Shown here: positions 1 to 64,000 of the stretch, piece by piece
How positions within the stretch are numbered: the stretch's first letter is position 1
Layout: every line of letters starts with the position of its first letter
Source: an uncultured Gammaproteobacteria bacterium
GTDB lineage: Bacteria; Patescibacteriota; Patescibacteriia; UBA9934
Length of the DNA: 64,000 nt
Assembly: GCA_964344415.1 (NCBI GenBank)
Contig: CAYFMS010000001.1
Span: forward strand, 100,214 to 164,213
Direction of reading: 5' to 3'
Translations under genes and position numbers: made by a program
Notes under the pieces: generated by a model
Database searches by the model: none
Told to the model about the DNA's origin: nothing
Seen by the model: the letters and a program-made list of their open reading frames with translations, nothing else

Positions 1-404
1 TTCAGCACGTGAATCAAAGACTTGTGTCTGCTCACTGCAGGTCGCAAACCGACACATATGTACGCGTATGCTTTGAACTCGGCGGGCTCGATATCCTTGA
101 AATGAAGGATGGGTACAAACCCCACAGTGTACACACCGGAACACCTATGCCGCCCGGAAAGCCCATGGAGCCTGGTGGCATTCTATTCATTCTCACGCTC
201 TTGGTCATCAATGGAGGCATTCGCGTTCCAATGTCCATCAAGTGTGGAGGTGCTACCATTGACCTGGGCGATCACCAGGAACGAATGCCGCATATCAGCG
301 TCACCCCAGACCCTAGTTCTGAGGGCGGTATCATTCTCCTGAACTTGCATGATGTGAGTTCGGAAACGGAATATGCGGGGATGGCATCAGCTGCACTTAT
401 CTAG
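1..404 (+). CDS. 3' part of a hypothetical protein truncated by the window start; Gly-rich repeats faintly reminiscent of a GXGXG/beta-helix-like fold
   Basis: ORF runs from the window edge to TAG at 402-404 and is followed by a hairpin plus T-run. Local GC ~52%, clearly above the neighbouring genes. Confidence 0.3.
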   Translation, partial: QHVNQRLVSAHCRSQTDTYVRVCFELGGLDILEMKDGYKPHSVHTGTPMPPGKPMEPGGILFILTLLVINGGIRVPMSIKCGGATIDLGDHQERMPHISVTPDPSSEGGIILLNLHDVSSETEYAGMASAALI

Positions 405-424
405 CACCCAGTCACTATTGGGCT

Positions 425-449
425 GCGGGGGCTTCGGCCCTCTTTTTTT
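425..449 (+). terminator. Rho-independent terminator
   Basis: Stem gggc/ttcg/gccc followed by a T7 run. Confidence 0.5.
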
Positions 450-480
450 ATACACGCAGAGCATGTAGACTGCAGGATGT

Positions 481-1926
481 ATGCAAATGGGCAAAAAAAT
501 TGCACAAAATACAGCCATTCAAATTATCGGAAAAATCCTGTCGGCCTTTTTCGGCATTGCTACCGTTGCTGTTCTTGCACGCATTCTTGGTGTTGAAGGA
601 TACGGAGAACTCACCCTTATTCTTAGTTTCCTCGCCATTTTTGCAACACTTGTTGATTTTGGCTTCACGCTCACCGTCGTGCAGATGATTTCAGAAGATA
701 GCAAGCGCGAAAATAGCATTATTGGCAATATTTTAACGCTTCGCATTCTTTCTGGATTTCTTTTCCTGGGCCTTGCGCCAATCATCGCCATCTTTTTCCC
801 ATATGCACCTGTCGTAAAACTAGGTATTGCCATTGGAGCCATTTCTTACCTTGGAGCAACAACATCACAAATGCTCATTGGGATTTTTCAAAAAAATCTT
901 GTCATGTCGCGGCCAGTGCTCGCCGAACTTTTTAATCGAACCATTGTTCTCATCGGTGCAATCCTTGCTGGTCATTTAGGAATCGGACTTCTTGGCGTCA
1001 TGTGGATTTTTGTTATCGGAAATGCTGCGCAGCTCATAACGGTACTCTATTTTGCTCTACGTTATGTAAAAATTAAACTCCAAATCTCGGCAGCAATGTG
1101 GCGCGAAATCATCACACGCAGTTGGCCAATCGGTGCATCTATATTCTTCACACTTATTTATCTTCGAGGCGATATTGTCTTCCTTTCCGTTCTTCGCGAC
1201 AATCCAGAGGCAGAGATCGGTATCTATGGGCTCGCATATAAGGTTATCGATGTCCTGACCGCCATCCCCGTTATGTATATGGGGCTTATCTTGCCTCTTC
1301 TCGTCGGTGCATGGGCAGCAAAAGACCGGGATGCATTTTCGCGTATTCTGCAGGGAGCATTCGATTTCTTTTCTGTTACTGCCCTCCCCGTCGTTGTCGG
1401 TTCGATGTTGGTAGGAACAGAAATTATCACACTCATTGCTGGACCTGAATTCGCCGAGGCTGGACGCATTCTTTATCTTCTTGGCCCTACACTATTATTT
1501 GTTTTCTATGGAGCACTTTATGGACATGCCGTGGTTGGTATTCAAAAACAATTGCCGATGACATGGAATTATCTTGCTGTCGCCCTCTTTACTATTGCCG
1601 GTTATATTATTTTCATCCCCCAGTTTGGTATGTACGGAGCCGCCGTCTTTACCCTTGCATCTGAGATGCTCATCACCCTCCTCGCATTCCTTATGGTGAA
1701 GCGATATACAAATCATGCTCCGAATCTAGCACTCTTTGGCAAATCATTACTCGCTGCGTTAGCAATGGCGGCTGTTCTTTACTTGTTGCCGTCCATGCAT
1801 GTCATCATAAGCATTCTCATTGGTGCTATCGCTTATACTGCGGTGCTCATTATGATGGGCGGTCCTCGCCCAAGGGACCTCATTGCCCTTTTTGCGCCGG
1901 AAAAGCCACCAATTACTCAAGGTTAA
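481..1926 (+). CDS. polysaccharide/lipid-linked oligosaccharide flippase (MOP superfamily, Wzx/MurJ-like)
   Basis: 481-aa protein with ~12-14 hydrophobic helices; N-terminal KIAQNTAIQIIGKILSAFFGIATVAVLARILG is typical of Wzx/MurJ flippases. Confidence 0.6.
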   Translation: MQMGKKIAQNTAIQIIGKILSAFFGIATVAVLARILGVEGYGELTLILSFLAIFATLVDFGFTLTVVQMISEDSKRENSIIGNILTLRILSGFLFLGLAPIIAIFFPYAPVVKLGIAIGAISYLGATTSQMLIGIFQKNLVMSRPVLAELFNRTIVLIGAILAGHLGIGLLGVMWIFVIGNAAQLITVLYFALRYVKIKLQISAAMWREIITRSWPIGASIFFTLIYLRGDIVFLSVLRDNPEAEIGIYGLAYKVIDVLTAIPVMYMGLILPLLVGAWAAKDRDAFSRILQGAFDFFSVTALPVVVGSMLVGTEIITLIAGPEFAEAGRILYLLGPTLLFVFYGALYGHAVVGIQKQLPMTWNYLAVALFTIAGYIIFIPQFGMYGAAVFTLASEMLITLLAFLMVKRYTNHAPNLALFGKSLLAALAMAAVLYLLPSMHVIISILIGAIAYTAVLIMMGGPRPRDLIALFAPEKPPITQG

Positions 1927-1927
1927 T

Positions 1928-3124
1928 ATGATAATCGCCTCTTCCATTATTGCTATTTTATTCGCCTATCTCAGCGTGAAGCATTATAAATGGTCGCTCA
2001 TCGTCCTTGCGGGGCTCCTTCCCCTCTACATGATCCGTTTCGATGTCGGCATCCCCTTTACCCTCCTTGAAATCCTTATTTTGATTACAATTGCTCGGTT
2101 TTTTACACTTCAACCGAAGTTGAAAAGCCTTCTTTGGAAAAACAAAGCTCTCCCTGGCATTATCATTCTTCTGATCGCGGCGACGATTGGAATTTTTGTA
2201 GCGCCTGACACATATTCAGCGCTTGGTATTTGGAATGCGTATTTCATCGAACCGATATTTCTCTTTTTGATCTACACATCGACGCTCAAAAAACAAGATT
2301 GGCCGCATGTATTTTCTGCCTTCATGATCAGCGCCCTTTTCGTAAGCCTATTTGGCATTTTTCAATGGGTATTTAATATTGGCATCCCCGTTCCATGGGA
2401 TATCGAGAGGAGAATCACCAGCATATTCCCCTACCCGAATGCTGTTGGATTGTATGTCGCCCCTATCATCGGCATTGCTGTCACATCTTTGATAACAAAA
2501 ATGCATAAACCAATTCTTCCAATTCTCACTGTCATTTTTGGTAGCATTGCCATCGTCCTTGCTGAAACCGAAGCTGCATTCGTCGCCATTCCGGCCGGAC
2601 TACTTATAGCATTTTTATTCAGCAAGGCTCGGGCCAAGATGAAATTGATCACAGCAGGGATTTCAGCACTCATCGGCTTACTTCTCTTTGCTTTCATTCC
2701 GATTGTCAAAACAAAATTGACATTACAGGACTATTCGGGACAGGTAAGATTGTCGCAATGGTCAGAAACGATGGAGATGCTGAAGACTCGACCTCTGTTT
2801 GGATCAGGTCTAAACGGATATCCCGAAGCACTTGCGCCATTTCATGATCCGTCACTGTATGAGATTTTTCAATATCCTCATAATCTTTTCCTGAATATTT
2901 GGACGGAATTAGGTTTACTTGGAATTCTTGGATTTTTTATCCTGACATTTGCTGCGCTGCGCTATTCATCAAGAGATCCACTTTCCATTGTGGTAATCGC
3001 TTCCCTTTCTATTATGCTTATTCATGGAATGGTTGATGTTCCTTATTTTAAAAATGATTTGGCAGTCATGACATGGGTTCTGCTTGCTGTCCTATTCATG
3101 CAAAGATCAAAAAAAATAATATGA
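1928..3124 (+). CDS. O-antigen ligase-like (Wzy_C/WaaL family) polytopic membrane protein
   Basis: Multi-TM protein immediately downstream of the flippase. Start placed at ATG 1928, which sits in frame inside the longer ORF 1883..3124. Confidence 0.45.
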   Translation: MIIASSIIAILFAYLSVKHYKWSLIVLAGLLPLYMIRFDVGIPFTLLEILILITIARFFTLQPKLKSLLWKNKALPGIIILLIAATIGIFVAPDTYSALGIWNAYFIEPIFLFLIYTSTLKKQDWPHVFSAFMISALFVSLFGIFQWVFNIGIPVPWDIERRITSIFPYPNAVGLYVAPIIGIAVTSLITKMHKPILPILTVIFGSIAIVLAETEAAFVAIPAGLLIAFLFSKARAKMKLITAGISALIGLLLFAFIPIVKTKLTLQDYSGQVRLSQWSETMEMLKTRPLFGSGLNGYPEALAPFHDPSLYEIFQYPHNLFLNIWTELGLLGILGFFILTFAALRYSSRDPLSIVVIASLSIMLIHGMVDVPYFKNDLAVMTWVLLAVLFMQRSKKII

Positions 3125-3648
3125 AAAAAGTCATTGTGGGTTCGAAAAATCCTGTAAAAATTGAAGCGGCGCGCACTGCATTTGAATTAATCTTTCCAGA
3201 AGATACATTTGAATGTATTGGCCATGGAGCTCCTTCTGGCGTAAGCGACCAGCCCATCGGCGATGAAGAGACGCTTCAAGGAGCTGAAAATCGAGCGGCC
3301 GCATGTAAAGAGGCTTTTCCTGAAGCAGACTTTTGGATTGGATTAGAGGGCGGAAATGAAGAAGTGAATGGTCATCATTTTGCCATGGCATGGATGGTGA
3401 CAATGCATGGTGATGGTATTGGACGCGGAAATGTTGGCGCATTTCCTCTTCCCCCAAAAGTGGTTGAGCTCGTTCAACAAGGCATGGAGCTTGGCCATGC
3501 CAATGATATTGTTTTCAAAAGTAAAGAATCAAAAAAAGGGATTGGGGCCAGCGGACTTTTGACCAATGAATTGATTACACGGTCAGATTACTATACCCGC
3601 GGTGTTATTTTTTCCCTCATTCCTTTTATTAATGGGGATTTATATTAG
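3121..3648 (+). CDS. non-canonical purine NTP phosphatase (inosine/xanthosine triphosphatase, YjjX family)
   Basis: MKKVIVGSKNPVKIEAARTAF...GLEGG matches the YjjX/Maf-Ham1-like family. Start taken at ATG 3121, overlapping the upstream gene stop by 4 nt. Confidence 0.6.
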   Translation: MKKVIVGSKNPVKIEAARTAFELIFPEDTFECIGHGAPSGVSDQPIGDEETLQGAENRAAACKEAFPEADFWIGLEGGNEEVNGHHFAMAWMVTMHGDGIGRGNVGAFPLPPKVVELVQQGMELGHANDIVFKSKESKKGIGASGLLTNELITRSDYYTRGVIFSLIPFINGDLY

Positions 3649-3830
3649 ATCGCGAAGTAAGTAGTTAGTAGAAAGTAGTCGACAAGTCGAGCGGTGAATT
3701 GGATAGTATGCGCGAAGGATATTGGATGAAATTTCCATGAAATACGAGCAGCGGAGCCGAGTGTACTGGAACGTACATGAGGCGAGCAGCGCAGTATTGA
3801 GTGAAAAGTTCGCCCCAATAGACAAGCGAC
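3649..3830. repeat. copy of the dispersed C-poor modular intergenic repeat family (modules gtaagtagttagtagaaa and gcgaaggatattggatgaa)
   Basis: The 18-mer gtaagtagttagtagaaa (3656-3673) is identical to 61565-61582. The 19-mer gcgaaggatattggatgaa (3725-3743) is identical to 16091-16109. The plus strand is strongly C-depleted. Confidence 0.6.
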
Positions 3831-3872
3831 AAAAAGAAAAGCGCCCAGCTCACCGTATGTGAGTCAGGGCGC
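3829..3872 (-). terminator. Rho-independent terminator of the 688-aa island gene
   Basis: gcgccc...gggcgc stem with an inner ctcac/gtgag pairing, followed on the minus strand by ttttctttttg. Confidence 0.55.
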
Positions 3873-3889
3873 CTAAGGCACACTTCGGG

Positions 3890-5956
3890 TTATTGGCCCA
3901 GAAGTCTTTTCGCACGCTCGATCGTTACCTCCGCGTGCTCTTCAACTTCTCCCTTATCTGCATGCTCTGCAGATTGACCGCTTTCCCCCTCAACGTATTG
4001 TTCTACGCTCGGCGAAAGGTTTGACCAGACCACAAGCATGGCCAGCAATGCTGCCACATAGCCAGCAACCTGCACATCCGTTCGCTTGAGCAGCTTTCCG
4101 GAATAGTGCAGCGCAATCGACGCCGCGATCAGCACAGGGATGTACCACCAATGAAGCCATGTTCCATCGAAGAAACGTTGCACCACTGGGAAGCCCATAA
4201 CAACATGGATGCCGAAGATGAAACCCCAGAAGATAGCATTCGCACCTGCGACCCCCAGGATATTCACTTGGACCTGTTCCATATTTTTGCGCTCAGCCTT
4301 GTCCTTGTACAGTGCTGTCCAGAACCAGCCGGTAAGTTCGGCAGGAATAAGGATTGCACTGACAAGTACGAAGAAGAGAGCCGTATTGCTGCTCCATGCA
4401 TTCAGCTGGAAGTACATCGTCGACACAATCCACAGCCCCACCCACACAACAGTGTTAATGATGCCGCGAATCTTGGAACCAGGTCGCCACCGATAAAGGG
4501 GCGACACAGGTCTATCGATCGGGAACTCGAATCCGCCCAGCTTGCTGAGCTTGCCGATCAGAGATCCCTGTGTCTCGTCCCTCTTTGCCTCGGGTGCTGG
4601 TCCGCCGAGTACATTGAACAGAGGAATGACGATGATTACGAATGGCAACATGGCAAGGTTTCCCATCAACCATAGCAGCAATCCGTATTCCCAACTTTCC
4701 GCGCTCCACTCGAGCAGTGTGCCGAGTGTGTACGGGGCGGCATAGGCAAGCGTCGATGTAATCAATGACGCTCCAAGCAGTCCCGTGACGATCTGCGACG
4801 CAGCTCGTACACCCGGACGCGTTGCACGCCAACGAATCAACATCCCAACACCGAAACCAATGAAGGAAACGATCGGGATGATGGTGCTCGCAGCAACGTA
4901 GAGGTTTGGATATGGCGTTGGGAGCACCGATGTCAGTGCTCCCGTCACCACGTTGACCAGCCCCTCCGCGGCCATACCACCAAGAATACCAACCGCAAAC
5001 GCGACGATACTCAAGGCAATCGCAGCTGCATCTTCGCCGCTGGCGTCGAACCAATCATGCCATCCTTCTCGATCTTCCGGATCGGACAGCGGATCGAGTC
5101 CATCGAAGACCCATGCATATATGCGAGAAGAAATGCCGTATTTCTTCGAACGCTGCCCTGTCGCTTCACATGCATCGACGAAATCGATGAGCCTTCTGTT
5201 GTACAGGCTCATTAAGCGCTGCTTAGAGTCGTCCATGACTCTCCGCTCTTGTGCAGACAGAATGTCCTCACCTTGGCGCTGACCTTCCTCTGCCGATCCC
5301 CGTCTTCTCTCTGCATGTCGATCGCGTAATCGTCGATTCACGCCCTCGATATTGTTGAGGTCACGATGCGCACGATTGACTTCGTCTGCTGTCAGCTCCG
5401 GAAGTCGAGCAATGACTTTCGAGTTCTCTTCCATGGCGGCGGCCACATGTTGCAATGCAGCACGGCATCCACGAATCGGCAGCAAGTCCTGGTCACGAGC
5501 CGACCGCAACATGCGGCGCAGCAAGGCGAGCTCTGTATCCCGATTTGGAAGATCAGGAAGCGGCGGGTCTGGCGGGCTCCTCTCAGCATCGTCAGCCGGA
5601 TCAGAGTCATGCGAGTCCCTCGCCCTTTTGAGGTCGCGTCGGAGCCTGGATGCCCATCGTTCGCGGTCACGCTCATTCGCTTTCACGCGCCAAGCGCGCG
5701 CCACATCTTCGCTGAGCACCTCGAATGCCGAGATGATCACCGGACGGGCCCAAACAGGCACGCGAGGATGACTCCCAATGGTCTCACCAATCAGCTTCAG
5801 GGCGAAGCGATTCATGAATGTGTCCATGACCAGTCCTAAGACTTGCGTGGTCATGTCCATCACCTGCCGCTCTGACAGATCTGCTTCACCAGACGGAAGT
5901 CCAGTGAAGACCTTGTCGGTCAACCAATTGATGACTGTTTCTTTCGTTGGGTTCAT
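3890..5956 (-). CDS. hypothetical polytopic membrane protein: ~300-aa charged/coiled N-terminal cytoplasmic domain plus ~10 C-terminal TM helices; no family recognised
   Basis: 688-aa ORF with SD GGAGG 6 nt upstream. GC ~58% with G/C-ending codons, unlike the host. The N-terminus is Arg/Asp/Glu-rich (RRDLKRARDSHDSDPADDAERSPPDPP). Confidence 0.7.
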   Translation of the reverse strand: MNPTKETVINWLTDKVFTGLPSGEADLSERQVMDMTTQVLGLVMDTFMNRFALKLIGETIGSHPRVPVWARPVIISAFEVLSEDVARAWRVKANERDRERWASRLRRDLKRARDSHDSDPADDAERSPPDPPLPDLPNRDTELALLRRMLRSARDQDLLPIRGCRAALQHVAAAMEENSKVIARLPELTADEVNRAHRDLNNIEGVNRRLRDRHAERRRGSAEEGQRQGEDILSAQERRVMDDSKQRLMSLYNRRLIDFVDACEATGQRSKKYGISSRIYAWVFDGLDPLSDPEDREGWHDWFDASGEDAAAIALSIVAFAVGILGGMAAEGLVNVVTGALTSVLPTPYPNLYVAASTIIPIVSFIGFGVGMLIRWRATRPGVRAASQIVTGLLGASLITSTLAYAAPYTLGTLLEWSAESWEYGLLLWLMGNLAMLPFVIIVIPLFNVLGGPAPEAKRDETQGSLIGKLSKLGGFEFPIDRPVSPLYRWRPGSKIRGIINTVVWVGLWIVSTMYFQLNAWSSNTALFFVLVSAILIPAELTGWFWTALYKDKAERKNMEQVQVNILGVAGANAIFWGFIFGIHVVMGFPVVQRFFDGTWLHWWYIPVLIAASIALHYSGKLLKRTDVQVAGYVAALLAMLVVWSNLSPSVEQYVEGESGQSAEHADKGEVEEHAEVTIERAKRLLGQ

Positions 5957-6078
5957 GAGAACCTCCTATGAAGTTTGAAGTTTTGAAATTGTGTAGGTTC
6001 GATACCGGATTTTAACGATTTTACGCCAAATCCAGGCCACTTTTTATACCATAAAATGGGCTTTTTGTCAATCCAACC

Positions 6079-6116
6079 AATATCGGATATAAACAGGCCT
6101 ATTTTTATCCGATATT
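6079..6116. promoter_or_regulatory. 11-bp perfect inverted repeat (aatatcggata ... tatccgatatt), operator-like, in the divergent island promoter region
   Basis: Arms at 6079-6089 and 6106-6116 are exact reverse complements, separated by 16 nt. Confidence 0.4.
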
Positions 6117-6182
6117 AATCATTGATTTTATATCGAATATTTGATTTCTGGCTGGTTTTAGCCAAAAAATCAACAAAAAATA

Positions 6183-6211
6183 TTGACAAAAAGCTTAAAA
6201 AATGCTATAAA
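6183..6211 (+). promoter_or_regulatory. sigma70-type promoter (TTGACA-17-TATAAA) for the 6292-7559 operon
   Basis: TTGACA at 6183-6188, a 17-nt spacer, then TATAAA at 6206-6211 preceded by TGC. GGAGGT SD sits 7 nt before ATG 6292. Confidence 0.55.
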
Positions 6212-6291
6212 TGTTAGCCTAAGTATGCCTCTGCATGCAAAGGATTTGTTCTTTATCACCTGATTAAACCCTTACAGATTGGAGGTGCCAT

Positions 6292-6870
6292 ATGGCACGC
6301 ATGATGTTTTTCTTGATGGTCATCCTGACGAGTGCCTGCGCCAAGCAGGCAACCGTCCAGCCGATGATCGTGGAGGTCGTCAATCCCTGCCCAACGGGGT
6401 ATGAGCTGATGACCAGTTCGCGTGAGACGCGAAGCACCAACTATCGTTTCGGTAGTTGGTCAAGTGTCGGCGGCAATGGCCGCGAAACCGTCACGCGTCG
6501 CTGCGTGAAAGTTGCTCCTGTGGTGCAAACAGCACCTCAGCCTCCCGTCTTCGTCACCGCCGTGCCGTCCCATGTGGCGGCATATGAGGTGAACGTAGAA
6601 GAGTTGCAGCAGACGCAGTGGGCAATCATGGAAGAAGAGGTCGCCGTACAAAAACGTGCGCTTGAGATTTCCAAGAGCCGACGTGATGAGATTGCGCTGG
6701 CACTCGCGACGGCGAAGGATGACCTGGCTGCGGCAAGACGCCTTGGAGCGGACATACTTCGTAAAGCACGACGCGTCGCGTACCTCGAGGCGCTTCTGTC
6801 AGAGATGGCGGATGTCACGAATTCCTTGATCGATCAGATCGAGGCTGATCAGAATGGAGGTGTGAATTGA
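6292..6870 (+). CDS. hypothetical secreted protein or lipoprotein with a C-terminal coiled-coil
   Basis: Signal peptide MARMMFFLMVILTSAC followed by Cys. C-terminal heptad-like region EELQQTQWAIMEEEVAVQKRALEISKSRRDEIALALATAKDDLAAARR. GC-rich. Confidence 0.6.
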   Translation: MARMMFFLMVILTSACAKQATVQPMIVEVVNPCPTGYELMTSSRETRSTNYRFGSWSSVGGNGRETVTRRCVKVAPVVQTAPQPPVFVTAVPSHVAAYEVNVEELQQTQWAIMEEEVAVQKRALEISKSRRDEIALALATAKDDLAAARRLGADILRKARRVAYLEALLSEMADVTNSLIDQIEADQNGGVN

Positions 6871-7559
6871 TCACACTTTTCATCCTGATCGCGGCAGCTC
6901 TCGCGCAAACCGCTGGCTGGGGGCCTGGACATGATCCGCTCAGTCCACTCTCCGGATCGCATCTGACAGATGCGACACAGGAGTGGCCGGTCAATTCCTG
7001 CGTCATCGCAGGGATGCCGGAGGGACGCGGAAAACTCGTGTCCATCACCAACAGTTCAGGATCGACAGCGATTCTGACGGCGGTGAAACGGTACGAGACT
7101 CGCGAAGAGGTGGCTGACAATGTCTACCCACTCGCGGTCATGCGTCCCGGGCAGGCCATGGTCAGCGCCGCAATTCAGTGGGAAGAAGATGGCAGTCGCC
7201 GTCGATATCCACTGAAAAGTGGTGAAACCTGTTACATGCGCCTTCCTGCAGGGCGGTGGGTCATCGAGATGTGGGAAATCCCAAATCTCGACAGCACCCC
7301 ACCACCTGAGCGCATCATTGCCCGAGGCCATGCGTACATTCCGAATGGCCAAGGGGGATTGAAGCGCGTAGCGCAGCACCTTTCCTTCGACCGTACCCGT
7401 TACGGTAAGGAAGTGCGCTGGCATCAGGAAACGATTCACATCTCATCCCCTGTGGACGAGGTATGGATCGAGGCGCAGGTCATCCGGCAAATGACCAATC
7501 CTCGAGAGAGGATTCGCACGCCAGGGTTCACAATCGACCCACATGACTGGCGCAGCTAG
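6867..7559 (+). CDS. hypothetical secreted protein
   Basis: ATGA overlap with the upstream gene indicates translational coupling. Signal peptide MITLFILIAAALAQTAGWG. GC-rich. A terminator follows. Confidence 0.6.
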   Translation: MITLFILIAAALAQTAGWGPGHDPLSPLSGSHLTDATQEWPVNSCVIAGMPEGRGKLVSITNSSGSTAILTAVKRYETREEVADNVYPLAVMRPGQAMVSAAIQWEEDGSRRRYPLKSGETCYMRLPAGRWVIEMWEIPNLDSTPPPERIIARGHAYIPNGQGGLKRVAQHLSFDRTRYGKEVRWHQETIHISSPVDEVWIEAQVIRQMTNPRERIRTPGFTIDPHDWRS

Positions 7560-7577
7560 TCAGGTGGTTCGATATAA

Positions 7578-7612
7578 CCGATGCTACTCATACGGAGCGG
7601 CATCGGTTTTTT
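7578..7612 (+). terminator. Rho-independent terminator
   Basis: ccgatgc ... gcatcgg 7-bp stem followed by T6. Confidence 0.65.
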
Positions 7613-7614
7613 GC

Positions 7615-7646
7615 AACCAAAAAACAGGCATATGGCCTGTTTTTTA
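7615..7646. terminator. bidirectional terminator hairpin
   Basis: caggc-atatg-gcctg stem flanked by A6 and T6 runs. It also serves the minus-strand pilin array. Confidence 0.55.
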
Positions 7647-7652
7647 TTTTAC

Positions 7653-8024
7653 CTATGATTGCAATCCTGCTTCTGACAATGCGTCGAAGACGAAGTTTGA
7701 AATCGCAAGCGCCGCAAGAATCAAGATAATACCGACAATACCATTGATGAGAAGCTTCTTTGCCTTTTCAACCTTTCCTTCATCTCCCCCAGCCGTCATC
7801 CACATAAATCCAGCATAAAGTGTCAAAATGAGGAAGATAATTCCAAGTACGGAAATAAGCACGGAAATAAGATTCCCAATCAGTGTTGTTAAATCCTGTT
7901 CAGGAAGTCCACTTGCTGCTGAAACGTCACCAAGACGATCCGTTGCAGATGTTTGAGCATGCACTTGAACCGCCACAGCGAGGCTTAGCGGCACAGAAGA
8001 AAGAAGAGCGAGAGCTTTTTTCAT
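7653..8024 (-). CDS. TrbC/VirB2-family pilin-like protein (paralog 1)
   Basis: Signal peptide, then TM1...MWMTAGGDEGKVEKAKKLLINGIVGIILILAALAISNF (TM2). Topology and the AGxMxxxxGG motif resemble RP4 TrbC/VirB2. Confidence 0.6.
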   Translation of the reverse strand: MKKALALLSSVPLSLAVAVQVHAQTSATDRLGDVSAASGLPEQDLTTLIGNLISVLISVLGIIFLILTLYAGFMWMTAGGDEGKVEKAKKLLINGIVGIILILAALAISNFVFDALSEAGLQS

Positions 8025-8038
8025 AAAAAGAGATTAAT

Positions 8039-8440
8039 TTATTGTGTTGCCGTTTCCTCTACAGGTGCAGAAGATGTGGCGCTTTCAATGCTTTGTGTCA
8101 CGAAATTCGCAATCACAAGCGAAGCTGATACAAGTATAATTCCGATGATCGAATTGCGCAACATTGCCTTCGCTTTTTTGACACGGTCTTCATTCCCGCC
8201 CGCTGAAAAATAGAACATTCCACCTACGATGAGATAGCCAAGAAGGACAAGGCCGAGAATGGATAGTAGGACTTGAAGAAGCCTGCCAAGCACTTCTGCA
8301 AAAACAGGTACTTGGTTTTCACTGCCATATACAGCGCTCCCTGCCCGATCCGTTACCGAAGTATAGCTGGGCTGAGCATAGGCAGCACCGGCCGGCAAGA
8401 AAAGAAATGAGATCCCGATGATTGCTAGCAATTTCTTCAT
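8039..8440 (-). CDS. TrbC/VirB2-family pilin-like protein (paralog 2)
   Basis: Same architecture: ...FYFSAGGNEDRVKKAKAMLRNSIIGIILVSASLVIANF. Confidence 0.6.
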   Translation of the reverse strand: MKKLLAIIGISFLFLPAGAAYAQPSYTSVTDRAGSAVYGSENQVPVFAEVLGRLLQVLLSILGLVLLGYLIVGGMFYFSAGGNEDRVKKAKAMLRNSIIGIILVSASLVIANFVTQSIESATSSAPVEETATQ

Positions 8441-8441
8441 A

Positions 8442-8837
8442 TTATGGTGTTGGTGGAGCGGTGGAACTCACCCCAGAAAGCGCTTCTAATAGTAAATTGG
8501 TTATCGCAAAGGCGGCAACAATGATAATCATTCCGACCGTTGCATGTATGAGCAGCTTCTTCGCCTTTGCAACAGAGTCGAGATTCCCCTGATCCGTCAT
8601 CCACATCACACCTGCATAGACCATTTGAACAAGATACACAATTCCGACAAGCCCAAGAAGTGGTCGAATAATGTACACCCCAAGAAAAGTACCTACATCG
8701 ATATTGCGCTGCCCACTCCCATAGGAAAGTTCTGCTGTTTCAAAAAGCCCTATTTCATTTACATCAAGTTGAGCAAAGACAATAACAGGAATAAAAAACA
8801 AACTAAGCATTATGATGGGTAAAATCCATTTCCGCAT
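8442..8837 (-). CDS. TrbC/VirB2-family pilin-like protein (paralog 3)
   Basis: Start taken at internal ATG 8837 (MRKWILPII signal peptide). Motif VMWMTDQGNLDSVAKAKKLLIHATVGMIIIVAAFAITNL. Confidence 0.55.
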   Translation of the reverse strand: MRKWILPIIMLSLFFIPVIVFAQLDVNEIGLFETAELSYGSGQRNIDVGTFLGVYIIRPLLGLVGIVYLVQMVYAGVMWMTDQGNLDSVAKAKKLLIHATVGMIIIVAAFAITNLLLEALSGVSSTAPPTP

Positions 8838-8875
8838 ATCGAAAGGGCCCTTGGCCCAATCGGCATACGACAATG

Positions 8876-9313
8876 TTATTGCGTTGCTGTGAGAATGGAC
8901 CGAATCACGAATTCTGTAATTGCCCAAGCGGTAAGAATAATGGCAAGGCCAACAAGTCCAGCAATGAGCATGCGCTTTGCCTCGGCAACCTTGTCGTCAT
9001 TTCCGCCAGCGGTCATCCACTTGAATCCACCCATGAGTGTTACCACGACAGCGATAATTCCAAGGAATCCAATCACGACACGAATGAGATTTCCTGCCGT
9101 CGATTCAAGATCAGCAGAACCAAGTCCTGTAGCACTTGTAAAGTCATCACTCAAAAGATCATCAGCTGTGAGCGGACCTGAGTCGCTTCCAGTTGTTGTT
9201 GGGACGGGATCACCAAGCTGCGCCGACGCAGGTGATACAAAGAAACTAAATGCACTGAGTGCAATGAGAAGGCTCATTGCGCCATAGAGAGAGTAACGTA
9301 GGAAACTCGTCAT
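8876..9313 (-). CDS. TrbC/VirB2-family pilin-like protein (paralog 4)
   Basis: FKWMTAGGNDDKVAEAKRMLIAGLVGLAIILTAWAITEF. Confidence 0.6.
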   Translation of the reverse strand: MTSFLRYSLYGAMSLLIALSAFSFFVSPASAQLGDPVPTTTGSDSGPLTADDLLSDDFTSATGLGSADLESTAGNLIRVVIGFLGIIAVVVTLMGGFKWMTAGGNDDKVAEAKRMLIAGLVGLAIILTAWAITEFVIRSILTATQ

Positions 9314-9331
9314 AGAAAAAGAATTAAGAAA

Positions 9332-10012
9332 CTAATTAGCGGGACCTGCTTCTCCGCCGACAAGAGGATTACCTGTTGTGACGGCAGTGAAGAGCGTATT
9401 GGTAGCAACGAATGCTGCTGCGATAATGATTATACCAAGCATTGCAAAAATGAGTACTTTCTTTGCTTTTGAAATCTGTGCATCATTTCCGCCAGCTGTT
9501 AGAAACATGAGTCCACCGAAAATGAACATGATAAGAGCAATGGCGCCCGTGAGGCCAAGAATACCCTGAATGATGCGCCCAAGGATTTCGCGGGGGTCGG
9601 ATGTTCCAAGAGGATTCACAAGTCCAACGGGAGCTGCAGAAATCGACCCTACTGTTCCTGATCCAGACGTGGGCGCGGACTGGACAACCGGAGCCGACGT
9701 CGTTGCTCCACATGAACTTGGATCATTTATACATGCTGCTTCGCAATCATCCGCCTCAACATCGACACATCCCTGCACGAGATTGGAACAAGCAAAGTAA
9801 TCTGTCTGAGGATCTAAGCCATCACAAATCTGCCCTGCGCCATAGACACTTGCATCTCCCGCATCCCCACAAACAGCTTCAGCTTGATTTTCACAATAGC
9901 CCGTGAAGTCTTGAGCGGAAACGATTAATGGAATGAGCATGGAAATAGCCATGAATAAAAGTGATAAAAATGACCATTTTATTGTAAAAAATCTTTGCAT
10001 CATATTATTCAT
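9332..10012 (-). CDS. TrbC/VirB2-family pilin-like protein (paralog 5) with a Cys-rich N-terminal insertion
   Basis: LMFLTAGGNDAQISKAKKVLIFAMLGIIIIAAAFVATN. The insertion carries about 11 Cys (CENQAEAVCGDAG...CEAACINDPSSCG). Confidence 0.55.
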   Translation of the reverse strand: MNNMMQRFFTIKWSFLSLLFMAISMLIPLIVSAQDFTGYCENQAEAVCGDAGDASVYGAGQICDGLDPQTDYFACSNLVQGCVDVEADDCEAACINDPSSCGATTSAPVVQSAPTSGSGTVGSISAAPVGLVNPLGTSDPREILGRIIQGILGLTGAIALIMFIFGGLMFLTAGGNDAQISKAKKVLIFAMLGIIIIAAAFVATNTLFTAVTTGNPLVGGEAGPAN

Positions 10013-10574
10013 TTTGTGTATTTATTAAACTTCCCGCCGTGTCACCTCCAGTTGCGCGATCAATCGTTTCCTCGATGGTAGAATCTCCGCTTGGCAAGCT
10101 TCCTGTCGGTGATGTCAAAACACTAATGACAATATTCACAATGGCATAGGCGGACAATACAATCACAAGTCCAATGAATGCATCGCGCAGCGTATGAAGT
10201 CCTTTTTGAATTTTCGTTTGATTCCCTCCACTTGTGATCCAAGTTAGTCCACCAATGATAAAAACAAGCAAGAGAATACCTCCTGTTATTCCAAAGAGGA
10301 ATGTTTGAATGTTCACAGCAATTTGAAAGAGATCCTGAATGCTACATTTTCCCTTTTCATCACATTCCGTTGAGAGATTATAACGAATGAGTCCGCTTCT
10401 AATGAGCTGTGTAAAACGTGGTACCGTTACTGACTGTTCAATTTGATTCCCTGCGAGACCCGTTGTTGGTGGTGCTGTGACATCGGTTTGCGCATGGGCA
10501 TTTAAAGCGAAAAACAACAGCGAGCATAGTATGCTGACTAAAAAAATACGATATGTATAACGTATAAAACTCAT
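10005..10574 (-). CDS. TrbC/VirB2-family pilin-like protein (paralog 6, divergent)
   Basis: LTWITSGGNQTKIQKGLHTLRDAFIGLVIVLSAYAIVNI; signal peptide MSFIRYTYRIFLVSILCSLLFFALNAHA. Confidence 0.5.
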   Translation of the reverse strand: MSFIRYTYRIFLVSILCSLLFFALNAHAQTDVTAPPTTGLAGNQIEQSVTVPRFTQLIRSGLIRYNLSTECDEKGKCSIQDLFQIAVNIQTFLFGITGGILLLVFIIGGLTWITSGGNQTKIQKGLHTLRDAFIGLVIVLSAYAIVNIVISVLTSPTGSLPSGDSTIEETIDRATGGDTAGSLINTQNE

Positions 10575-10579
10575 CTGGA

Positions 10580-10860
10580 AATCATTATAGCGTAGATGGG
10601 TTGTCGGGAGTAGGGCATTGTTACGGATTTACGGATGGTGCGGATTATCGGTTGCACAGTTGACGACAAGTCTATTCGTGACTCATAAATAGACTTGTCG
10701 TCATCCCGAGCGAATGCGAGGGATCTCTCACAGTATCTGTTTATGTTTCATAAACCAAGATACCGTGTCATCCCGGACAGAGCGAAGCGGAGATCCGGGA
10801 TCCATCAGCAACCGTCATGCCGGATCTAGTCCGGCATCCCCTGTTTTTTTCTTCTTACTT
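10580..10860. repeat. copy of the dispersed modular repeat family (modules gatttacggatggt, cagttgacgacaagtct plus nested hairpin, and the gtcatccc...38-mer) with a terminal hairpin and T-run
   Basis: The 14-mer at 10626-10639 is identical to 16024-16037. The 38-mer at 10781-10818 is identical to 61738-61775. A 14-bp perfect IR, gacgacaagtctat/atagacttgtcgtc, lies at 10663-10703. Hairpin gccggatctagtccggc at 10819-10835. Confidence 0.65.
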
Positions 10861-10879
10861 TTCTTTAAAGAAAAGTAAG
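10854..10879. repeat. 26-bp perfect palindrome cttacttttctttaaagaaaagtaag
   Basis: The 13+13 arms are exact reverse complements. Confidence 0.8.
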
Positions 10880-10936
10880 CAAAAGAACGCCGCCAGTGCT
10901 CGCTTTGTCACATGCATAGAGCGTCATCGCTCGGGC

Positions 10937-11008
10937 AAAACAGAGAGTAGGAATGTCCTTATTTTTCTTGATACAATCATGCGTTCATTCCTATCGGCTG
11001 TTTTGCAA
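10937..11008. repeat. interrupted ~20-bp inverted repeat (gcaaaacag-agag-taggaatg ... cattccta-tcgg-ctgttttgc)
   Basis: Both arm segments are exact reverse complements, separated by a ~30-nt loop. Confidence 0.6.
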
Positions 11009-11167
11009 TTCCTCGCTCTTGCCGTATGCAGTGTGACAGTCTCACAGGTGGCGGCAGATTCGGAATAAAGGATATTAGGTAAATATTGGTCGCGCAGTGA
11101 GCATGGAAAGGTTGAACCTTGTGACCTCCCAGCTACACCCCAAACCCTACTCCCTACACCCTAATAG

Positions 11168-12547
11168 CTAATATGTCTGACTGATTTTTCTTTCCGCCAA
11201 ATCCAGCGCATCCTCCGGATCCTCTACGTCAAGATAGGCATCAATGAGTTCAAGAATGGCCGCTTCGGCGCGATCCCAGTCCTCGCCCATATACCAACCA
11301 TCTGCCAACAGCACTTGCTCGGCAAATACACCAAGAACTTCATCGTCGAGCTGGGACCCGATAAGTTTTGGATGCGCCGTTGGCTTTTCAGCCTTTGCAA
11401 GGAAGCTCGCCACCTGCTCTTCGCTTGTAGCAAATAAGAGAAAATCCCATGCCCAATCACTGTAGCGACTATTCGACGCGACGACTTCAATCCAATAATT
11501 TGCGAAATGCACTTGTTTCGAACCGGCAATTTGCGGCAAATGCGTCACTTCGTAATTCAATCGAGGTGCCGATGTCCGAATAAGTGGATTGTGATATGCA
11601 TAGCCAAAGAAGAATGCTGTTTGACCGTTTGCGAAAGCTTCAAAAGAATTCGGGCTATCTTCCGTCCATGTATAAACCTCTTTCACTGGGTTAGCAAAAT
11701 CCGTATAGAATGAAAGTGCATCAAGTGCCGGAATATTCCGACCCGCCTCGGTATTAATGGTATTCGTAAGGTCAACACGACCACGATCATCCACCATCTG
11801 AACACCCGCCTGCATCATAATGACAGACAAAAGGTCCGCCGCTCGCTCTACATTGTATGCCGTACCAAGGGCAGCTCCTGACTGATCTACCTCGCCCGTC
11901 GAGTCAAAGCTCGTTAATTCGACAACTTGATTCTGAAAATCTGTCCATGTTTCCGGCGGCGTTGGGATGCCGGCCGCTCCAAGCAAATCTTTATTGTAAT
12001 AAAGCGCAAGCGTATCGAGAGAAAGCGGAAGTCCGGCAACAACATCTACCGTCCCCTCCTGTGTTTGCACTGGAATGACAACATCATCGATGACCTGATC
12101 AACATATCGATCACCGAGCTGACGCATATTAAGTGTCGGTTTGGTTTGATTCACAAATACAACCTCTCTGCGAAGGGTGCCACGTACTTGCTGCTCAGAA
12201 ACGGTGACCTGTGATGGCATTGGGTCAATGAGATTTGCAAATTCACCTATCTTTGTATTCTGAATTGTGAAGATGTCCGGGCCTCGATCCTCCGCAAGGG
12301 CGCGAATCAATTCTTCTTCATATTCTTCAAAAAGCAACTTTCTGTATTCGATCTGAACATTCGGGTGACGCGCTTCATAGGCCGCAATAATATCGCGAAA
12401 GTCATCTTCACCCTCGAAAACTCGCCAATAACGTAAGACAATTTGCTCATCTGCCGGACTTGCATTTCCACCACCAAAACACCCAGCCCCTATCAAAACA
12501 AGCGACAGAGCTATGATGGACAATTTAAAAAAGGATTTTATTTGCAT
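11168..12547 (-). CDS. extracellular solute-binding lipoprotein (ABC transporter SBP, family-1-like); orphan, with no adjacent permease
   Basis: Signal peptide with LIGAGC lipobox; 459 aa; overall SBP_bac_1-like composition. Confidence 0.5.
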   Translation of the reverse strand: MQIKSFFKLSIIALSLVLIGAGCFGGGNASPADEQIVLRYWRVFEGEDDFRDIIAAYEARHPNVQIEYRKLLFEEYEEELIRALAEDRGPDIFTIQNTKIGEFANLIDPMPSQVTVSEQQVRGTLRREVVFVNQTKPTLNMRQLGDRYVDQVIDDVVIPVQTQEGTVDVVAGLPLSLDTLALYYNKDLLGAAGIPTPPETWTDFQNQVVELTSFDSTGEVDQSGAALGTAYNVERAADLLSVIMMQAGVQMVDDRGRVDLTNTINTEAGRNIPALDALSFYTDFANPVKEVYTWTEDSPNSFEAFANGQTAFFFGYAYHNPLIRTSAPRLNYEVTHLPQIAGSKQVHFANYWIEVVASNSRYSDWAWDFLLFATSEEQVASFLAKAEKPTAHPKLIGSQLDDEVLGVFAEQVLLADGWYMGEDWDRAEAAILELIDAYLDVEDPEDALDLAERKISQTY

Positions 12548-13413
12548 ACTCCGTCTCGAATATATTTGCGCAGTCCATTCCTTACCTCTGGATGCTTAAG
12601 GCCAAGTTCAATTTGCGCAATAATGAATTGCAATTTATTTCCGCAGTCATAGCGTGTGCCATCTAGTGTGCGACCATATGCCACCTTCCCCGATTTTAGA
12701 TGCGTAATAAAAGCGTCAGCCAATCGTATTTCCCCGCCCTTCCCTGGTTTTTGCGTCTTTAAAATATTCAAAATATCTGGCGTGATGACATATCGACCAA
12801 TAACCGCCTGATTGGAAGGGGCCTGCTTTATGCTTGGTTTTTCAACAAATTGATCTATTTGCCAAACCTTTTGATTCACACGTACGCCGCCAATAACGCC
12901 GTAGCGTGTTACATCCTTTCTCGGAACCTCTTCAACGGCAATAACAGGATCGCCAAATTTTTCATATACATCGATGAGCTGTTTGATTCCTGATTTACGT
13001 GGGTTATAAATAATGTCGTCACCAAAAAGAACAGCAACCGGCTCATCTGGATCGATAAATGGCATGGCAGATAAGAGCGCATGTCCATCACCAAGTGGCT
13101 TTGGCTGGCGAACAAAAGCAAATTTCGCGAGCTTTCCAATTTTCTTTACACCCTCGAGCGCTTCTTTTTTCTTTTTCTGCTCAAGCCGATATTCGAGCTC
13201 AAAATTTCTATCAAAATGATCTTCAATGGCACGTTTACCAAGTGCGGTAATAAAAATAATTTCTTCAATACCAGCCGCAACAGCCTCTTCAACGACATAT
13301 TGAATCACTGGCTTGTCGACAACGGCTAGCATTTCTTTGGGCTGTGCTTTTGTTGCAGGGAGGAATCGCGTTCCCATGCCTCCAACGGGGATAATCGCTT
13401 TTCGAACTTTCAT
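12538..13413 (-). CDS. galU: UTP--glucose-1-phosphate uridylyltransferase
   Basis: KAIIPVGGMGTRFLPATKAQPKEMLAVVDKPVIQYVVEEA is the canonical GalU N-terminus. Confidence 0.85.
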   Translation of the reverse strand: MKVRKAIIPVGGMGTRFLPATKAQPKEMLAVVDKPVIQYVVEEAVAAGIEEIIFITALGKRAIEDHFDRNFELEYRLEQKKKKEALEGVKKIGKLAKFAFVRQPKPLGDGHALLSAMPFIDPDEPVAVLFGDDIIYNPRKSGIKQLIDVYEKFGDPVIAVEEVPRKDVTRYGVIGGVRVNQKVWQIDQFVEKPSIKQAPSNQAVIGRYVITPDILNILKTQKPGKGGEIRLADAFITHLKSGKVAYGRTLDGTRYDCGNKLQFIIAQIELGLKHPEVRNGLRKYIRDGVCK

Positions 13414-13462
13414 ACATGCGCATTATAGCGCAGTACATAAAATGTTACGAAGCGCACCTGAA

Positions 13463-14539
13463 TTACTTCCCGAGTTTTTCTTTGAATGCCTTCACGTACG
13501 GAATAAATTGCGGCTCAACATTGTTAAGCATTGCTAGATAATATGAAAGATAGCTCCCGAATTGTAGAAGCTCTGCCTGTTCTTCAAATTCCGTTTTCCC
13601 CCGAGCCATATAGTCAATAACCTGACCGCCCTGTTTTTCAAAAATTTCCGCTGTTAAATCAAAACGTTTCTGTACGCGCTTATTGTAAAGATCACTCCGT
13701 AGCATCAATACGGTGAATTTCCCAAAAAATCCCTTTGGATATGTCAGCCCTTCCAAAAAGTGGTGATTCAGTTCAGGCAATTCCATGAATGTACAGTATT
13801 GCTTTGCTGTTTCATTGATTTGATTCTGAATAATATGAGCATTCCCCGCCAAATGCTCGCTTCCTACCACTAAGACAGCTCTGCCCTTTAATTCATCTGC
13901 GACGATTTTTGCCGGATTGTCTTTTGCAGGAACATCGATGAGGCATGACTGAATAACATCGCCCATTGCAGACATCATCAATCGAATATCTTTTTTGCTT
14001 ATCTTTATGAGCTTCAAACTTTTCAGCATCGCTGCAATGCCAGCAAAAGAAAATCCAATTCCGAGCCGAGGCTGCGCGGCGATGTCTCCTGGATCGAAGA
14101 TATATTGCGGAATTTTATGACGCCTTGCGAATGCAGCAAGCTTTCCGCCGGAAGAGATCGTGATAATTTTCGCCTTTTTCTTAAGCGCCTCTTTCCCGGC
14201 AGCCAGTACCTCTTCCGTATTCCCAGAAAAACTAGACAAAATAACCAAGGTCTTCGCATTTACATACCCCGGAACATGGTAACCATGCACGATTTCAAAT
14301 GGGACCTTTCTCGTTTTAAATGATCCTTGCGCAATCATATACGGCGCCAAATGAGAACCACCCATTCCGACGAGAACAATGCGTTCTATGCGCTGATAGC
14401 TCACTGGGAATTTGACCTGCGAAGCCCCTTCCCATGCAATATCAAATTGGCGGGGCATATTTTCAAGCCCAAAATTAATATCTTCTTTATCGTATGTATT
14501 ATACGTTTTTTCGCTATCAAGTTTATGCTTCTTTGACAT
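13463..14539 (-). CDS. bifunctional phosphoglucose/phosphomannose isomerase (SIS-domain PGI/PMI family)
   Basis: Double SIS-domain pattern (VLVGMGGSHLAPYMI...; ...SFSGNTEEV). Start at ATG 14539 with GGGGAG 4 nt upstream. Confidence 0.65.
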   Translation of the reverse strand: MSKKHKLDSEKTYNTYDKEDINFGLENMPRQFDIAWEGASQVKFPVSYQRIERIVLVGMGGSHLAPYMIAQGSFKTRKVPFEIVHGYHVPGYVNAKTLVILSSFSGNTEEVLAAGKEALKKKAKIITISSGGKLAAFARRHKIPQYIFDPGDIAAQPRLGIGFSFAGIAAMLKSLKLIKISKKDIRLMMSAMGDVIQSCLIDVPAKDNPAKIVADELKGRAVLVVGSEHLAGNAHIIQNQINETAKQYCTFMELPELNHHFLEGLTYPKGFFGKFTVLMLRSDLYNKRVQKRFDLTAEIFEKQGGQVIDYMARGKTEFEEQAELLQFGSYLSYYLAMLNNVEPQFIPYVKAFKEKLGK

Positions 14540-15707
14540 AAAGCTCCCCATTTTTAATTGCTTTTGTTATATCCATGCGCTTTGATACATCACCAATAAG
14601 CACCGCCCCTACCGTTTTTCCATTCCGCTCAAACAATTCCAAACTCGATGTATCTGTCAGGCTCGATTGTACCAAGTTATCCGCCTGCTTGCGATCAACA
14701 TCACCGACAAAAGCAATGTTCATTCCTAGTACATCCGTCGCATATGATGAAACAAGGCTGAATGGCGTTTGGTTACCCGTCATTGTTTTAGCAACAACCC
14801 GTGCCTGCATTTGCGCATTCATCCAATTCCCATATTTTACTTTGCGACCGACATGCGTATCGAAAAATTCCGCTATATCTCCCGCGGCATATACATGTTC
14901 AACATTTGTTTCCAAAAATTCATCCGTTAATACGCCAGAAGAGCTTTCAATTCCCGCGTCTTCAAATAGTTTATGGTCGGCATGTATACCAATTCCCACT
15001 CCTAAGATTTTTGCATCGACTTTTTTCCCATCCGGCAATTCAATTGCTTCGAGTTCATCATCGCCGATGAGTGTAAAATCAGGGATTCCTGTTAATACGT
15101 CAAAGCCATGGGATTCTATATGACGAATCAATACATCGGATGATTCTTTGCTTAAAATGCGTGACCAAAACTGATCTGACCGCATAAATACACTCGCCGC
15201 CACGCCATGCTTTTGAAACATGTTGAGATATTCGAGCGTAATAAATCCCCCGCCATAAATTGCGGCATTACGATCGCTTTCAGGTAGTGTTTTTATTCGA
15301 GCAAGAAGCTCAACCATGTGGTCAGCATCGGCAAGCGTGTAAAAATAAGCAACTCCTGGCTTGTCTTCATGAATGAGATTTACATCCCCACCCGTTGTAA
15401 TGAGCAGTCTGTCGTAAGGGATTTCACGGCCTTCACTTGTTTCGACGAATTGATTTTCTGTATCGATCTTCGTTGCGCGCACGCCTCGCATATATTCAAT
15501 TCCCTGATCCGCATACCAATGTTCTTTTTTGAGGAATACCTTCTCTCGCGGTATTTTCCCTTCAACATAATGCGGCAAAAGCACCCTTGAATAGAGTGCC
15601 TGATCTTCAACCCCGATTAATGTTACCTCGGCTTCAGATTCGATTTTTTTAATCTCTTCTGCGGCTGTTGTCCCCGCTATTCCAGCGCCAATGATCACGT
15701 AGCGCAT
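14523..15707 (-). CDS. FAD-dependent pyridine nucleotide-disulfide oxidoreductase (ferredoxin/rubredoxin reductase-like)
   Basis: MRYVIIGAGIAGTTAAEEI Rossmann motif and a second GGGFITLEY dinucleotide motif. Start at internal ATG 15707, which abuts the ferredoxin gene. Confidence 0.75.
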   Translation of the reverse strand: MRYVIIGAGIAGTTAAEEIKKIESEAEVTLIGVEDQALYSRVLLPHYVEGKIPREKVFLKKEHWYADQGIEYMRGVRATKIDTENQFVETSEGREIPYDRLLITTGGDVNLIHEDKPGVAYFYTLADADHMVELLARIKTLPESDRNAAIYGGGFITLEYLNMFQKHGVAASVFMRSDQFWSRILSKESSDVLIRHIESHGFDVLTGIPDFTLIGDDELEAIELPDGKKVDAKILGVGIGIHADHKLFEDAGIESSSGVLTDEFLETNVEHVYAAGDIAEFFDTHVGRKVKYGNWMNAQMQARVVAKTMTGNQTPFSLVSSYATDVLGMNIAFVGDVDRKQADNLVQSSLTDTSSLELFERNGKTVGAVLIGDVSKRMDITKAIKNGELYVKEA

Positions 15708-15708
15708 A

Positions 15709-15975
15709 TTACATTTCCGGGTAGAGCTGATTCCCCTCCTCATCGATCACGAAAACGGCAAGCGTTGGGCATGACTGCGCCGCTAAAATGATTTCATCTT
15801 TTTCATCTTCCGTTACTTCCATTTCGCGCTCATAGCTTGGACCTCCCGGCGCCTCACCATGATCAAGAACTTCCGCCTTATTTTCTTCGTTTAATACGAA
15901 TGTGCTCGGCGAAATTGTTACGCAACTCGCTGCGCCAATGCATAAATCAGGATCGACAATAACTTTTATTTTCAT
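15709..15975 (-). CDS. ferredoxin (single-cluster 3Fe/4Fe-4S type)
   Basis: CIGAASC...SCP cysteine pattern; 88 aa; the overlap with the reductase start suggests an operon. Confidence 0.7.
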   Translation of the reverse strand: MKIKVIVDPDLCIGAASCVTISPSTFVLNEENKAEVLDHGEAPGGPSYEREMEVTEDEKDEIILAAQSCPTLAVFVIDEEGNQLYPEM

Positions 15976-15989
15976 ACATGTAAGAGTTT

Positions 15990-16236
15990 AGCAGAGATTG
16001 TGTAGAAGTTACAGATTTACGGATGGTACGGATATACGGATTTAGGTGTGAAGGAGATAAAGGAGACTTATGAGATTGAGGAGATTCGGATCGCGAAGGA
16101 TATTGGATGAACTCGGTCGCGCAGTGAGTTAGATGAGATTTGTTTGAAGTTCGAGGACCGGAGTAAGCCGTACTGAAAGGTACGGTGTTGAGGACCAGAG
16201 AACTGAGGACAAAGATCGTTAACTCACAAGCGACTT
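15990..16236. repeat. copy of the dispersed modular intergenic repeat family
   Basis: Contains gatttacggatggt (16024-16037), gcgaaggatattggatgaa (16091-16109), ggtcgcgcagtgag (16113-16126, identical to 11088-11101) and gaggaccag motifs. C-poor on the plus strand. Confidence 0.6.
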
Positions 16237-16908
16237 CTAGCCAAAATATTTTTCTTTGTAGAATCTGACTAACTCTTCTACCGCCGGCAGCACCCCCGGA
16301 TTCCCTACCCCAACTTTTGTTTTTTTCTGGACCAGCTCGAGGTTATGCGCACCCTCAAGAACAGCTTCCTCGATATCTTTGTCCGTCACTTTTGAAATTG
16401 GATCAATAATCCGACTTGCTTCAACCTCAACTTTCTCAACTTGGTCTGTTTTTCGGTAATAATCATTGATCGCACCTCGAAGCGCCTTATCGCAAAGAAC
16501 CGAACAGTGAAATTTTCGTGTCGGCAACCCACCAAGACGCTCCATAATATGCTGAGGTTTTATACTTCGGGCATCCTCAAGCGTCATTCCTCCATTCTCC
16601 GTTACCATCACCGAAGCCATGGATGTTGACGCAATCGCTGAACCACAACCAAATGTTTTCCATTTAAAATCAGTGATCTTTCCGTCCTCCACCTTTATCC
16701 AAACACGCAATTCATCACCACATGCCGGCGATCCAACCTTACCGATCGCATTAAACTCTCCCTCTTCCGGATCTCTATCTAAAAAATTCTTCGGATTAAA
16801 AAAATGTTCTTTTACCATGTCCGAATAAAACCATGATTGCTTTTTATCATGACTCACAACATCGCCTCCCATCCCTGTTTTTGCCTCTGCTTTATACCCC
16901 TTACTCAT
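16237..16908 (-). CDS. nifU: Fe-S cluster assembly scaffold protein (NifU/IscU-like with C-terminal extension)
   Basis: GSPACGDELRV...FGCGSAIASTS...FHCSVL matches the IscU three-Cys signature. Confidence 0.8.
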   Translation of the reverse strand: MSKGYKAEAKTGMGGDVVSHDKKQSWFYSDMVKEHFFNPKNFLDRDPEEGEFNAIGKVGSPACGDELRVWIKVEDGKITDFKWKTFGCGSAIASTSMASVMVTENGGMTLEDARSIKPQHIMERLGGLPTRKFHCSVLCDKALRGAINDYYRKTDQVEKVEVEASRIIDPISKVTDKDIEEAVLEGAHNLELVQKKTKVGVGNPGVLPAVEELVRFYKEKYFG

Positions 16909-18100
16909 AATATTTCGGATCTACTGATACGGGTGAGATTTTTCGCAGCTTCTCTACGATGCCCGGCAAATGATGCATAACATAATCAATATCTTCTCTT
17001 GTTGTTGATTTACCGAGTGTGAATCGAATGCTTCCATGTGCTACTTCATAAGGGAGTCCAAGCGCTAAAATAACATGGCTCGGGTCAAGTGAAGCGCTTG
17101 TGCATGCAGACCCTGTCGATGCATATATCCCCGCCGCGTCGAGATGCAACAGAAGCGCCTCTCCCTCAATATCCATGATTGATATATTCACATTATTTGC
17201 GAGTCGATGATCTTTCGATCCATTAAGCCGCGTTTTAGGAATTTCTTTTTGTATTCTTTCAATGAGCTCATCGCGCAGTGAACGAATTTGCTCCACATAT
17301 CCCTCTCGTTCTTCATTTGCAATGCGTGCAGCTTCACCAAACCCAACAATGCCGATAATATTTTCGGTTCCCGGACGGCGACCCATTTCTTGCGATCCGC
17401 CGAATTGAAGCGGTTGCATTTTCACCCCTCGTCTTACAAATAATGCACCAACGCCTTTCGGCCCATAAATTTTTGACGCATTAATCGTCAACAAATCAAC
17501 ATGAAGCGCATCAACTCTCATTTCCTGATCACCAAGCGCCTGACAGGCATCGGTATGGAAATATGGATATTGCTTATCACCCTTCCATTTTCGAATAGCA
17601 TTCCCAATTTCAGCAATCGGATTGACTGTTCCGATTTCATTATTAGCAAAAATGATAGAAACCAAAACCGTATCATCTCGTAATGCATTTAAAATATCTT
17701 TTGGATCCACACGACCATCTTTATCGACGTCGACATAGCTCACTTCAAAGCCTTCTTTTTTCTCAAGATGCTCAATAGATTCAAGTACAGCTGCATGCTC
17801 CGTTTTTGTCGTAACAATATGCTTGCCATAATCCGCATGTTTGCGTGCGATGCCAAGAATCGCCATATTATCCGACTCCGTTCCACCAGAAGTAAAAAAG
17901 ATTTCATCCGGCCGAGCATGGATTGCATTTGCAACCTTCAGGCGAGCTTCTTCGACGGCATCTTTCACCACCTTGCCTTTCATGTGAAAACTCGAAGGAT
18001 TTCCAAAATGCTCATCTAAAAATGGCTGCATTGCAGCCTGCACTCGTTTATCAATTGGCGTCGTTGCCGCATGATCTAAATATATTTCTCGCTTCTTCAT
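16901..18100 (-). CDS. nifS: cysteine desulfurase
   Basis: IYLDHAATTP...FTSGGTESDN...SKIYGPKG are class-V aminotransferase / NifS-IscS hallmarks. Confidence 0.85.
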   Translation of the reverse strand: MKKREIYLDHAATTPIDKRVQAAMQPFLDEHFGNPSSFHMKGKVVKDAVEEARLKVANAIHARPDEIFFTSGGTESDNMAILGIARKHADYGKHIVTTKTEHAAVLESIEHLEKKEGFEVSYVDVDKDGRVDPKDILNALRDDTVLVSIIFANNEIGTVNPIAEIGNAIRKWKGDKQYPYFHTDACQALGDQEMRVDALHVDLLTINASKIYGPKGVGALFVRRGVKMQPLQFGGSQEMGRRPGTENIIGIVGFGEAARIANEEREGYVEQIRSLRDELIERIQKEIPKTRLNGSKDHRLANNVNISIMDIEGEALLLHLDAAGIYASTGSACTSASLDPSHVILALGLPYEVAHGSIRFTLGKSTTREDIDYVMHHLPGIVEKLRKISPVSVDPKYYE

Positions 18101-18139
18101 ACGAGAAGCCTAGAAGAAACGGCGATCAAGGTCAACCGT

Positions 18140-19135
18140 CTACATCCCCTTACAATTTCCAAATGTGAATGCATAGGCGCGAAGTCCCGCATCCCTTACC
18201 TTCACTTTGAGCAGTCCACGATGATATGTATCTGCATCAACCAATCGGTACATGCGTGCACCGGTCACTGTCACGACGGCGCGCCCATCTTTTTGTATAC
18301 GAACATCTTCACCGGCCATATCTTCTGGAAGCGGCTGTCCATCAAGCTCTATTTCAATACTCGCCCGTTTTTTCTGCGCGGTTTCCATAACAAGATTCAC
18401 AGAAAAGGCGCTATAACGCAAACCAATATATTCACTCCCAGCTGTCTGCCTACTATGCTCCACATATTCTTTTGCTACCGTGAAATGCCCGTGAAAATGC
18501 GGGATGCCTTCTTCATACGCCGATGACGATGTATATGCAATCTCTTCATTCGGAACAATATGCTCATCATGCCCAAAGCGCCCACGCAAAAATCCCAGAT
18601 ACACCTCATGCGTTGTCGGATAGCAAATGCCTCCACCAATAGACTCATCTGGTTTTATCGCTGGCAAGTCCTTAGCCCCGATGGCCTGCAATGCTTTTTG
18701 TATGGCATGCTCCGTTTCTGCATAGTGCCCTTCCCCGATATGGTCATACACCAAAACACCCTGATGATCGACGAGGAATTTATGCGGCCAATATCGATTC
18801 GCATACAATTTCCAAATGGCGTATTTCGGATCAAGCACAACCGGATATGGAATACCAAGTCTTTTTACCGCAGCGCTCACGGTAGACTTATCTGATTCAA
18901 AAGCAAATTCCGGTGTATGCACACCGATAATGACCAGCCCCTTGTCTTTGTACGCCTCATGCCATCTAATGAGATGCGGAAGTGTGCGCAAGCAATTCAC
19001 GCAGGAATATGTCCAAAAATCAATGAGAACAACTTTCCCGCGCAGCTTTTTCATTGCCAATGACGAAGAATTTAGCCATGTCAATCGAGATGGAAATTCT
19101 GGCGCATGCGTTTTTCCGAGTCGCTTCAAAAACAT
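18140..19135 (-). CDS. thioredoxin-like (TlpA/redoxin family, W-x-x-C-x-x-C) protein with a ~170-aa C-terminal extension
   Basis: VVLIDFWTYSCVNCLRTLP motif. Confidence 0.6.
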   Translation of the reverse strand: MFLKRLGKTHAPEFPSRLTWLNSSSLAMKKLRGKVVLIDFWTYSCVNCLRTLPHLIRWHEAYKDKGLVIIGVHTPEFAFESDKSTVSAAVKRLGIPYPVVLDPKYAIWKLYANRYWPHKFLVDHQGVLVYDHIGEGHYAETEHAIQKALQAIGAKDLPAIKPDESIGGGICYPTTHEVYLGFLRGRFGHDEHIVPNEEIAYTSSSAYEEGIPHFHGHFTVAKEYVEHSRQTAGSEYIGLRYSAFSVNLVMETAQKKRASIEIELDGQPLPEDMAGEDVRIQKDGRAVVTVTGARMYRLVDADTYHRGLLKVKVRDAGLRAYAFTFGNCKGM

Positions 19136-19138
19136 ATA

Positions 19139-19813
19139 CTAAAATGGTGCCGTGCCAAGCCACTGACTCGCAAATCGACCGATCAAATATCCAAGAAGTG
19201 CTGCCGTTAGTGAAATTGTGACCATTTCAAGGCCGCTTTTCACAACATCTACCTTAACAAGCTTCGCCTTCCATGCACCAACAGCGAAAAGGACCATGCC
19301 CGTTAATAATACCGATGGCAAAATCGCTTGATGCACATCGAAGAAAAAATATGGGATGAGCGGGAAGAATCCTCCAAGTAAATAAAATGCCCCCATAACA
19401 ATTGCTGCCGTAAATGGTGAGTTTTTTTCTTTTTCACGCGATGCACCAACATTATTTCCTCGCAACAATTCAATAATCTCTTCTGATTTTTTCTTTCCGC
19501 ATTTATGTTCAAGGAATTCTTTAAGAGCCGTGCCGCTTGATAGCTTTTTTTGAAGTAATTTTGACAATTGCCGAGCTTTCTTTACCGTCTCGACTTGATT
19601 CGCCGCCTTTGATGACAGAAAACTGCCAGCCGTCATTGAAAGCGCCTCAACAAAAATAAGAACAAGTCCTGAAAGTATTACAATATTCGCATTACCCGTC
19701 CCGATGGCAATTCCCGTCGTTGCGCCCAGCGTAGAAACCAATGCATCTTCGAGGCCAAAAATGACTTCGCGCAATGAATGTTGTAATTTTTGACGCAGTC
19801 CTCCTGTCCTCAT
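19139..19813 (-). CDS. VIT1/CCC1-family Fe/Mn transporter
   Basis: FGLEDALVSTLGATTGIAIG motif plus C-terminal TM helices. Confidence 0.6.
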   Translation of the reverse strand: MRTGGLRQKLQHSLREVIFGLEDALVSTLGATTGIAIGTGNANIVILSGLVLIFVEALSMTAGSFLSSKAANQVETVKKARQLSKLLQKKLSSGTALKEFLEHKCGKKKSEEIIELLRGNNVGASREKEKNSPFTAAIVMGAFYLLGGFFPLIPYFFFDVHQAILPSVLLTGMVLFAVGAWKAKLVKVDVVKSGLEMVTISLTAALLGYLIGRFASQWLGTAPF

Positions 19814-19862
19814 GGCAAAATTATAGCATAGAGATGAGCGAGAAATGGTATAATATCGGCAT

Positions 19863-20258
19863 ATGGAAATATCAGCGCATTACAGCGCATACCCACAAAA
19901 AACGCTTATTGCCGTTACAAATAATCACTTGGCGCGACTGCTGTGCGCCAATGATCGCTTGATCGAAGAAATTGAGAGCATCGAGATTGGGTCTGATGAC
20001 GATGTGAATGAAAGGCAAAATGATGCCGAACAGCAACAAGATCGAGAGAATTTGTATGAACGGCTCAATAAACGACTTTTGAAGCTTGCGCCAGATTATG
20101 AACGTATTCTGATTTGCATGCCCGAGGCGCTTAAAGGTGACATTCTTGCATCGCTCGATGCCTCTCTTGAAGAAAAAATGAGCGAAGTCATTCCAAAAAA
20201 TCTTGCATCATTAGAACTGGACGCCATTGTGCGCATTCTGGACGAAAGTCATACATAG
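19863..20258 (+). CDS. hypothetical acidic protein
   Basis: 131-aa ORF. TGgTATAAT at 19846-19854 lies 8 nt before the ATG, suggesting a leaderless mRNA. A terminator follows. Confidence 0.5.
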   Translation: MEISAHYSAYPQKTLIAVTNNHLARLLCANDRLIEEIESIEIGSDDDVNERQNDAEQQQDRENLYERLNKRLLKLAPDYERILICMPEALKGDILASLDASLEEKMSEVIPKNLASLELDAIVRILDESHT

Positions 20259-20286
20259 AACCGAGGCCATAAAACCTCGGTTTTTA
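20259..20286 (+). terminator. Rho-independent terminator
   Basis: ccgagg-ccataaaa-cctcgg followed by T5. Confidence 0.65.
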
Positions 20287-20377
20287 ATTAATTTCGATTC
20301 CCTCGCAAGCCAGTCAACCGGCTTGCTCAAGTTCCTCGTCCATGAAAAAAGACCACCTTTCGGTGATCCATTTTTCA

Positions 20378-20452
20378 TGGAGGCCAGAGCGGGAATCGAA
20401 CCCGCGCGTCGAGGTTTTGCAGACCCCTGCGTTACCACTTCGCCACCTGGCC
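20378..20452 (-). tRNA. tRNA-Cys (GCA)
   Basis: Cloverleaf folded by hand: acceptor GGCCAGG/TCTGGCC, anticodon loop CTGCAAA, T-arm GCGGG-TTCGATT-CCCGC, CCA encoded. A long hairpin follows the 3' end. Confidence 0.8.
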
Positions 20453-20496
20453 AGGTGCAGCGATGGTAACAGATTCAGGACTAAGAATCAAGGCGA

Positions 20497-20964
20497 TTAC
20501 TCAATCGTAACAGCCTGCGCGGACAAGATAACTTCTTCAACAGACTGCCCTGCGCTCCCTTGCATGATGATTTTAAACTGATACTTCCCCGTTTCGGTTT
20601 CAAGATAGTAATTTTCATCACTTTCTTTGAAGAATCCATTTCCAAGGTCTTCAGCTTCGGAAGGAATAATGCGCCGATCGTCGAGTCTCAAAACGCGAAT
20701 ATGCGCGAAGTCATTTGGCGTATACTCACCGTCCACTTTTTGAATGGCATTCACCGTGCTTTGCAAAACAATGTCATCCATTTCACGATTCACATCAAGC
20801 GAAAATGAATCGGGGCTTTCACTTGTAAGGTCATAAGCGGATGCCATTGCCCAGTCAGTCGGCAAATCAAATGCAAGCCACCAGTCGCCCTCAACGCTTT
20901 TACCGCCAAGACATCCCGCACCAATAAGAAGTAATCCAAGAACAGAAAAAATGATGTTTTTCAT
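20497..20964 (-). CDS. hypothetical lipoprotein
   Basis: MKNIIFSVLGLLLIGAGC lipobox-like signal; 155 aa. Confidence 0.55.
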   Translation of the reverse strand: MKNIIFSVLGLLLIGAGCLGGKSVEGDWWLAFDLPTDWAMASAYDLTSESPDSFSLDVNREMDDIVLQSTVNAIQKVDGEYTPNDFAHIRVLRLDDRRIIPSEAEDLGNGFFKESDENYYLETETGKYQFKIIMQGSAGQSVEEVILSAQAVTIE

Positions 20965-21018
20965 AGTGAGATGAGTGTAGCAAAAGTGATTCTTTTCGTA
21001 AATAAAAAGGCCTTATTG

Positions 21019-21585
21019 CTAAAGCCCGAGTTCTTTTGGCGACGTATCAAGCATGGCCGCTATGCATGCGCGGTTGAACATGATCCAGCCATGGCACCAT
21101 CTCCTATACCACCTTACCTTCTTGCCCTGCATTCTGGCTCTGAGCGCAGGGCAGCCGGGGCCATAATTGTGAATCATCACCATTGTTCCCAGAAAGAGAA
21201 TGTCTTCAAATCCTCCATCATCCCGTGGGATCAACCAATCGTCTGGAATAAGGTCCGTATTCTGCAGGATGGCTTGAAGTGCATTGAAGCCAAGCACTCT
21301 CTCCGCATGCCCTTCCCTCACTTCCTTCACGAATCTTGAGAAACCAATCTCCCTGCCCGTTTCTTCATCCGGCGGCTGCGTATGCAAATGGACACGGCGT
21401 AGATCGAGTTCAAATGGCTGATGTTCGGCATGATGCAGCACTTCCCAGCCAACCACCCTTTCAGGCAGAAGCGGGGGGCCGGGGTCAACGCGAATGAACT
21501 GCCTTTCAAACCCTTCTTTCGCCCGCCCAGCAAGAACATCGTCGAGCGTTCGCCTTGAAGGGACAATCCAATTATCATTCTTCAT
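21019..21585 (-). CDS. hypothetical protein (GC-rich, ~52%)
   Basis: 188 aa from ATG 21585 with GGAGG 5 nt upstream. Composition is atypical for the host. Confidence 0.45.
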   Translation of the reverse strand: MKNDNWIVPSRRTLDDVLAGRAKEGFERQFIRVDPGPPLLPERVVGWEVLHHAEHQPFELDLRRVHLHTQPPDEETGREIGFSRFVKEVREGHAERVLGFNALQAILQNTDLIPDDWLIPRDDGGFEDILFLGTMVMIHNYGPGCPALRARMQGKKVRWYRRWCHGWIMFNRACIAAMLDTSPKELGL

Positions 21586-21649
21586 TTTTCCTCCAGCAAA
21601 GCATGGTTTGTGCAATGTAAAAGAATAAAAGAGCCCGGTCAAGGCTCTT

Positions 21650-22186
21650 TTATTTCAAAATGGCTACATTTTTCTGACGAACACCCCAGTTGCGGGCCGC
21701 CTGAATATCCATACCCATATACCAGTCAACTCGGTAATTATAACGTGCATTCATTCGGTCACGAACCGTACATGTTCCAAGTCCATCCACTTCAAGAACA
21801 GTCCCGAGCGGAACAAAGTTCGCCGCACATGTTTGCAATCCACGCTCAAGCTTTTCACAAATGTCCGTACCCTGCGCGCCAATACATGGCGTTGCATCTG
21901 TTTGCCAAGGCACAGAGTTATACGCGGAAACCGGTACAACGATGGACGGTAATTCTCGATTCTCAGACTCTGGCAATGATTCAACTGCTGCATGCGTATT
22001 TTGCATTGCTGCAATTTCAAGAGCAACTACGCGATCATCAACGGCAGCTTGCTCAATGGTCGCATTCACTTCTGGCACAAGCGTCACAAAACCAATAGAC
22101 ACGAGGCCGAGCGCCACAACAATCATTTGTTTTTTGTTCTGCAGCCACATATTTGGCAGCATCTGAATAATGTCGATAATAGGCAT
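21650..22186 (-). CDS. 3D-domain (RlpA/MltA-like double-psi beta-barrel) cell-wall protein
   Basis: C-terminal TDATPCIGAQGTDICEKL...VDGLGTCTVRDRMNARYNYRVD matches the 3D domain with its invariant Asp residues. Confidence 0.6.
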   Translation of the reverse strand: MPIIDIIQMLPNMWLQNKKQMIVVALGLVSIGFVTLVPEVNATIEQAAVDDRVVALEIAAMQNTHAAVESLPESENRELPSIVVPVSAYNSVPWQTDATPCIGAQGTDICEKLERGLQTCAANFVPLGTVLEVDGLGTCTVRDRMNARYNYRVDWYMGMDIQAARNWGVRQKNVAILK

Positions 22187-22349
22187 AAGTAATGGGGCAA
22201 AATAAAAAGCCCCCGTTTTGGGAACTGGCAGGACTATAGCAAATTTTGCCTATTAGGTCAATTATTTTTAGGTTTTATTGGCTAATATTAGCAATTTTTT
22301 TTCATTGCAAAACAGAGACTGAATGCTATAATGATCACAAAATATATCT

Positions 22350-25286
22350 ATGCATAAACCAGGATCATCTCGCCATAGTTGGGCGAATCAAAAAAAGAAG
22401 CGCGGAAAATTTTCTTTTAAAAAACTTATTTCTTCAATCACCATGGCCAAAACATGGGACAAGAAAAGCCTCATCAAGAATCTCGTATTGTCCGGGATCG
22501 CGCTTTTCCTTTTTGGAACGATTCTCTTCCTTGGACTTTTTGCATGGTATTCGCGAGATCTTCCGAATCCAGATCAATTGATTGCACGTGAGATTCCGGA
22601 GTCGACTAAAATTTATGATCGTACCGGAGAGCATCTTCTTTTTGAAATCTCTGGGGATGAGCGGCGAACCATTGTGCGCATAGATGAATTGCCCGATTAT
22701 ATTGCGCAGGCAACAATTACAGCGGAGGATCGGAAATTCTATGAGCATAAAGGCATAGACATCAAAGGAATTATCCGTGCGCTTCTCGTGAATATTTCTA
22801 CACTTGATCCAACTGCGCAGGGTGCTTCGACGATTACACAGCAGCTCGTGAAAAATGCGATTCTGACAAATGAAAAAACGATTGCCCGTAAGGTGAAAGA
22901 AATCATTCTTTCTCTTGCACTCGAACGTCGCTATGAGAAGGATGAAATCCTTCAGCTCTATCTCAATGAAATTCCGTATGGGTCAACAAATTACGGTATT
23001 GAGTCTGCGGCGCAAGCCTATTTCTCAAAACCCGCCGCTGAATTAACTATTGCAGAATCGGCAACACTTGCTTCCTTGCCGAAAGCTCCAACGACCTACC
23101 TCAATAATCCGGATCGCTTACTTGAACGTAGGGATTGGATTCTTTATGGCATGGAAGAGCTCGGATATATTTCATCCGATGAACTTACATTAGCGCTCGA
23201 GGAAGAAACACCCGTCAATCCAACCATATCGGGAATTCAAGCACCGCATTTTGTGATGTGGGTGAAGGAGCTTCTCGTTGAAGAATATGGTGAGCGTATG
23301 GTTGAACAAGGAGGGCTCGACGTCATAACGACGCTCGATTTTGATAAGCAGCAATTCGCAGAGGAAGCTGTTACAAATGGAATCGAGGCTCGCAGCGAGA
23401 CATATAATTTTAACAATACAGGCCTCGTTTCACTTGATCCAAAGAATGGTCAAGTCCTTGCCATGGTTGGATCGGCTGATTATTTCAGTGAGGAAATTGA
23501 TGGGGCGGTGAATATTACCCGTCGCGCCCTTCAACCTGGGTCGAGTTTCAAGCCAATTATCTATACGGCCGCTTTCGAGGCTGGGTACACTCCGAATACC
23601 ATTCTTTGGGATGTGAAAACAACATTCCCAACATCTACCGGCCCATATAGTCCTAATAACTTTGATTTCGATGAACGTGGGCCTATTACCGTTCGCAGTT
23701 CACTTCAGGGATCTCTCAATATTCCAGCTGTAAAAATGCTTTACCTTATCGGTGTTCAAAATGGTCTGAATTTTGCAGAGCGCTTGGGGTATAGCACATT
23801 CGAGGATCGATCTCGCTTTGGCCTCGCTATCGTTCTCGGTGGTGGAGAGGTGCTGCCGATTGAACATGCGGCCGCATATGGTGTCTTTGCAAATGAAGGA
23901 AATTACTATGCCCCCGAGGCAATTCTCCGTGTTGAAGATTCTGACGGAAATGTCCTTGAAGAGTGGGAGGAGAAAGAGGGCGAAAAGGTTCTTGAAACAA
24001 ATTTGGCTCGCATGATTAGCAATGTGCTTTCAGATGATGGAGCACGGGCCTACATTTTCGGAACGGGGAGTAACCTCACACTCCCTGGACGCGCAGCGGC
24101 AGCAAAAACAGGAACAACAAATGACAATAAAGATGCTTGGACAGTTGGCTATACTCCGCAAATCGTCACAGCTGTTTGGGCTGGAAACACAGACGGGACA
24201 TCCATGTCGAGTCGTGCTGGCGGATCAAGTGTCGCAGCACCTGTTTGGAATGAATATATGCGCCGCGCTCATGAAGGCCTTGGGGTTGAGTGGTTCAATT
24301 CGCCTACTATTCCCGTTACTGGAAAGGCTATTCTTGATGGACAAATTCCAAGCGAGCGCATCGTCATCGATAAGGCTTCCGGCAAGCTTGCAACAGATCT
24401 CACTCCGGACAGCATGAAAGAAGAAAAGGTTTGCGGCGAATATCACAATATCCTTACCTATGTTGATCGATCTAATCCGCTTGGGCCTGCGCCATCAAAC
24501 CCTGAGGCGGCTGACAGCAGTTGGGATGATTGGGAAAATGCCGTACAGGACTTCATCACACGTCATAATGCCGAGCTTGAAGATGGTGAGGCACCGCTTG
24601 AGAACTGTGAAATTCCGACAGAAGAGGATGATGTACATACGTCCCAGAATCAACCACGTGTGAATTTACGCGCACCGAAAAATAATGCCGATGTAGGGAG
24701 AAGCTTTGACGTCGATGTACGCGCGAATGCAAAACGAGGCATCGCCAGAATCGAAATTCTCATCGATGATCAAGTCATTCTGATTTCAGGAGACCAATCT
24801 ATTATCCGGGTCGATCTCCCCTCATGGGTACAGGCGGGAACACATACCCTGACCGTCGCGGCCTATGATGACGTAGACAATGTTGGAATGGACTCTGCAA
24901 CAATCACGGTCAATGAAGGAGACTTCCTGGAAGGGTTCACGATCACAAATCCAACAAATGGGCAGATTATTGAAGTCAGTGGAAATACCTATACCATTGT
25001 CGCGGAAAGCTCTAATGCAGCAGATATACGCACTGTGGGTGTGACAGCTACAAATCTTCTTTCCCCAAGCCCTATCATTGTTGCCGAACTTACAAATCCC
25101 GGACCAATTATCTCTATCCCCTGGCAATTACCAGGACCAGGATCCTATGTCCTGAATGTCTGGTCGCGCATGAGTAATGGAGACATTGCTCAGGGCGTCC
25201 CGGTACGCATTCTCATAAAAAATCCTGCAGCCATTCCGGAAGATCTTCTACTCGTCACGCCGGACGAGGAAGAGGAGGAAGAATAA
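22350..25286 (+). CDS. mrcA: penicillin-binding protein 1A (bifunctional glycosyltransferase/transpeptidase) with a C-terminal Ig-like extension and poly-Glu tail
   Basis: GT51 motifs (ITAEDRKFYEHKGID; STITQQLVKN) and the transpeptidase SxxK motif (PGSSFKP). C-terminal ~250-aa extension ends in EEEEE. Confidence 0.85.
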   Translation: MHKPGSSRHSWANQKKKRGKFSFKKLISSITMAKTWDKKSLIKNLVLSGIALFLFGTILFLGLFAWYSRDLPNPDQLIAREIPESTKIYDRTGEHLLFEISGDERRTIVRIDELPDYIAQATITAEDRKFYEHKGIDIKGIIRALLVNISTLDPTAQGASTITQQLVKNAILTNEKTIARKVKEIILSLALERRYEKDEILQLYLNEIPYGSTNYGIESAAQAYFSKPAAELTIAESATLASLPKAPTTYLNNPDRLLERRDWILYGMEELGYISSDELTLALEEETPVNPTISGIQAPHFVMWVKELLVEEYGERMVEQGGLDVITTLDFDKQQFAEEAVTNGIEARSETYNFNNTGLVSLDPKNGQVLAMVGSADYFSEEIDGAVNITRRALQPGSSFKPIIYTAAFEAGYTPNTILWDVKTTFPTSTGPYSPNNFDFDERGPITVRSSLQGSLNIPAVKMLYLIGVQNGLNFAERLGYSTFEDRSRFGLAIVLGGGEVLPIEHAAAYGVFANEGNYYAPEAILRVEDSDGNVLEEWEEKEGEKVLETNLARMISNVLSDDGARAYIFGTGSNLTLPGRAAAAKTGTTNDNKDAWTVGYTPQIVTAVWAGNTDGTSMSSRAGGSSVAAPVWNEYMRRAHEGLGVEWFNSPTIPVTGKAILDGQIPSERIVIDKASGKLATDLTPDSMKEEKVCGEYHNILTYVDRSNPLGPAPSNPEAADSSWDDWENAVQDFITRHNAELEDGEAPLENCEIPTEEDDVHTSQNQPRVNLRAPKNNADVGRSFDVDVRANAKRGIARIEILIDDQVILISGDQSIIRVDLPSWVQAGTHTLTVAAYDDVDNVGMDSATITVNEGDFLEGFTITNPTNGQIIEVSGNTYTIVAESSNAADIRTVGVTATNLLSPSPIIVAELTNPGPIISIPWQLPGPGSYVLNVWSRMSNGDIAQGVPVRILIKNPAAIPEDLLLVTPDEEEEEE

Positions 25287-25344
25287 AATCCCCATTCGGG
25301 GATTTTTCATTACCTGTAAATCGATACTGTTAGGCCTCGGGGTT

Positions 25345-26484
25345 TTATTGTCGTATCGGCATCACAATATACTTAAACACTTCGTCTGGCATGCCAAGAG
25401 GCGTAACAACACATGGATTCATGCCATCAATCATCTGTATTTTGATCTTTGAGCTGCTCATGGCATTAAGCCCATCGAGCAAATAACGATAATTCAAGGC
25501 TATTTCATTCTCCCCTCCCTCCATTTCCACATCGAGCGATACGACATTTTCCCCGCGAACTGAATCATTTGACCGTATCTCAATTTCATTTTCCCCTTTA
25601 GAACTCAGTCGAATATCATAAAGACCTAATTTAGAGAAAAGACTTGCTGTTTTTATGGCCTGTATGAGCTCGCTTCGATTTACATCGAAAGATGTCACAC
25701 TCTTTTCTGGAATAATTTGCCGGTAGTCAGGATATACACCCTCAATCGTCCTTGAAGTTAATTCAAAACTTCCATAGGTAAAGACAACTTGATTCTCCGA
25801 GAGACCTATCTCAATCGCCTCAGGCGCTTCTACATCGTCTTTAAAGAGCCCAAGTATGCGATGCAGTTCTGAAAGCGTTCTTTGCGGAATAATGACCTGT
25901 GCAGAATCCGTTGAACCACCGCTTATTGTCAAGACAACCTCTGAAAGCCGATAACTGTCTGTCGCTGCCATAATAACCTTGCCGCCACCTTCTCTTTCAT
26001 CATGAAAAGAAAAGAATACACCAGCGAGTTCTGGACGAGATTCATTTGTCGATGCAGCAAATAATACATTCGCAAGCCCTTTTTTGAATTCAGATACTGA
26101 CATGGAATATGTCTGCTGCCCCGAAACAGATGGAACAACCGGAAATTCCGTCGATGCAATTCCCTTGAGCTTTGTTTTGCTGTTTTTGCATGAAACCATC
26201 AATCCGTCGTCTACCAAATCAATATCAACTCGCTCACTTGGTAAGAGATTAGCAAAGTCATAGAAGAGTTTTGATGGAACGGTGTATTCCCCCTCTTGTT
26301 CAACTCTGCCTCTCATAGAACAAGAGACAGCCATTTCTAAATTGGTTGCAATAAGCTTTACATTTCCTCCCTCTGCTTTTATGAGTACATTCTCAAGAAC
26401 AGGTAAGTGGGCTTGTTTTGCTCCTAGGCGACTTGTAATGGCAAGTGCCTGCCAGAGATTGTCTTTTGTGCAAGATAGTTTCAC
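25345..26484 (-). CDS. dnaN: DNA polymerase III beta sliding clamp
   Basis: MKLSCTKDNLWQALAITSRL...; 379 aa; position immediately downstream of dnaA. Confidence 0.9.
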   Translation of the reverse strand: MKLSCTKDNLWQALAITSRLGAKQAHLPVLENVLIKAEGGNVKLIATNLEMAVSCSMRGRVEQEGEYTVPSKLFYDFANLLPSERVDIDLVDDGLMVSCKNSKTKLKGIASTEFPVVPSVSGQQTYSMSVSEFKKGLANVLFAASTNESRPELAGVFFSFHDEREGGGKVIMAATDSYRLSEVVLTISGGSTDSAQVIIPQRTLSELHRILGLFKDDVEAPEAIEIGLSENQVVFTYGSFELTSRTIEGVYPDYRQIIPEKSVTSFDVNRSELIQAIKTASLFSKLGLYDIRLSSKGENEIEIRSNDSVRGENVVSLDVEMEGGENEIALNYRYLLDGLNAMSSSKIKIQMIDGMNPCVVTPLGMPDEVFKYIVMPIRQ

Positions 26485-26554
26485 AGTATTTCGGTTATCT
26501 CTTATTAATAAAGAGAATATATAGGTTTATAAATCAGTAGTAACAGTAGGGCAT

Positions 26555-26762
26555 GTGGACAGCGTGGATAAGTGACGTTTATGCCCGTGATTCTTTACTG
26601 AAAGTGCTTGGGGATTTGTGCACAGTACATGGGAGTTCTTGTGAATGAATTGTGTACAGATTCGAGGCACTTTCACACTATGTGTTTATCCTCAGGTTTT
26701 TCACCAAGATGTTCATAGGTTTATCCACGCAGCTTATCCACTTATCCTCATATTATCCAGAA
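26555..26762. promoter_or_regulatory. DnaA-box cluster (oriC element) between dnaA and dnaN
   Basis: TTATCCACG (26721), TTATCCACT (26734), TTATCCTCA, TTATCCAGA, CGTGGATAA (26564) and TGTGGACAG (26555): at least six 7-8/9 matches to TTATCCACA. Confidence 0.75.
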
Positions 26763-28150
26763 TAGATTTTCTGCTTGATGAGTTCTAGGTCACGCTTTAG
26801 CTGTTCATCAGTGTCGAGCAGCTTCACGATTTTACTGTATGCGTGCATAGCGGTTGTATGGTCACGTCCGCCGAGTTCCTGTCCAATGGACGGATAAGAA
26901 CTATCCATTTCCTCTCTCAGAAGGTACATAACGATTTGGCGAGGGAATGCCAAGCGTTTTTCCCTACTTTTTCCAAGAATATCTTCTTGATTAATGTCGA
27001 AATATTCAGCGACGGTAAGAATAATTTGTTTCGGTGACACTGTTTTTTTCATGCTGCTTGCCTCGAAGCTCGCAATGAGCGGTTGGCAGGTGTCGATGGT
27101 GGGCTCGATATTCTTAAACTGGTGATAGGCAACAATTTTTGTAAGCGCTCCCTCGAGTTCTCGCACATTTGAAGAGATATTATCGGCAATATAGTGCAGA
27201 ATTTCCCGAGGAATGCTGACGCCGCGTTTTTGACATTTGATGTCGAGAATCGCAACGCGCGTTTCAAGGTCTGGAGCACCAATATCAACGAGCATGCCCC
27301 ATTCGAGCCTAGAAAGAAGGCGCTTCTCAAGGGCAGCAATGGCGCGAGGCTGCCTATCAGACGCAATAATGATCTGTTTATTTGCCTGATGAAGGGCATT
27401 AAAGGTATGGAAGAACTCTTCTTGTGTCCCTTCTTTACCAGTGATGAACTGAATGTCATCAATAAGGAGCAGGTCTACATTACGGTATCGATCTTTGAAT
27501 TCTTTTGCTTTTCCGCCGCGCACAGCCTGAATAAAATCATTTGTGAACTGCTCGCATGTCACATAAAGCACGCGGGCATTTGGCTTTGAACGAACGATTT
27601 CATTCCCAACTGCATGCAGAAGATGTGTTTTCCCAAGCCCAACGCCTCCGTAAATGAAAAGAGGGTTATATGTGCCACCGGGTTGCGCTGCAACAGCTTG
27701 CGCGGCTGCATGCGCGAGCTCATTCTGCTTCCCAACAATGAAGCTTTGGAAGATATAATTTGTATTAATAGCACTGCTACTTGTTGCAGGCCCCTGGTCA
27801 TTCGTAACGAATCCGTAATCTTCTGGAGTATTTTCAACAGGAGCCGCCTCTACTTTTTCTTCCTCTTTAGGGGAGAAGTCAACCGCAACAGGGTCGGCTG
27901 GTTTCGTTGCGACACGATATTCAAGTCCGCGAATAGTGTGTTCAGTAATATTTTGCAGGCTAAGAAGTATGTCGCGATGATACTTTTTTTCAAGCCATGC
28001 TTTTGTGAATTGATTTGGAACACCAACAATAATGGTGTCCGGAGAAAACTCCGCAATGAATGTATTGCGGAACCAAGTAGTGAAATGCGCTTTGCTGAGC
28101 TTCAATTCAAGCTCACCAAGCGCTGCTTGCCAGAGTTCATGTGTATTCAT
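26753..28150 (-). CDS. dnaA: chromosomal replication initiator protein
   Basis: AAA+ Walker A GGVGLGKTHLLHA and C-terminal DNA-binding motifs; start at ATG 28150 (MNTHELWQAALGELE). Confidence 0.95.
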   Translation of the reverse strand: MNTHELWQAALGELELKLSKAHFTTWFRNTFIAEFSPDTIIVGVPNQFTKAWLEKKYHRDILLSLQNITEHTIRGLEYRVATKPADPVAVDFSPKEEEKVEAAPVENTPEDYGFVTNDQGPATSSSAINTNYIFQSFIVGKQNELAHAAAQAVAAQPGGTYNPLFIYGGVGLGKTHLLHAVGNEIVRSKPNARVLYVTCEQFTNDFIQAVRGGKAKEFKDRYRNVDLLLIDDIQFITGKEGTQEEFFHTFNALHQANKQIIIASDRQPRAIAALEKRLLSRLEWGMLVDIGAPDLETRVAILDIKCQKRGVSIPREILHYIADNISSNVRELEGALTKIVAYHQFKNIEPTIDTCQPLIASFEASSMKKTVSPKQIILTVAEYFDINQEDILGKSREKRLAFPRQIVMYLLREEMDSSYPSIGQELGGRDHTTAMHAYSKIVKLLDTDEQLKRDLELIKQKIYSG

Positions 28151-28191
28151 AGATATTCCCCTCAAATTCGACTGATCATCATGTTACACTA

Positions 28192-28269
28192 GATATCCAC
28201 AGGCCTCAATGCACCGAAAAAGCGGGATCTTTGGACAGACTGTGGATAACCTGTGTGTATATGTGGATA
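28192..28269. promoter_or_regulatory. DnaA boxes upstream of dnaA (oriC / autoregulation)
   Basis: TGTGGATAA perfect at 28240-28248, TGTGGATAG at 28261-28269, ATATCCACA at 28192-28200. Confidence 0.75.
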
Positions 28270-28386
28270 GATCGCTAATTATTGACATATTTTTATGCAA
28301 ATGTTACTCTCTGGCTACTTCAGACATGCAAAGAGTATGTCGCATTATTTCTCGGAATTAATTCGAGTACAAAAATAAAGGAAAAT

Positions 28387-28539
28387 ATGCCAAAACGGAC
28401 GTATCAGCCGAAAAAACGTCGACGGGCAAGGAAGCATGGATTTCGATCGCGCATGAGAACACCAGGAGGTCGAAATGTACTAAAGCGACGTCGAGCAAAG
28501 GGACGAAAGAGGCTAGCGGTAACAGCGCGCCCACGATAA
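28387..28539 (+). CDS. rpmH: 50S ribosomal protein L34
   Basis: [23 protein letters not shown]; AAGGA SD. Confidence 0.95.
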
Positions 28540-28578
28540 ATGGAGCTTTTGCTCCATTTTTCTTATTATAGGATTACT

Positions 28579-28920
28579 ATGCTTTCAAAAGTGCATCGAC
28601 TTACAAGTGAAAAAGACATTCTAAGGGCTATTCGTAAAGGAAAAAGTGTTTTCGACAATGCTTGCGGTATTCGATTTATAAAAAATAATCTCCCCTATTC
28701 GCGTTTTGCGGTTGTCGTTGGGACAAAAGTAGATAAATCAGCAGTAAAAAGAAATCGGGTAAAGCGGCAATATAGGGAAATTATCCGATTGCATCTTGAT
28801 TCAATTCTGACGGGCTTTGATATTGTCCTTTTGACATCGAAGCCCGCTGCAGAGCTCGACTATAGTGAGAAAGAGCAGAAAATACTGGGCGTATTTAAAA
28901 AAGCGAAGCTATTTCAGTAA
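28579..28920 (+). CDS. rnpA: ribonuclease P protein component
   Basis: RLTSEKDILRAIRKGK...NRVKRQYREI RnpA signature; position after rpmH. Confidence 0.85.
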   Translation: MLSKVHRLTSEKDILRAIRKGKSVFDNACGIRFIKNNLPYSRFAVVVGTKVDKSAVKRNRVKRQYREIIRLHLDSILTGFDIVLLTSKPAAELDYSEKEQKILGVFKKAKLFQ

Positions 28921-28921
28921 T

Positions 28922-29173
28922 ATGAAGTGGCTGAGATTGCCGCGCTATATTGGCGCAGGCCTCATTTTTCTCTATCAAAAGATATTTTCTTTTGATCATG
29001 GACCCCTGCGCATTCTCTATCCGCATGGATTTTGCCGTTTTCACCCAACATGTAGTGAATACACACGCCGATCCATATTAAAACACGGTCTTATTCGCGG
29101 TGGACTACTGGGCGCAAAGCGCATTATAAAGTGCCATCCTTGGTCAAAGGGCGGCATTGACCCTATTCCGTGA
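28922..29173 (+). CDS. yidD: membrane protein insertion efficiency factor
   Basis: FCRFHPTCSEYTRRSILKHG conserved YidD motif. Confidence 0.85.
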   Translation: MKWLRLPRYIGAGLIFLYQKIFSFDHGPLRILYPHGFCRFHPTCSEYTRRSILKHGLIRGGLLGAKRIIKCHPWSKGGIDPIP

Positions 29174-29398
29174 CTCATCTGGTAATTCGACATGTTTTAT
29201 GCGCGCTCCCGCGCCTCTTTTTATACGTATAAGGGACTTTGCTATGCGAAATTCTTTGGCAAGAAGCTGAATCAGTGCTGTATTTGCCTTTCCATCTCTT
29301 GCCGGAGCTTTAACGGAAACTCTGAGTGTGCCGGTTTGCGTGTATCCCAAAAGAGCATCTCTACTAGCATTTGGTATGACTTGAACGGTGAGAATCAT
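29144..29398 (-). CDS. DUF167/YggU-family protein
   Basis: VIPNASRDA...KGKANTALIQLLAKEF...IRIKRGAGARIKHVEL typical of UPF0235. Confidence 0.7.
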   Translation of the reverse strand: MILTVQVIPNASRDALLGYTQTGTLRVSVKAPARDGKANTALIQLLAKEFRIAKSLIRIKRGAGARIKHVELPDESRNRVNAAL

Positions 29399-29419
29399 AA
29401 AAACGAGCTTAGCTCGTTT

Positions 29420-30706
29420 TTACTTTACCGCTTTTGCGATGAGATGATCAACAACTTTTTTATTTGTCATTTGCTGTTCAATGTAGTCGCGATACTGAGG
29501 CGAATAAATTTGCTTCTTTGCCTCTTCATTTTCTTTATATCGCTCCCCTGCTGCATCAATGGCTGCGTCTACCTCTGTCTTGTCTGCGTGAATGTCTTCT
29601 TGTTTGGCCACCGCTTTAATAATGATCGCTGCCTGAATGCGTTTTAGAGCCGTAGGCGTGAAATCAATCTTTAGCTCCGCTAATGTTTTTTTGATTGCTG
29701 CAAGATATTCATCCATTTTTTGACCGCGTGACGTAAGAGACTGTTCCAGTTCGGCAATCATACGATTTACTTCTTGGTTTACGAGAATGTCAGGGATGTC
29801 ATCAAAGGTTGATCCTTTAATAAGTGCATCAAGGACTTCTTTTTCCTGACGGATTATCTCTTCACGTTCATTCTCGGCCTTCAAATTTTCAGATAGTTTC
29901 TCTTCGAGGTCCTTCAAATCCTTCAAGCCAATCTTCTTTGCGAAGTCATCATCAATGGCAGGCGATTCTAAATGATAAATCTCTTTTATTTCAACTTCGA
30001 AGTCAATGTCGGCTCCTGCAAGATGCTTCTGGTAGTGATCTTTAGGGAATGGAAGCGTGAATGCTTTACTTTCGCCCTCTTTAGACCCCAGAATCTTATC
30101 GATGAACCCCTCAATATAATAAGGTTCATTTGTGTAAATGCCATGATCAGCGCCCTCACCGCCCTCGAGTACGACATTATCCTTTTTCATGGTGAGTGAC
30201 ACGATGACCTTGTCTCCTTTTTTAAGAGCATCGCTTTTCTCGGCGCGTATTTCCTTTGTCTGCATAAGCGCCAGGTCTTTTTTGGCACGCTCAAGCGAGT
30301 CTGCGTCTGGAGCTGTGTCCTGAGCCTTTACACTCACCTTTTGAAGATCGGCAAGCTTCTTGATCTGAGGCGCAAGAGAAATCTCCACCGTGAAAACAAG
30401 ATCATTTCCAGGTGCCATCTTCTCTGCATTGAAAAATGGCTGACCGACTGTATCCAAATCTTCTTCAAGCATGGCCTTCACGAAAGCATCTCGAATTAAT
30501 TCCTCTGCAGCATGTTCGAGAAGGGCCATTTCACCTACACGCTTTTTCACAACATCATATGGTGCTTTTCCGGGTCTAAAACCAGGAATATTTGTGTCCT
30601 GAGACATGTGTTCGGCCGCATGCTTCATGCCAGACTCGACTTCTTCTTTTTGAATGGTGATTGTAAAAATCGCCTTTCCTTTTTCTGTTTCAAGTGTATA
30701 ACTCAT
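29420..30706 (-). CDS. tig: trigger factor
   Basis: N-terminal ribosome-binding GFRPGKAP motif. Start at internal ATG 30706 (MSYTLETEK). Confidence 0.85.
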   Translation of the reverse strand: MSYTLETEKGKAIFTITIQKEEVESGMKHAAEHMSQDTNIPGFRPGKAPYDVVKKRVGEMALLEHAAEELIRDAFVKAMLEEDLDTVGQPFFNAEKMAPGNDLVFTVEISLAPQIKKLADLQKVSVKAQDTAPDADSLERAKKDLALMQTKEIRAEKSDALKKGDKVIVSLTMKKDNVVLEGGEGADHGIYTNEPYYIEGFIDKILGSKEGESKAFTLPFPKDHYQKHLAGADIDFEVEIKEIYHLESPAIDDDFAKKIGLKDLKDLEEKLSENLKAENEREEIIRQEKEVLDALIKGSTFDDIPDILVNQEVNRMIAELEQSLTSRGQKMDEYLAAIKKTLAELKIDFTPTALKRIQAAIIIKAVAKQEDIHADKTEVDAAIDAAGERYKENEEAKKQIYSPQYRDYIEQQMTNKKVVDHLIAKAVK

Positions 30707-30884
30707 ACTAAGCGGGAGAGTACCGCCGCCCCTGTTTTTTGTCAATAGTTGATTGGGAATCTCGAGAGAATAAAAGTAGCTTATATTAGCTAAAAAACGC
30801 TGACATATGATTGACATTGCTTTTGCCGCGCGCTAGGATGCTATTACATAATCGTAAGCTATAAAACAGTCGATTACACAATCA

Positions 30885-32204
30885 ATGAAGCGGTTTTTCA
30901 CTGCTGCTGGGCTCGGTCTTATCCGAATGCTCGTTAAAGCAAAGCCAAAAACACTTCGCATATTTCGCATGCTGACGCGCCCATTTGCATGGATCGGGCG
31001 TATTTTTATTACCGCACTCATTCCAGTGTATCGAGCTGGATATATTGCAAAGCGCGCCATTCTCGATATCTATCAACCTGCTCGCGGTCGCATCATGTTT
31101 TGGCTCACGAATCGCTATATCGTGCATATCGCTATTGGGTGTATTGTCGCGATTACTCTTTTTCTTAATCTCAATACGCAAACAGTTCGAGCAGAAACAT
31201 TTGGTCAAAAAAGCCTGATGTATCAATTGGTCGCCGACCAAAGCAGTCAGCTTTACGAGGAATATGTTGATTTTGAAGAGGGCACGACGCGGGCTGCGTA
31301 TCGATATGCGCCTCAAACGGCTGTATCTTCAAGGACGCTTGGGATTGTGCCAGAGGCACTTGGATCGGTAAGCGCATCCCTTCTTGGTGGGTCGAGTTTA
31401 TCCGCTGCGAATCTTGGTGCGAGCGATGCATCTATTGCACCGCGAAGTGAAATAATAACGTATACCGTTGAGAGTGGTGACACATTGTCAAGTATTGCTT
31501 CTGATTTTAATATCACGCTTAATACACTTCTTTGGGCGAATAATTTATCTGTTCGTAGTACGCTTCAACCTGGAAAAGAGCTTGAAATTCTTCCGATTTC
31601 AGGAGTGCGGCATAAAGTAGCAAGTGGTGACACATTGTCTCGTATTGCAAATAAATACGATGTCGAAGCTGATGAGATTCTGGCATTTAATGCACTTGCG
31701 GATGCATCAGACTTGAGTATTGGCGAATCCCTTATCATCCCAGGGGGAACAGTTGCGGCACCGGTCGCTACGCGAAGCACGAGCCGCATTTTTTCTCCGT
31801 CTACTTCGGGTAGCTCTTCATCTATTGCTCCAACAACATCTGGATCAGGAAATATGGTTTGGCCAACAGATTTGCGTGTGATTACGCAGTACTATGGATG
31901 GGCGCATACAGGGCTCGACATTGATTGCCACTTTACGCATGACAATTACGCCGCTGATGACGGTGTTGTGCAATTCGTTGGATGGAAGGGTGGTTATGGC
32001 TATACAGTTGAAATTAATCATGGAAATGGAATTGTGACTCGATATGGTCACCATGCCAGCATGTATGTGTCAGCTGGACAGCAAGTTGCCAAGGGAACGC
32101 CGATTGGTCGATGTGGAACAACAGGGCGATCGACGGGAACGCATCTTCACTTTGAAGTTATTGCGGGCGGAGGATTCCGCAACCCTCTTGAATATATAAG
32201 ATAG
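30885..32204 (+). CDS. LysM-domain M23-family metallopeptidase with an N-terminal membrane anchor
   Basis: Two LysM repeats (YTVESGDTLSSIASDFNITLNTLLWAN; HKVASGDTLSRIANKYDV) and M23 motifs HTGLDID...HLHFEV. Confidence 0.85.
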   Translation: MKRFFTAAGLGLIRMLVKAKPKTLRIFRMLTRPFAWIGRIFITALIPVYRAGYIAKRAILDIYQPARGRIMFWLTNRYIVHIAIGCIVAITLFLNLNTQTVRAETFGQKSLMYQLVADQSSQLYEEYVDFEEGTTRAAYRYAPQTAVSSRTLGIVPEALGSVSASLLGGSSLSAANLGASDASIAPRSEIITYTVESGDTLSSIASDFNITLNTLLWANNLSVRSTLQPGKELEILPISGVRHKVASGDTLSRIANKYDVEADEILAFNALADASDLSIGESLIIPGGTVAAPVATRSTSRIFSPSTSGSSSSIAPTTSGSGNMVWPTDLRVITQYYGWAHTGLDIDCHFTHDNYAADDGVVQFVGWKGGYGYTVEINHGNGIVTRYGHHASMYVSAGQQVAKGTPIGRCGTTGRSTGTHLHFEVIAGGGFRNPLEYIR

Positions 32205-32205
32205 T

Positions 32206-33702
32206 CTACTTTTTTCTCATTTGAATTGCCTCAGCGACATGAGATGCCTGTACGACGCCGCTTGCCTCTAAGTCGGCGATCGTGCGTGCTAACTTTTTGA
32301 TTCGGCCAAGGCTTCTTGCGGACAGATGAAGTTTTTCATATGCCGTCTGCGCAAGATTGTCTGCCTTGGCGGTCATGCAGAGCATGCTACGCATGTCTCG
32401 TTGAGAAATCTCGGCATTGATATTGTACAAGCGATCATAAAAGCGTTTCTGCTGCATTTCTCTTGCCGCGATAACACGCTTTCTCACGGATGAAGATTCT
32501 TCTGTGGATTTGGGCCGGAGCTCATCAATGCGCAGCCTCGGTACATCAATAAACATATCAATACGATCAGAAATAGGGCCAGATATTGTACTTGAATAGC
32601 GCTCAATTTGTCCTGCGCTACATGTGCAGGGCATATCTATATCTGTGCTGAAACCACATGGGCAGGGATTCATGGCCCCAATGAGCATAAAACGTGCCGG
32701 ATACGTGTATGAACCCGCTGCACGGGCTATATGCACTTCTCCATCTTCGAGTGGCCCGCGCAAATGTTCTATGGTTTTCTTTGAGAACTCTGGTAACTCG
32801 TCGAGAAAGAGAACCCCGCGATGAGCAAGAGAGATCTCTCCTGGTCGCGGATGCGTCCCCCCGCCGATTAATGCCACACTGGACGCAGAATGATGCGGAC
32901 TTCGAAATGGCGGTTGGCGTATTAATTGTGAAAATGGTTCATTTTGAACCGAAGAATGTATACATGTTACCTCTATTGCCTCTTCATCTGTAAGTGGTGG
33001 AAGGATGCTGGGCATGGATTTTGCAAGCAGTGTTTTTCCGCTTCCAGGCGGCCCTGACATGAGTACATTGTGACCACCCGCCGCGGCAATTTCGAGACTT
33101 CTTTTTGCATGCATTTGTCCGTAAATATCTGAAAAATCAACGGTAAATTCCTCTGTATTTCCCGCATCTGTTTGCTTCACTGTCTTTTCAAGGGCCTGAT
33201 CCCGAAATGCATGAATGAGATCTGCCAGGCTAGATGCCGTATAGACATTCTTCATCACAAGTAAGGCCTCTTGCGCATTTTCACGTGGCACAATGAGCGG
33301 TGTATTTGTTTTTTGAGCTGCAAGCGCGCAGAGCATCGCAGCGCGTACTGTTTTTATTGATCCGTCTAGGCCAAGCTCGCCAATATATCCATACTGACTC
33401 GCCTGATCTTTCTGCAATTGTCCTGAAGCGGCAAGTATGGCGATTGCAATCGGTAAATCAAATGAGGGGCCACTCTTTTTGAGATGTGCTGGTGCTAAAT
33501 TAACGATGACGCGTATGCGCGGGAATGAAAATCCACTATTTCGCATTGCTGATCGTACCCTGTCTTTTGATTCCGATATCGCAGCATCCGGAAGTCCAAC
33601 AATAGAAAAGCCGGGTAGACCGCTTGCAATGTCCACTTCAATGGTAATTGGCTCCGCCTGTATGCCGATAATGGCATAACTTTGTAAACAAAAACTCCCC
33701 AT
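32206..33702 (-). CDS. YifB/ComM-family Mg-chelatase-like AAA ATPase
   Basis: N-terminal Lon-like domain, Walker A GPPGSGKT, and a C-terminal ChlI-like region. Confidence 0.8.
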   Translation of the reverse strand: MGSFCLQSYAIIGIQAEPITIEVDIASGLPGFSIVGLPDAAISESKDRVRSAMRNSGFSFPRIRVIVNLAPAHLKKSGPSFDLPIAIAILAASGQLQKDQASQYGYIGELGLDGSIKTVRAAMLCALAAQKTNTPLIVPRENAQEALLVMKNVYTASSLADLIHAFRDQALEKTVKQTDAGNTEEFTVDFSDIYGQMHAKRSLEIAAAGGHNVLMSGPPGSGKTLLAKSMPSILPPLTDEEAIEVTCIHSSVQNEPFSQLIRQPPFRSPHHSASSVALIGGGTHPRPGEISLAHRGVLFLDELPEFSKKTIEHLRGPLEDGEVHIARAAGSYTYPARFMLIGAMNPCPCGFSTDIDMPCTCSAGQIERYSSTISGPISDRIDMFIDVPRLRIDELRPKSTEESSSVRKRVIAAREMQQKRFYDRLYNINAEISQRDMRSMLCMTAKADNLAQTAYEKLHLSARSLGRIKKLARTIADLEASGVVQASHVAEAIQMRKK

Positions 33703-33724
33703 ACATATGTGAATGGGGAGTTAA

Positions 33725-34141
33725 CTACTTCTTATTGTACAGGATTAATATGGCTATGCCAACAATAATGAGGATATCTGCCAGATTTATCACGGATTGC
33801 CCAACAATAAGGATATAATCCGTCGTAAATCCATGTATGATACGGTCAATATAATTTCCTAATGCGCCAGACAGGATACATAAAAAGGCGAATTTATGCA
33901 TCGGCATGGCCGTTTTGCGCATGCCGTAAATAAGAAGGGCGATAATTATGGTGGATATAGGCAGTAAAATGGCATGAGGGATAAAAATACTGCCCGCAAT
34001 ACCCGGATTCTTATATAAAGAGATGTCGAAAAAGAAGTTAAAAACGCGTTCATGTTCAGTGAGCGCGTTTAATGCGGCTAATTTTAGGGAAAAATCAACA
34101 ATCGCAACTAAAATTGGTACTAGGAAAAGATGTGGAGACAT
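33725..34141 (-). CDS. lspA: lipoprotein signal peptidase II
   Basis: 138 aa with 4 TM helices; NPGIAGS and GNYIDRIIHGFTTDY motifs. Confidence 0.8.
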   Translation of the reverse strand: MSPHLFLVPILVAIVDFSLKLAALNALTEHERVFNFFFDISLYKNPGIAGSIFIPHAILLPISTIIIALLIYGMRKTAMPMHKFAFLCILSGALGNYIDRIIHGFTTDYILIVGQSVINLADILIIVGIAILILYNKK

Positions 34142-34515
34142 TAAAGTTCTTGTGTAAGAGTCTTTTTACTCGCAACTGATGACGTTGATGTTGGTCTTGC
34201 GCGTAATCTCCCCTCTGAAATAGGTTCTCCTGTGTATTTGTCGATACCATATGTACCCTCTTCAATACGGTTCAGGGCATTATTTACGTCGCGCAAGCTT
34301 TTTTCAAGCTCAGATTCCAAAGAAAGGCTGCTCCCATATTCGGCAACTTCCATAGCATTCTCGTCCTCATCATCTCCATAATTTGGAAAGCTGGCATCGT
34401 ATTCTTCGCTAGATTTACCCGTTTTTTTTGCAATTCGCTTCAATGCATCCTCGAGGCGGTCTTTTTCATTGAGTAAAACCTCCTTCATTTCTGCTACAAA
34501 TTCGTCTTTATGCAT
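34141..34515 (-). CDS. DksA/TraR-family protein with a Cys-less (degenerate) zinc finger
   Basis: Coiled-coil N-terminus plus a C-terminal GTYGIDKYTGEPISEGRLRARP that lacks the four Cys. Confidence 0.55.
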   Translation of the reverse strand: MHKDEFVAEMKEVLLNEKDRLEDALKRIAKKTGKSSEEYDASFPNYGDDEDENAMEVAEYGSSLSLESELEKSLRDVNNALNRIEEGTYGIDKYTGEPISEGRLRARPTSTSSVASKKTLTQEL

Positions 34516-34551
34516 ACTTTACTATTATTCGATAAATCAATTCTAATTGAA

Positions 34552-34612
34552 AATAAGAAAAAAAAGAAGAGGGTTCGGCGGACATAGAAGTAAAAAAGTT
34601 CCTTGAACCCTC
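34552..34612 (-). terminator. Rho-independent terminator (minus strand)
   Basis: gagggttc ... gaaccctc 8-bp stem followed on the minus strand by uucuuuuuuuu. Confidence 0.5.
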
Positions 34613-34900
34613 ACGAAAGGCGTGGGACACCGTCCGTGAAGAGTGGGTTTTGGTGAAAAAAACATGTTTTCCTCAAAACTCACTCTTCATTCGGCGTCAA
34701 ACCTTGGCCTTTTAGATGACACCCCACTCTACCCTGCGTTGGTTTTGCTGCCCCCCGTTGCAGCTAACCGAGCCCACTAGAAAGGATAAAAGCATGGACC
34801 GCTAGTAAAGTGGTGAGATATGCCCCGAAACTGCGCAGTTGCAGTGTGGGTTTTCGGGACACCTCCCCCGTGTCATAAACACAGACGAGATTGTTGAAAG
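34613..34900 (-). ncRNA. candidate structured RNA or long structured 3' UTR of unknown class
   Basis: GC ~52% in an AT-rich context. A 15-bp helix (34638-34652 / 34674-34688) plus further helices. No ORF with an SD. Ends at the terminator. Weak similarity to RNase P conserved regions only. Confidence 0.3.
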
Positions 34901-35029
34901 AGCGACTTACATTAATAATTGTATTCAGTTGAACACATATTGTCAACATGTTATAAGTCCTTTAAATAAAGGGCAAAACGCCATATGTGTATAACTTTTT
35001 TATATAAATCCCGCAAAGGCCTCACAGCC

Positions 35030-35066
35030 TGTGGATAAACTGTGTGAGAATTGTTAGTTATCCACA
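35030..35066. promoter_or_regulatory. convergent pair of perfect DnaA boxes away from oriC
   Basis: TGTGGATAA at 35030-35038 and TTATCCACA at 35058-35066. Confidence 0.6.
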
Positions 35067-36136
35067 TTTATACAGAGAATGAGGTCATTTCCTTTAAATT
35101 CTGCCGATTTAATAGGTGTAAAGAATTCCGGCACAAGCGACAGTGATGAAGACAATATGTCGTCAAACACATGATTTTTTCTGACCATCATTGAATGCGG
35201 TCTTGATGTACATTCACCATTTGGCTTGTTTTCGCCAAGTTTTTCTATAATTGCTCTATTTGTGTATTTGTGAAGATCTCCTGTCTTTACGATATTGCCG
35301 GATATATTTCCCTGCTCAAATCCTAAAATGAGTCCATCTTCTATGTTTTCTATACTTGAATGGGTGCTATCTGCATTGGATCGAATTTCTTTAATAGTTG
35401 TCCCATCACTCAATGTCAAGGCTAGCGTAGACAAATTACTGCTTTGTACGGTTTTTTGGAGGAAATTTGCTAAATCTTCATCTGAAAATGCGCCTGTGAA
35501 AAGTATGGAGAAAAACTCATCGTCTTGACCTTGCCCCCATATGAACTGATGAATGGTCGCATTCGGTAGAAAAGACATTGATTTAATGTCAAAGTTAATA
35601 AATGTGTGGATTTCCGTATTTTCAGGGGTGAGATATTGATGAGAATTGGATTTTTGACCAATATTGCTTATTCGTATGCTTTTTTGGTTAAATCGAGCAG
35701 GATAAAAGCCATCTTCATTTGCATAATAGGCTCTTTTTGCTATCAGAAAGGGGTTTCGTTGCTTTTTATAAGGCATAACACTGAATCTCCCCTGACTTGT
35801 TGTTACGCCAATGAGGCTGTTTTCTGAGAAGAAAAGCGATATTTCTCCTCTTGCATTGCGCAAAAGGCTATTTACTGACACGGTTGTCCCATCTATAACG
35901 GTATTTCCGAGTAATTCGTGAATAATGGGTATGCTTCTAGTATGCAGCGGTATTCTGAGATAGCTTTCCGTTCCATCGGGGGCATATTTTGCTGTATTTT
36001 TCGTTCTTTGCAATGCGGTTATAATGATTATTGTGCTAAGAATGGCTAAAATAAGAAAGATAATATTAGAAACAACCCGCCTGGATGGACGGGTTGTTTT
36101 TGTTATATCAATTGATAGAGATTTATGACTTTGCAT
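35054..36136 (-). CDS. hypothetical single-pass membrane protein
   Basis: TM helix IIFLILAILSTIIIITAL followed by a ~300-aa extracytoplasmic domain. Start at ATG 36136. Confidence 0.55.
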   Translation of the reverse strand: MQSHKSLSIDITKTTRPSRRVVSNIIFLILAILSTIIIITALQRTKNTAKYAPDGTESYLRIPLHTRSIPIIHELLGNTVIDGTTVSVNSLLRNARGEISLFFSENSLIGVTTSQGRFSVMPYKKQRNPFLIAKRAYYANEDGFYPARFNQKSIRISNIGQKSNSHQYLTPENTEIHTFINFDIKSMSFLPNATIHQFIWGQGQDDEFFSILFTGAFSDEDLANFLQKTVQSSNLSTLALTLSDGTTIKEIRSNADSTHSSIENIEDGLILGFEQGNISGNIVKTGDLHKYTNRAIIEKLGENKPNGECTSRPHSMMVRKNHVFDDILSSSLSLVPEFFTPIKSAEFKGNDLILCINVDN

Positions 36137-38351
36137 GTGGTTTCTTTCTACCCTGATCTTTCTTTGGTGCAAATGGCTTTCTTGGCGGGGTTTTTTGCGC
36201 TTTGGCTTTCATTTCATCGGTATACACATTGCCTTCTGCCTGTTTCATTGAAAGGCTACATCGGTCTCCTTCTTTCGCGATCACTTTAACCTTCACGCTG
36301 TCGCCCATCTTTACTATATCATCGACTTTTGCAACACGCCACGGTGCAAGTTCTGAGATATGTACCATACCATCACGACCTTTCGCGAAGTCAACAATAG
36401 CTCCAAAGTCCATGATGCGCGACACAGTACCGTCAAATTGCTCTCCAACGGTAATTTCACGTGTTAATTCATTGATCCAATCATAGGCGGCTTGTCCCGA
36501 TGCCTGATCCTTCGATGTAATCATGACAAGTCCATCTGATTCGATGTCGATATTTTCAACACCTGTATCCCCAATAATTTTATTGATGATTTTTCCACCC
36601 GGACCAATAACGTCTCCAATCGATTCTGGATTGATATTCAATTTTAGAATACGCGGCGCATATGGTGATAGCTCTGCTCGTGGCTCAGCGATAATGCGTT
36701 CCATATCATCAAGAATGGTTAAACGTCCATTTCTTGCCTGCTTGAGAGCTTCTACAACTATTTCATGGTTAATTCCATGTGTTTTTGTATCCATCTGAAT
36801 TGCCGTGATTCCATTTCGTGTTCCTGTAACTTTAAAGTCCATTCCACCAGGACCATCTTCAAGGTCCTGAATGTCCGTAATCACTTTCCAAGTGTCCTTA
36901 CCACGTGAAGCAAGGCCGATAGCTACTCCTGCAACGGGAGATGCAATCGGAACGCCCGCATCCATAAGGGCAAGTGTCGATCCGCATGTAGATGCCATAG
37001 AACTTGATCCATTTGAATTCATTGTTTCAGACACGACACGAATGGTGTATGGGAAGTCTTCTTTATCCGGAATCATACTTTCTAGTGCCTTTTCAGCGAG
37101 AGCTCCGTGCCCAATTTCACGCCTTCCAGCTCCTCGAAGTGGCTTTGCTTCTCCGACAGAAAATGGAGGGAAATTATAATGATGCATGTATCGCTTTTCC
37201 CCAACCGTTTCCATATTATCGAGCGTTTGCTGATCTCCTGGCGCTCCAAGCGTACATACAGAAAGTACTTGCGTTTCACCGCGGCCGAAGAATCCAGCGC
37301 CATGAACACGCGGCAATAATCCAACTTCTACAGCGAGCGATCGTACTTCCGTCATTCCGCGACCGTCCAATCGGCGATTCTCTTCTAGAATAAGTCGTGA
37401 CGCCTCATTTTGAACGAAATCATAAATAAGCGACGTAGCGAACCCTATATCGCTCTCTTCCATTTCTTGAGATTCTAAATGATCAACAAGACGCTTCTTG
37501 AGTTCATCTTTTGCATCTGATCGCTCACTTTTTGTCGCGAGCGGTTTTGAGAAGAACAGCTCTTCCATTTGAGATGTCATGAAATTCTCTGCAAGTTCTT
37601 TCACCTCTTTTTGGCGGTCGAGCTTTGCCTGATCTTCCTCTGTTTTTGGTGAGAACAAATCCAGTTTTTCCTTTCCGCATTCTGTTCGAATCGTTTCGAT
37701 GATGTCGAGCACAGGTTTCATTTCGGCTCGTCCTCTCTTGAATGCCTCCGCTATAAGCTCTTCATCTGTTTCATTTGCGCGAGCTTCGATCATGACAACA
37801 TTTTCCATTGTTCCGGCTATATCAAGATCAAATGCTGTATCCTTTCGCTGGCTATATGTTGGATTCACAATCCAATTTCCTTCATTGTGACCGATGCGCA
37901 CAGCTCCGATAGGTCCATTCCAAGGAATATCGCTCATATGAAGCGCGCAAGATGCCCCAATAAGTCCGAGGATATCCGGGTCATGCTCTTCATCAAATGA
38001 GAGTGTTGTCACGATTACCTGAACATCTCGACGCATGCGATTATCAAAGAGCGGTCGTAATGCTCGGTCAATAAAGCGTCCAACAAGAACAGCCTCATCG
38101 CTCGGTCGTCCTTCACGTTTAATAAATCGAGATCCTTTAATGCGACCTGCCGCATAAAGCTTCTCTTCATAGTCCACCATCAGGGGGAACCAGCTCATTC
38201 CGGGGCGCTCGCCACCCATGACGGCAGTAACAAGCACGACGGTTTCACCCATTTGCACTGTCACGGCAGCATTTGCTGCTGGTGCGAATTGTCCGGTAGA
38301 AATGGTTAATTCCTTTCCACCAAATGTACATGTGTATTCTTTCTTTTGCAT
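36123..38351 (-). CDS. pnp: polynucleotide phosphorylase
   Basis: Two RNase PH domains plus KH and S1 domains; start at ATG 38351. Confidence 0.95.
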   Translation of the reverse strand: MQKKEYTCTFGGKELTISTGQFAPAANAAVTVQMGETVVLVTAVMGGERPGMSWFPLMVDYEEKLYAAGRIKGSRFIKREGRPSDEAVLVGRFIDRALRPLFDNRMRRDVQVIVTTLSFDEEHDPDILGLIGASCALHMSDIPWNGPIGAVRIGHNEGNWIVNPTYSQRKDTAFDLDIAGTMENVVMIEARANETDEELIAEAFKRGRAEMKPVLDIIETIRTECGKEKLDLFSPKTEEDQAKLDRQKEVKELAENFMTSQMEELFFSKPLATKSERSDAKDELKKRLVDHLESQEMEESDIGFATSLIYDFVQNEASRLILEENRRLDGRGMTEVRSLAVEVGLLPRVHGAGFFGRGETQVLSVCTLGAPGDQQTLDNMETVGEKRYMHHYNFPPFSVGEAKPLRGAGRREIGHGALAEKALESMIPDKEDFPYTIRVVSETMNSNGSSSMASTCGSTLALMDAGVPIASPVAGVAIGLASRGKDTWKVITDIQDLEDGPGGMDFKVTGTRNGITAIQMDTKTHGINHEIVVEALKQARNGRLTILDDMERIIAEPRAELSPYAPRILKLNINPESIGDVIGPGGKIINKIIGDTGVENIDIESDGLVMITSKDQASGQAAYDWINELTREITVGEQFDGTVSRIMDFGAIVDFAKGRDGMVHISELAPWRVAKVDDIVKMGDSVKVKVIAKEGDRCSLSMKQAEGNVYTDEMKAKAQKTPPRKPFAPKKDQGRKKPHAKS

Positions 38352-38399
38352 AAAATATTCAGCCCAAGGCCTAAGACCTCTCAATGTAGATCTCTTCGT

Positions 38400-38480
38400 C
38401 CTGGGCTAATAATGAATTAATAGGATTACTATCCTAAACTTGATCGAGGAATAATCCCAGATCAAGTTCAGAAAGGAATT
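38400..38480 (-). promoter_or_regulatory. two stem-loops in the pnp 5' leader (possible autoregulatory or RNase III processing site)
   Basis: gttcagaa-aggaa-ttctgaac 8-bp stem and cttgatc...gatcaag 7-bp stem between the NYN gene and pnp. Confidence 0.3.
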
Positions 38481-38485
38481 CTGAA

Positions 38486-39118
38486 CTAAAATGTTAACTT
38501 TCTACTTCGTCGCTCTTCAATATCTTCGACGGATTCATCGTCTTTATTTACTTCAATGGGACGAAGGATTTCTTTTGCTTTTTTCGTCTTCGTTGTTCTG
38601 CTATTCGACTTGGATCGGCTATTTGCGATCAAAAACTTCCTTTTGCTTTCTGATAAATTCGTATAGATGTCGGCCGCTTCAACAAGTCGTGTGGATGTAG
38701 ATTCACGAAGAGACATGACATGGACAATGCGTCCGCGCGATTGAACATACTCAACAAGTGGCACAAAATCGCCATCACCAGAAACAAGGACGACAACGTC
38801 GAGCATGTCGAGCATACGAATGACGTCGATTGTTAGACCGACATCCCAATCTCCTTTTTTATTTCCTCCATGATATTCAAGTAATTCTTTTGAGATGACT
38901 TCAATTCCCTCACTTCGCAAAGCATTGAAAAAAGCCTCCTCTGCTCCCTCCTCTGTTGAAATAGTATATGCAAGTGCGCGAATGAGATGTCCATTTTCGC
39001 TACCCGCTTTTACAATATTTGAAAAGTTAACCTTTCGGTTGAAAATATTTCTTGCGCTATAGTACATGTTCTGTACATCGATGAAAACACCGACGCGCCT
39101 ATTTTTTACATTTAACAT
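38486..39118 (-). CDS. NYN-domain (LabA/DUF88-like) protein
   Basis: VGVFIDVQNMYYS...VVLVSGDGDFVPLVEY NYN nuclease-fold motifs. Confidence 0.7.
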   Translation of the reverse strand: MLNVKNRRVGVFIDVQNMYYSARNIFNRKVNFSNIVKAGSENGHLIRALAYTISTEEGAEEAFFNALRSEGIEVISKELLEYHGGNKKGDWDVGLTIDVIRMLDMLDVVVLVSGDGDFVPLVEYVQSRGRIVHVMSLRESTSTRLVEAADIYTNLSESKRKFLIANSRSKSNSRTTKTKKAKEILRPIEVNKDDESVEDIEERRSRKLTF

Positions 39119-39160
39119 AATATAGAAAAAGGAAAACTCGCCTGAGCGAGCTTTCATTGA

Positions 39161-39439
39161 TTAATTCTCTTTTTTAACTCGAAGCTTCAAGTCAGCAACA
39201 ATCTTGTCGAATGCTTTCGCATCTTCGCGCTGCAAATACTTCATGAGTCGTCGTCGTTCAACAACTTTCTTCAGAAGTCCTCGGCGTGAGCTGAAATCTT
39301 TCTTATGACTTCGCAAATGATTTGTGAGGTCTTTGATTTCGGCTGTCAAAATCGCAATCTGTACTTGGGGAGACCCCGTGTCCGTTTCATGCGTTTTGAA
39401 TTTATTGATAATGTTCTGCTTCTGTCTTTTTGTGAGCAT
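39161..39439 (-). CDS. rpsO: 30S ribosomal protein S15
   Basis: GSPQVQIAILTAEIKDLTNHLRSHKKDFSSRRGLLK S15 signature. Confidence 0.95.
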   Translation of the reverse strand: MLTKRQKQNIINKFKTHETDTGSPQVQIAILTAEIKDLTNHLRSHKKDFSSRRGLLKKVVERRRLMKYLQREDAKAFDKIVADLKLRVKKEN

Positions 39440-39560
39440 AGTTTTTATTCTAGCGATTGTCTTAGCAATGCATGCTCATTCGCATAGCCATGGCAATCGT
39501 GTTAATTACAGGGTCAAAATAGCTCATTTGTCTGTTTTTGTCAATAAAATACCGCCTATA

Positions 39561-39593
39561 AAAAAAGAAGACCGTCAGCGAGTGCTGACGGTC
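39561..39593 (-). terminator. Rho-independent terminator (minus strand)
   Basis: gaccgtcagc-gagt-gctgacggtc perfect 10-bp stem followed on the minus strand by cuucuuuuuuu. Confidence 0.7.
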
Positions 39594-39861
39594 AACGTGT
39601 AGATCAGAATGCGAACAAAACGAATCGCATTCGGGGGTCCGCGTGCCCAATTCATCTCTTCCTCCTTGGTCACCGCGCGGCCTCATGCAGCGCGGTGTCT
39701 AGGGGTCGCCGTCGGTGCTGTTTCAGCGATAATCACTGGTGGACGCGTGCAGGTGAATCAAGGTTCACCTCCCATTTTTGAATGTTTTTCCCTATGTCGC
39801 GACCCCTCAACTATATGAGGCCTGACATTCTCGACTTCGGGCTTTCACTGTCGAGGCACGC
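39594..39861 (-). ncRNA. candidate ~290-nt structured ncRNA of unknown class
   Basis: Has its own promoter and terminator. A 7-bp closing helix GCGUGCC/GGCACGC, at least six internal perfect 6-10-bp helices, and a long-range GGGGUCGC/GCGACCCC pairing. GC ~57%. Confidence 0.4.
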
Positions 39862-39890
39862 AATGTAACACAAATTTCAGTATTTGTCAA
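39862..39890 (-). promoter_or_regulatory. sigma70-like promoter (TTGACA-17-TACATT) on the minus strand
   Basis: Minus-strand TTGACA corresponds to 39885-39890 and TACATT to 39862-39867. Confidence 0.45.
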
Positions 39891-40160
39891 GAGCATGCAC
39901 GGTATATTTGGCTAATATTAGGTAAAAAAAGAACGCCCGAAGGCGTAGAGTGGATGCATGATTCGTCGAGAGTAGGATCAGGAGATGTTTTCGACGGAAT
40001 GACCATCATCGGTCAACTTGCCGCCGTCACACAGGGATCCTCTTTCGCCGATTTGCTTCGAAATGACGTCGATATTCATGACGTACTCCTTTGTTGTCAT
40101 GTGCTGTGAGTATAGGTTGAAAGACCTCTTTCGTAAAGAAGTGTCGTATAATGTATATGT

Positions 40161-41075
40161 ATGGCGCAAAATCAGTTAGGGAAACTTATAAAACAATTTC
40201 TGGAATACCTCGAAATCGAACGTGGCCGCAGTATGCGTACGGTCAGAAATTATCACTTTTATTTAAATAGATTCGCTGAATTTGCCGGACATCCGCACCC
40301 GTCAAAGATTTCGCAGGACATCGTTCGGAAATTTCGTTTATTTTTGAATAGGGATTTAGAAGGTCGTGACGATGTAAATTTAAAAAAGTCTACGCAGAAT
40401 TATCATTTGATCGCACTTCGTTCATTTTTAAAATATTTGCAAAAAATTGATATCAAAACACTTGCGCCCGAAAAAATAGAGCTTGCAAAGCATGGGACGA
40501 GGCAGGTTGAGGTTCTTGATGAGGATGAACTCGATCGTTTACGGGAAGCTCCACTTGAATCGGGTGGGATCATCGGTAAAAGAGATAAGGCAATAATTGA
40601 AATGCTCTTTTCGACAGGTTTGCGTGTTTCTGAGCTTGCGAATTTAAAAATCGATGACGTCAACCTAAAAAAAGATGAATTTACCGTTCGGGGTAAAGGG
40701 TCGAAGCATAGAGTTGTTTTTCTTTCTGATCAGGCGAAAAAATCGGTCAAAGAGTACCTTGAAGCGCGAAAGGATATGTCACCACATTTATTTGTGAGCC
40801 ATGATCGAGCAAAAAAGCATCGCGAACCCCTTCCCCTTTCAGCGCGCAGCGTTCAGCGTGTTATTGAAAGAGCTGCGTCTATTGCAGGAATTACAAAGAA
40901 AGTGACGCCGCATGTGCTGCGACATACATTCGCAACGGATTTACTGCATAATGGAGCTGATATTCGAAGCGTGCAGTCTATGCTTGGCCATGAATCGATT
41001 ACGACGACACAGGTGTATACGCATGTAACCGATAAACAGCTGCATGAAATTCATAAAAAGTTTCATGATAGGTAG
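40161..41075 (+). CDS. xerC: tyrosine recombinase XerC/XerD family
   Basis: C-terminal HVLRHTFATDLLHNGADIRSVQSMLGHESITTTQVYTHV with the RHRY catalytic residues. Confidence 0.8.
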   Translation: MAQNQLGKLIKQFLEYLEIERGRSMRTVRNYHFYLNRFAEFAGHPHPSKISQDIVRKFRLFLNRDLEGRDDVNLKKSTQNYHLIALRSFLKYLQKIDIKTLAPEKIELAKHGTRQVEVLDEDELDRLREAPLESGGIIGKRDKAIIEMLFSTGLRVSELANLKIDDVNLKKDEFTVRGKGSKHRVVFLSDQAKKSVKEYLEARKDMSPHLFVSHDRAKKHREPLPLSARSVQRVIERAASIAGITKKVTPHVLRHTFATDLLHNGADIRSVQSMLGHESITTTQVYTHVTDKQLHEIHKKFHDR

Positions 41076-41174
41076 GCTGATCATCAGATCATCTTCGATA
41101 TTTCCGACTTCTGAAGCGATCAACTCATAAGTCGGTTATATAAAATACCCCAGTCTTCAGACTGAGGCATTTTA

Positions 41175-41250
41175 TGGGGCGGCTAACGGGAATCGAACCC
41201 GTAATAGAGGTACCACAAACCCCTGTGATAACCGTTTCACCATAGCCGCC
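41175..41250 (-). tRNA. tRNA-His (GTG) with encoded G-1 and CCA
   Basis: Hand-folded: G-1 pairs with discriminator C; acceptor GCGGCTA/TAGCCGC; anticodon loop TTGTGGT; T-arm CGGGTTCGATTCCCG. Confidence 0.85.
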
Positions 41251-41251
41251 A

Positions 41252-41328
41252 TGGTACGCCCGGTAGGACTCGAACCCACAACCTAATGGTTAGAACCCAT
41301 CCGCTCTGTCCAGTTGAGCTACGGGCGC
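41252..41328 (-). tRNA. tRNA-Arg (TCT)
   Basis: Hand-folded: acceptor GCGCCCG/CGGGCGT (G1-U72 wobble), anticodon loop GTTCTAA, T-arm GTGGG-TTCGAGT-CCTAC, CCA encoded. Only 1 nt separates it from tRNA-His. Confidence 0.75.
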
Positions 41329-41477
41329 GTACTATTGGGTCTAATTGTAGCGCGATAGTAGCGCATTTTTTGTTTATTTGCAAGGTGTGATCCCAGCTAT
41401 GCATAAACACTTGACGTTTTTGGTATTTTCTGGCACTATACGCCGCGTTGTCTTGAAATATATGGATTCGTTCATGT

Positions 41478-42509
41478 ATGGAAAGGCATATCGTACCCTT
41501 TGAAGGCATTGTGCCGGAAAAGGTTTCACACTCGAGGCCTAGCGGCCTCATGGAGACATACAATATGTTTACTTCTTCGCTCATCCCCTCGTTCACGATG
41601 GATGTCAATTCGGGTAACTTCAAGGTGATCAGTGACGCTCTGCCGCAGATCGTTCCGCAGCCCGGCGCTTTGCGTCGGATCGCGTTCGACATCGACAAGG
41701 GCCGGCTCTCCCTCACCGAGCTCGAGGCTCCGAAGGCGGATGGGATGCTCGACGTGATCAACGTCGTCGAACTCGGCATCACCGACGATCAGAAGCGGGT
41801 CTTCATCGTGACGACGCAGACCGGCAACCTGATTCAGGGCGACAAGTTCGTCGACAATGCCGCCAAGCTGTCGCTGCAGAAGCTCGCGACCGGTTGCGCG
41901 GCGATGATGGATGGTGCCGACCTGAACATCGGCATCAACGTGAACACCGAAGCGATGAAGCTGATCGGTCGTCAGAGCGGAACGCGCCTCGACGCCATCG
42001 GCAACAACTGGTCGAGCTTCATGCTGACCGTCGACCTCGGCACCGGACAGATCGTCGACTTCGAGAACATGGGACACATGTCGGTGATGAAGGACTTCGT
42101 GACCGACGACTTCACCATCCTCGACGGGCTGCGCTTCCAGAAGGTGACGAACGACGAGATCCTCGCCGCCATCGACAATGGCCGCGACCTCATCGACCTG
42201 TTCGATGAGAACCGGTTCGTGAAGATCAACGACGATGTGCCGCACATGCTCATGCGCGGCATCGACGGCAAGGTCCTGACCACCGACGGTCTCGGAACCA
42301 CGGTGTTCAAGTGGGACGATGCGTCCGGCGACTTCCAGACCGGGAATGTCGACGGAATCCTGCACTCGGCGCTCGACGTCGACGGCATGATCGACAACAA
42401 CAGGTTCGTGAAGATCGAGGGCAGCCCCTACGACAACACGCTGCAGTCGATCCCGCTCGGCTTCGACGAACTGCCGGTCGACGCGAAGAACCAGTTCTCG
42501 CAGGCCTAG
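41478..42509 (+). CDS. hypothetical protein, GC-rich orphan (~58% GC) with internal repeats
   Basis: 343-aa ORF with repeated DENRFVKINDDV / DNNRFVKIEGS / DGILHSALDVDGMID motifs. No signal peptide. Many overlapping spurious ORFs on both strands are typical of high GC. Confidence 0.55.
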   Translation: MERHIVPFEGIVPEKVSHSRPSGLMETYNMFTSSLIPSFTMDVNSGNFKVISDALPQIVPQPGALRRIAFDIDKGRLSLTELEAPKADGMLDVINVVELGITDDQKRVFIVTTQTGNLIQGDKFVDNAAKLSLQKLATGCAAMMDGADLNIGINVNTEAMKLIGRQSGTRLDAIGNNWSSFMLTVDLGTGQIVDFENMGHMSVMKDFVTDDFTILDGLRFQKVTNDEILAAIDNGRDLIDLFDENRFVKINDDVPHMLMRGIDGKVLTTDGLGTTVFKWDDASGDFQTGNVDGILHSALDVDGMIDNNRFVKIEGSPYDNTLQSIPLGFDELPVDAKNQFSQA

Positions 42510-42595
42510 GTCTGCGTCCCGGAACAATGAACATCTCGTACACCTAGCGACTTCCATCGCTATGGATGAGTCAATGGTGTTCAAATGTTCCCTCT

Positions 42596-42634
42596 CTGCT
42601 CCCCCATTGCTTCGGCAGTGGCGGGAGCTTTTTT
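42596..42634 (+). terminator. Rho-independent terminator
   Basis: gctcccccattgc ... gcagtggcgggagc imperfect stem followed by T6. Confidence 0.5.
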
Positions 42635-42995
42635 GTATTGACATGTTTGCATTTTTACGGTATGAATGATCTATCTAGTTGTGAGAGAGGGTGTGCGCCT
42701 CCTTAAAATTCACAATGCGATCCCCTCTTCCATCTCCCACGAGATGCATAATCGTATTGTGGCGGTAGATATACCGTATGCAGTGGCTTTGGTGCTGGTG
42801 CATTGGCTACCTCGAATCTGTCAGACGAGGCGTGGTGGAACCAGCCTGACATGGTAAGGTAGCGATATCGTTGGTCACGTGATAACCAGGCGCGCCCGGG
42901 ACGCTTTCCTGCGCTCGAGCGTCTCGGGCGCGCTTCACTCATCGCCAATCGGCGATTCTTTTTTTATTTTGCTAAAAAACGTAAGATGAAGGCGT

Positions 42996-45500
42996 ATGAA
43001 AAAAGATCTCTTTCTTGTTCTCGATGGAAATGCATTACTTCACCGTGCTTGGCATGCCATTCCACCCCTTACAACGGCCGATGGACGTGTTGTAAATGCT
43101 GTTTATGGCTTCACAAATGTCATTGAAAAAATGCTCGACAAATATCAGCCAAATTATATGGCGGTGGCTTGGGATTTACCGGGGAAAACATTCCGTCATG
43201 ATGCTTATGCTGATTACAAAGGGACAAGAAAGAAAAAAGAGCCTGAACTTTATGATCAAATCCCCATGATTCAGGAAGTGCTTGATGGTTATGGCATCCC
43301 CTCTCTTTCTGCGGAAGGTATGGAGGCAGACGATGTGATTGGAACGCTTGCAAGTATCTATGGGCCGATGAAGGAAACAAAAATGCTCATCGTGACAGGA
43401 GATTTAGATGCTTTGCAGCTCGTGAACAAAGATGTAGCGGTTCTTATTTTTGTGAAAGGTCTTTCTCAGACGAAGATTTATGACGAGAAAGCAGTGAAAG
43501 ATCGATATGAATTGCGTCCGGATCAGTTGATTGATTTGAAAGCGCTCATGGGCGATTCATCTGACAATATTCCTGGTATTGCGGGTGTTGGCCAGAAGAC
43601 GGCAACGGAGCTTCTTAAGGAGCATGGGTCTATTGATGAAATATTTAGGGCAATTGAGGACGGTATTGTTCCGGAAAAATTTGCAAAAAAATTCCGGGGG
43701 AAAGAAGATGAAGTGAAAGCAATGACGCATCTTGTGACCATTGTTAGGGATATTGATTTGGGTGGATTCAAAGCGGAAGATGCGACCATGTCAGAACCAG
43801 ATTCAAAAAAATTAACAGCATTATTTAAAGATTTAGAATTTAAAACGCTTCTTTTCAAATATCAGGATGAAAAGAAGGATGCACCGAGTGCCAAAACGGT
43901 TAAGCGTGGCATGATTGAGGGCAAAATTGGTGGGAATACGGCATATGTCCACCTTGCAGAAGAAGATATTACTCTATTTGATGGGTCCGTGTATCAAAAA
44001 GTGGATGAAGCAGAAGCGAAAACTATTTTGAAAGGGAAGAAAAAAATCATCGGTCATAATTTGAAACAAGCCATGCATCAATTGGATATGGTTTTTGATG
44101 CAGATCTCTTCGATGTCATGGTTGCAGGTTATCTCATTGATTCTTCTATGCGCGATTTAAGCTTGGAAGCTCTTGCAGATTCATATTTGAGCAAGTCTAT
44201 TGAAGCATTCGATAGCGAGCTCGCGGCTCTTTCTGAATTGCATAAAGTCTTTGAGGATAGAATGAAAGAAGATGGACTTGAAAAGGTGATGTATGAGATT
44301 GAAATGCCCGTATTGCCTGTTCTGTATCGCATGGAAAAAGCAGGAATAGCCACGGACAAGGCGCATCTTGATCATCTATCTAAAACATTCAATGAGCAGC
44401 TGCAATCGCTTACAAAGCGTATCCACAAACTTGCAGGGCGAGATTTCAATATTAACTCCCCTTCCCAACTTGCTGAGATTCTGTTCGAAGACTTGGGACT
44501 TTCAACAAAGCGAATTAAAAAAACAAAAACAGGTTTTTCAACGGCTGCTTCTGAATTAGAAAAGATGTGGGATACACATGAGATCGTTCCTCTTATTAGC
44601 GAATATCGTGAGCTTGCGAAGCTTAAATCAACCTATGCGGACGCATTGCCGAAATTGATTCAGGATGATGGGAGAATTCATACGAGTTTCAATCAAACGG
44701 TTGCAGCAACGGGACGTTTATCATCTTCTGACCCAAATTTGCAGAATATTCCAATACGAACAGACCTTGGTAATGAAATCCGACGTGCCTTTATTGCGCC
44801 GAAGGGCAAGGTGCTTCTTGCAGCCGACTATTCCCAGTTCGAACTTCGTTTAGCAGCCGATATTTCGCGTGATAAAGAGCTGCTCGATGCTTTTAAGGAC
44901 GGAGCTGACATTCATACGAGAACGGCGGCTAAAATTTTCGGGAAAGGTGATGATGAAGTCACGCGTAATGATCGTCGTATGGCAAAGGCTGTTAATTTTG
45001 GGATTTTATATGGCATGGGATCGCGCAGCCTTGGGAAATCTGTCGGTATAAAACAGACAGAAGCTAAGGAATTTATTGAACGTTACTTTGAATTGCATCC
45101 CGGATTGCGTAGTTACATGGACGAAATGAAGTTGAAGGCTCATGCAAATGAATATATTGAAACGGAATTTGGTCGACGAAGGTATTTACCAGATATTAAT
45201 TCAGGCGTGCAAATGCTTGTTGCGGCTGCAGAACGCATGGCAATTAATATGCCAATTCAAGGGACGCAGGCTGACCTTGTAAAAATGGCGATGATTCAAG
45301 TGCAGGAATGGATTGATAAAAATGAGATACCAGTCAAAATGCTTTTACAGGTTCATGATGAGCTTGTATTTGAAATCGATGCAGAACATGCTGATGCCGT
45401 AATGAAGCAGATTGTTAATATTATGGAATCTGTTTGGGATGGAGAGGTTCCGTTGATTGTGAATGCAAATCTTGGTGATAATTGGGGTGATTTGAAATAA
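42996..45500 (+). CDS. polA: DNA polymerase I
   Basis: 5'-3' exonuclease N-terminus, family-A polymerase motifs (DYSQFELR; RRMAKAVNFGILYG; QVHDELVFE). Confidence 0.95.
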   Translation: MKKDLFLVLDGNALLHRAWHAIPPLTTADGRVVNAVYGFTNVIEKMLDKYQPNYMAVAWDLPGKTFRHDAYADYKGTRKKKEPELYDQIPMIQEVLDGYGIPSLSAEGMEADDVIGTLASIYGPMKETKMLIVTGDLDALQLVNKDVAVLIFVKGLSQTKIYDEKAVKDRYELRPDQLIDLKALMGDSSDNIPGIAGVGQKTATELLKEHGSIDEIFRAIEDGIVPEKFAKKFRGKEDEVKAMTHLVTIVRDIDLGGFKAEDATMSEPDSKKLTALFKDLEFKTLLFKYQDEKKDAPSAKTVKRGMIEGKIGGNTAYVHLAEEDITLFDGSVYQKVDEAEAKTILKGKKKIIGHNLKQAMHQLDMVFDADLFDVMVAGYLIDSSMRDLSLEALADSYLSKSIEAFDSELAALSELHKVFEDRMKEDGLEKVMYEIEMPVLPVLYRMEKAGIATDKAHLDHLSKTFNEQLQSLTKRIHKLAGRDFNINSPSQLAEILFEDLGLSTKRIKKTKTGFSTAASELEKMWDTHEIVPLISEYRELAKLKSTYADALPKLIQDDGRIHTSFNQTVAATGRLSSSDPNLQNIPIRTDLGNEIRRAFIAPKGKVLLAADYSQFELRLAADISRDKELLDAFKDGADIHTRTAAKIFGKGDDEVTRNDRRMAKAVNFGILYGMGSRSLGKSVGIKQTEAKEFIERYFELHPGLRSYMDEMKLKAHANEYIETEFGRRRYLPDINSGVQMLVAAAERMAINMPIQGTQADLVKMAMIQVQEWIDKNEIPVKMLLQVHDELVFEIDAEHADAVMKQIVNIMESVWDGEVPLIVNANLGDNWGDLK

Positions 45501-45549
45501 AAAAAACCGCAGCAGATGCCGCGGTAAGTGAGACCTTGGTGCTGAACGA

Positions 45550-45798
45550 TCAGATCTTTTTCACCTTCGCATTGAAATCTTGACGAAGGGTGCTTATGGC
45601 TCTTTCATTTGGAACATGGGCCTGAATGGTAATATCACGGTTGATGCGAGTATCTCCGAATGACTGATTCATCGCTTCGCGAATCATCGAGTCATGACCC
45701 TCGACTGGCGTGAAGAGCTGCCCCCTTTTCGAATCAATCCTGAGGGCCTCCCCCTTTGTGATGCCCTTGTTCAAGTGAATTTCTACAAGGATGCGCAT
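45550..45798 (-). CDS. small hypothetical protein (82 aa)
   Basis: Start at ATG 45798 with GGAGG SD 7 nt upstream. Confidence 0.45.
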   Translation of the reverse strand: MRILVEIHLNKGITKGEALRIDSKRGQLFTPVEGHDSMIREAMNQSFGDTRINRDITIQAHVPNERAISTLRQDFNAKVKKI

Positions 45799-45880
45799 TT
45801 TTTCCTCCAATGCATGTAAAGCCAAGCAAAGATACATTAAATTTGCTTCTTTGTCAATATCGATATGGTAAAATCCGATC

Positions 45881-46840
45881 ATGATTATTTTTGTCTACGG
45901 TGACAGTCCACATTTGCTGAAGCGAAAGGTTGAGGAGCTTCAAAAAGGATTTGTACAGAAATTTGACCCATCAAAGTTTAATTTTGATGAATTTGTATAT
46001 TCAGAGAAGGCAGAAAAAGATATTGTTCAGGTATTGAATACGCCCCCATTTTTGGGTGAGAAGCGAATGCTTGTTATCAGAGGGCTTTTAACCGAATCAA
46101 ATGCAAAGCCATTTGCGGCACTTTGGATTGATCGTTTTCATAAGAAGACTGAAACGACATTATTAGTGCTCGTCGAGGAAATAGACACTGAAAAAGTAGA
46201 AAAGCATAAGATTTGGCAGGGATTGCGCGGTTTGGATAATGTACATATGTATCCTCTTGGTAATCTTTCTGGTGTGAAATTGGAGCAATGGGTAATGGTA
46301 CGTGCAAAGGATTTGGGTATTATGCTTCGTCCTCAGCAAAGTAGGGATTTGATACAGCGAGCATCCGGTGACATGGAAACAATTTTACTAGAATTGGCAA
46401 AACTTCAGGCATTTACTGGTCAGGATACAATTTCTGATACAAATTTCAATCTGCTTATTTCGAAAAATGTTGAAGATAATATTTTTCAACTTATTGATGC
46501 GGTGCAAGCAGGAAATATCAATAAGGCGCTTTCTTTACTCCAAAGTCAACGAGATTATGGTACATCCGATATGCAAATTCTTGCTATGCTTATTCGTCAG
46601 ATGCGATTATTGAAGAAAATGAAGGTATATTTAGAAGAAAATGGACAAAGTTCAGCGAAAGATTTAGGCATGCATCCATTTGTTGCGAAAAAGGTAGCTA
46701 AAGCGGTTCAAGGCACGAATCTTGATGAAATAAATGATGGAATAGATTTGCTCATTGATCTTGAAATGCGTGTTAAAACAGGTAAAATTCGCGATATTAT
46801 TGCCGTGGACCGTACTGTTTTAAAAATAATGCGGGCTTGA
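45881..46840 (+). CDS. holA: DNA polymerase III delta subunit
   Basis: 319 aa; MIIFVYGDSPHLLKRKVEEL...GEKRMLVIRG matches the HolA N-terminal pattern. Its placement among replication genes also fits. Confidence 0.7.
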   Translation: MIIFVYGDSPHLLKRKVEELQKGFVQKFDPSKFNFDEFVYSEKAEKDIVQVLNTPPFLGEKRMLVIRGLLTESNAKPFAALWIDRFHKKTETTLLVLVEEIDTEKVEKHKIWQGLRGLDNVHMYPLGNLSGVKLEQWVMVRAKDLGIMLRPQQSRDLIQRASGDMETILLELAKLQAFTGQDTISDTNFNLLISKNVEDNIFQLIDAVQAGNINKALSLLQSQRDYGTSDMQILAMLIRQMRLLKKMKVYLEENGQSSAKDLGMHPFVAKKVAKAVQGTNLDEINDGIDLLIDLEMRVKTGKIRDIIAVDRTVLKIMRA

Positions 46841-46905
46841 CACTTCCCTGTTTTCTCGGTAAACTCCTGTCGTCCCTTTTATAACATGCTCATAAATGGA
46901 TATTT

Positions 46906-47175
46906 ATGCCAAATTTGGCAAATGCAAAGAAAGCTCTTCGAGCAAGTGCGAAGCGTGCGGAGCGAAATCGATTGATTCGAGAAGAGATTAGCTCACTTCG
47001 TCGGCATTTTCGAAAGGCTGTCGAAAGTAATGATTTCGATGAAGCGAAGAAAATGATGCCAACGTTAGACAAAAAACTTGATAAGTCTGTAACGAAAAAT
47101 GTCTTTAAAAAGAATAAAGTTGCACGAATCAAGGCACGACTAGCAGCATCACTCAAAAGAGCTGAAGCAAAATAA
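46906..47175 (+). CDS. rpsT: 30S ribosomal protein S20
   Basis: MPNLANAKKALRASAKRAERNR S20 signature. Confidence 0.9.
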   Translation: MPNLANAKKALRASAKRAERNRLIREEISSLRRHFRKAVESNDFDEAKKMMPTLDKKLDKSVTKNVFKKNKVARIKARLAASLKRAEAK

Positions 47176-47200
47176 AATGACCCATTTGGGTCATTTTATT
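47171..47200. terminator. bidirectional Rho-independent terminator
   Basis: aaatgaccca-tt-tgggtcattt perfect stem flanked by A and T runs. Confidence 0.7.
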
Positions 47201-48293
47201 GTAGCTGTGGTTTTTCTAGCTTTTCTATTTCGATCAGGTCATCTCGATTTCCATCGGTGATTCTTATGACGTCTTTACTGATTTTTCCAAGTTCTGATCC
47301 TGTTTCATTGTATTGATTCACTACCGTGGATAGATTTTTTCCTAATCGTTCATGCGTGTCACGATATTTTGCGAAATGTTTACCAAGCTCCCCTACTCTT
47401 TTGATAATTTCTTGCGTAGACTTCTCAATTTCAAGCTTCTTTAGACCCATAAGTACTGTCTGCAGATATGCATAGAAAGATGTTGGAGAAACAAGCATAA
47501 CCTGTCTTTCAAAGGCATATTCAACCAAATTACTACTATTTACTCCAGATCCAACATCAGCATTCAATAAATTATAATAGACACCTTCTGCAGGAATGAA
47601 CATAAATGCAAAACTTGTAGTGCCATGTTCAGGTCGAATATATTTTGATGTTTCGTCAATGCGTTTTTTAACATCGGCTTTGAACATCTTTTCTAGCTTT
47701 TCTCGGTTATTCTTGTCGAATTCCTCCATCATGCGATTGTAATTTTCTAGTGTAAATTTCGCGTCAATTGGGATAATTTGCTCATTAACGAAAATAACAG
47801 CGTCTGCAATAAGTTTTGAACCAGCATCGTCTAGGCCAAGTTCATGCTGCATACTATACATCTGTTTTGATGGCATAACATTACTAAGCAGTGTTTCTAG
47901 CCAATATTCGCCAAGAACTCCCCTTTGCTTTGGATTCTTTAGAATATTTTGCAATTGTCGAAGCTCGGTAGAATAATCGAGTACTTGCTTGCTGGTTTGT
48001 TTTACCTCGGTCAATTCTTTGGTAACGGATGCGATTATTTCGCTAATCTTAGCGCCGTGCTTTTGAATTGATGTATGGGAATGCATCATTCCCTTCGTAA
48101 GTTGATCATGAACACGATCCAATCGTTCCTGCACTTCTTTTCTATGATCTCCGCTCGATCGAAGGAGTTCTTCGCGTAATAGTTGAAGTTGTTGTTCTAA
48201 AATCGGAGATGATTTCTCCTCTTTTTTTGATAATAAAATGAAAATAACTGCAAATACAGCTAAAATGAGAATAATAAGTAGAATTGTCTGCAT
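47196..48293 (-). CDS. rmuC: DNA recombination protein RmuC
   Basis: N-terminal TM plus a long coiled-coil and the C-terminal RmuC domain; start at ATG 48293. Confidence 0.7.
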   Translation of the reverse strand: MQTILLIILILAVFAVIFILLSKKEEKSSPILEQQLQLLREELLRSSGDHRKEVQERLDRVHDQLTKGMMHSHTSIQKHGAKISEIIASVTKELTEVKQTSKQVLDYSTELRQLQNILKNPKQRGVLGEYWLETLLSNVMPSKQMYSMQHELGLDDAGSKLIADAVIFVNEQIIPIDAKFTLENYNRMMEEFDKNNREKLEKMFKADVKKRIDETSKYIRPEHGTTSFAFMFIPAEGVYYNLLNADVGSGVNSSNLVEYAFERQVMLVSPTSFYAYLQTVLMGLKKLEIEKSTQEIIKRVGELGKHFAKYRDTHERLGKNLSTVVNQYNETGSELGKISKDVIRITDGNRDDLIEIEKLEKPQLQ

Positions 48294-48381
48294 AGTTACT
48301 TGATTATAGCACCTTTTTACGCTATTATTTAGCAAATAGGATATATTAACTATTTTACGACACTTGTTATTCGTGAAACAA

Positions 48382-48458
48382 GGCTCCGTAGCTCAACTGG
48401 ATAGAGCAGATCCGTCCTAAGGATAAGGTTGCAGGTTCGACTCCTGCCGGGGTCACCA
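48382..48458 (+). tRNA. tRNA-Arg (CCT)
   Basis: Hand-folded: acceptor GGCTCCG/CGGGGTC with two G-U pairs; D-arm GCTC/GAGC; anticodon loop GTCCTAA; T-arm GCAGG-TTCGACT-CCTGC; CCA encoded. Confidence 0.7.
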
Positions 48459-48604
48459 GTGTATTCTGTCCAAAATAGCTGATATTTGAACACAATTGTT
48501 ATTTTGTAGTAATTACAGCAAGTACAGGCCTGAATGTTCTGTGCCGGCACAGTGCAGGTTAAGAAAATTCAATGCAATGGCAAGATAGAAAAACACCGGT
48601 ATGA

Positions 48605-48635
48605 CCGGTTTTTTATTTTGCCTGTAGTAGGGGCG
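48605..48635. terminator. bidirectional terminator hairpin
   Basis: accggt-atg-accggt stem flanked by A5 and T6 runs. Confidence 0.45.
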
Positions 48636-48648
48636 GTGTCATGTTCAC

Positions 48649-48775
48649 TTATCCACTTCAAAGTCGGACATAACTGTGGATAACTTTACCAGTTTCACAT
48701 GAATCGACTAAAAATATAATCGCTAAGATTAGCGCAGAATCGTAATTTGATAAAAAATGTGTTCAATGTGGATAA
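48649..48775. promoter_or_regulatory. three DnaA boxes upstream of the surface-protein operon
   Basis: TTATCCACT at 48649-48657; TGTGGATAA perfect at 48675-48683 and at 48767-48775. Confidence 0.55.
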
Positions 48776-48845
48776 CCTGTGAACAAGTTATGAATTGTAT
48801 AAAAATCTTCAAGAAACTTTGCTAAAAATAGCGTATAATAAAGAC

Positions 48846-49781
48846 ATGGCATATAAAATTGTCACATGTTTTTTACTGATTGCTGTAGGTACATTTTTGC
48901 AAGCGGTCAGCATATCGGCAGATAGTTCATCTACGAATTATCGTATTAAATTCGACTCATTTACCTATTTCGGAGCTGAGAATACATCAGCAACGTCTTA
49001 TATTTTGAATACAGGTGGTAATCATGCCGTCGGCCAATCAACGAGTACAAGTTATGATACTCGTCAGGGATATGGCGGAGGAGTTTATGATCCATTTGCA
49101 AGTTTTTCGCTAGGTGTACAGGATTTTTCATCTCAAGTTGCAATAACGGCGCAGCCAAGTGCTAATACATATACATTCACGGATGCAAGCGGATTTTCGC
49201 AAGGAGATACCGTTATTCTCGTATCTGATGAATCTGATGCAATGCCGAGCTTTCGAATCAATACCATTGCATCTATTGCGGTAAACGATGTCACACTTTC
49301 CGCTGATTCTGATGAAGATTTTGACTCTCTAACCGTGGATGGAACCGACGATTATGTTTATGAAGTGCTTTATTCTTCTGGAAGTACGGGGCTTGGTCTA
49401 TTATCATCGTCGGCAGTCACAAAACGTTACCTCACTTGGCTCGTTGAATCTGAAGCAGATCAGGGATATACGGTATACATTTTTGAAAATCAGGATTTAA
49501 CAGGTGGTTCGACAGGTCAAACGATTGCAGATGTGGCTGATGGCACTGTTTCTGCTGGATCAAGTGAATATGGGGCGCAGTCAACGGACTCAACGCTAGC
49601 TAGTTCTACATTCGACACACAAGACACCGCAATAACATCATCACCTCAGCAAATAGCAACACGAAGCGGTGTTGCAAGACAGGAGAGGGACGTTCTTGTA
49701 TTAAAAACATCCATAGAAGAGTCGCAAGCGGAGGATACCTATACGCAGGAACTGACCGTTCTTTATGTCGGCGATTACTAA
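48846..49781 (+). CDS. secreted Ser/Thr/Asp-rich protein with a C-terminal LTWLV (WxL-like) motif
   Basis: Signal peptide MAYKIVTCFLLIAVGTFLQAVSISA; KRYLTWLVESE motif. TATAAT lies 6 nt before the ATG, suggesting a leaderless mRNA. Confidence 0.55.
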   Translation: MAYKIVTCFLLIAVGTFLQAVSISADSSSTNYRIKFDSFTYFGAENTSATSYILNTGGNHAVGQSTSTSYDTRQGYGGGVYDPFASFSLGVQDFSSQVAITAQPSANTYTFTDASGFSQGDTVILVSDESDAMPSFRINTIASIAVNDVTLSADSDEDFDSLTVDGTDDYVYEVLYSSGSTGLGLLSSSAVTKRYLTWLVESEADQGYTVYIFENQDLTGGSTGQTIADVADGTVSAGSSEYGAQSTDSTLASSTFDTQDTAITSSPQQIATRSGVARQERDVLVLKTSIEESQAEDTYTQELTVLYVGDY

Positions 49782-50634
49782 AATTCTGATTTCTTTATCA
49801 TTGCTATTATTGCCGATACCTGTTTTGGCATTTTCCCAGTCGCCCGCGTCAGCAGATATTCATGTCTACCCAGGGCAGGAGGGTGTTGTACCGATTTATA
49901 TAACCTCTGATCAGGGAGAGATTTTGTCATTTGATCTATTTCAGGCGCATATTTCTGAGACTGACGATATAAGCTTTTCTGAACTTAATGATGAACAAAA
50001 AGACATATATCGCATTGAATACGACTCAATATCTGTCGCTGCTGATGTTGAAGAAATGCTCCAGGTTTATATTTCTGCGCCGACAAGTGGGGAGGGGGAC
50101 GATATACTTGCACTCGTTGCTAGATCGGAAAAACAAGATGGCGACATTTCGATCAATGAAGCAATCGCAACGATGATTTTCGTTAGTTATGGGAATGAGC
50201 CGAAGCGAAATGCGGTATTTACGGGTCTGAGCACTCCTAAGAATGTATATGGCGACTTACCCGTTGATATATTCGCAACCGTATCAAATACTGGAGATAT
50301 TATTGCGAGACCAATTGTAGAAATACAGATTAAAAATTTGCTTGGGAGGAATGTTGCCGTATTAAGGCCCGAGGATGTGCGTACAAGTATATCTCCTGGC
50401 ACGGAGCGCCAATACCACTTTATTTGGGATGATGACCGCGATACATTGTTTTCACCATTTGGTTATTACACGATTGATGCACAATTCGCTTCTGTCATTG
50501 GAGCGTCATTTGAATCGTACAAGAAATCCATTGTTATTGTGCCGTGGAAGGGACTCTTGATACTTTTCGCTCTTGCTGCACTTATCCTTGCTATAATGAA
50601 GGTGGTCAAGAAACGCCTTCATGCTATTTCGTAA
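49765..50634 (+). CDS. cell-surface protein with an N-terminal signal peptide and a C-terminal TM anchor (DUF916-like architecture)
   Basis: Signal peptide MSAITKILISLSLLLLPIPVLA; C-terminal LLILFALAALILAIMKVVKKR. Confidence 0.55.
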   Translation: MSAITKILISLSLLLLPIPVLAFSQSPASADIHVYPGQEGVVPIYITSDQGEILSFDLFQAHISETDDISFSELNDEQKDIYRIEYDSISVAADVEEMLQVYISAPTSGEGDDILALVARSEKQDGDISINEAIATMIFVSYGNEPKRNAVFTGLSTPKNVYGDLPVDIFATVSNTGDIIARPIVEIQIKNLLGRNVAVLRPEDVRTSISPGTERQYHFIWDDDRDTLFSPFGYYTIDAQFASVIGASFESYKKSIVIVPWKGLLILFALAALILAIMKVVKKRLHAIS

Positions 50635-53600
50635 ATATATACCCTCGTTTTTTGTTCTGCTCGGCATGCTTATCATGCCATTTTTGGCTTTTTTCTCTGT
50701 TCAGGCTGCAACGACCGCAACAGATGCCTATGATATTCCGACTACAATAAAAACAAGTGAAGCGGCCAATCATGATATTTACATCACAACTTCAGTGGCT
50801 ATTCCTGAATCAGATACGCTCACGTTGACATTTGATGCAGATTTTACTCTTACCGGTCTTACGGAAGATGATATTGATGTTCTTGATGATGCAACTGATT
50901 TAACGACAGCTGCCAATTGCGCTGCTGCAGACGAGGCCAGTGTTGGTATTGCTGGACAAGTGATTACCATTACAATTTGTGCGGGTGATGGGGGTGCAAT
51001 TGCTGCCGGAAGTGTTATGCGAATTAAAATTGGGTCAAATGCTGTTGCGTCAGGTACGGGATCGAATCAAATTACAAACCCGGCGAATGCGGGAACGTAT
51101 TATATCGACGCAGCATCGGGGACGAATGATTTGATGGCATCTATCCCTATTCCGATCATCGCGGATGATGATAGTAATGTGTCTGCCACGACGCCTGCGC
51201 CTCCATCAACGGGAACAAGCGGTCCGGGGCCGGATCCATTTGATCCAGATGACACCATCACAATCGTAAGTCCAGACGGGGACGATGTTTTTAATGATGG
51301 AGATACGGTCAATATTTCATGGAATAGCACAGGGACTATCCCCTATGTTCATTTGAAATACTCGATAGATGGAGGTGGGAATTATTCAATTATAGAAGAG
51401 CAGGTAAATAATACGGGCTCATATAGCTGGACGGCGCCTGAAGTGACAACAGATGAAGCACTCATAAAAATCGAGGGAACGGACCTTGCCACGATACTGG
51501 CAACCGACACGTCAGATTCTTTTGAAATAATTGGACCTATTGATCCTTTTGTGACCGTGATATCTCCAAACGGTAGCGAGGAATATGAAGTTGGAGAAAC
51601 TATTTCCATTCTTTGGGATAGTTCTGGAACATATGACGCTGCGCGGATTGAGATTTCCGAAAATGGAGGTAATGATTTCGATGTGATTGCAAATACGACG
51701 AGTGACGATGGATCATATACGTATAAAATTGGCATCGATGCGACAAACCAAGCGCTCATTCGCGTAACGGGACTATTTAATAATAGGGGGGTCTATGAAG
51801 AACTTGAAAGTGATACATCGGACAATGGATTCACCGTCATAGAGCCGGACCCAAGTTCGGTAACGGTGCTTTACCCAAATGGCGGTGAAGAATGGATTGC
51901 AGGGAATACACATTCGGTTTTATGGGATTCATCGGATGATATAGAAACGGTAAATATTACAGCTATTCATGAAAGTGGGGCCTTTCGTAGGCTTGCAACT
52001 GATATCCCAAATACAGGCATTTTTACCTTTACATGGCCAGAGGGACGGACAGTAGATGCAATGCGCATGAGAATTAATGGTTTTAGGTCTGACGGAGAGT
52101 CATTCGCTGACATGTCAGATGCATCATTTTCTGTTGTTGAGGCCGAAGATGCTTTACAGGAAATAAGAGTCATTTCTCCAAATGGCGGGGAATTTTATCG
52201 TCAAAATGACAATATTACCATCAGCTGGGAGGGCAGTGGATTCTTAGATGCTGTCGATATTTACTATTCCGCAGACGGAGGTCAGAGCTCAAGCCCAGTT
52301 ATTATTGGAGCAACAGGTGCAAATTTTGACTGGACGGCTCCGGCCATTATTTCTGATACGGTTTTAGTCTATATCAATGGAGTTTTCAGGGGCGAGGTTC
52401 TTAGCAATGACATCTCTGACGGATTCTTCTCTATTGCTGAACCTTTAGAGGAAGAAATTGAGGAGGATGAAGAAGAGATTGGTGAAGATGAGGAGGAGGA
52501 TGTGGAAGAGGAAGAGTTGACGGAAGAGGATGAAGAAGGGGATCAGGGTGATGATGTGAGCGAGGGTGAGATCGCCCTAAGTGTTTTTGCAGGAAATGGA
52601 CAAATTCAGCTTACCGAAAGGGGGGGAGAAGTTCTTGTTCTTTCGAATTCAAGCGTTGCACTTCAAACAAATACAGCAAATGCGAATAGCGTACGATATG
52701 TGATTGATGGGCGATCTATTGATGCCGCATCGATAACGGATAATGCATTCTCAGCGAATATTGCTATTTCGAATTCCCCAATTGCTGTTACGATTATTGC
52801 AGATTTCGACGATGAAAGTTCTGTATCAGAAACGCTTCTGCTTAACCCAGTGTCTCGGGGTCTTATTTCTACTGAAGGGAGTCCGCTCTCGGATGCTGTC
52901 ATTTTTGTCTTTGCAAATGACTCTCAATGGCCAGCTGGTGTCTATGGTCAGTCAAATCCAGTGATAACTGGTGCGGGCGGCGGAATTGGCTGGTATGTTC
53001 CAAATGGCCTGTATCGTGTCACCGCGGCGCATGACCAATATATCGATGTGGAAATAACGGTGAGAGTTTCGAATAATATACTCATTCCATCACTTAATCT
53101 TCTCTCTATCGAGGAAGAAGGTATTCTAGATCAAATAACTGAAATCCTTCCAGGTCCAATTTCCGATATCGTTGTTTCTATTGGCGGAACAATAAATGAG
53201 TTTAGAGAATCGCCAGCCGCTCAAGTAAGTGCAGATATTTCAAAGCCGATTATTGTAGCATCTGTTGCCACAAGTGCTGCCGTTCTTGTTACATCGTTCA
53301 ATTTCTTGCCATTCTTGCAATATCTTTACACATTCCCAGTGATGTTCTTCGCTCGCCGCCGGCGTGAAAATTTCGGTGTTGTGTACCATTCCATAACAAA
53401 AGTTCCTATATCTTTGGCGGTTGTACGATTGATTTCTGAGCAGGGACGACTCATAAAATCGATTGTGACGGATGAGCTTGGACGTTATTTCCTGAAAGCG
53501 AGTCCGGGTCGATATCGGATAGAAGTTCGTAAAGATGACTTAAAGTTTCCAAGTGAATATCTGAGAGGAAAAAAATCTGATGGAGGATTCCTTGATATTT

Positions 53601-54142
53601 ATACGGATGGCTTTATTGAAGTAACGGAGGCAGATATCACTATTGCGGCGAATATTCCACTTGATCCTAGTGATTTATCGGCGATGCATGCGCCTCGCCG
53701 TATTCTGTTTAAACGGTTTTTGCGCATTTTTCAGCTTGTGGCAGCGCCGGCCGGACTCCTTTTGGCTTTTTATGTCCTTATCATCCAGCCAAGTGTTTTG
53801 ACGCTTGGAGGTGTTTTGATTCAGCTCAGCATGTTTGGGGCGACGCATGTCCTGATACAGCCTAAAAAGAGGCGTGGATGGGGAATTGTACGTGAATATG
53901 GAACAAATGTACCTATTACGAATGCAATCGTTCGGCTCTTTGAGCCAAAGTTCAATAAATTGATTGAAACGCAGATAACAGATGCAAAGGGGCGCTATGC
54001 ATTTCTTGCGGGTTCAAATGAATATTATATGACGGTTGATAAAGATGGATATCGCAAAAAAGAGATTCGACCAATCGATTACACTGAAAAAACAGAACCA
54101 TCACCAATCTCCATTGATGTTGATTTAGAGAAGGGAGTATAA
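50621..54142 (+). CDS. giant (1173-aa) secreted/surface protein with beta-rich repeats, an acidic patch and a C-terminal membrane-embedded region carrying carboxypeptidase-regulatory-like repeats
   Basis: Signal peptide, then repeated ~90-aa modules (VISPNG.EY..G..I.I.W...G). EEEIEEDEEEIGEDEEEDVEEEE stretch. At least four C-terminal TM helices flank VVRLISEQGRLIKSIVTDELGRYFL and IVRLFEPKFNKLIETQITDAKGRYAF motifs. Confidence 0.6.
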   Translation: MLFRKYIPSFFVLLGMLIMPFLAFFSVQAATTATDAYDIPTTIKTSEAANHDIYITTSVAIPESDTLTLTFDADFTLTGLTEDDIDVLDDATDLTTAANCAAADEASVGIAGQVITITICAGDGGAIAAGSVMRIKIGSNAVASGTGSNQITNPANAGTYYIDAASGTNDLMASIPIPIIADDDSNVSATTPAPPSTGTSGPGPDPFDPDDTITIVSPDGDDVFNDGDTVNISWNSTGTIPYVHLKYSIDGGGNYSIIEEQVNNTGSYSWTAPEVTTDEALIKIEGTDLATILATDTSDSFEIIGPIDPFVTVISPNGSEEYEVGETISILWDSSGTYDAARIEISENGGNDFDVIANTTSDDGSYTYKIGIDATNQALIRVTGLFNNRGVYEELESDTSDNGFTVIEPDPSSVTVLYPNGGEEWIAGNTHSVLWDSSDDIETVNITAIHESGAFRRLATDIPNTGIFTFTWPEGRTVDAMRMRINGFRSDGESFADMSDASFSVVEAEDALQEIRVISPNGGEFYRQNDNITISWEGSGFLDAVDIYYSADGGQSSSPVIIGATGANFDWTAPAIISDTVLVYINGVFRGEVLSNDISDGFFSIAEPLEEEIEEDEEEIGEDEEEDVEEEELTEEDEEGDQGDDVSEGEIALSVFAGNGQIQLTERGGEVLVLSNSSVALQTNTANANSVRYVIDGRSIDAASITDNAFSANIAISNSPIAVTIIADFDDESSVSETLLLNPVSRGLISTEGSPLSDAVIFVFANDSQWPAGVYGQSNPVITGAGGGIGWYVPNGLYRVTAAHDQYIDVEITVRVSNNILIPSLNLLSIEEEGILDQITEILPGPISDIVVSIGGTINEFRESPAAQVSADISKPIIVASVATSAAVLVTSFNFLPFLQYLYTFPVMFFARRRRENFGVVYHSITKVPISLAVVRLISEQGRLIKSIVTDELGRYFLKASPGRYRIEVRKDDLKFPSEYLRGKKSDGGFLDIYTDGFIEVTEADITIAANIPLDPSDLSAMHAPRRILFKRFLRIFQLVAAPAGLLLAFYVLIIQPSVLTLGGVLIQLSMFGATHVLIQPKKRRGWGIVREYGTNVPITNAIVRLFEPKFNKLIETQITDAKGRYAFLAGSNEYYMTVDKDGYRKKEIRPIDYTEKTEPSPISIDVDLEKGV

Positions 54143-54204
54143 TGAGATGGAAATTGTAACTTGTTCCGAGCTTCGCGCGTAAAGAGGGGGGTTTTGAACA
54201 ATTT

Positions 54205-57200
54205 ATGAGACCATTCCTAAGTAAACAGGATGTTTTTGTAAAGATCACAGCCCTTTTTGTGGTCCTTATTGTGTTTTTCGTCGCCGTGTCGGTCATGGAT
54301 CGAGTAGAGCGGGCCGATGCAGTTGCTCCACCGAATATTCTTGGTTATCAAGGGCGTGTTTTGAATGCAAATGGCGTACCGGTTTCTAGTGCATCGGTGG
54401 ACATGATTTTTGAAATCTATGACGCAAGTGCAGGCGGGACCTGTGTTTGGTCGAATACAAGTTCGTCTTGTGCGACAGCAACGGCGAGAACGGTGACACT
54501 TGTTGATGGGCTATTCTCGGAGCGACTTGGTGACACGGGAGATACATATTCCGCAATAACGGACGCAACATTCGGAGATAATGCGGAGCTCTATTTGCAA
54601 ATTACGATTGAAGGCGAAGCTCTTACCCCTCGAACCCGCATTACTTCAGCGCCATATGCCACGAATGCGGATATGCTCGATGGTATTGATTCATCTTCTT
54701 TTATTCAAACAACGGGTTGTACGGATTGTCTTGATTTCACGAGTCTTTCAAATTCAATGACGGTTGATGAAGATACAACGATTGATCTTTCATCGCTGGA
54801 TCTTTTCTATAATCTGACAAGTAGTGGGAATGTTACTTTTCAAGATAGCGGAACAAATTTCGCAATATTCAGTGGAAATCCAAATGGCGGGCAAATCGAT
54901 TTTACAGCCAATAATGATTTAGCTGGCGGCGCATTCTTCGATATTGATTCGGGTAATCAGCAAACAACAAGTGATTTGGTTGCACTTACGGCAAATACAA
55001 TGGAGGCGGGTAATATTTTGAATATTGTTCAGGATCCAAACTCACTTCAGACAGTTGCAGCATCTGGTAATGCACTTCGTGTTTATAGAGAATTAACGCA
55101 GGCTGCTTCGACATCTACAGGCTCACTTCTTTACATCAATTCAGATAATGACAATGGAATAGCAACGGACAATTCCTATTTACTTGAGCTCTATCAAGAA
55201 AATACGGCATCGACTGGTTACGCCTTCCGCATTTTGAATGAAGGTGCGGGTGGGATTATGTCACTTAACCATAGTATTGGTGCTGGAGCTTCAAGCCCTG
55301 GAATACAATTAGATATCGGTCAGACAGGCTATGATCAAAAAGGGATCGACTATACATATTCTGGGACAGAGCAAGCTTTTGACTTGATAACTGCGACAGA
55401 TGGTAGTGCAAATAATCCACTCTTCCAGATTTCAAATACGGACACAGCATACGATCAATTCTTGATCGATGTCACAAATACAGGAACAACATACTTGGCC
55501 AATTTGAGTACAACAGGTACTGGGGGAGGGATTTTCTTATCAGGTGATGCGTCGGCATCAACACTGCTCGCTATCGAGAACACGGAAACAGGTTATGCGC
55601 AGAACTCATTGAATGTTCGTCATGATGGGTCAACGTCAGGATTTTCGATTACTTCAGCAGCAGGTGCAACGGCGACAGATCCATTGGTATTTATTACAAA
55701 CTCAAATAGCGCTTACGATGTGGACTTGGCCACGATCAACTATGACGGAACGGCTAGTGCTCTTTCGATCACAAGTCAGGGCACAGGTATTTCTGATACG
55801 GTCGTTTCTATTTCGGGCGACAATGCGGATTATGTCATGGAGCTCTATAATGACGGCAATAATGATAATCGGCAGGGAATTTATTTGCAGACCTGTTTAG
55901 ACACGAATCCAACAACTGCATGTAATTTTGCAACATTTGCGGATGGAAATGGAACGGTGCTTGGTGCTATTGAAGGTGATGGAGCTGGAGGTGTGACAAA
56001 TGCATCTGCTGGTTCTGACTATGCCGAGCTTTTCGAACTTGGAACCGCTGTATCGCTTGGTGATGTTGTGGCTCTTAATGCCGATGGGCGCGTTGAGCCG
56101 GCGCAGCGAGGTGATCAAATCATTGGTGCCTATTCAAGCAATCCAAATGTACTTGGTAATTGGTTTGAGAATTGGGAGCAGTCTGGAACACATGCAGCTG
56201 TCGCGCTTCTTGGGCAAGTTCCAGTGAATGTTAATGATGAGGGTGGGGCGATTTCAGCTGGAGATTATCTTGAACTCTCTTCTGTAACGGGCGTGGTGAA
56301 AAAGGCAAGCGGTGTTGGATTTGTCATTGGGCGTGCACTCGAAGACCATGATTCTGGTTCGGGACAAATCATGACATTTATTGAACCGAAATGGGTTGCG
56401 CTTGATTTAATCGAGGGCGATGACTCGGCGATCTTTAAACGGAATTTGGAAATAGCATCTGACGGTGATGCGACTGCGGCGTCAAATAAAGACTCAAACC
56501 TTCTTAGTTTGAGTGGATCTGCATGGGATGGTGTATCGGCAGTTGACCGGTCCATGTCGATTTTTACTGATATTACGAGCGATGATATTTATTCACTTGT
56601 CATTCAAAATAATGATGGTGAAACATCTGCTTATTTCGAGCAGGATGGAGATTTGGTTCTTGGGGGGAAACTCTATTTAGCTGATCAAGGGAATTTACAA
56701 ACGGATACCTATCTATACTATGACGGATCTGGTGGTCCGGGTGGGGACTTTATTCGAACAAATGCCGCTGGTTGGGGAACAGGGTCATATGATTTCGCGG
56801 AAATGTTCCCATCGAAGGATGATTTAGATCCAGGAGAAATCGTCGTTTTTGCTCATGAGAAAGATCATGTTATGCGTTCAAGTGGCGAGACCTATGACAA
56901 TAGAATTGCTGGTATTGTTTCTACGCGCCCTGGATTCTTGGCTGGTGAAAATAAACCAGGACATGTGCCAATTGCTCTTTCAGGAAGGGTTCCAACAAAG
57001 GTTTCCACTGAAAATGGAGCTATTAGTATTGGTGATCCGCTTACGACATCTTCCCTATCCGGTACAGCCATGCTTGCTACGCAGCCGGGTCATATTGTCG
57101 GATATGCCCTTGAGGGAATTTCAGAGGGCGAGGGCATGATCAGTGTCTTTGTTCGTCCATCTTATTATGATGGAGGTTCTGTTTTTGCAAATAATGTGGC

Positions 57201-58062
57201 TAGCGGTGTGAGTAATGCGGATCAGCTGGACCCGGATGCAGTCATGAGCTTCTCAGGAAATGCTCTTACAAATATCATGAGCATTGCTGGCATTGGAGAC
57301 GCTTGGAGTATTGCCGAGAATGGCGACATTACAATTAGGGGCCGTGTTCAACAGATTGCTACTGGCTATGATGGAAGCGATATTGTGACATCCGCTATTC
57401 AGTCGGAACAGGCCATTATTGAACTTGTGGGTACGGCTCAGATGATCAATGGTCGTGCGACGATAAAATTCGACGATACGGACACGTCATTCTCAGATAT
57501 CATCAGTTTGGATCACCCATATCATGTGTTTATGACTCCAAGTGGTCCGGTGAATACGCTGTATACATCACATCGTGATAGGCAAGGATTTATTATTCGA
57601 GAAACTGATGGAGAATCAAATGCACAAATCGATTGGATGGTGATCGGGTATCATAAGGACTATGCTCCTGAATTAACGACGAATGATAATGTCGTCGATG
57701 AAAACACTGCAGAATCTCCAGCGGCTGATGACGCTGAGTCGAATGAATCAGAGTTAGAAAATACTGAAACGGACAATACGGAAATTACTGAGGAACAGGA
57801 CAGCGAAACTCAAATAAACACAGATGAAGAAAATAATAGTGTTACTGAAGAGGTGCAGGATGTTGAAGGGGCCGATACTGACGTCGAACAGATCATTGAG
57901 GAGACTCAGGTAGATGAATCTGACGAAGCTAATACGGCAACAGAAGTCATTGAAGTTATTCCAGAAGAGACTATTTCAGAAGAGCAGTCTGAAGAAGTTG
58001 AAGTGCAAGAGGAAACCGTGGATCAATCCGAATCAGAAACGGATGCTGTTGTGCTAGAATAG
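54205..58062 (+). CDS. giant (1285-aa) surface protein with an N-terminal signal anchor, an internally duplicated GS(D)Y(D)xAE(L/M)F motif and an acidic C-terminal tail
   Basis: TM anchor ITALFVVLIVFFVAV. AGSDYAELFELG...VVAL and GSYDFAEMFPSK...IVVF duplicated motifs. The last ~130 aa are E/D/T-rich. Confidence 0.6.
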   Translation: MRPFLSKQDVFVKITALFVVLIVFFVAVSVMDRVERADAVAPPNILGYQGRVLNANGVPVSSASVDMIFEIYDASAGGTCVWSNTSSSCATATARTVTLVDGLFSERLGDTGDTYSAITDATFGDNAELYLQITIEGEALTPRTRITSAPYATNADMLDGIDSSSFIQTTGCTDCLDFTSLSNSMTVDEDTTIDLSSLDLFYNLTSSGNVTFQDSGTNFAIFSGNPNGGQIDFTANNDLAGGAFFDIDSGNQQTTSDLVALTANTMEAGNILNIVQDPNSLQTVAASGNALRVYRELTQAASTSTGSLLYINSDNDNGIATDNSYLLELYQENTASTGYAFRILNEGAGGIMSLNHSIGAGASSPGIQLDIGQTGYDQKGIDYTYSGTEQAFDLITATDGSANNPLFQISNTDTAYDQFLIDVTNTGTTYLANLSTTGTGGGIFLSGDASASTLLAIENTETGYAQNSLNVRHDGSTSGFSITSAAGATATDPLVFITNSNSAYDVDLATINYDGTASALSITSQGTGISDTVVSISGDNADYVMELYNDGNNDNRQGIYLQTCLDTNPTTACNFATFADGNGTVLGAIEGDGAGGVTNASAGSDYAELFELGTAVSLGDVVALNADGRVEPAQRGDQIIGAYSSNPNVLGNWFENWEQSGTHAAVALLGQVPVNVNDEGGAISAGDYLELSSVTGVVKKASGVGFVIGRALEDHDSGSGQIMTFIEPKWVALDLIEGDDSAIFKRNLEIASDGDATAASNKDSNLLSLSGSAWDGVSAVDRSMSIFTDITSDDIYSLVIQNNDGETSAYFEQDGDLVLGGKLYLADQGNLQTDTYLYYDGSGGPGGDFIRTNAAGWGTGSYDFAEMFPSKDDLDPGEIVVFAHEKDHVMRSSGETYDNRIAGIVSTRPGFLAGENKPGHVPIALSGRVPTKVSTENGAISIGDPLTTSSLSGTAMLATQPGHIVGYALEGISEGEGMISVFVRPSYYDGGSVFANNVASGVSNADQLDPDAVMSFSGNALTNIMSIAGIGDAWSIAENGDITIRGRVQQIATGYDGSDIVTSAIQSEQAIIELVGTAQMINGRATIKFDDTDTSFSDIISLDHPYHVFMTPSGPVNTLYTSHRDRQGFIIRETDGESNAQIDWMVIGYHKDYAPELTTNDNVVDENTAESPAADDAESNESELENTETDNTEITEEQDSETQINTDEENNSVTEEVQDVEGADTDVEQIIEETQVDESDEANTATEVIEVIPEETISEEQSEEVEVQEETVDQSESETDAVVLE

Positions 58063-58066
58063 TTGC

Positions 58067-60430
58067 ATGACAAGTGAAAAATTGAATACATTACATCGTC
58101 TTGGCAATGTGATGATGTTTGCAGGGATCGGAGTTGTTTTTCTCATACTTCCACTTCTTTTTTTGCCTTGGACCATTGATGCGCTTGAAATTCATAAGCA
58201 GCTTATTTTGATCTTTGGATCTGGTGTTAGTGTTGCCGGGTTGATGCTTCGATGGATGCACAGTACAGAGATTCACATTCAGTGGCATCCTCTCCTTGCT
58301 GTCTACGCTGCTTTTGTTTTAATGCTTGCCATCTCGTCATTTTTCTCTTTGCATGGCTATACCAGCTGGATGGGACAAGGAAAACAAGAGTATTTATCCT
58401 TTGCAACACATTTTAGTTTATTGAATCTCTGGTTTGTCTTTTTGCAATTAAAGAAAAAGGTGCTTCATTTCCCTCTGCTGCTTCTTTTCGCAGGCGCAGC
58501 ATTGATGGCGCTCATCGGACTACTTCGTTTCATTTTTCCCAACCTTCTATCAACATGGTTCGTTGGGACAGGAATGCAATTTGTGGCATATATGCTAACT
58601 CTCGGAATCGCGGGAGGATTCTTTTTTGCCATTCTCGGACATATTCGAGGGTCATTCCCCGCATATGCCGCATATTCCATGCGAGTTCTAGGACTTTTTC
58701 TCTTCATTTCATCAATGATATTTGCATTATCAATTGACGGGGATGGCAGTCGATGGATATGGGCTGGCATTATCGCATCGATAGGAATTCCAATGATTTT
58801 CATTACAAATCGGCAAGATCTCATGAAGAATGTGAATGTTTATATTCCTTTGATCATTGGTTTTGTTCTTGCTTGTATCTTTTTCTTCTTGCAGAGCCCG
58901 GTGGCAAATATTTTTCCAGCAGATGTTGTTCCGTCACTTTCAAGCTCGTGGAATATTGGATGGAGTAGCTTGGACGGTGGTCGCTTATTGACGGGTAGTG
59001 GTGCAGGCACATATTCGATTGACTATGCCGCGAATCAATCTGCTCAAATTAATGCAACGCCATTTTGGAATATTATCTTTGATCGAGGATATAATATTTT
59101 CTTAACGCTTCTTCCTACAATTGGAATCATTGGCACATTCATTTTCCTGGCACTTGGCCTTGCATTTTTCATCATGCCACTACTTGAGCTGAAAAAAATA
59201 ATAAAAAAGGATCAGGTTCGGCACTTGAGTTTGCTCGCTGCCGCTCTCTTCTTTACATTTGCTTTATGGTTCGGATCTATGAGCATGACACTTGTCTTTT
59301 TGCTCATTGCGCTTTGCATGTTTTTGTCACGAAATATGGTACGGAAATTTGATCTTGATTTTTCAAATGCGCGATTGCGATTTTTCGGCGTTGTGAAGCA
59401 AATATCCGTTTCTTTGATCATCGTTGTACTCATGGTTCTTGCTGGTGCGAAGTATATTTCTGAAATTGCACTTGCTAAGACATTAACGCGCGTATCTCAA
59501 AGTGCTGCCGTAAGCGATGTCTTGCCTTCGCTTGACCGTGCGGCACGTTTTAATAAGCAAAGTGATATTGTGTATCGGAATCTGGCTGGTGCACTTCTCT
59601 TCCAAATAGATGAACTTGCTTCAAGTGCGGCGACGAGTGAAGAGGAATTGACGCAGGCGATTCTTATGGCGATTAATGCAGCACAGAGAGCAACAGAAAT
59701 TGCTCCAAACCGCGCGGAAAATTGGCGCATGCTTGGTGATGTCTATTTCGAATTATCTCCGGTGCATGAAGATACAAGTCTCTTTGCGATTCATGCCTAT
59801 CAACGTGCATCTGAGCTTTACCCGATAAATCCAGCGTATAAAACACAACTTGGACGTGCGCTTCTTGTAAGATTTGATGCACTTGGTGCGCAACTAGGTG
59901 AAGAAGATGTGGATGCAGAGATTCTGCAGCTTGAGCGAGATGCATTGATGGCTGACGCGCTTTCTGTGCTTGAAGAAGCAGTTTCATTAAAGCCAGATTA
60001 TGCATCGGCGCAATTTTATTTAGCGGCAGCTTATGAAAGAAATGGTGATTTGCAGGGTGCAATCGATACATTTACCGAAATTCGCGCGCAGCATCCAAAT
60101 GATATCGGCGTTCTTTTGCGGCTTGGACTCCTTTATCTAAGACAGGGCTCTACGGCGCAGGCCATACTTGAATTTACCGATGCACTTAAGATCGATTCAA
60201 CATACAGTAATGCCTATTGGTTCCTTTCCTTTGCTCGCGAGCAGCGGGGTGAAATAGATGAAGCAATTGCCGTCCTCGAATCAATATTGATATATGATAG
60301 CGAGAATGTTTTTGTCAGGCAGCGTATCGATCAGTTGCGACAAGGACAAATACAGGAAGAAATACCAGCACCGCTTGATGAGGAAGGTGTCGTGCAGGGC
60401 GCAGAGCCAGAAACTCCGCAGGCAGAGTAA
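58067..60430 (+). CDS. polytopic membrane protein (>=12 TM) with C-terminal TPR repeats; possible Wzy_C-type ligase or O-oligosaccharyltransferase-like
   Basis: ~500-aa hydrophobic N-terminal part and a ~280-aa C-terminus containing at least four TPR-like repeats (AYQRASELYP...; YLAAAYERNGDLQGAIDTF; AYWFLSFAREQRGEIDEAIAVLE). Confidence 0.5.
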   Translation: MTSEKLNTLHRLGNVMMFAGIGVVFLILPLLFLPWTIDALEIHKQLILIFGSGVSVAGLMLRWMHSTEIHIQWHPLLAVYAAFVLMLAISSFFSLHGYTSWMGQGKQEYLSFATHFSLLNLWFVFLQLKKKVLHFPLLLLFAGAALMALIGLLRFIFPNLLSTWFVGTGMQFVAYMLTLGIAGGFFFAILGHIRGSFPAYAAYSMRVLGLFLFISSMIFALSIDGDGSRWIWAGIIASIGIPMIFITNRQDLMKNVNVYIPLIIGFVLACIFFFLQSPVANIFPADVVPSLSSSWNIGWSSLDGGRLLTGSGAGTYSIDYAANQSAQINATPFWNIIFDRGYNIFLTLLPTIGIIGTFIFLALGLAFFIMPLLELKKIIKKDQVRHLSLLAAALFFTFALWFGSMSMTLVFLLIALCMFLSRNMVRKFDLDFSNARLRFFGVVKQISVSLIIVVLMVLAGAKYISEIALAKTLTRVSQSAAVSDVLPSLDRAARFNKQSDIVYRNLAGALLFQIDELASSAATSEEELTQAILMAINAAQRATEIAPNRAENWRMLGDVYFELSPVHEDTSLFAIHAYQRASELYPINPAYKTQLGRALLVRFDALGAQLGEEDVDAEILQLERDALMADALSVLEEAVSLKPDYASAQFYLAAAYERNGDLQGAIDTFTEIRAQHPNDIGVLLRLGLLYLRQGSTAQAILEFTDALKIDSTYSNAYWFLSFAREQRGEIDEAIAVLESILIYDSENVFVRQRIDQLRQGQIQEEIPAPLDEEGVVQGAEPETPQAE

Positions 60431-60486
60431 GTCGAGACCCATCACAGGGGTTGCTTTTTGCTCAAACTGAGATACACTCCTCGGGT

Positions 60487-61557
60487 ATGCTAAAAGTTGG
60501 AATCGTCGGACTTCCAAATGTGGGGAAGTCAACATTATTTACCGCATTAACAAAAAAGCAGGTTGACGCTGCTAATTTTCCATTTTGTACGATTGAGCCG
60601 AATGTCGGGATCGTTGAAGTTCCTGATGAGCGAATCATACAATTATCTGATATTTCCTCATCGGAAAAAACGATTCCTACGGCAATTGAGTTCGTTGATA
60701 TTGCAGGATTAGTGAAAGGTGCGCATAAAGGGGAGGGGCTTGGTAATCAATTTTTAGCGAATATTCGCGAAACAGACATGATTGCTCATGTTGTGCGTTC
60801 TTTTGAAGGTGATATTACGCATGTTGATGGAAGCGTTGATCCTGTTCGAGATGCTGAAATTATTGAACTCGAATTAATCATGGCAGACCTTGCTACGGTT
60901 GAAAAACGTTTGAATGCAATAGAGCGCCGAGCGGAATCGACGAAGGATAAAGATTTATTGATTCAAGTTTCTGGACTTCGAAAATGGCATGAGAAATTGG
61001 TTAATGGGAAATTTGTTCGTGAGGTTACCTTAACGGAAGAGGAACAAGATGCATTGAAAGATATTCATCTCATTACACAAAAACGCATGATGTACATTCT
61101 GAATGTGAGCGAGGAAGATGCGGCAGATTCAAATTGGAAGTCTCCATTTGATGACGGCCGAATTGCTATTCCAATTTCGGTAAAAATTGAGTCGGAGCTT
61201 GCAATGATGGACAAAGAAGAGGCTAAAGAGTTTATGAATGAGCTTGGCTTTCAAGAGTCAGGACTCGATTCAGTTATACGATCAGCATATAAAATGCTGG
61301 ATTTGATCACGTATTTTACTTCCGGTGAAAAAGAAACACGGGCATGGACGGTACAAGTGGGGACGAAGGCGCCTCAAGCCGCTGGTGTTATTCATACGGA
61401 TTTTGAGAAGGGATTTATCCGAGCCGAAGTTATTGCTTATGATGATTTTGTTGAGTACGGTGGTGAATCTGGCGCGCGCGAGCAGGGTAAATTACGAGTA
61501 GAAGGAAAAGATTACATGGTGCAAGATGGTGATGTAATGCATTTTCGATTCGCGTAG
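60487..61557 (+). CDS. ychF: redox-regulated ribosome-binding ATPase YchF
   Basis: [19 protein letters not shown]1 motif, a TGS domain and C-terminal YchF-type motifs. Confidence 0.9.
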
Positions 61558-61860
61558 AGGACCAGTAAGTAGTTAGTAGAAAATAGTAAGTAGGTTACCG
61601 TTACAGATGTACTGATAGTACAGATATACGGATTTATGTGCGAAGGAGATTTAGGAGATTGGAGAGATTCTAGTCGCGCAGTTGACGATAAGTCTGTTTG
61701 TGAGTCACAAACCAAGATTTATCGTCATCCCAGACGAAGCGAAGCGGAGATCCGGGATCCATCAGCAACCGTCATCCCGAGCCCTGCCTGCCGGCAGGCA
61801 GGGCATCCCTTGCAAAGGATCCTTCGACAGGTTCAGAACTTTGATCAAGTTCATAAGTGA
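61558..61860. repeat. most complete copy of the dispersed modular intergenic repeat family, ending in a 22-bp perfect palindrome
   Basis: The 18-mer at 61565-61582 equals 3656-3673. atacggattta...gcgaaggag module. Nested hairpins at 61686-61728. The 38-mer at 61738-61775 equals 10781-10818. Palindrome ccctgcctgcc/ggcaggcaggg at 61782-61803. Confidence 0.7.
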
Positions 61861-61861
61861 T

Positions 61862-61891
61862 AAAAAAAACCGCCTAGCTTTCGCTAGGCGG
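61862..61891 (-). terminator. Rho-independent terminator (minus strand)
   Basis: ccgcctagc-tttc-gctaggcgg 9-bp stem; the minus-strand T8 run corresponds to 61862-61869. Confidence 0.7.
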
Positions 61892-61978
61892 GAATTCAGC
61901 CAGAAGGCTGATGGCGATGATGACGAAGGCGGCATAGCCGACCCACATCATGATGAGATCAAGAATGAATTGCATCAT
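61874..61978 (-). CDS. small hydrophobic peptide (33-34 aa, single TM), GC-rich
   Basis: MMQFILDLIMMWVGYAAFVIIAISLLAEFPPSES. ATGA overlap with the upstream small ORF. Stop codon lies within the terminator stem. Confidence 0.45.
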   Translation of the reverse strand: MMQFILDLIMMWVGYAAFVIIAISLLAEFPPSES

Positions 61979-62145
61979 TCGATTCTCTCGCTGATTTGGA
62001 TCTCCTCCTCATACTCGAGCCATGACCCGAGAATGATGCTTGCCACTCCGATGGCACCGGCGGTCGGCCAGATGAGAATCTCCCACCAGGCCATGCTTGC
62101 GATGGTCTCGGGAAGAAGCTCACAAAAGGTATAGAAGTCGATCAT
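61975..62145 (-). CDS. small membrane protein (56 aa, single TM, acidic C-terminus), GC-rich
   Basis: MIDFYTFCELLPETIASMAWWEILIWPTAGAIGVASIILGSWLEYEEEIQISERIE. GGAGG SD 5 nt upstream; consensus promoter upstream. Confidence 0.5.
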   Translation of the reverse strand: MIDFYTFCELLPETIASMAWWEILIWPTAGAIGVASIILGSWLEYEEEIQISERIE

Positions 62146-62186
62146 GACCCCTCCTCTGTCCTGGCGGAATGCCGAAGGAACGCCTC

Positions 62187-62215
62187 TTTATAGCATAAAA
62201 CAAGGATTTTGTCAA
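62187..62215 (-). promoter_or_regulatory. consensus sigma70 promoter (TTGACA-17-TATAAA, minus strand) for the small-peptide operon
   Basis: Minus-strand TTGACA corresponds to 62210-62215 and TATAAA to 62187-62192, preceded by TGC. The same TTGACAAAA...ATGCTATAAA layout is seen at 6183-6211. Confidence 0.55.
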
Positions 62216-62284
62216 TGCAAATGCAAAAAGGCTCAATAAAAAGCCGACTTATGAATCGAACGCTTCAAAAGTTGGTAAAATGGC

Positions 62285-63451
62285 TTATATTCGCTTTAAA
62301 ATAGTAATGTCACGTCCGACAAATTGATGCTTTTGTCGATAATGCATTGGCTCATGGACATAAGTAAAACCAAGTTCATGCACCAAAGAATCCATTTGGA
62401 GTCGCATGGGCTCATTTTCAAAATAATGTACGGGAATAGCGGCAATGATTCGGCCATCATCCTTCATAAGTTCACGTAAAGATTTCAAACTTTCGCGGTA
62501 CAAATGCTCAAGCACTCCTTTCATTTTCTGTAAATCATCACGAGATTCATGTCCCTTCCGTGGGTTTCCAAGAAAAGGTTCAAATACAATGCAATCAATG
62601 CTTGATTTTGGGATATGTGCTGATATATTTTGCGCTCGAGATTCAAACAATTCAATATGTGGATGAATATCGTAATTTTTTGTGAGCCAATTTAGGTTTT
62701 TGCGTGTATCTTTTATTGCTTTTGGATCAATATCGCTTCCGATAATTTTTGAAAATCCAAGAAGGGCCGCCTCTGCAAGCACAGTCCCAACGCCGCAGAA
62801 TGGGTCAAGAATCGTTGATGTTTCAGGATTCGATCCGGCAAGGTTAATCATTGTCCTCGCAAGCTTTGGAGGAAGCATGCCACGCTTCGCGTCACGCGCC
62901 GGCCTGTCAAAATCTCGATGAGACCAATCTTCAAATCGCTGAACGCCATTTGTCTGGCCAATAGCTATTCCGTATTCCGTTGTGATAAGAACAAATTCAG
63001 CTCCTCGATCTAATATTTGATTCTTAACAATATCCGCAGCAGATAATTGTGCATTTTTAGAGATAACAAAGCGTGAAGAGATCCCTTGTTCTTTTAAAAG
63101 AGACTTTATGCTCATTCCAATGGCGTCATATTGTTCAAGCATTTTATCCGCGAGTGCTGTATTTTCGCCATCATATACACTGATACCAAAACGAACTTTT
63201 TCTCCATCTGACATAAGGAGGGATGCCAAGAATTCAGCTATATTGTCTTTTGAAAATTCACGAACATGGTCAATGATTGCCCCAGTTTTGATCACTCCTG
63301 CTAATTTTCCAACAATAAATTCAGGGTGAGATTCAATTCCAGAAAAGAGAGCCGCATGACCATGAAGTGAGTCGGATGTCTTCCCTAGAACCGTTTCGGC
63401 TTCAAGAAGAGCGATTTCTGGGTGATTTCCAAGAATAAGAAAGGTTTGCAT
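62285..63451 (-). CDS. THUMP-domain class-I SAM-dependent RNA methyltransferase (tRNA m2G Trm14/TrmN-like, UPF0020)
   Basis: N-terminal THUMP-like region; DPFCGVGTVLAEAALLG motif I; downstream DIDPKAI and FEPFLGNP motifs. Start at ATG 63451. Confidence 0.65.
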   Translation of the reverse strand: MQTFLILGNHPEIALLEAETVLGKTSDSLHGHAALFSGIESHPEFIVGKLAGVIKTGAIIDHVREFSKDNIAEFLASLLMSDGEKVRFGISVYDGENTALADKMLEQYDAIGMSIKSLLKEQGISSRFVISKNAQLSAADIVKNQILDRGAEFVLITTEYGIAIGQTNGVQRFEDWSHRDFDRPARDAKRGMLPPKLARTMINLAGSNPETSTILDPFCGVGTVLAEAALLGFSKIIGSDIDPKAIKDTRKNLNWLTKNYDIHPHIELFESRAQNISAHIPKSSIDCIVFEPFLGNPRKGHESRDDLQKMKGVLEHLYRESLKSLRELMKDDGRIIAAIPVHYFENEPMRLQMDSLVHELGFTYVHEPMHYRQKHQFVGRDITILKRI

Positions 63452-63617
63452 GCGTTGATTATATAGAAGCTCTGCCGATAATACCATTGACGAATCGCAG
63501 AAAATCAGCTAAAGTCGCGTCAACTCACGATCATTAATAATTTATGTCCATATTCGGTGAAAGCTGGATGTCCATATCCGTGAGTTATGGACCAAAAAAA
63601 TTATGGTGTACGAACTT

Positions 63618-64000
63618 ATGTATATCATCCCTTCAAAATACTCAGAGACTGAGATTGAAGTGGTGACAAAAACTGTTTCTGAACAGCTTGAAAAGCGCGG
63701 TGCAAAGACAGTAAAAACACAAAATCTAGGAAAGCAAAAATTTGCTTATCCTATTAAGAAAAATACACATGGAACTTATATCCTTTCTTATGTAGAAATG
63801 GAAGGTGAGCATGTGGCCCAGGTTGATGCAGATTTGCGTCTTGAAGAAGGTGTGCTTCGTCATATCCTTATCAAGCGTGAAGATGGAATTCCTGAGTATG
63901 AAGTGAAGCTTTCTGCTTACACAGCTCCAATTACTCCAGAAGGAAAGCGAGCAACGAAGAAGAAAGCCGTTGTAGCAGATCAACCAAAAGTTGAAGCTCC
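63618..64000 (+). CDS. rpsF: 30S ribosomal protein S6 (5' part; continues beyond the window)
   Basis: Hand translation gives MYIIPSKYSETEIEVVTKTVSEQLEKRGAKTVKTQNLGKQKFAYPIKKNTHGTYILSYVEMEGEH... with the S6 LG.R.LAYPI pattern. No stop within the window, so it is absent from the ORF track. Confidence 0.7.
   Translation, partial: MYIIPSKYSETEIEVVTKTVSEQLEKRGAKTVKTQNLGKQKFAYPIKKNTHGTYILSYVEMEGEHVAQVDADLRLEEGVLRHILIKREDGIPEYEVKLSAYTAPITPEGKRATKKKAVVADQPKVEA

Follow-up and report, generated by a model that had tools for sequence, protein, structure and literature searches.

A putative structured RNA unit with a short open reading frame between xer and rpsO in an uncultured member of the Patescibacteria

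Does the region immediately upstream of rpsO in this genome specify an RNA of its own and, if so, is that RNA a messenger for a very small protein, a controlling element of the operon which follows it, or a non-coding RNA? The original prediction saw a self-contained unit at this place, bounded by a promoter, a terminator and a helix joining its two ends, and proposed that it might be a stable non-coding RNA, a leader-peptide attenuator or a dual-function sRNA. All coordinates below refer to the window, that is, the whole stretch of 64,000 nucleotides which was analysed.

The transcription signals of the element are all on the minus strand. The promoter scan recovered the predicted TTGACA-17-TACATT promoter (39890–39862; -35 TTGACA 39890–39885, -10 TACATT 39867–39862) with a score of 10/12, and a TG ahead of the -10 hexamer classifies it as an extended -10 promoter. 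Its architecture matches that of the conserved rpsO promoter and that of a small-protein unit beginning at 62215. At the other end the terminator scan located an intrinsic terminator (39593–39560), with a 10-bp stem containing seven GC pairs (39593–39570), a 4-nt loop and a U-run, UUCUUUUUUU. The rpsO promoter follows, as had been claimed for a strong 10-bp terminator placed directly before it. Near the 3′ end of the element a Shine-Dalgarno (SD) sequence, AAGGAGG (39667–39661), is followed after a gap of 5 nt by an AUG at 39655, which opens a 26-codon ORF (MNWARGPPNAIRFVRILIYTLTVSTR; 39655–39575 including the stop). The stop codon (39577–39575) falls within the 3′ arm of the terminator stem, and the description of an SD-led ORF ending inside the terminator was therefore accurate. 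From base frequencies we estimate that an SD, a 5-nt spacing, an AUG and 26 open codons would occur together by chance in 300 nt in less than about 1% of cases. The G+C content across 39861–39633 is 0.57, in agreement with the ~57% originally given, as against some 0.42–0.45 nearby. These signals suggest that the element is most likely an independently transcribed RNA of about 290 nt, which would run from approximately 39855 to the terminator at 39593–39560.

The position of the 5′ end bears upon the helix that was thought to close the structure. Its arms, GCGUGCC (39861–39855) and GGCACGC (39647–39641), are some 210–220 nt apart; the ~250 nt first reported should read about 210 nt. The 5′ arm begins one base past the -10 hexamer. 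Judged by its sequence the host genome appears to be largely leaderless: an SD-like motif accompanies only 3 of 40 long ORFs in the window, many of the long ORFs are leaderless, and in the leaderless genes the ATG is found 7–10 nt past the -10 (a TATAAT-like box 6–9 nt before the ATG). Since leaderless ATGs occupy this position, transcription of the element would be expected to start at 39855–39852, with the GCGUGCC arm upstream of or at the start. The 5′ arm is for this reason probably absent from the RNA, and given this spacing between -10 and start the proposed closing helix GCGUGCC/GGCACGC is probably not formed, its 5′ arm being untranscribed.

Outside the element, and again on the minus strand, the conserved rpsO promoter (39544–39516) and a structured rpsO 5′ leader together occupy 39544–39440. 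Relatives which do not possess the element retain both the rpsO promoter and the 5′ UTR. In an alignment of the 5′ UTR (39509–39440) from 43 Patescibacteria sequences (relatives L083–L154), nine of the 13 pairs display compensatory changes, 88% of cells are paired vs 35–49% with the partners slid, and the observed covariation score was reached by 0 of 500 shuffles. The structure carries an apical loop, UGAGC, and a near-invariant G-U stacked on a G-C, which is the classical S15 recognition motif. No Rfam match was found for the structure, and within the clade it may be regarded as a candidate leader for autoregulation by S15. This structure lies 3′ of the rpsO promoter, apart from the element. 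Since both promoter and leader of rpsO persist in relatives where the element is missing, the element is independent of rpsO. Thus, of the self-contained unit originally described, the promoter, the terminator and the independence from rpsO stand, and the closing helix does not. We also considered whether the element might be an S15 decoy; upon inspection, the order of G-U and G-C in the hairpin at 39822–39801 is reversed relative to the S15 motif, and this candidate was rejected.

The many perfect helices and the long-range pairing which had been predicted are all present in the sequence. They comprise CUCGAC/GUCGAG, AGGUGAA/UUCACCU, CACCGCGC/GCGCGGUG, GAAUGCGA/UCGCAUUC, the terminator, and a 9-bp perfect long-range complementarity between AGGGGUCGC (39807–39799) and GCGACCCCU (39709–39701). 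An additional 8-bp complementarity, missing from the original prediction, joins GGCCUCAU (39822–39815) with AUGAGGCC. Folding places CUCGAC/GUCGAG in a 5′-terminal hairpin with a 14-nt loop (H1, 39855–39830), followed by H2/H3 (39828–39794; AUGUC/GACAU and GGCCUC/GGGGUC), which holds a string resembling RNase P CR-I, and by H4 (39770–39751; AGGUGAA/UUCACCU). Hairpin H6 (39697–39671) is formed by CACCGCGC and GCGCGGUG and presents AUGAGGCC in its loop, while H7 (39632–39607), formed by GAAUGCGA and UCGCAUUC, lies within the ORF. The segment at 39747–39728 is the 5′ strand of a long imperfect helix (CGCGU/ACGCG, CCAGU/AUUGG, UUAUC/GAUGA) with 39656–39640, which covers the AUG and codons 2–5. As a result of these pairings 55 of the 78 nt of the ORF are within predicted helices. 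The segment GCGACCCCU (39709–39701) acts as the anti-SD in these folds: its partner is either the SD (closed) or AGGGGUCGC (39807–39799; open), the latter being the 3′ half of H2/H3.

Which of these alternatives is preferred depends upon the 5′ end. With the first 229 nt folded from 39861, the closing helix forms with a probability of 0.88 and the long-range helix with 0.72, and the SD is mostly open. If the RNA begins at 39857 or 39855, a different fold dominates the ensemble: CCCCU at 39705–39701 takes up the SD (p 0.8–0.99), and the AUG and codons 2–5 pair with 39747–39728, such that the AUG is unpaired with a probability of 0.13–0.25. The predicted switch derives from the thermodynamic folding of a single sequence, and moving the presumed 5′ end by 4 nt alters its balance.

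Relative to dinucleotide shuffles the minimum free energy (MFE) of the element as first delimited corresponds to z = -4.66; this becomes -3.6 with a realistic 5′ end, -3.6 for the leader only and -2.8 without the terminator. As background we used 159 non-overlapping windows of 300 nt, with sampled shuffles and an MFE-versus-GC regression. The background z has a mean of -0.33 and a standard deviation of 1.53, and only 3.8% of these windows reach z ≤ -3.9, all of them tRNA regions or further intergenic loci. The element sits in this structured tail (top 4%), yet it is not the strongest member: at least six other regions fold more strongly, with z of -5 to -9.6 near 6000–6300, 6950–7500, 10500–10950, 20100–20550, 40900–41200, 42700–43000 and 61700–62050.

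This survey also brought to light several structured regions elsewhere in the window. Those at 5950–6300, 6800–7650, 46900–47200 and 42700–43000 (z -4.7 to -7.5) have no above-threshold match in Rfam. A hairpin-rich repeat is present in two minus-strand copies (about 10660–10840 and 61700–61800), which share ...ATGACGGTTGCTGATGGATCCCGGATCTCCGCTTCGCT...GGGATGAC...GTCAACTG; both copies have z of -5 to -9.6 and no Rfam match, and they could be copies of one structured RNA or of a miniature mobile element. Just upstream of tRNA-Arg/His there is a stretch of ~1.1 kb (41478–42644) with a GC content of 0.60 vs a background of 0.42–0.45 and with long ORFs on both strands. Its plus-strand frame of 343 aa has a protein-like look (D/N/G-rich) and no NCBIfam match; the source annotation chose the minus-strand frame.

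The host is placed in the Patescibacteria by its PNPase, the best matches of which (50–55% identity) are to Uhrbacteria, Magasanikbacteria and Falkowbacteria MAGs. In a cluster look-up covering 15 billion proteins, all five of the neighbouring proteins that were found are singletons at 90% identity, and no sister species is therefore available in public data. The nearest relatives (S15 81–84%, NYN 74–79% and Xer 75–84% identity) have the same arrangement of genes, namely tRNA-Arg/His, xer (divergent), rpsO, NYN and pnp. The element and a neighbouring small unit are both missing from them, and their xer-rpsO spacers measure 127 nt (L086) and 318 nt (L083) vs 721 nt in the window.

Searches of 169 fetched loci by nhmmer and blastn yielded no homologue of the element, nor did a covariance model of 229 positions and 53 pairs in 164 loci (~1.4 Mb); its best scores (9.9 and 12.3 bits) came from the outer closing helix, by itself or accompanied by a single short hairpin. 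Phage and plasmid collections (blastn), and viral contigs and JGI metagenomes scanned with a back-translated pseudo-protein, gave no match to the element. Its open antisense frame has no relative among 5.8 billion proteins, and comparison with the SD-led small peptides in the spacers of relatives revealed no homologue. The conservation in related genomes that the original prediction proposed to look for was thus sought, and none was found. The Rfam search which it also proposed assigned no family to the element: Rfam 15 gave no match there when the whole window was scanned at gathering thresholds, and no relevant match at E ≤ 10 on 801 nt or, with lax filters, on 237 nt. The terminator and a single hairpin gave some matches, but these were noise below the threshold.

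The spacer itself is hypervariable. Among 80 further loci there are approximately 35 in which a divergent xer still precedes rpsO, with spacers of 123–2388 nt. Those of L087 and L092 contain SD-led ORFs of ~90–100 aa, that of L129 an SD-led 35-aa membrane peptide, and those of L119 and L122 GC-rich units of ~300 nt (z about -3.1 to -3.2) without a convincing ORF and with strong terminators just before the rpsO promoter. By blastn each of these units matches its own lineage only. The xer-rpsO spacer (window 39557–40160; L083, L087, L092, L098, L101, L107, L119, L122, L129 and others) may be an insertion hot spot. The recombinase beside it is a single Xer-type gene which scores as XerA/XerC/XerD type, and upon this score the candidate of an integron integrase was rejected.

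Within the same insertion as the element there is a second orphan unit (40137–39925, minus strand), for which the scans gave a promoter TTTACG-17-TATACT, an SD AAGGAG, a 33-codon ORF MNIDVISKQIGERGSLCDGGKLTDDGHSVENIS and a terminator at 39946–39933. The terminator hairpin of this neighbour is complementary at 13 of 15 positions to the loop of H1, an agreement for which we estimate a chance probability of ~0.1. In place of this unit the gene caller had reported, at 39925–40137, an ORF of 51 aa on the other strand, which in a search of 5.8 billion proteins matched only itself.

Based upon these results we tentatively read the element as specific to its lineage and as either the mRNA of a cationic peptide of 26 residues or a dual-function RNA which encodes it, with a 200-nt leader predicted to pair with both the SD and the AUG, and we put the probability of this reading at about 0.4. 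It is favoured because the combination of SD, spacing, AUG and open frame is unlikely by chance, and because the same anatomy recurs at 62215–61870. This latter unit, also on the minus strand, has a TTGACA/extended -10 promoter, an SD GAGGAGG and overlapping hydrophobic ORFs of 56 and 34 aa, which are membrane-peptide ORFs, and its last stop codon is inside the terminator stem. SD-led small ORFs occupy the xer-rpsO spacer of relatives as well, and because the genome is compact one would not expect it to carry some 600 nt of junk. The sequence signals, the thermodynamic preference of the fold, the independence from rpsO and the absence from relatives were obtained directly. Counted against a peptide mRNA are the shortness of the ORF and its location mostly in helices, such that it could be fortuitous inside a non-coding RNA; the fact that most genes here are leaderless and without an SD; and the want of a homologue, and hence of covariation, codon conservation or any sign of selection.

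If the element is a small-peptide mRNA or dual-function RNA, its control might operate as follows. In the closed state, which would be the default, the GC-rich leader of 200 nt would pair the SD with CCCCU at 39705–39701, and the AUG and codons 2–5 would be held by 39747–39728. In the open state the 9-bp helix between AGGGGUCGC (39807–39799) and GCGACCCCU (39709–39701) would free the ribosome-binding site. A factor or processing event which disrupts the hairpin at 39828–39794 would then switch translation on.

Among the three interpretations first offered, the dual-function sRNA is the best fit. The sequence signals provide the promoter and terminator of its own which such an RNA should have. 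Known dual-function sRNAs, such as Staphylococcus aureus RNAIII/hld, Bacillus subtilis SR1/SR1P and Escherichia coli SgrS/SgrT, likewise have an independent promoter and terminator and are highly structured RNAs with an SD-led small ORF, a likeness which for the element is predicted from its sequence. The hld gene of RNAIII has 26 codons and specifies an amphipathic peptide. The element has no homology to these RNAs and, unlike them, no established target complementarity.

A possible, though in our opinion doubtful, alternative is that the element is purely non-coding, whether as an sRNA which acts in trans or binds a protein or as a stable structured RNA; the SD-like purine run would then be no more than one of the strands of a helix, and the ORF a coincidence. 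Its GC enrichment and strong folding would be expected of such a molecule, a 5′-terminal hairpin together with a terminator is typical of stable sRNAs, and the ORF is largely buried in helices. Moreover, a frame of 26 codons would remain open after a given ATG in about 29% of cases by chance, and the spacers of L119 and L122 hold GC-rich, terminator-ended units for which no convincing ORF could be recognised. However, a perfect AAGGAGG at the optimal distance from an ATG is unlikely to arise by chance, there is neither an Rfam match nor any conservation to show selection upon the structure, and ~290 nt is long for a base-pairing sRNA.

It is unlikely that the element is a decaying or neutral insertion, for example a remnant of mobile or foreign DNA, the signals of which would be relics or duplicates of those of rpsO. 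The element is absent from all relatives and resides in a spacer which is a hot spot for unrelated lineage-specific sequences and adjoins the Xer-type recombinase gene, and its GC content differs from that of the genome. A stretch of 30 nt in its promoter region shares 70% identity with the rpsO promoter, and the T-runs behind both terminators are identical; these similarities hint at duplication during insertion. Against this, the -35, extended -10, SD, spacing and 10-bp terminator are all intact and near-consensus, the genome is compact and, with a contig of 768 kb, small, the searches of phage, plasmid, viral and metagenome DNA yielded no match, and no terminal inverted repeats were found.

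One might also propose that the element is a stable, translationally inert mRNA for a small membrane-active peptide, comparable to the toxin mRNAs of type I toxin-antitoxin systems; we judge this rather improbable, and no less so its extension, namely that control of the mRNA falls to an RNA which is antisense or in part complementary to it and which might be the neighbouring unit at 40137–39925. The tisB, shoB, zorO and dinQ mRNAs are ~300 nt in length, with a leader of ~200 nt, a sequestered ribosome-binding site and an ORF of 26–29 codons near the 3′ end. The anatomy of the element (~300 nt, a 200-nt leader, a sequestered ribosome-binding site and a 26-codon ORF near the 3′ end) fits this description, the occlusion of the ribosome-binding site which characterises type I toxin mRNAs being found here by prediction (SD paired with p 0.8–0.99; AUG unpaired with p 0.13–0.25). 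As in the long-leader toxin mRNAs of enterobacteria, the SD and start codon are predicted to be occluded, and an intrinsic terminator closes the transcript. The cationic peptide has a hydrophobic core, the element is confined to its lineage and to a variable spacer, and the 13/15 complementarity between the terminator hairpin of the neighbour and the H1 loop would supply a candidate antitoxin.

Against a toxin, the peptide has a net charge of +4, and its best 15-residue Kyte-Doolittle value is 1.44 vs 2.64 for TisB and 2.89 for ShoB, such that it is only weakly hydrophobic beside them. There are two arginines in its core, and it is neither clearly membrane-spanning nor otherwise recognisable. 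The plus strand between 39400 and 39900 contains no antisense promoter above the scan threshold, and the 13/15 match, with its estimated chance of ~0.1, is near chance level. There is no family match and no homologue. Unlike the enterobacterial mRNAs, then, the element lacks an identified antitoxin RNA, bears no sequence or family relationship to them, and belongs to a Patescibacteria host.

The leader-peptide attenuator of the original prediction now appears very unlikely. According to this proposal a ribosome upon the 26-codon ORF would block the terminator and so allow read-through into rpsO-NYN-pnp, and, with as little probability, the structured leader would decide whether the ORF is translated. 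In the E. coli pyrBI leader the ORF crosses the terminator, and a translating ribosome blocks termination. The element is similar in that its small ORF passes through the terminator hairpin, with the stop at 39577–39575 in the 3′ arm as in leader ORFs of the pyrBI type; in addition, it is directly 5′ of the rpsO operon on the same strand, and the sequestration of its SD and AUG is predicted to be conditional. The overlap of ORF and terminator is the part of the claim which holds. The difference from pyrBI is that the downstream gene, rpsO, possesses its own promoter and covarying leader of the autoregulatory type, both of which are kept in 40 or more relatives that lack the element; the closest relatives, with spacers of 127–318 nt, lack it as well. 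Furthermore, neither a pause site nor antiterminator logic is evident, no antiterminator which could replace the terminator stem came to light, and stops within terminator stems are common among small genes here.

There is likewise little probability that the spacer beside the single Xer-type recombinase gene is an integration hot spot of this clade (for example, a dif-like site) which captures self-contained miniature cassettes, every one of them with its own promoter and terminator around an SD-led small ORF or a structured RNA. The element would be one such cassette, in which a riboswitch-like leader would gate the translation of the 26-residue peptide.

The suggestion of a resemblance to the CR-I region of RNase P RNA was not borne out. 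The element shares with bacterial RNase P RNAs (RF00010/RF00011, including the CPR forms of PMC8172020) the character of a GC-rich stand-alone RNA gene and a 12/17 match to the CR-I consensus; unlike them it is too short and has no covariance-model match, CR-V, P4 or specificity domain. The RF00010 and RF00011 models gave no match at gathering thresholds, nor at E ≤ 10 (801 nt; 237 nt with lax filters). By inspection P4 is absent, ACCAAGGAGGAAGAGAUGAAUUG precedes the 3′ arm with no CR-V (ACAGAA..GGCUUA), the CR-I-like string is predicted to pair locally in the hairpin at 39828–39794, and the span of ~210–220 nt is too small for bacterial RNase P. As to tmRNA, ARAGORN reported four tRNAs only in the window and nothing at the element, and there was no Rfam tmRNA match. 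The element does possess a promoter and a terminator of its own, GC enrichment and part of a CR-I-like string, and CPR RNase P RNAs can be so diverged that they score under the thresholds of Rfam (PMC8172020). It is nevertheless extremely improbable that the element is a housekeeping RNA (RNase P RNA, tmRNA, SRP RNA or 6S RNA) which has diverged too far for the standard models, given that no RNase P, SRP, 6S or tmRNA model matched at E ≤ 10 (237 nt, lax filters), that ARAGORN found no tmRNA, that CR-V for P4 is wanting and the ~210–220-nt span too small, and that the element is absent from this site in relatives, with no homologue found by the covariance model in 164 loci.

The element is an orphan of a single genome, and its value is that of a candidate and not of a discovery. 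The regulatory RNAs and small proteins of the candidate-phyla-radiation bacteria are almost unknown. Because such genomes are tiny, a lineage-specific insert of 600 nt with near-consensus signals probably does something. Were the cassette proposal true, ultra-small genomes would contain mobile small-gene modules of a new kind. If the element is expressed, it would be a leadered, SD-dependent and structure-gated small gene within an otherwise leaderless genome, and the variable xer-rpsO spacer would be a place in which to seek accessory small genes in this clade.

Follow-up and report, generated by a model that had tools for sequence, protein, structure and literature searches.

Four intergenic regions of a Patescibacteria bacterium as probable REP-type mosaics of short repeat modules

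The four intergenic regions and their modules

The window, i.e., the whole stretch of 64,000 nucleotides of DNA that was analysed, contains four intergenic gaps that share short repeated modules: region A (3649-3830), region B (10580-10860), region C (15990-16236) and region D (61558-61860). The flanking genes encode an NTPase, an unknown 688-aa protein, a T4SS pilin, a solute-binding protein, a ferredoxin, NifU, YchF and a methyltransferase, and thus provide no common functional context. The closest YchF homologues of the host are named Patescibacteria or Candidatus Uhrbacteria and the host is a Patescibacteria (CPR) bacterium near Candidatus Uhrbacteria. As CPR genomes are tiny and tightly packed, any repeated noncoding DNA in them is notable. 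Open reading frames called inside the regions are spurious, e.g., the 74-aa gene at 61636-61860 in region D, for which no relative was found among 5.8 billion proteins.

At least three types of modules were distinguished, namely CGTC-tagged REP hairpins, a ~125-nt imperfect hairpin with a GTAC…GTAC tip, here called M7 (3704-3834 and 16111-16238), and purine-rich, C-poor arrays of 8-9-nt tandem units (TACGGAT, AAGGAGAT) together with a TAG-rich tract. Their positions are as follows:

Region A, 3656..3679, + strand: TAG/GTAG-rich tract AGTAAGTAGTTAGTAGAAAGTAGT, starting 8 nt past the NTPase stop codon; stops in all three frames; 96% over 24 nt to 61564-61587
Region A, 3675-3690, + strand: small GTAG-tagged 5-bp hairpin following the TAG tract
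Region A, 3704..3834, + strand: diverged full-length M7; tip GTGTAC-TGGAAC-GTACAT, pairing kept; 5' arm includes the 19-mer gcgaaggatattggatgaa
Region B, 10590-10615, + strand: GTAG/GGG-rich tract preceding the TACGGAT array
Region B, 10620..10645, + strand: TACGGAT 8-nt array GTTACGGATTTACGGATGGTGCGGAT (Tandem Repeats Finder, period 8); 92% over 26 nt to 16008-16033
Region B, 10657..10706, + strand: cagttgacgacaagtct module; 16-bp perfect stem (I1); -15.8 kcal/mol as ssDNA, z = -7.35; the last nucleotides of the 3' arm are the CGTC tag of the following unit
Region B, 10699..10727, + strand: degenerate CGTC REP (CGTC, ATCCC, GAGCGAATGCGA, GGGAT, CTC); -4.5 kcal/mol, z = -0.9; its first 13 nt recur at 61770
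Region B, 10736..10822, + strand: 87-nt composite common to region D (85% over 87 nt); GTTTATG-TTT-CATAAAC hairpin, then CAAGAT, spacer TCAGCAAC at the end; 38-nt core at 10781-10818
Region B, 10766-10804, + strand: REP of the composite (TGTC, ATCCCGGA, 16-nt loop with GCGAAGC, TCCGGGAT, CCA)
Region B, 10813..10850, + strand: canonical CGTC REP (CGTC, ATGCCGGA, TCTAG, TCCGGCAT, CCC); -8.9 kcal/mol as ssDNA, z = -5.0; with its T-run the sole plus-strand terminator-like site in the four regions
Region B, right end, 11088-11101, no strand assigned: 14-mer ggtcgcgcagtgag, exact repeat
Region B, right end, 11133-11163, no strand assigned: CTACACC 7-nt array, reverse complement of the GTAG-rich tract
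Region B, 11145-11161 with 10599-10615, no strand assigned: inverted repeat of 17 nt, 88%; weak, chance expectation by our own estimate roughly 0.01-0.05
Region C, 16008..16041, + strand: TACGGAT array, 3.9 copies, period 8; 88% over 51 nt to 61600-61650
Region C, 16051..16111, + strand: AAGGAGATT array (4 copies, period 9), then the 19-mer gcgaaggatattggatgaa
Region C, 16111..16238, + strand: best copy of M7; base CGCGCAG…CAAGCG, tip GCCGTAC-TGAAAG-GTACGGT, GAGGACC on both sides; RNA fold of the region z = -5.1
Region D, 61564..61595, + strand: TAG/GTAG-rich tract, starting 7 nt past the ychF stop codon
Region D, 61600..61670, + strand: degenerate TACGGAT array (TACAGAT/TACTGAT), then GGAGAT array, period 9; 83% over 70 nt to 16008-16077
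Region D, 61679..61730, + strand: cagttgacgataagtct module, nested hairpin (-14.5 kcal/mol as ssDNA, z = -6.9); outer stem GACGATAA…TTATCGTC, inner stem GTTTGTGA-GTC-ACAAAC
Region D, 61723..61761, + strand: REP (CGTC, ATCCCAGA, 16-nt loop, TCCGGGAT, CCA), comprising most of the 38-nt core
Region D, 61770..61809, + strand: second CGTC unit, head-to-tail (CGTCATCCCGAG, 24-nt palindrome GCCCTGCCTGCC/GGCAGGCAGGGC, ATCCC); palindrome (I2) 100% complementary, -13 kcal/mol as ssDNA, z = -3.8
Beyond region D, 61870..61891, - strand: intrinsic terminator, not a repeat, of the convergent small-peptide genes 61874-62145

A sequence-only reading of this DNA had proposed that the four regions are copies of one C-depleted element family with its most complete copy at 61.6 kb. 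The repeats of the modules quoted there are all exact and all on the + strand, and the repeat family is real, as gapped extension gave matches far beyond chance: 52 nt at 94% between regions B and D (E = 4e-17), inside an 87-nt repeat at 85%, 51 nt at 88% between C and D (E = 1e-9), 24 nt at 96% between A and D, 20 nt at 100% between A and C and 26 nt at 92% between B and C. Elsewhere in the 71.5 kb read of the 768-kb contig, matches to the four gaps have only 12-17 nt (E >= 0.07). The identical 18-mers at 3657 and 61565 and the identical 38-nt cores at 10781 and 61738 were recovered, as was cagttgacga(c/t)aagtct at 10657 and 61679, followed by strong hairpins (z = -7.4 and -6.9 for the ssDNA folds). 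Other repeats were found with shifted positions: the 14-mer gatttacggatggt lies at 16014 (not 16024), the 19-mer gcgaaggatattggatgaa at 3712 and 16093 (not 3725 and 16091) and the 14-mer ggtcgcgcagtgag at 16115 (not 16113), the latter match not being significant alone (E about 0.1).

The idea of a single element family does not hold, as the regions combine at least three unrelated types of modules in mosaic form. Region D does not contain every module either; neither the 19-mer nor the long GTAC-tipped hairpin is present, and the TACGGAT array and ggtcgcgcagtgag occur there only as degenerate versions. The depletion of C holds for the 5' modules (region A 16.5%, region C 12.6%, first 118 nt of D 9.3%, first 76 nt of B 11.8%) but not for the hairpin halves of B and D, which have 26-27% C at a window mean of 22%. 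That the regions end near terminators holds with restrictions: a hairpin with a T-run behind it on the plus strand is present in B alone, region C has none, the terminator scanned at the end of D belongs to the convergent minus-strand genes, and the hairpin with T-run seen by eye at ~3841-3874 on the minus strand beside A looks like the terminator of the convergent gene. The terminator scan of region A itself gave a weak minus-strand site alone (3829-3810).

All four regions are on one strand, which for n = 4 is not significant. The origin of replication was placed at ~28 kb by dnaA, dnaN and the GC-skew minimum. A leading/lagging orientation rule was rejected, because regions A-C lie on one replichore and region D on the other, although all of them share the same strand.

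REP-type hairpins and their relatives in other phyla

The hairpins starting with GTCAT in regions B and D are CGTC-tagged REPs. In this class, of which the families CGTC-1 to CGTC-4 were described, a CGTC tag (variants TGTC and CCTC) precedes an 8-9-bp stem with complementary A/T at positions 1-2, a loop of 4-5 nt (other lengths in some families) and an unpaired 3' tail with the consensus CCA (Di Nocera, De Gregorio and Rocco, 2013, BMC Genomics 14:522; PMC3733652). The units of the window agree with this definition of tag, stem and tail, and the earlier label "REP-like" is therefore correct for the hairpin modules. An unpaired 5' tag is present at 10766 (TGTC) and at 10813, 61723, 10699 and 61770 (CGTC); in the first units of B and D, which follow the cagttgacga modules, it doubles as the end of the upstream hairpin arm. 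The 8-bp stems carry A/T pairs at positions 1-2 (ATCCCGGA/TCCGGGAT at 10770, ATGCCGGA/TCCGGCAT at 10817), with one A·C mismatch in the stem ATCCCAGA/TCCGGGAT at 61727, and the unpaired 3' tails read CCA (10766), CCC (10813) and CCA (61723). The loop is TCTAG (5 nt) in the 10813 unit and has 16 nt with a GCGAAGC mini-stem in both units containing the 38-nt core. The core hairpin of D (61723) folds poorly on the plus strand (z = +0.35) because of the A·C mismatch, which on the minus strand is a G·T wobble at the same position. Moreover, the inner stem of the D module at 61679..61730 differs from the copy in B by one compensatory change, G-C to A-T, as deduced from the alignment.

The unit pairs 10766+10813 and 61723+61770 are arranged head-to-tail with spacer TCAGCAAC; head-to-head dimers were seen in locus L069 and in Bosea. 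REP units are confined to the 3' side of B, between co-directional genes, and of D, between convergent genes, with none in A or C; of the five units in the 71.5 kb, 3 are clear and 2 degenerate. That two Logan assemblies both break at the repeat may be an indirect hint at a higher copy number in the genome.

The 22-mer GCGAAGCGGAGATCCGGGATCC from the centre of the 38-nt core is present exactly in at least 120 genome loci, which among the matches listed are mostly from Bosea, Kaistia, Roseibium and other Rhizobiales, with many per genome, and include one Candidatus Buchananbacteria MAG. Three GC-rich viral contigs carry it as well. Replicons of Novosphingobium, Methylobacterium, Methylosinus and Aulosira have a high-copy REP in which the same tag and the GCGAAGCG loop are combined with another stem. 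Among plasmids and other annotated homologues the REP core alone has matches (Bosea, Pannonibacter) and region C has none. Mosaics of short repeats are an ordinary kind of bacterial repeat; a REP core in common with soil alpha-proteobacteria is unusual for this host. Sharing of the core including its 16-nt loop with the high-copy Rhizobiales REPs speaks for horizontal spread or for conservation of the machinery that recognises it.

The long hairpin M7

M7 is a new long hairpin with conserved structure. It is also found at a non-syntenic site in a relative with 75% YchF identity. Copy C and L133 (11426-11541), which lie at different genomic positions, are 81% identical over 116 nt, with 90.6% in the central 64 nt; no other stretch is as similar between the two genomes, coding matches averaging 72.7%. 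A covariance model built from the other two copies finds copy A end to end (55 bits, E about 1e-11). When the three sequences are aligned to the structure of the model itself, both partners have changed in 12 of 36 pairs, a value reached in 0 of 500 shuffles; 95% of the cells are paired, dropping to 33-40% when the partners are slid, and random placement of the same substitutions leaves equally few broken pairs at P = 0.001. G·U pairing (~12 cells, with one pair invariant) is confined to the purine-rich strand, which in copy C folds with -54.5 vs -36.8 kcal/mol for the other strand. The covariation and the G·U pairs of the purine-rich strand fit a functional RNA as well as selfish DNA. With its conserved structure, M7 is a concrete candidate for a CPR-specific RNA or a mobile hairpin.

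A role of M7 as structured RNA or 3'-UTR element is possible on this modelling. The stronger version, in which transcription of the purine-rich strand of M7, possibly with the arrays, yields a cis- or trans-acting RNA specific to this CPR clade and the REPs are mere neighbours, seems unlikely to us. It draws on the double-sided changes and the better fold just described, on the nucleotide identity of M7, which is the highest between two genomes with proteins of only 60-80% identity, and on the bidirectional terminator that follows the element in L133. However, M7 is non-syntenic and absent from the relatives L135, L136, L137 and L138, the covariation comes from three sequences aligned to the model's own structure, and the arms of mobile hairpin DNA co-vary as well. 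The four regions furthermore share no transcription context, two lying after plus-strand genes and two antisense between minus-strand genes; copy A of M7 follows a plus-strand gene, copy C and the L133 copy are antisense, and L133 has a weak additional copy in sense orientation to its neighbours. A unit of promoter plus terminator was not found at the regions. Rfam at the gathering threshold gave only 4 tRNAs for the window and no match for 15 loci bearing REPs; relaxed E-values added nothing relevant for regions B, C and D, the sub-threshold matches being noise.

M7 as a conserved syntenic element was rejected: the S18-epmA gap contains it in L133 and, in diverged form, in this genome, but L135, L136 and L138 lack it and the best L133 match lies in another gap of the window. 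At the borders of M7 no target-site duplications were seen by eye. A bolder pair of proposals, which we consider improbable, is that either M7 with the adjacent arrays is an undescribed structured RNA of Uhrbacteria-like CPR bacteria, read from the purine-rich strand, or the core shared with Bosea is a trace of DNA that recently passed between an alpha-proteobacterium and a CPR episymbiont. The latter is kept in play by the identity of the 16-nt loop across phyla, which is hard to obtain by convergence, and such traffic would hint at the host of the episymbiont.

Purine-rich arrays

The arrays have periods of 7-9 nt and at most 4.4 copies (Tandem Repeats Finder). The TACGGAT array was also found at three independent loci (L125, L126, L127) of another metagenomic organism with a GC content of 55-58%, where it fills a 64-nt intergenic gap (L125) or forms an inverted pair. 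The 34-nt array of region C is 91-94% identical to these loci, although the genomes differ by 10 points in GC.

Such conservation would suit protein-binding sites, i.e., the 8-9-bp TACGGAT/GGAGAT repeats being iterated operator, centromere-like or upstream-activator sites a short way upstream of the promoters that immediately precede the ATG of the pilin (10574) and ferredoxin (15975) genes. The arrays are regular (period 8-9, 3-4 copies) and lie 30-45 nt upstream of the ATG in B and C, a TATAAT box is located 9 nt before the start in B, and direct and inverted sets, as seen in the GC 55-58% organism, are frequent in operator arrays. We nevertheless hold this explanation to be quite improbable: in D the degenerate array follows a stop codon between convergent genes, where it would have nothing to regulate, region A is free of arrays, the array in L125 fills its gap leaving no room for a separate promoter, the neighbouring genes have no function in common, and no candidate binding protein is linked to the arrays.

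Several other candidates were rejected. A Shine-Dalgarno sponge or anti-SD function for AAGGAG arrays was dropped, as most genes are without SD and look leaderless. Sponge RNAs of the CsrB/RsmZ type have a promoter and terminator of their own and many GGA motifs in hairpin loops, and occur in genomes with CsrA; such an RNA would agree with the GGA-rich arrays but not with the lack of a consistent promoter/terminator and the varying orientation to the neighbours. TIGR arrays (TIGR-Tas) consist of tandem units with a 36-nt period beside a Tas (Nop-domain) gene; the arrays of the window have the short periods and low copy numbers given above and lie next to housekeeping genes. A phage origin of the C-poor modules was rejected on zero matches in scans of viral contigs, where only the REP 22-mer has matches.

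The ychF junction, the GC island and the origin of the sequence

In relatives, the junction between ychF and the methyltransferase gene has no gap, a terminator only (L124, L136) or other genes; in L133 it is a 515-bp gap without these modules. One relative (L135) carries its own REP mosaic after ychF and most others no mosaic there, suggesting from the sequences compared that the presence of region D is lineage-specific.

The variability of this junction is one argument for regarding the mosaics as recombination hot spots of the NIME type, which would promote exchange of surface-protein or foreign genes (GC island, T4SS pilin array) with outside DNA. Regions A and B, as proposed in the sequence-only reading, do flank the 53%-GC island and the T4SS pilin gene array, and the island genes are the only genes of the window with strong GGAGG ribosome-binding sites. 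In Neisseria, the CGTC-1 REPs (dRS3) occur in mosaic arrays beside pilin cassettes and serve as phage integration sites (PMC1797815; PMC3733652). However, A and B have no module in common and are thus not a repeat pair bracketing the island, the modules are not each flanked by REPs in the manner of dRS3, region C is enclosed by the housekeeping genes for NifU and ferredoxin, there is no recombinase gene nearby, and only four loci are involved. This makes the hot spot explanation very unlikely. Att sites flanking the island were also considered and rejected, as their defining features failed.

An assembly artefact, e.g., Rhizobiales reads joined into a CPR contig, might be suspected from the exact presence of the core 22-mer in Bosea REPs and from the metagenomic source, but is hardly credible: two copies of the core lie 51 kb from each other, both within an AT-richer 87-nt unit that only these two share, the Bosea copies lack the spacer ATCAGCAACCGTCAT, an independent ENA assembly gives the identical locus, as do two Logan assemblies as far as the repeat (both ending at window position 61592, inside the first module of D), and the Buchananbacteria MAG and L135 carry related units. 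The possibility, raised with the original proposal, that the modules exist only in this window or are artefacts is thereby removed, as they were found outside the window and the genome and in independent assemblies.

Interpretation

Taken together, the four gaps are probably BIME/NIME-like intergenic mosaics of the REP type in a CPR host, with at least three kinds of short noncoding modules in different orders. The modules are real; besides their copies in this genome they are found in relatives and in other phyla, at sites that are not syntenic, and most relatives lack them at the same gene junction. The hairpins of the mosaics are kept by compensatory change. The exact module sequences gave no match in a literature search.

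Under the mosaic reading, the modules would behave as repeated DNA of the REP/BIME/NIME type and would be non-autonomous. They might spread between gene ends by copying and reshuffling, either through recombination or through a putative trans-acting enzyme that reads a single-stranded hairpin together with its tag, and short arrays might lengthen via replication slippage. A mobilising enzyme was not found among the 20 window proteins scanned, none of which is a transposase. The modules may persist at spots where they are harmless, i.e., past stop codons or upstream of promoters directly before an ATG. The ychF and NTPase genes are without their own plus-strand terminator, and after these genes a co-transcribed hairpin cluster probably serves as 3'-end barrier or terminator substitute.

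Comparison with known repeat systems

Among known systems, the Neisseria NIMEs (dRS3 and RS) resemble the regions in that CGTC-type hairpins are interleaved with many module families of 20-200 bp in varying order, GC-rich hairpins alternate with AT-richer modules, and pilin genes and variable loci are nearby. They differ in that each RS module is bracketed by dRS3 inverted repeats, which is not seen in regions A-D, where the REPs cluster at one end of the mosaic. Moreover, NIME arrays are much larger and more numerous, and no dRS3-specific phage recombinase is known in the genome of the window. The BIME/REP and REPIN-RAYT systems of E. coli likewise combine short extragenic palindromes and other motifs in mosaics at gene ends, with likely roles as RNA 3'-end hairpins. 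Whereas REPINs are GTAG-tagged inverted doublets accompanied by a single-copy RAYT, a Y1 transposase, the window has the CGTC tag, direct doublets and no RAYT among the 20 proteins scanned.

The heptamer STRR repeats of cyanobacteria are short (7-9 nt) tandem units confined to intergenic regions like the arrays described here, but they have other sequences and hosts, and the arrays of the window have 3-4 copies each and are joined to hairpins. MITEs and long-hairpin repeats such as Correia elements and RPEs are comparable to M7, a ~125-nt imperfect palindrome in several copies at different sites across genomes. In contrast to them, M7 has no target-site duplication or recognisable parent IS, and both of its arms are purine-rich on the same strand, so that many pairs are G·U/G·T and the arms are not true inverted repeats. 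The alternative label "MITE" of the earlier proposal retains as possible terminal inverted repeat only the weak 17-nt, 88% repeat near both ends of region B; there is none in A, C and D, and no target-site duplications were seen.

The closest counterpart are the CGTC-tagged REPs, with which the hairpins share the tag, the 8-bp stem with A-T and T-A as first pairs, the 3-nt CCA/CCC tail, the location and the lack of a linked transposase; the core 22-mer of one window variant is moreover exact in alpha-proteobacterial genomes. The published REPs are mostly head-to-head dimers with tens to thousands per genome, lie mainly between convergent or co-directional ORFs near 3' ends, and have no known mobilising enzyme (PMC3733652). 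The units of the window are instead head-to-tail, two have the 16-nt GCGAAGC loop instead of 4-5 nt, their density is very low (~5 units in 71.5 kb) and they are embedded in other repeat modules. Patescibacteria are not among the 5 phyla listed for the class (PMC3733652), and CGTC-type REPs in this group widen the range of this repeat class.

Modules of the four intergenic regions

The intergenic regions A (~3649-3834), B (~10580-11163), C (~15990-16238) and D (61558-61860) are composed of modules whose order differs between regions and which have neither the gene context nor the transcription context in common. The modules quoted in the sequence-only reading were confirmed as exact repeats, in every case on the plus strand, and most of their coordinates stood, three being shifted by 2-13 nt (16014 instead of 16024, 3712/16093 instead of 3725/16091 and 16115 instead of 16113). 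Extension and BLAST showed that the repeats are far longer than these cores: the longest match is that of B with D (87 nt, 85% identity, within it 52 nt at 94%, E = 4e-17), followed by C-D (70 nt, 83%), B-C (26 nt, 92%), A-D (24 nt, 96%) and A-C (20 nt, 100%). Elsewhere in the window and in L001, the locus of the same genome reaching beyond the window end (together 71.5 kb), no match to the four regions was found except for 12-17 nt (E >= 0.07).

The proposed C-depletion applies to the 5' modules (9-17% C compared to a mean of 22%), which rank among the window's four lowest-C stretches, but not to the hairpin halves (26-27% C). Region D, supposed to hold all modules, is missing the 19-mer and the long GTAC-tipped hairpin. 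Of the suggested terminators at the ends of the copies, only that of region B, a hairpin with a T-run behind it, is on the plus strand; the terminator scanned in region D is that of the convergent minus-strand genes, and in region A the scan returned a weak minus-strand site and nothing else, while a hairpin with T-run at ~3841-3874 resembles by eye the terminator of the convergent gene.

The window's lowest C content (2.5%) lies in a purine-rich coding repeat at 52451-52547 (GAAGAGATTGAGGAAGATGAA, three copies in which periods of 6 and 12 nt are nested) within a 1173-aa gene (50621-54142). Outside all modules, region B contains a hairpin at 10935-11006 (21-nt arms, 81% complementary, 30-nt loop) overlapped by an 83-aa ORF (10817-11068); the ORF has no Pfam match and the hairpin no Rfam match. 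The 74-aa gene annotated by ENA at 61636-61860 lies wholly within the repeat mosaic, its product has no relative among 5.8 billion proteins, and the gene call is almost certainly spurious.

REP hairpins

The suspicion of a REP-like element was borne out for the "GTCAT" units, which fit the definition of the superfamily of CGTC-tagged repetitive extragenic palindromes (REPs), i.e., a CGTC or TGTC tag, an 8-9-bp stem starting with AT and a CCA tail (Di Nocera et al., 2013; PMC3733652). These REPs are mainly alpha-proteobacterial, are located between convergent or co-directional ORFs and have no known dedicated transposase (Di Nocera et al., 2013).

REP units in the window
10766: tag TGTC, stem ATCCCGGA, loop of 16 nt, stem TCCGGGAT, tail CCA
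10813: tag CGTC, stem ATGCCGGA, loop TCTAG, stem TCCGGCAT, tail CCC
61723: tag CGTC, stem ATCCCAGA, loop of 16 nt, stem TCCGGGAT, tail CCA
10699 and 61770: degenerate units

Single-stranded DNA folds are strong for the unit at 10813 and for both cagttgacga hairpins (z = -5 to -7), and an A·C mismatch spoils the fold of the core hairpin in region D. A 22-mer from the 38-nt core common to regions B and D matches exactly at at least 120 genome loci; among the matches listed, nearly all belong to Bosea, Kaistia, Roseibium, Beijerinckiaceae and other Rhizobiales, whose genomes hold many copies each, and one to a Candidatus Buchananbacteria MAG. In Bosea and at the Buchananbacteria locus the units form head-to-head doublets around a central hairpin, whereas the window pairs are arranged head-to-tail. 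A REP that shares the tag and the GCGAAGCG loop and differs in its stem (ATTGC) is present in high copy number on replicons of Novosphingobium, Methylobacterium, Methylosinus and Aulosira, showing that the loop is conserved and the stems are variable. Moreover, a relative with 72% YchF identity (L135) has a mosaic of its own 3' of ychF, in which both of two related REP units precede CCATCGATTCT.

Purine-rich micro-arrays

Micro-arrays identified by Tandem Repeats Finder
10621-10636 and 16010-16041: TACGGAT(A) array, period 8
16051-16086: AAGGAGATT array, period 9
11133-11163: CTACACC array
61602-61626: TACGGAT array, degenerate form

In regions A and D a TAG-rich tract is located directly 3' of the stop codons. 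A further metagenomic organism (GC 55-58%) carries the TACGGAT array at three loci with 91-94% identity over 34 nt, in one of them followed by the GGAGAGATTCTA motif, and beyond array and motif this organism has no DNA similarity to the window. One of these arrays fills a 64-nt intergenic gap, the second lies 9 nt upstream of rpoC and the third is an inverted pair. At L127 (6108-6330), one of the three loci, the array is arranged as an inverted pair of 33 bp and three tandem repeats of 28 bp (TCCGTAACGACGCCCCCATCCCATCCCC) come next, directly 5' of a gene that belongs to a T4SS-like cluster.

Genomic context and the ychF junction

The window is a section of a 768-kb ENA metagenome contig, and the nearest YchF homologues (at most 78% identity) carry the names Patescibacteria or Candidatus Uhrbacteria. 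Both of two Logan assemblies from this organism stop at 61592, within the first module of region D, as expected for a multi-copy sequence or a variable site. The genes flanking the four regions are functionally unrelated (NTPase, unknown 688-aa protein, T4SS pilin, solute-binding protein, ferredoxin, NifU, YchF, two small membrane peptides and methyltransferase). The replication origin near 28 kb (dnaA, dnaN, GC-skew minimum) places regions A-C and D on opposite replichores, yet their modules are on one strand, so that orientation is not linked to replication.

Around the origin, dnaN (25345-26484) and dnaA (26753-28165) are on the minus strand, the cumulative GC skew is minimal at ~28-40 kb, and the DnaA-box 15-mer TGTGGATAACCTGTG is present without mismatch at 28241 and 48767 and with one mismatch at 35030. 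Most window genes are without Shine-Dalgarno sequence and many have a TATAAT box 7-12 nt 5' of the ATG (example starts: 10574, 13413, 19813, 19863, 22350 and 40161), suggesting that mRNAs are largely leaderless. Strong GGAGG sites are limited to the three genes (3890-5956, 6292-6870 and 6867-7559) of the GC-rich island, which for this reason looks horizontally acquired. The array at 7653-10574 comprises six small minus-strand genes, the first of which (10005-10574) matches the T4SS pilin/TrbC-VirB2 families; these genes are thus not type IV pilins.

In most relatives the same ychF junction is without the modules: P0010 has ychF overlapping the methyltransferase gene, a terminator alone lies 3' of ychF in L124 and L136, a 515-bp gap without these modules is present in L133, and other genes are inserted in L137, L138 and P0005. 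The convergent junction (window 61558-62285; L124, L133, L135-L138) is a variable hot spot among relatives, either closed by gene overlap or occupied by a terminator only, by small inserted genes that differ between relatives or by a REP mosaic.

The long hairpin M7

M7 of region C (16111-16238) folds into an imperfect hairpin of ~125 nt with the tip GCCGTAC-TGAAAG-GTACGGT, and shares 81% identity with 11426-11541 of the relative L133 across 116 nt, rising to 90.6% across 64 nt. Proteins of this relative are 42-83% identical to those of the window genome, most of them 56-83%, and M7 shows the highest nucleotide identity between both genomes, exceeding all coding matches (mean 72.7%). The L133 copy is non-syntenic with region C, being located in the S18-epmA gap, whose counterpart in the window genome contains no more than a diverged version. 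In this gap, ~1 kb past the window end (L001 ~14590-14620, minus strand), lies a tRNA/tmRNA 3'-end-like sequence (GCGGGTTCAAGTCCCGTCAGGTCCACCA), where ARAGORN calls no gene; this sequence could represent a fragment of a tRNA or else a former attachment site.

The region C and L133 copies were combined into a covariance model, which detected a third full-length copy in region A (3704-3834, 55 bits) and a further marginal one in L133, with no match in L124, L135, L136, L137 and L138. A functional RNA is a serious rival explanation for M7, albeit an unlikely one. Across the three copies 95% of cells are paired, compared to 33-40% with partners slid, and 12 of 36 pairs changed on both sides, reached by none of 500 shuffles, in an alignment of only three sequences that was fitted to the model. 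When pairing is defined by copy C alone, 5 pairs are broken by the 27 substitutions of L133, where 12.7 would be expected (P = 0.001). About a dozen G·U pairs occur, on the purine-rich strand only. M7 is one testable curiosity of these mosaics.

Comparison with known repeat systems

The modules reappear at non-syntenic sites in other genomes; together with variable order, missing common context and absence from the same junction in most relatives, this is the behaviour of repeated DNA of the REP/BIME/NIME type. It probably spreads by recombination or by an enzyme recognising the tagged hairpin, and the micro-arrays probably lengthen through slippage. The hairpins 3' of ychF and the NTPase gene, both without an own plus-strand terminator, probably play a passive or mildly useful role at the RNA 3' end.

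The REP units fall into a known class, and Patescibacteria are not named among the hosts in either of two published REP surveys. New here, and not categorically so, are the head-to-tail layout, the 16-nt loop and the association with M7 and micro-arrays. The cross-phylum identity of the REP core is an evolutionary puzzle. In the NIME of Neisseria, CGTC-1 hairpins (dRS3) are interleaved with many short-repeat families near pilin and other variable loci (PMC1797815, PMC3733652). Although in the window, unlike in Neisseria, REPs do not flank every module, NIME are the closest published parallel to these mosaics.

Follow-up and report, generated by a model that had tools for sequence, protein, structure and literature searches.

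Two predicted acidic membrane micro-proteins encoded between older gene ends in an Uhrbacteria-like Patescibacteria genome

Here, we propose that a short minus-strand unit in an Uhrbacteria-like genome is an independently transcribed bicistronic mRNA, predicted to encode two lineage-specific, acidic, single-pass micro-proteins that would be horizontally acquired or replaced cargo on an older envelope-gene expression unit. We put the probability of this reading, which is built on the DNA sequence and its comparison with relatives, at roughly 55%. The pair is best described as belonging to a known kind, the small bacterial membrane proteins (PMC12648545), and to no known family. An initial annotation of the window (the whole stretch of DNA that was analysed, 64 kb in length) had described the unit as a self-contained two-gene operon of tiny hydrophobic peptides with one helix each. 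This description stands, on the strength of the transcription and translation signals, of GC at the third codon position (GC3), of shuffled sequences, and of an SD and ATG shared with the nearest relative, whereas all three identities that it had proposed (type I toxin, holin, and CydX/KdpF/AcrZ-like subunit) failed.

Results

The unit lies in a variable slot with a Trm11-like methyltransferase gene on one side and ychF on the other. The methyltransferase was assigned by profile search (UPF0020, Trm11-like) and its best named relatives come from Candidatus Uhrbacteria and Patescibacteria; the host would thus be an ultra-small, Uhrbacteria-like member of the Patescibacteria. The window itself comes from a metagenomic contig of 768 kb (ENA ERZ930061, run ERR2281801). 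Relatives have a common gene order here, with S6-SSB-S18 on one strand, the methyltransferase, the slot, a convergent ychF, and a TPR protein. In the window, the slot holds the two micro-ORFs and a cluster of repeats. In L003 and L005-L008, the nearest relative (methyltransferase 58% identical to that of the window), it holds a 108-aa, lipoprotein-like LysM ORF, and in L010 (47%) and L134 (45%) an SLT lytic-transglycosylase gene, the two being mutual homologues (28% identity, E=4e-22). Other unassigned ORFs occupy the slot of L132 (46%) and L133 (47%). In L009 (46%) and in the contigs with P0009 and P0017 (45% each), the slot is empty and the methyltransferase and ychF genes overlap.

Read from the sequence, a sigma-70-type promoter on the minus strand (62187..62215) opens the unit. 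It consists of a -35 TTGACA (62210-62215), a 17-nt spacer ending in an extended TG (62194-62195), and a -10 TATAAA (62187-62192). The promoter had been called perfect; all its elements are in place, but it is only near-perfect, since the -10 has 5/6 of TATAAT, with the final T missing. A consensus scanner left the promoter unlisted because it demands a T at that last position. As a 29-nt pattern (TTGACA-N14-TGnTATAAW), the arrangement has 3 exact matches in the 64 kb versus 0.06 expected, the promoter of ORF1 being one of them. This is the sole class of zero-mismatch promoter found in the window, and GC-rich ORFans lie downstream of every one (3/3). Just upstream of the promoter, 3' of the methyltransferase gene, a weak terminator-like hairpin on the same strand (62230..62245; 5 pairs, then a T-run) would, we infer, insulate the unit from read-through.

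The predicted 5' UTR spans ~35 nt on the minus strand (62146..62180), if the transcription start is placed from the position of the -10. It includes the SD, claimed earlier as GGAGG and present as GAGGAGG (62150-62156) 4 nt from the ATG, and an upstream UCCU able to pair with that SD. When the window and L003 leaders are folded together, the consensus includes this UCCU:AGGA pairing. It shows no covariation and its folding energy is not significant, and a conserved 5' UTR hairpin was rejected for these reasons. At its other end, the unit closes with an intrinsic terminator (61862..61891, minus strand) made of a 9-bp stem with 7 GC pairs and a GAAA loop, CCGCCTAGC-GAAA-GCTAGGCGG, followed by T8, so that the strong terminator of the initial annotation is borne out. 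The stop codon of ORF2 falls inside the 3' arm of this hairpin.

ORF1 (61975..62145, minus strand) encodes 56 aa, MIDFYTFCELLPETIASMAWWEILIWPTAGAIGVASIILGSWLEYEEEIQISERIE, with a single TM helix and an acidic C-terminal tail, and ORF2 (61874..61978, minus strand) encodes 34 aa, or 33 aa from its second ATG, MMQFILDLIMMWVGYAAFVIIAISLLAEFPPSES, also with a single TM helix. The tandem AUGs of ORF2 overlap the UGA stop of ORF1 (AUGAUG, an ATGA overlap). Both the coordinates and the hydropathy agree with what had been reported for the pair, the best 19-residue Kyte-Doolittle scores (1.77 for ORF1 and 2.44 for ORF2) being above the usual TM threshold. AlphaFold2 models ORF1 as a helix at residues 4-10 and one long helix at 13-55, with a mean pLDDT of 83. 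Across their 90 residues, the two products together have 13 D/E versus 1 K/R (an Arg; Lys is absent), and their tails are purely acidic. ORF1 offers one tryptic site and ORF2 none. With this net charge, neither product follows the positive-inside rule. It is atypical of membrane proteins to have so few basic residues.

Both ORFs look coding, judging from their codon structure. GC by codon position is.47/.42/.70 in ORF1 (Fisher p=0.002) and.49/.31/.71 in ORF2 (Fisher p=0.004), and T is enriched at position 2 (.35 and.51, respectively). In ORF2, the GC3 bias follows the frame of ORF2 rather than that of ORF1. Since the ORFs do not share a frame, the GC-rich third position moves at their junction along with the change of frame. 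The region also has a 150-aa antisense shadow ORF, which does not explain the periodicity because its third positions coincide only with those of ORF1. ORF length by itself says little here: when the 311-nt transcript is shuffled with its dinucleotides preserved, 69% of the shuffled sequences still have an ATG ORF of 30 aa or longer. A TM-like ORF of that length turned up in 2.0% of 3000 such shuffles, and an adjacent pair in 0/3000. The paired TM-like ORFs are real and more than chance. Each ORF is no longer than 60 aa, with one predicted TM helix and codon-position bias, and the unit has an SD and a start, as expected of small membrane protein genes.

The transcript folds more stably than its shuffles (MFE z=-4.2 with the terminator and -2.3 without it), and this excess stability keeps a structural-RNA role in consideration. 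The ~320-nt GC-rich transcript would then be a structured regulatory RNA, non-coding or dual-function, with incidental ORFs. The high GC of this island against its AT-rich genome, its own strong promoter and terminator, and the lack of protein homologues are consistent with such an RNA. However, frame-specific GC3 periodicity and two TM helices are unexpected for a structural RNA, the RNA body is unconserved in L003, and the orthologous unit of L003, which has the same SD-ATG, is an mRNA. Nor does the transcript fall into an Rfam family: a permissive local scan gave sub-threshold matches only, all driven by the terminator hairpin (e.g. 21.7 bits versus a gathering score of 50). A scan of the whole window at gathering score returned 4 tRNAs and nothing else, and ARAGORN found no tmRNA; a known RNA gene was rejected on this basis. 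We regard a regulatory RNA as improbable.

What might the age and origin of the bicistronic unit be? The comparison with L003 gives different answers for its ends and for its body. The window and L003 share 66 matches over 92-93 nt (z=14.9 versus shuffles), in a stretch that starts upstream of the -35 and takes in the -10, the leader, the SD, and the ATG. Other pairs of strong promoters, including two look-alikes elsewhere in the window, reach z<=3, which led us to reject mere convergence on the consensus as the source of the likeness. The shared SD-ATG is, in L003, the start of a bona fide LysM protein (E=2e-9 in Pfam), which indicates that this start site is used for translation. The L003 terminator, CCGCACAGT-GAAA-ACTGAGCGG followed by T7, is orthologous to that of the window, with two compensatory stem pairs. 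ORF1 and ORF2, on the other hand, are absent from L003, the only close relative (methyltransferase 58% identical), and BLASTP finds no similarity between the coding bodies. Their sole DNA match is an in-frame stretch of 15 nt, CGAGYATGAGGAGGA, which encodes an acidic run (p ~0.01). The initial annotation had taken conservation of the nucleotide sequence, without that of the ORFs, as the outcome that would speak against it. One half of this is observed, in that L003 lacks the ORFs, but the nucleotides of the ORF body are unconserved too. Most likely, given these alignments, the coding body was replaced between a promoter/leader and a terminator that would be older than it.

The same alignments can be read as decay. 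The slot would once have held an anchored protein or lipoprotein of the LysM or SLT cell-wall type, of which ORF1 would be the N-terminal anchor and acidic linker, ORF2 would be fortuitous, and neither would be functional. In L003, it is the LysM gene that has the orthologous promoter, UTR, start, and terminator, and homologous SLT genes (the E=4e-22 pair) fill the slot of two further lineages. In addition, the slot proteins start hydrophobic and continue with an acidic run (EVYEHEEEN, PAEEEIV, APAEQEL), to be compared with LEYEEEIQ in ORF1, and the 15-nt match lies in frame. Apart from that 15-mer, however, neither the proteins nor the DNA are significantly similar, and tblastn finds no LysM or SLT remnant in the window slot. 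ORF2 has a GC3 periodicity of its own, a clean TM helix, an AUGA overlap with ORF1, and an end placed exactly in the terminator, and GC3 is higher in ORF1/ORF2 (0.70) than in the L003 gene (0.53). We consider a decay remnant unlikely.

The slot also stands out by its composition. The two ORFs have a GC of 52.6% versus 44.6% for the window, and in 200-nt windows GC is 0.54-0.545 at the ORFs versus 0.36-0.42 in the flanks, close to the ~55% first given for the segment. GC3 lies between 0.30 and 0.43 in 36/41 long ORFs of the window, and is 0.70 in ORF1 and 0.71 in ORF2. The other outliers in the window are one ORF at 0.54, the island genes at 3890-7559 (0.59-0.63), and one gene beside two tRNAs at 41565-42509 (0.89). 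Expression-linked codon bias was rejected as the source of the high GC3, which does not extend to the ribosomal-protein and EF-P genes of this genome (0.28-0.38). Slot GC3 exceeds core GC3 in all 4/4 lineages measured: the window (0.70 versus 0.28-0.44), L003 (0.53 versus 0.25-0.31), L010 (0.87 versus 0.48-0.61), and L134 (0.63 versus 0.45-0.49). This suggests foreign cargo, and the simplest reading of these values is that the slot, like the other GC-rich islands, carries acquired cargo. With a GC3 of 0.70 against 0.30-0.43, ORF1 and ORF2 are most likely lineage-specific cargo, horizontally acquired or replaced. Extensive horizontal acquisition is documented for Patescibacteria, which are reported to carry many acquired regions (PMC12455944), and a GC departing from that of the host is atypical for natively originated orphans (PMC11293555).

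The dispersed repeat is a further neighbour of the unit. A cluster of modular, hairpin-rich repeats (61600..61830, assigned to neither strand) begins ~30 nt past the terminator and lies between it and the ychF stop codon, outside the transcription unit, with ~300 nt of repeat modules before that stop. The unit does adjoin the most complete copy of the repeat, as had been claimed, in that the copy at 61600-~61830 is the one that aligns with both partial copies (10620-10840 and 16008-16130). No small-ORF operon is found next to these other two copies in the window, and a repeat-borne mobile cassette was rejected for this reason. No repeat separates the terminator from the ychF stop codon in L003, where the two lie directly side by side. 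The absence of the repeat at this orthologous position points to a separate insertion, and the link between operon and repeat appears incidental.

Neither ORF has a detectable homologue. A word-indexed search of 5.8 billion proteins with ORF1 returned only ORF1 itself, and HMMER, run exhaustively on 1.84 billion cluster representatives, returned ORF1 and a 528-aa tandem-repeat artefact. ORF2, padded to 44 aa, gave no candidates in the protein search, which goes with its not being called even in public annotations, where ORF1 is called as a gene. No paralogue of either ORF was found within the window. Pfam and NCBIfam gave no match at E<=1 to 10 for ORF1, ORF2, or the fused pair, and there was no match in PHROGs, PADLOC, or the PDB sequences. 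Nothing was found in a phage collection (tblastn) or a plasmid collection (blastn), and viral contigs scanned for ORF1 gave no match; a degenerate DNA pattern for WVGYAAF had 8 chance matches in viral contigs, all inside unrelated frames. A metagenome scan with methyltransferase peptide patterns found nothing, and one with the promoter pattern found >120 generic promoters, mostly of unrelated organisms and none with the syntenic genes. As neither ORF has a homologue, protein-level conservation and dN/dS are not demonstrable, and none of the public copies of the locus differs from the others, which leaves no population variation usable for dN/dS.

The T4SS pilin PF18895 is present 4 times in the window. 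A split pilin of this type, or a single frameshifted gene with two TM helices, was rejected since the fused ORF1 and ORF2 have no PF18895 match. An hhalign comparison of the fused ORFs with the four window pilins gave a probability of 0.2%, with only an 8-residue WxTAG match.

The initial annotation had suggested a type I toxin-like or holin-like pair, that is, peptides that would damage a membrane by depolarising or permeabilising it. The products are small, hydrophobic, and single-helix, and both are shorter than the ~60 aa limit of type I toxins (hydropathy scores of 1.77 and 2.44, and a long AlphaFold2 helix). The 5' UTR is able to pair with the SD, and the slot of relatives encodes murein-binding or murein-cleaving proteins. 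Type I toxins and holins typically have basic termini, whereas K and R make up 1/90 residues here, and this charge pattern (13 D/E versus 1 Arg) argues against the classical models of both. The UTR fold is, as noted above, not significant. A strong near-consensus promoter is unusual for a toxin gene, and this unit has one. No plus-strand promoter-like site of at least 9/12 was found between 61400 and 62260 in a crude consensus scan, with read-through antisense from ychF possible; two plus-strand promoter-like sites (62264 and 62316) fire away from the ORFs. A type I toxin identity fails on the missing antisense promoter-like site, the near-lack of basic residues, and the absence of any toxin- or RNA-family match. 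A holin identity fails on the absence of a phage, lysis-cassette, or endolysin neighbour, of a PHROG or PADLOC match, and of a basic charged tail. We judge a membrane-damaging system to be very improbable.

The remaining suggestion was a pair of small subunits dedicated to one specific membrane complex, as CydX, KdpF, and AcrZ are. Their size and single-TM architecture fit such a role, and we take the acidic tail of ORF1 to recall CydX loosely and the ...LLAEF end of ORF2 to recall KdpF loosely. Against this, the pair has no Pfam or NCBIfam profile match, and partner genes are absent: cyd, kdp, and RND genes were not found among the 10-kb neighbourhood and window genes scanned, the immediate neighbours being the methyltransferase-like gene and ychF. 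The pair also differs from conserved subunits in being orphan and in lying in a slot whose content varies. Membership of such a complex is very unlikely indeed.

Discussion

How might a bicistronic unit of this kind work? A ~320-nt leadered mRNA would run from the near-consensus extended -10 promoter to the intrinsic terminator, with the two ORFs expressed from what would be a pre-existing envelope-gene expression unit. ORF1 would be translated from the SD. ORF2 translation would depend on termination-reinitiation coupling at AUGAUG, which may yield the two peptides in roughly equal amounts. Both products may insert as single-span helices and would probably pair in the cytoplasmic membrane. 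Their most likely role, predicted from the slot content of relatives only, is an accessory one in the envelope or membrane, because the slot of relatives encodes exported proteins that bind or cleave murein (LysM, SLT).

The unit shares features with several known systems. Like small single-pass membrane proteins of up to 60 aa (PMC12648545; CydX conservation study, PMC4325964), its products have 34-56 aa and one hydrophobic alpha-helix, come with their own SD and start, and are easily missed by annotation. Unlike these proteins, they have no family and no partner operon, are encoded by two coupled genes, are strongly anionic, and have a codon composition foreign to the host. With type I toxins such as Hok, TisB, Fst, and Ibs, the unit has in common a small hydrophobic helical peptide and a short, stand-alone, structured transcript, but it has no detectable antisense RNA gene, two ORFs rather than one, a strong consensus-like promoter, acidic termini, and no family match. 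The unit further resembles class IIb and leaderless two-peptide bacteriocins, in which one operon encodes two small hydrophobic peptides side by side, and shares their small-xxx-small helix motifs. In contrast to these, ORF1 and ORF2 have no double-glycine leader, are anionic instead of cationic, lie next to housekeeping genes and lack a nearby immunity or ABC-transporter gene, and have no family match.

The unit also resembles species-specific orphans (PMC11293555) and the acquired islands of Patescibacteria (PMC12455944) in being confined to one lineage, short, and placed in a variable syntenic slot. Orphans of the gut microbiome mostly match the GC of their host, and virus-like ones are GC-poorer (PMC11293555). 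ORF1 and ORF2 differ from the gut orphans in being markedly GC3-richer than the host and in having a promoter and terminator that appear to be older than the coding body.

A bolder extension is that the slot between the methyltransferase gene and ychF is a conserved "expression socket" of the Uhrbacteria clade. The old promoter, leader, SD, ATG, and terminator would persist while unrelated GC-rich envelope genes are exchanged between them, and the pair would found a new family, one of acidic membrane peptides used at the episymbiont surface. We offer this as speculation and think it doubtful.

On present evidence, the most interesting aspect of the unit is the conserved promoter and terminator that flank a replaced, compositionally foreign coding body; otherwise the pair is an ordinary orphan. 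Membrane and surface proteins of Patescibacteria are thought to mediate the symbiotic lifestyle of these organisms. If ORF1 and ORF2 are translated, they would be two more un- or half-annotated micro-proteins, with an unusual, all-acidic charge pattern. The locus is also a caution that conserved gene ends do not imply a conserved gene. Finally, a conserved promoter/leader and terminator around a replaced, foreign coding body may illustrate how a streamlined genome expresses new cargo from an existing transcription unit.

The variable slot between the Trm11-like methyltransferase gene and ychF, which in the window holds two micro-ORFs (56 and 34 aa), contains other genes in some relatives. In the sister lineage it carries a 108-aa ORF (L003 2988-3314, corresponding to L005 4759-5085) whose LysM domain is clear (E=2e-9) and whose N-terminus is lipoprotein-like; all 4 public assemblies examined lack a gene call for this ORF. 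In the more distant relative L134, the public call of the SLT gene starts from an internal ATG, and an upstream extension (3985-4029), beginning at a GTG start with GGAG before it, adds a hydrophobic N-terminal segment (MKNFIFCLMIGLVYF...). Such a segment is what an exported transglycosylase would need.

The leader of the two micro-ORFs (window 62143-62186, minus strand) and its counterpart preceding the LysM ORF (L003 2947-2990) have in common a conserved UCCU able to pair with the AGGA of the Shine-Dalgarno (SD) sequence, and this pairing could sequester the SD. Between these two leaders the pairing shows no covariation, and the leader folding energy is no better than that of shuffled sequences.

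A modular dispersed repeat occurs in the window at 10620-10840, 16008-16130 and 61600-61830. It is composed of short hairpin units (such as GTCATCCCGG...CCGGGATC and CCCTGCCTGCCGGCAGGCAGGG) together with an additional module rich in GTTACAGAT/TACGGAT, and the subsets of modules that copies have in common differ from copy to copy. Similar hairpin units are found in the same methyltransferase/ychF slot of the distant relative L132 (4190-4265). The 74-aa ORF of the public annotation (61636-61860, plus strand) lies wholly within the repeat and is probably spurious.

A GC-rich island (window 3890-7559; ~55% GC, GC3 0.59-0.63) contains a divergent promoter pair, at 6043-6071 (minus strand) and 6183-6211 (plus strand), both of the TTGACAAAA...TGnTATAAA type that also precedes the micro-ORFs and each with a strong SD behind it. 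They drive a polytopic membrane ORFan of 688 aa in one direction, and in the other a lipoprotein-like ORF (192 aa) followed by a secreted-looking ORF (230 aa). None of the three has a Pfam match, and a viral-contig scan, which covered the 688-aa ORF alone, gave no match. Directly adjoining the island are four tandem paralogous T4SS_pilin genes (PF18895, E 1e-11 to 6e-4; 7653-10574, minus strand). Elsewhere, a strong promoter-like site, TTGACA-17-TACAAT (within 34850-34946, minus strand), is followed after ~45 nt by a GC-rich hairpin-like sequence, GACACGGGGGAGGTGTCCCG.

With respect to codon composition, the ORF at 21019-21642 (minus strand) has an intermediate GC3 of 0.54, outside the host range. 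A 314-aa ORFan (within 41410-42620) reaches an extreme 0.89, as against a host range of 0.30-0.43 (36 of the 41 long ORFs in the window). Searches of Pfam, PHROG, phage and viral-contig collections returned nothing for it, nor was an exact copy found in the protein collection. This ORFan is flanked by a promoter-like site of its own and by a strong terminator, and it immediately adjoins the tRNA-His and tRNA-Arg genes (41175-41328). It has the look of a gene recently acquired at a tRNA site.
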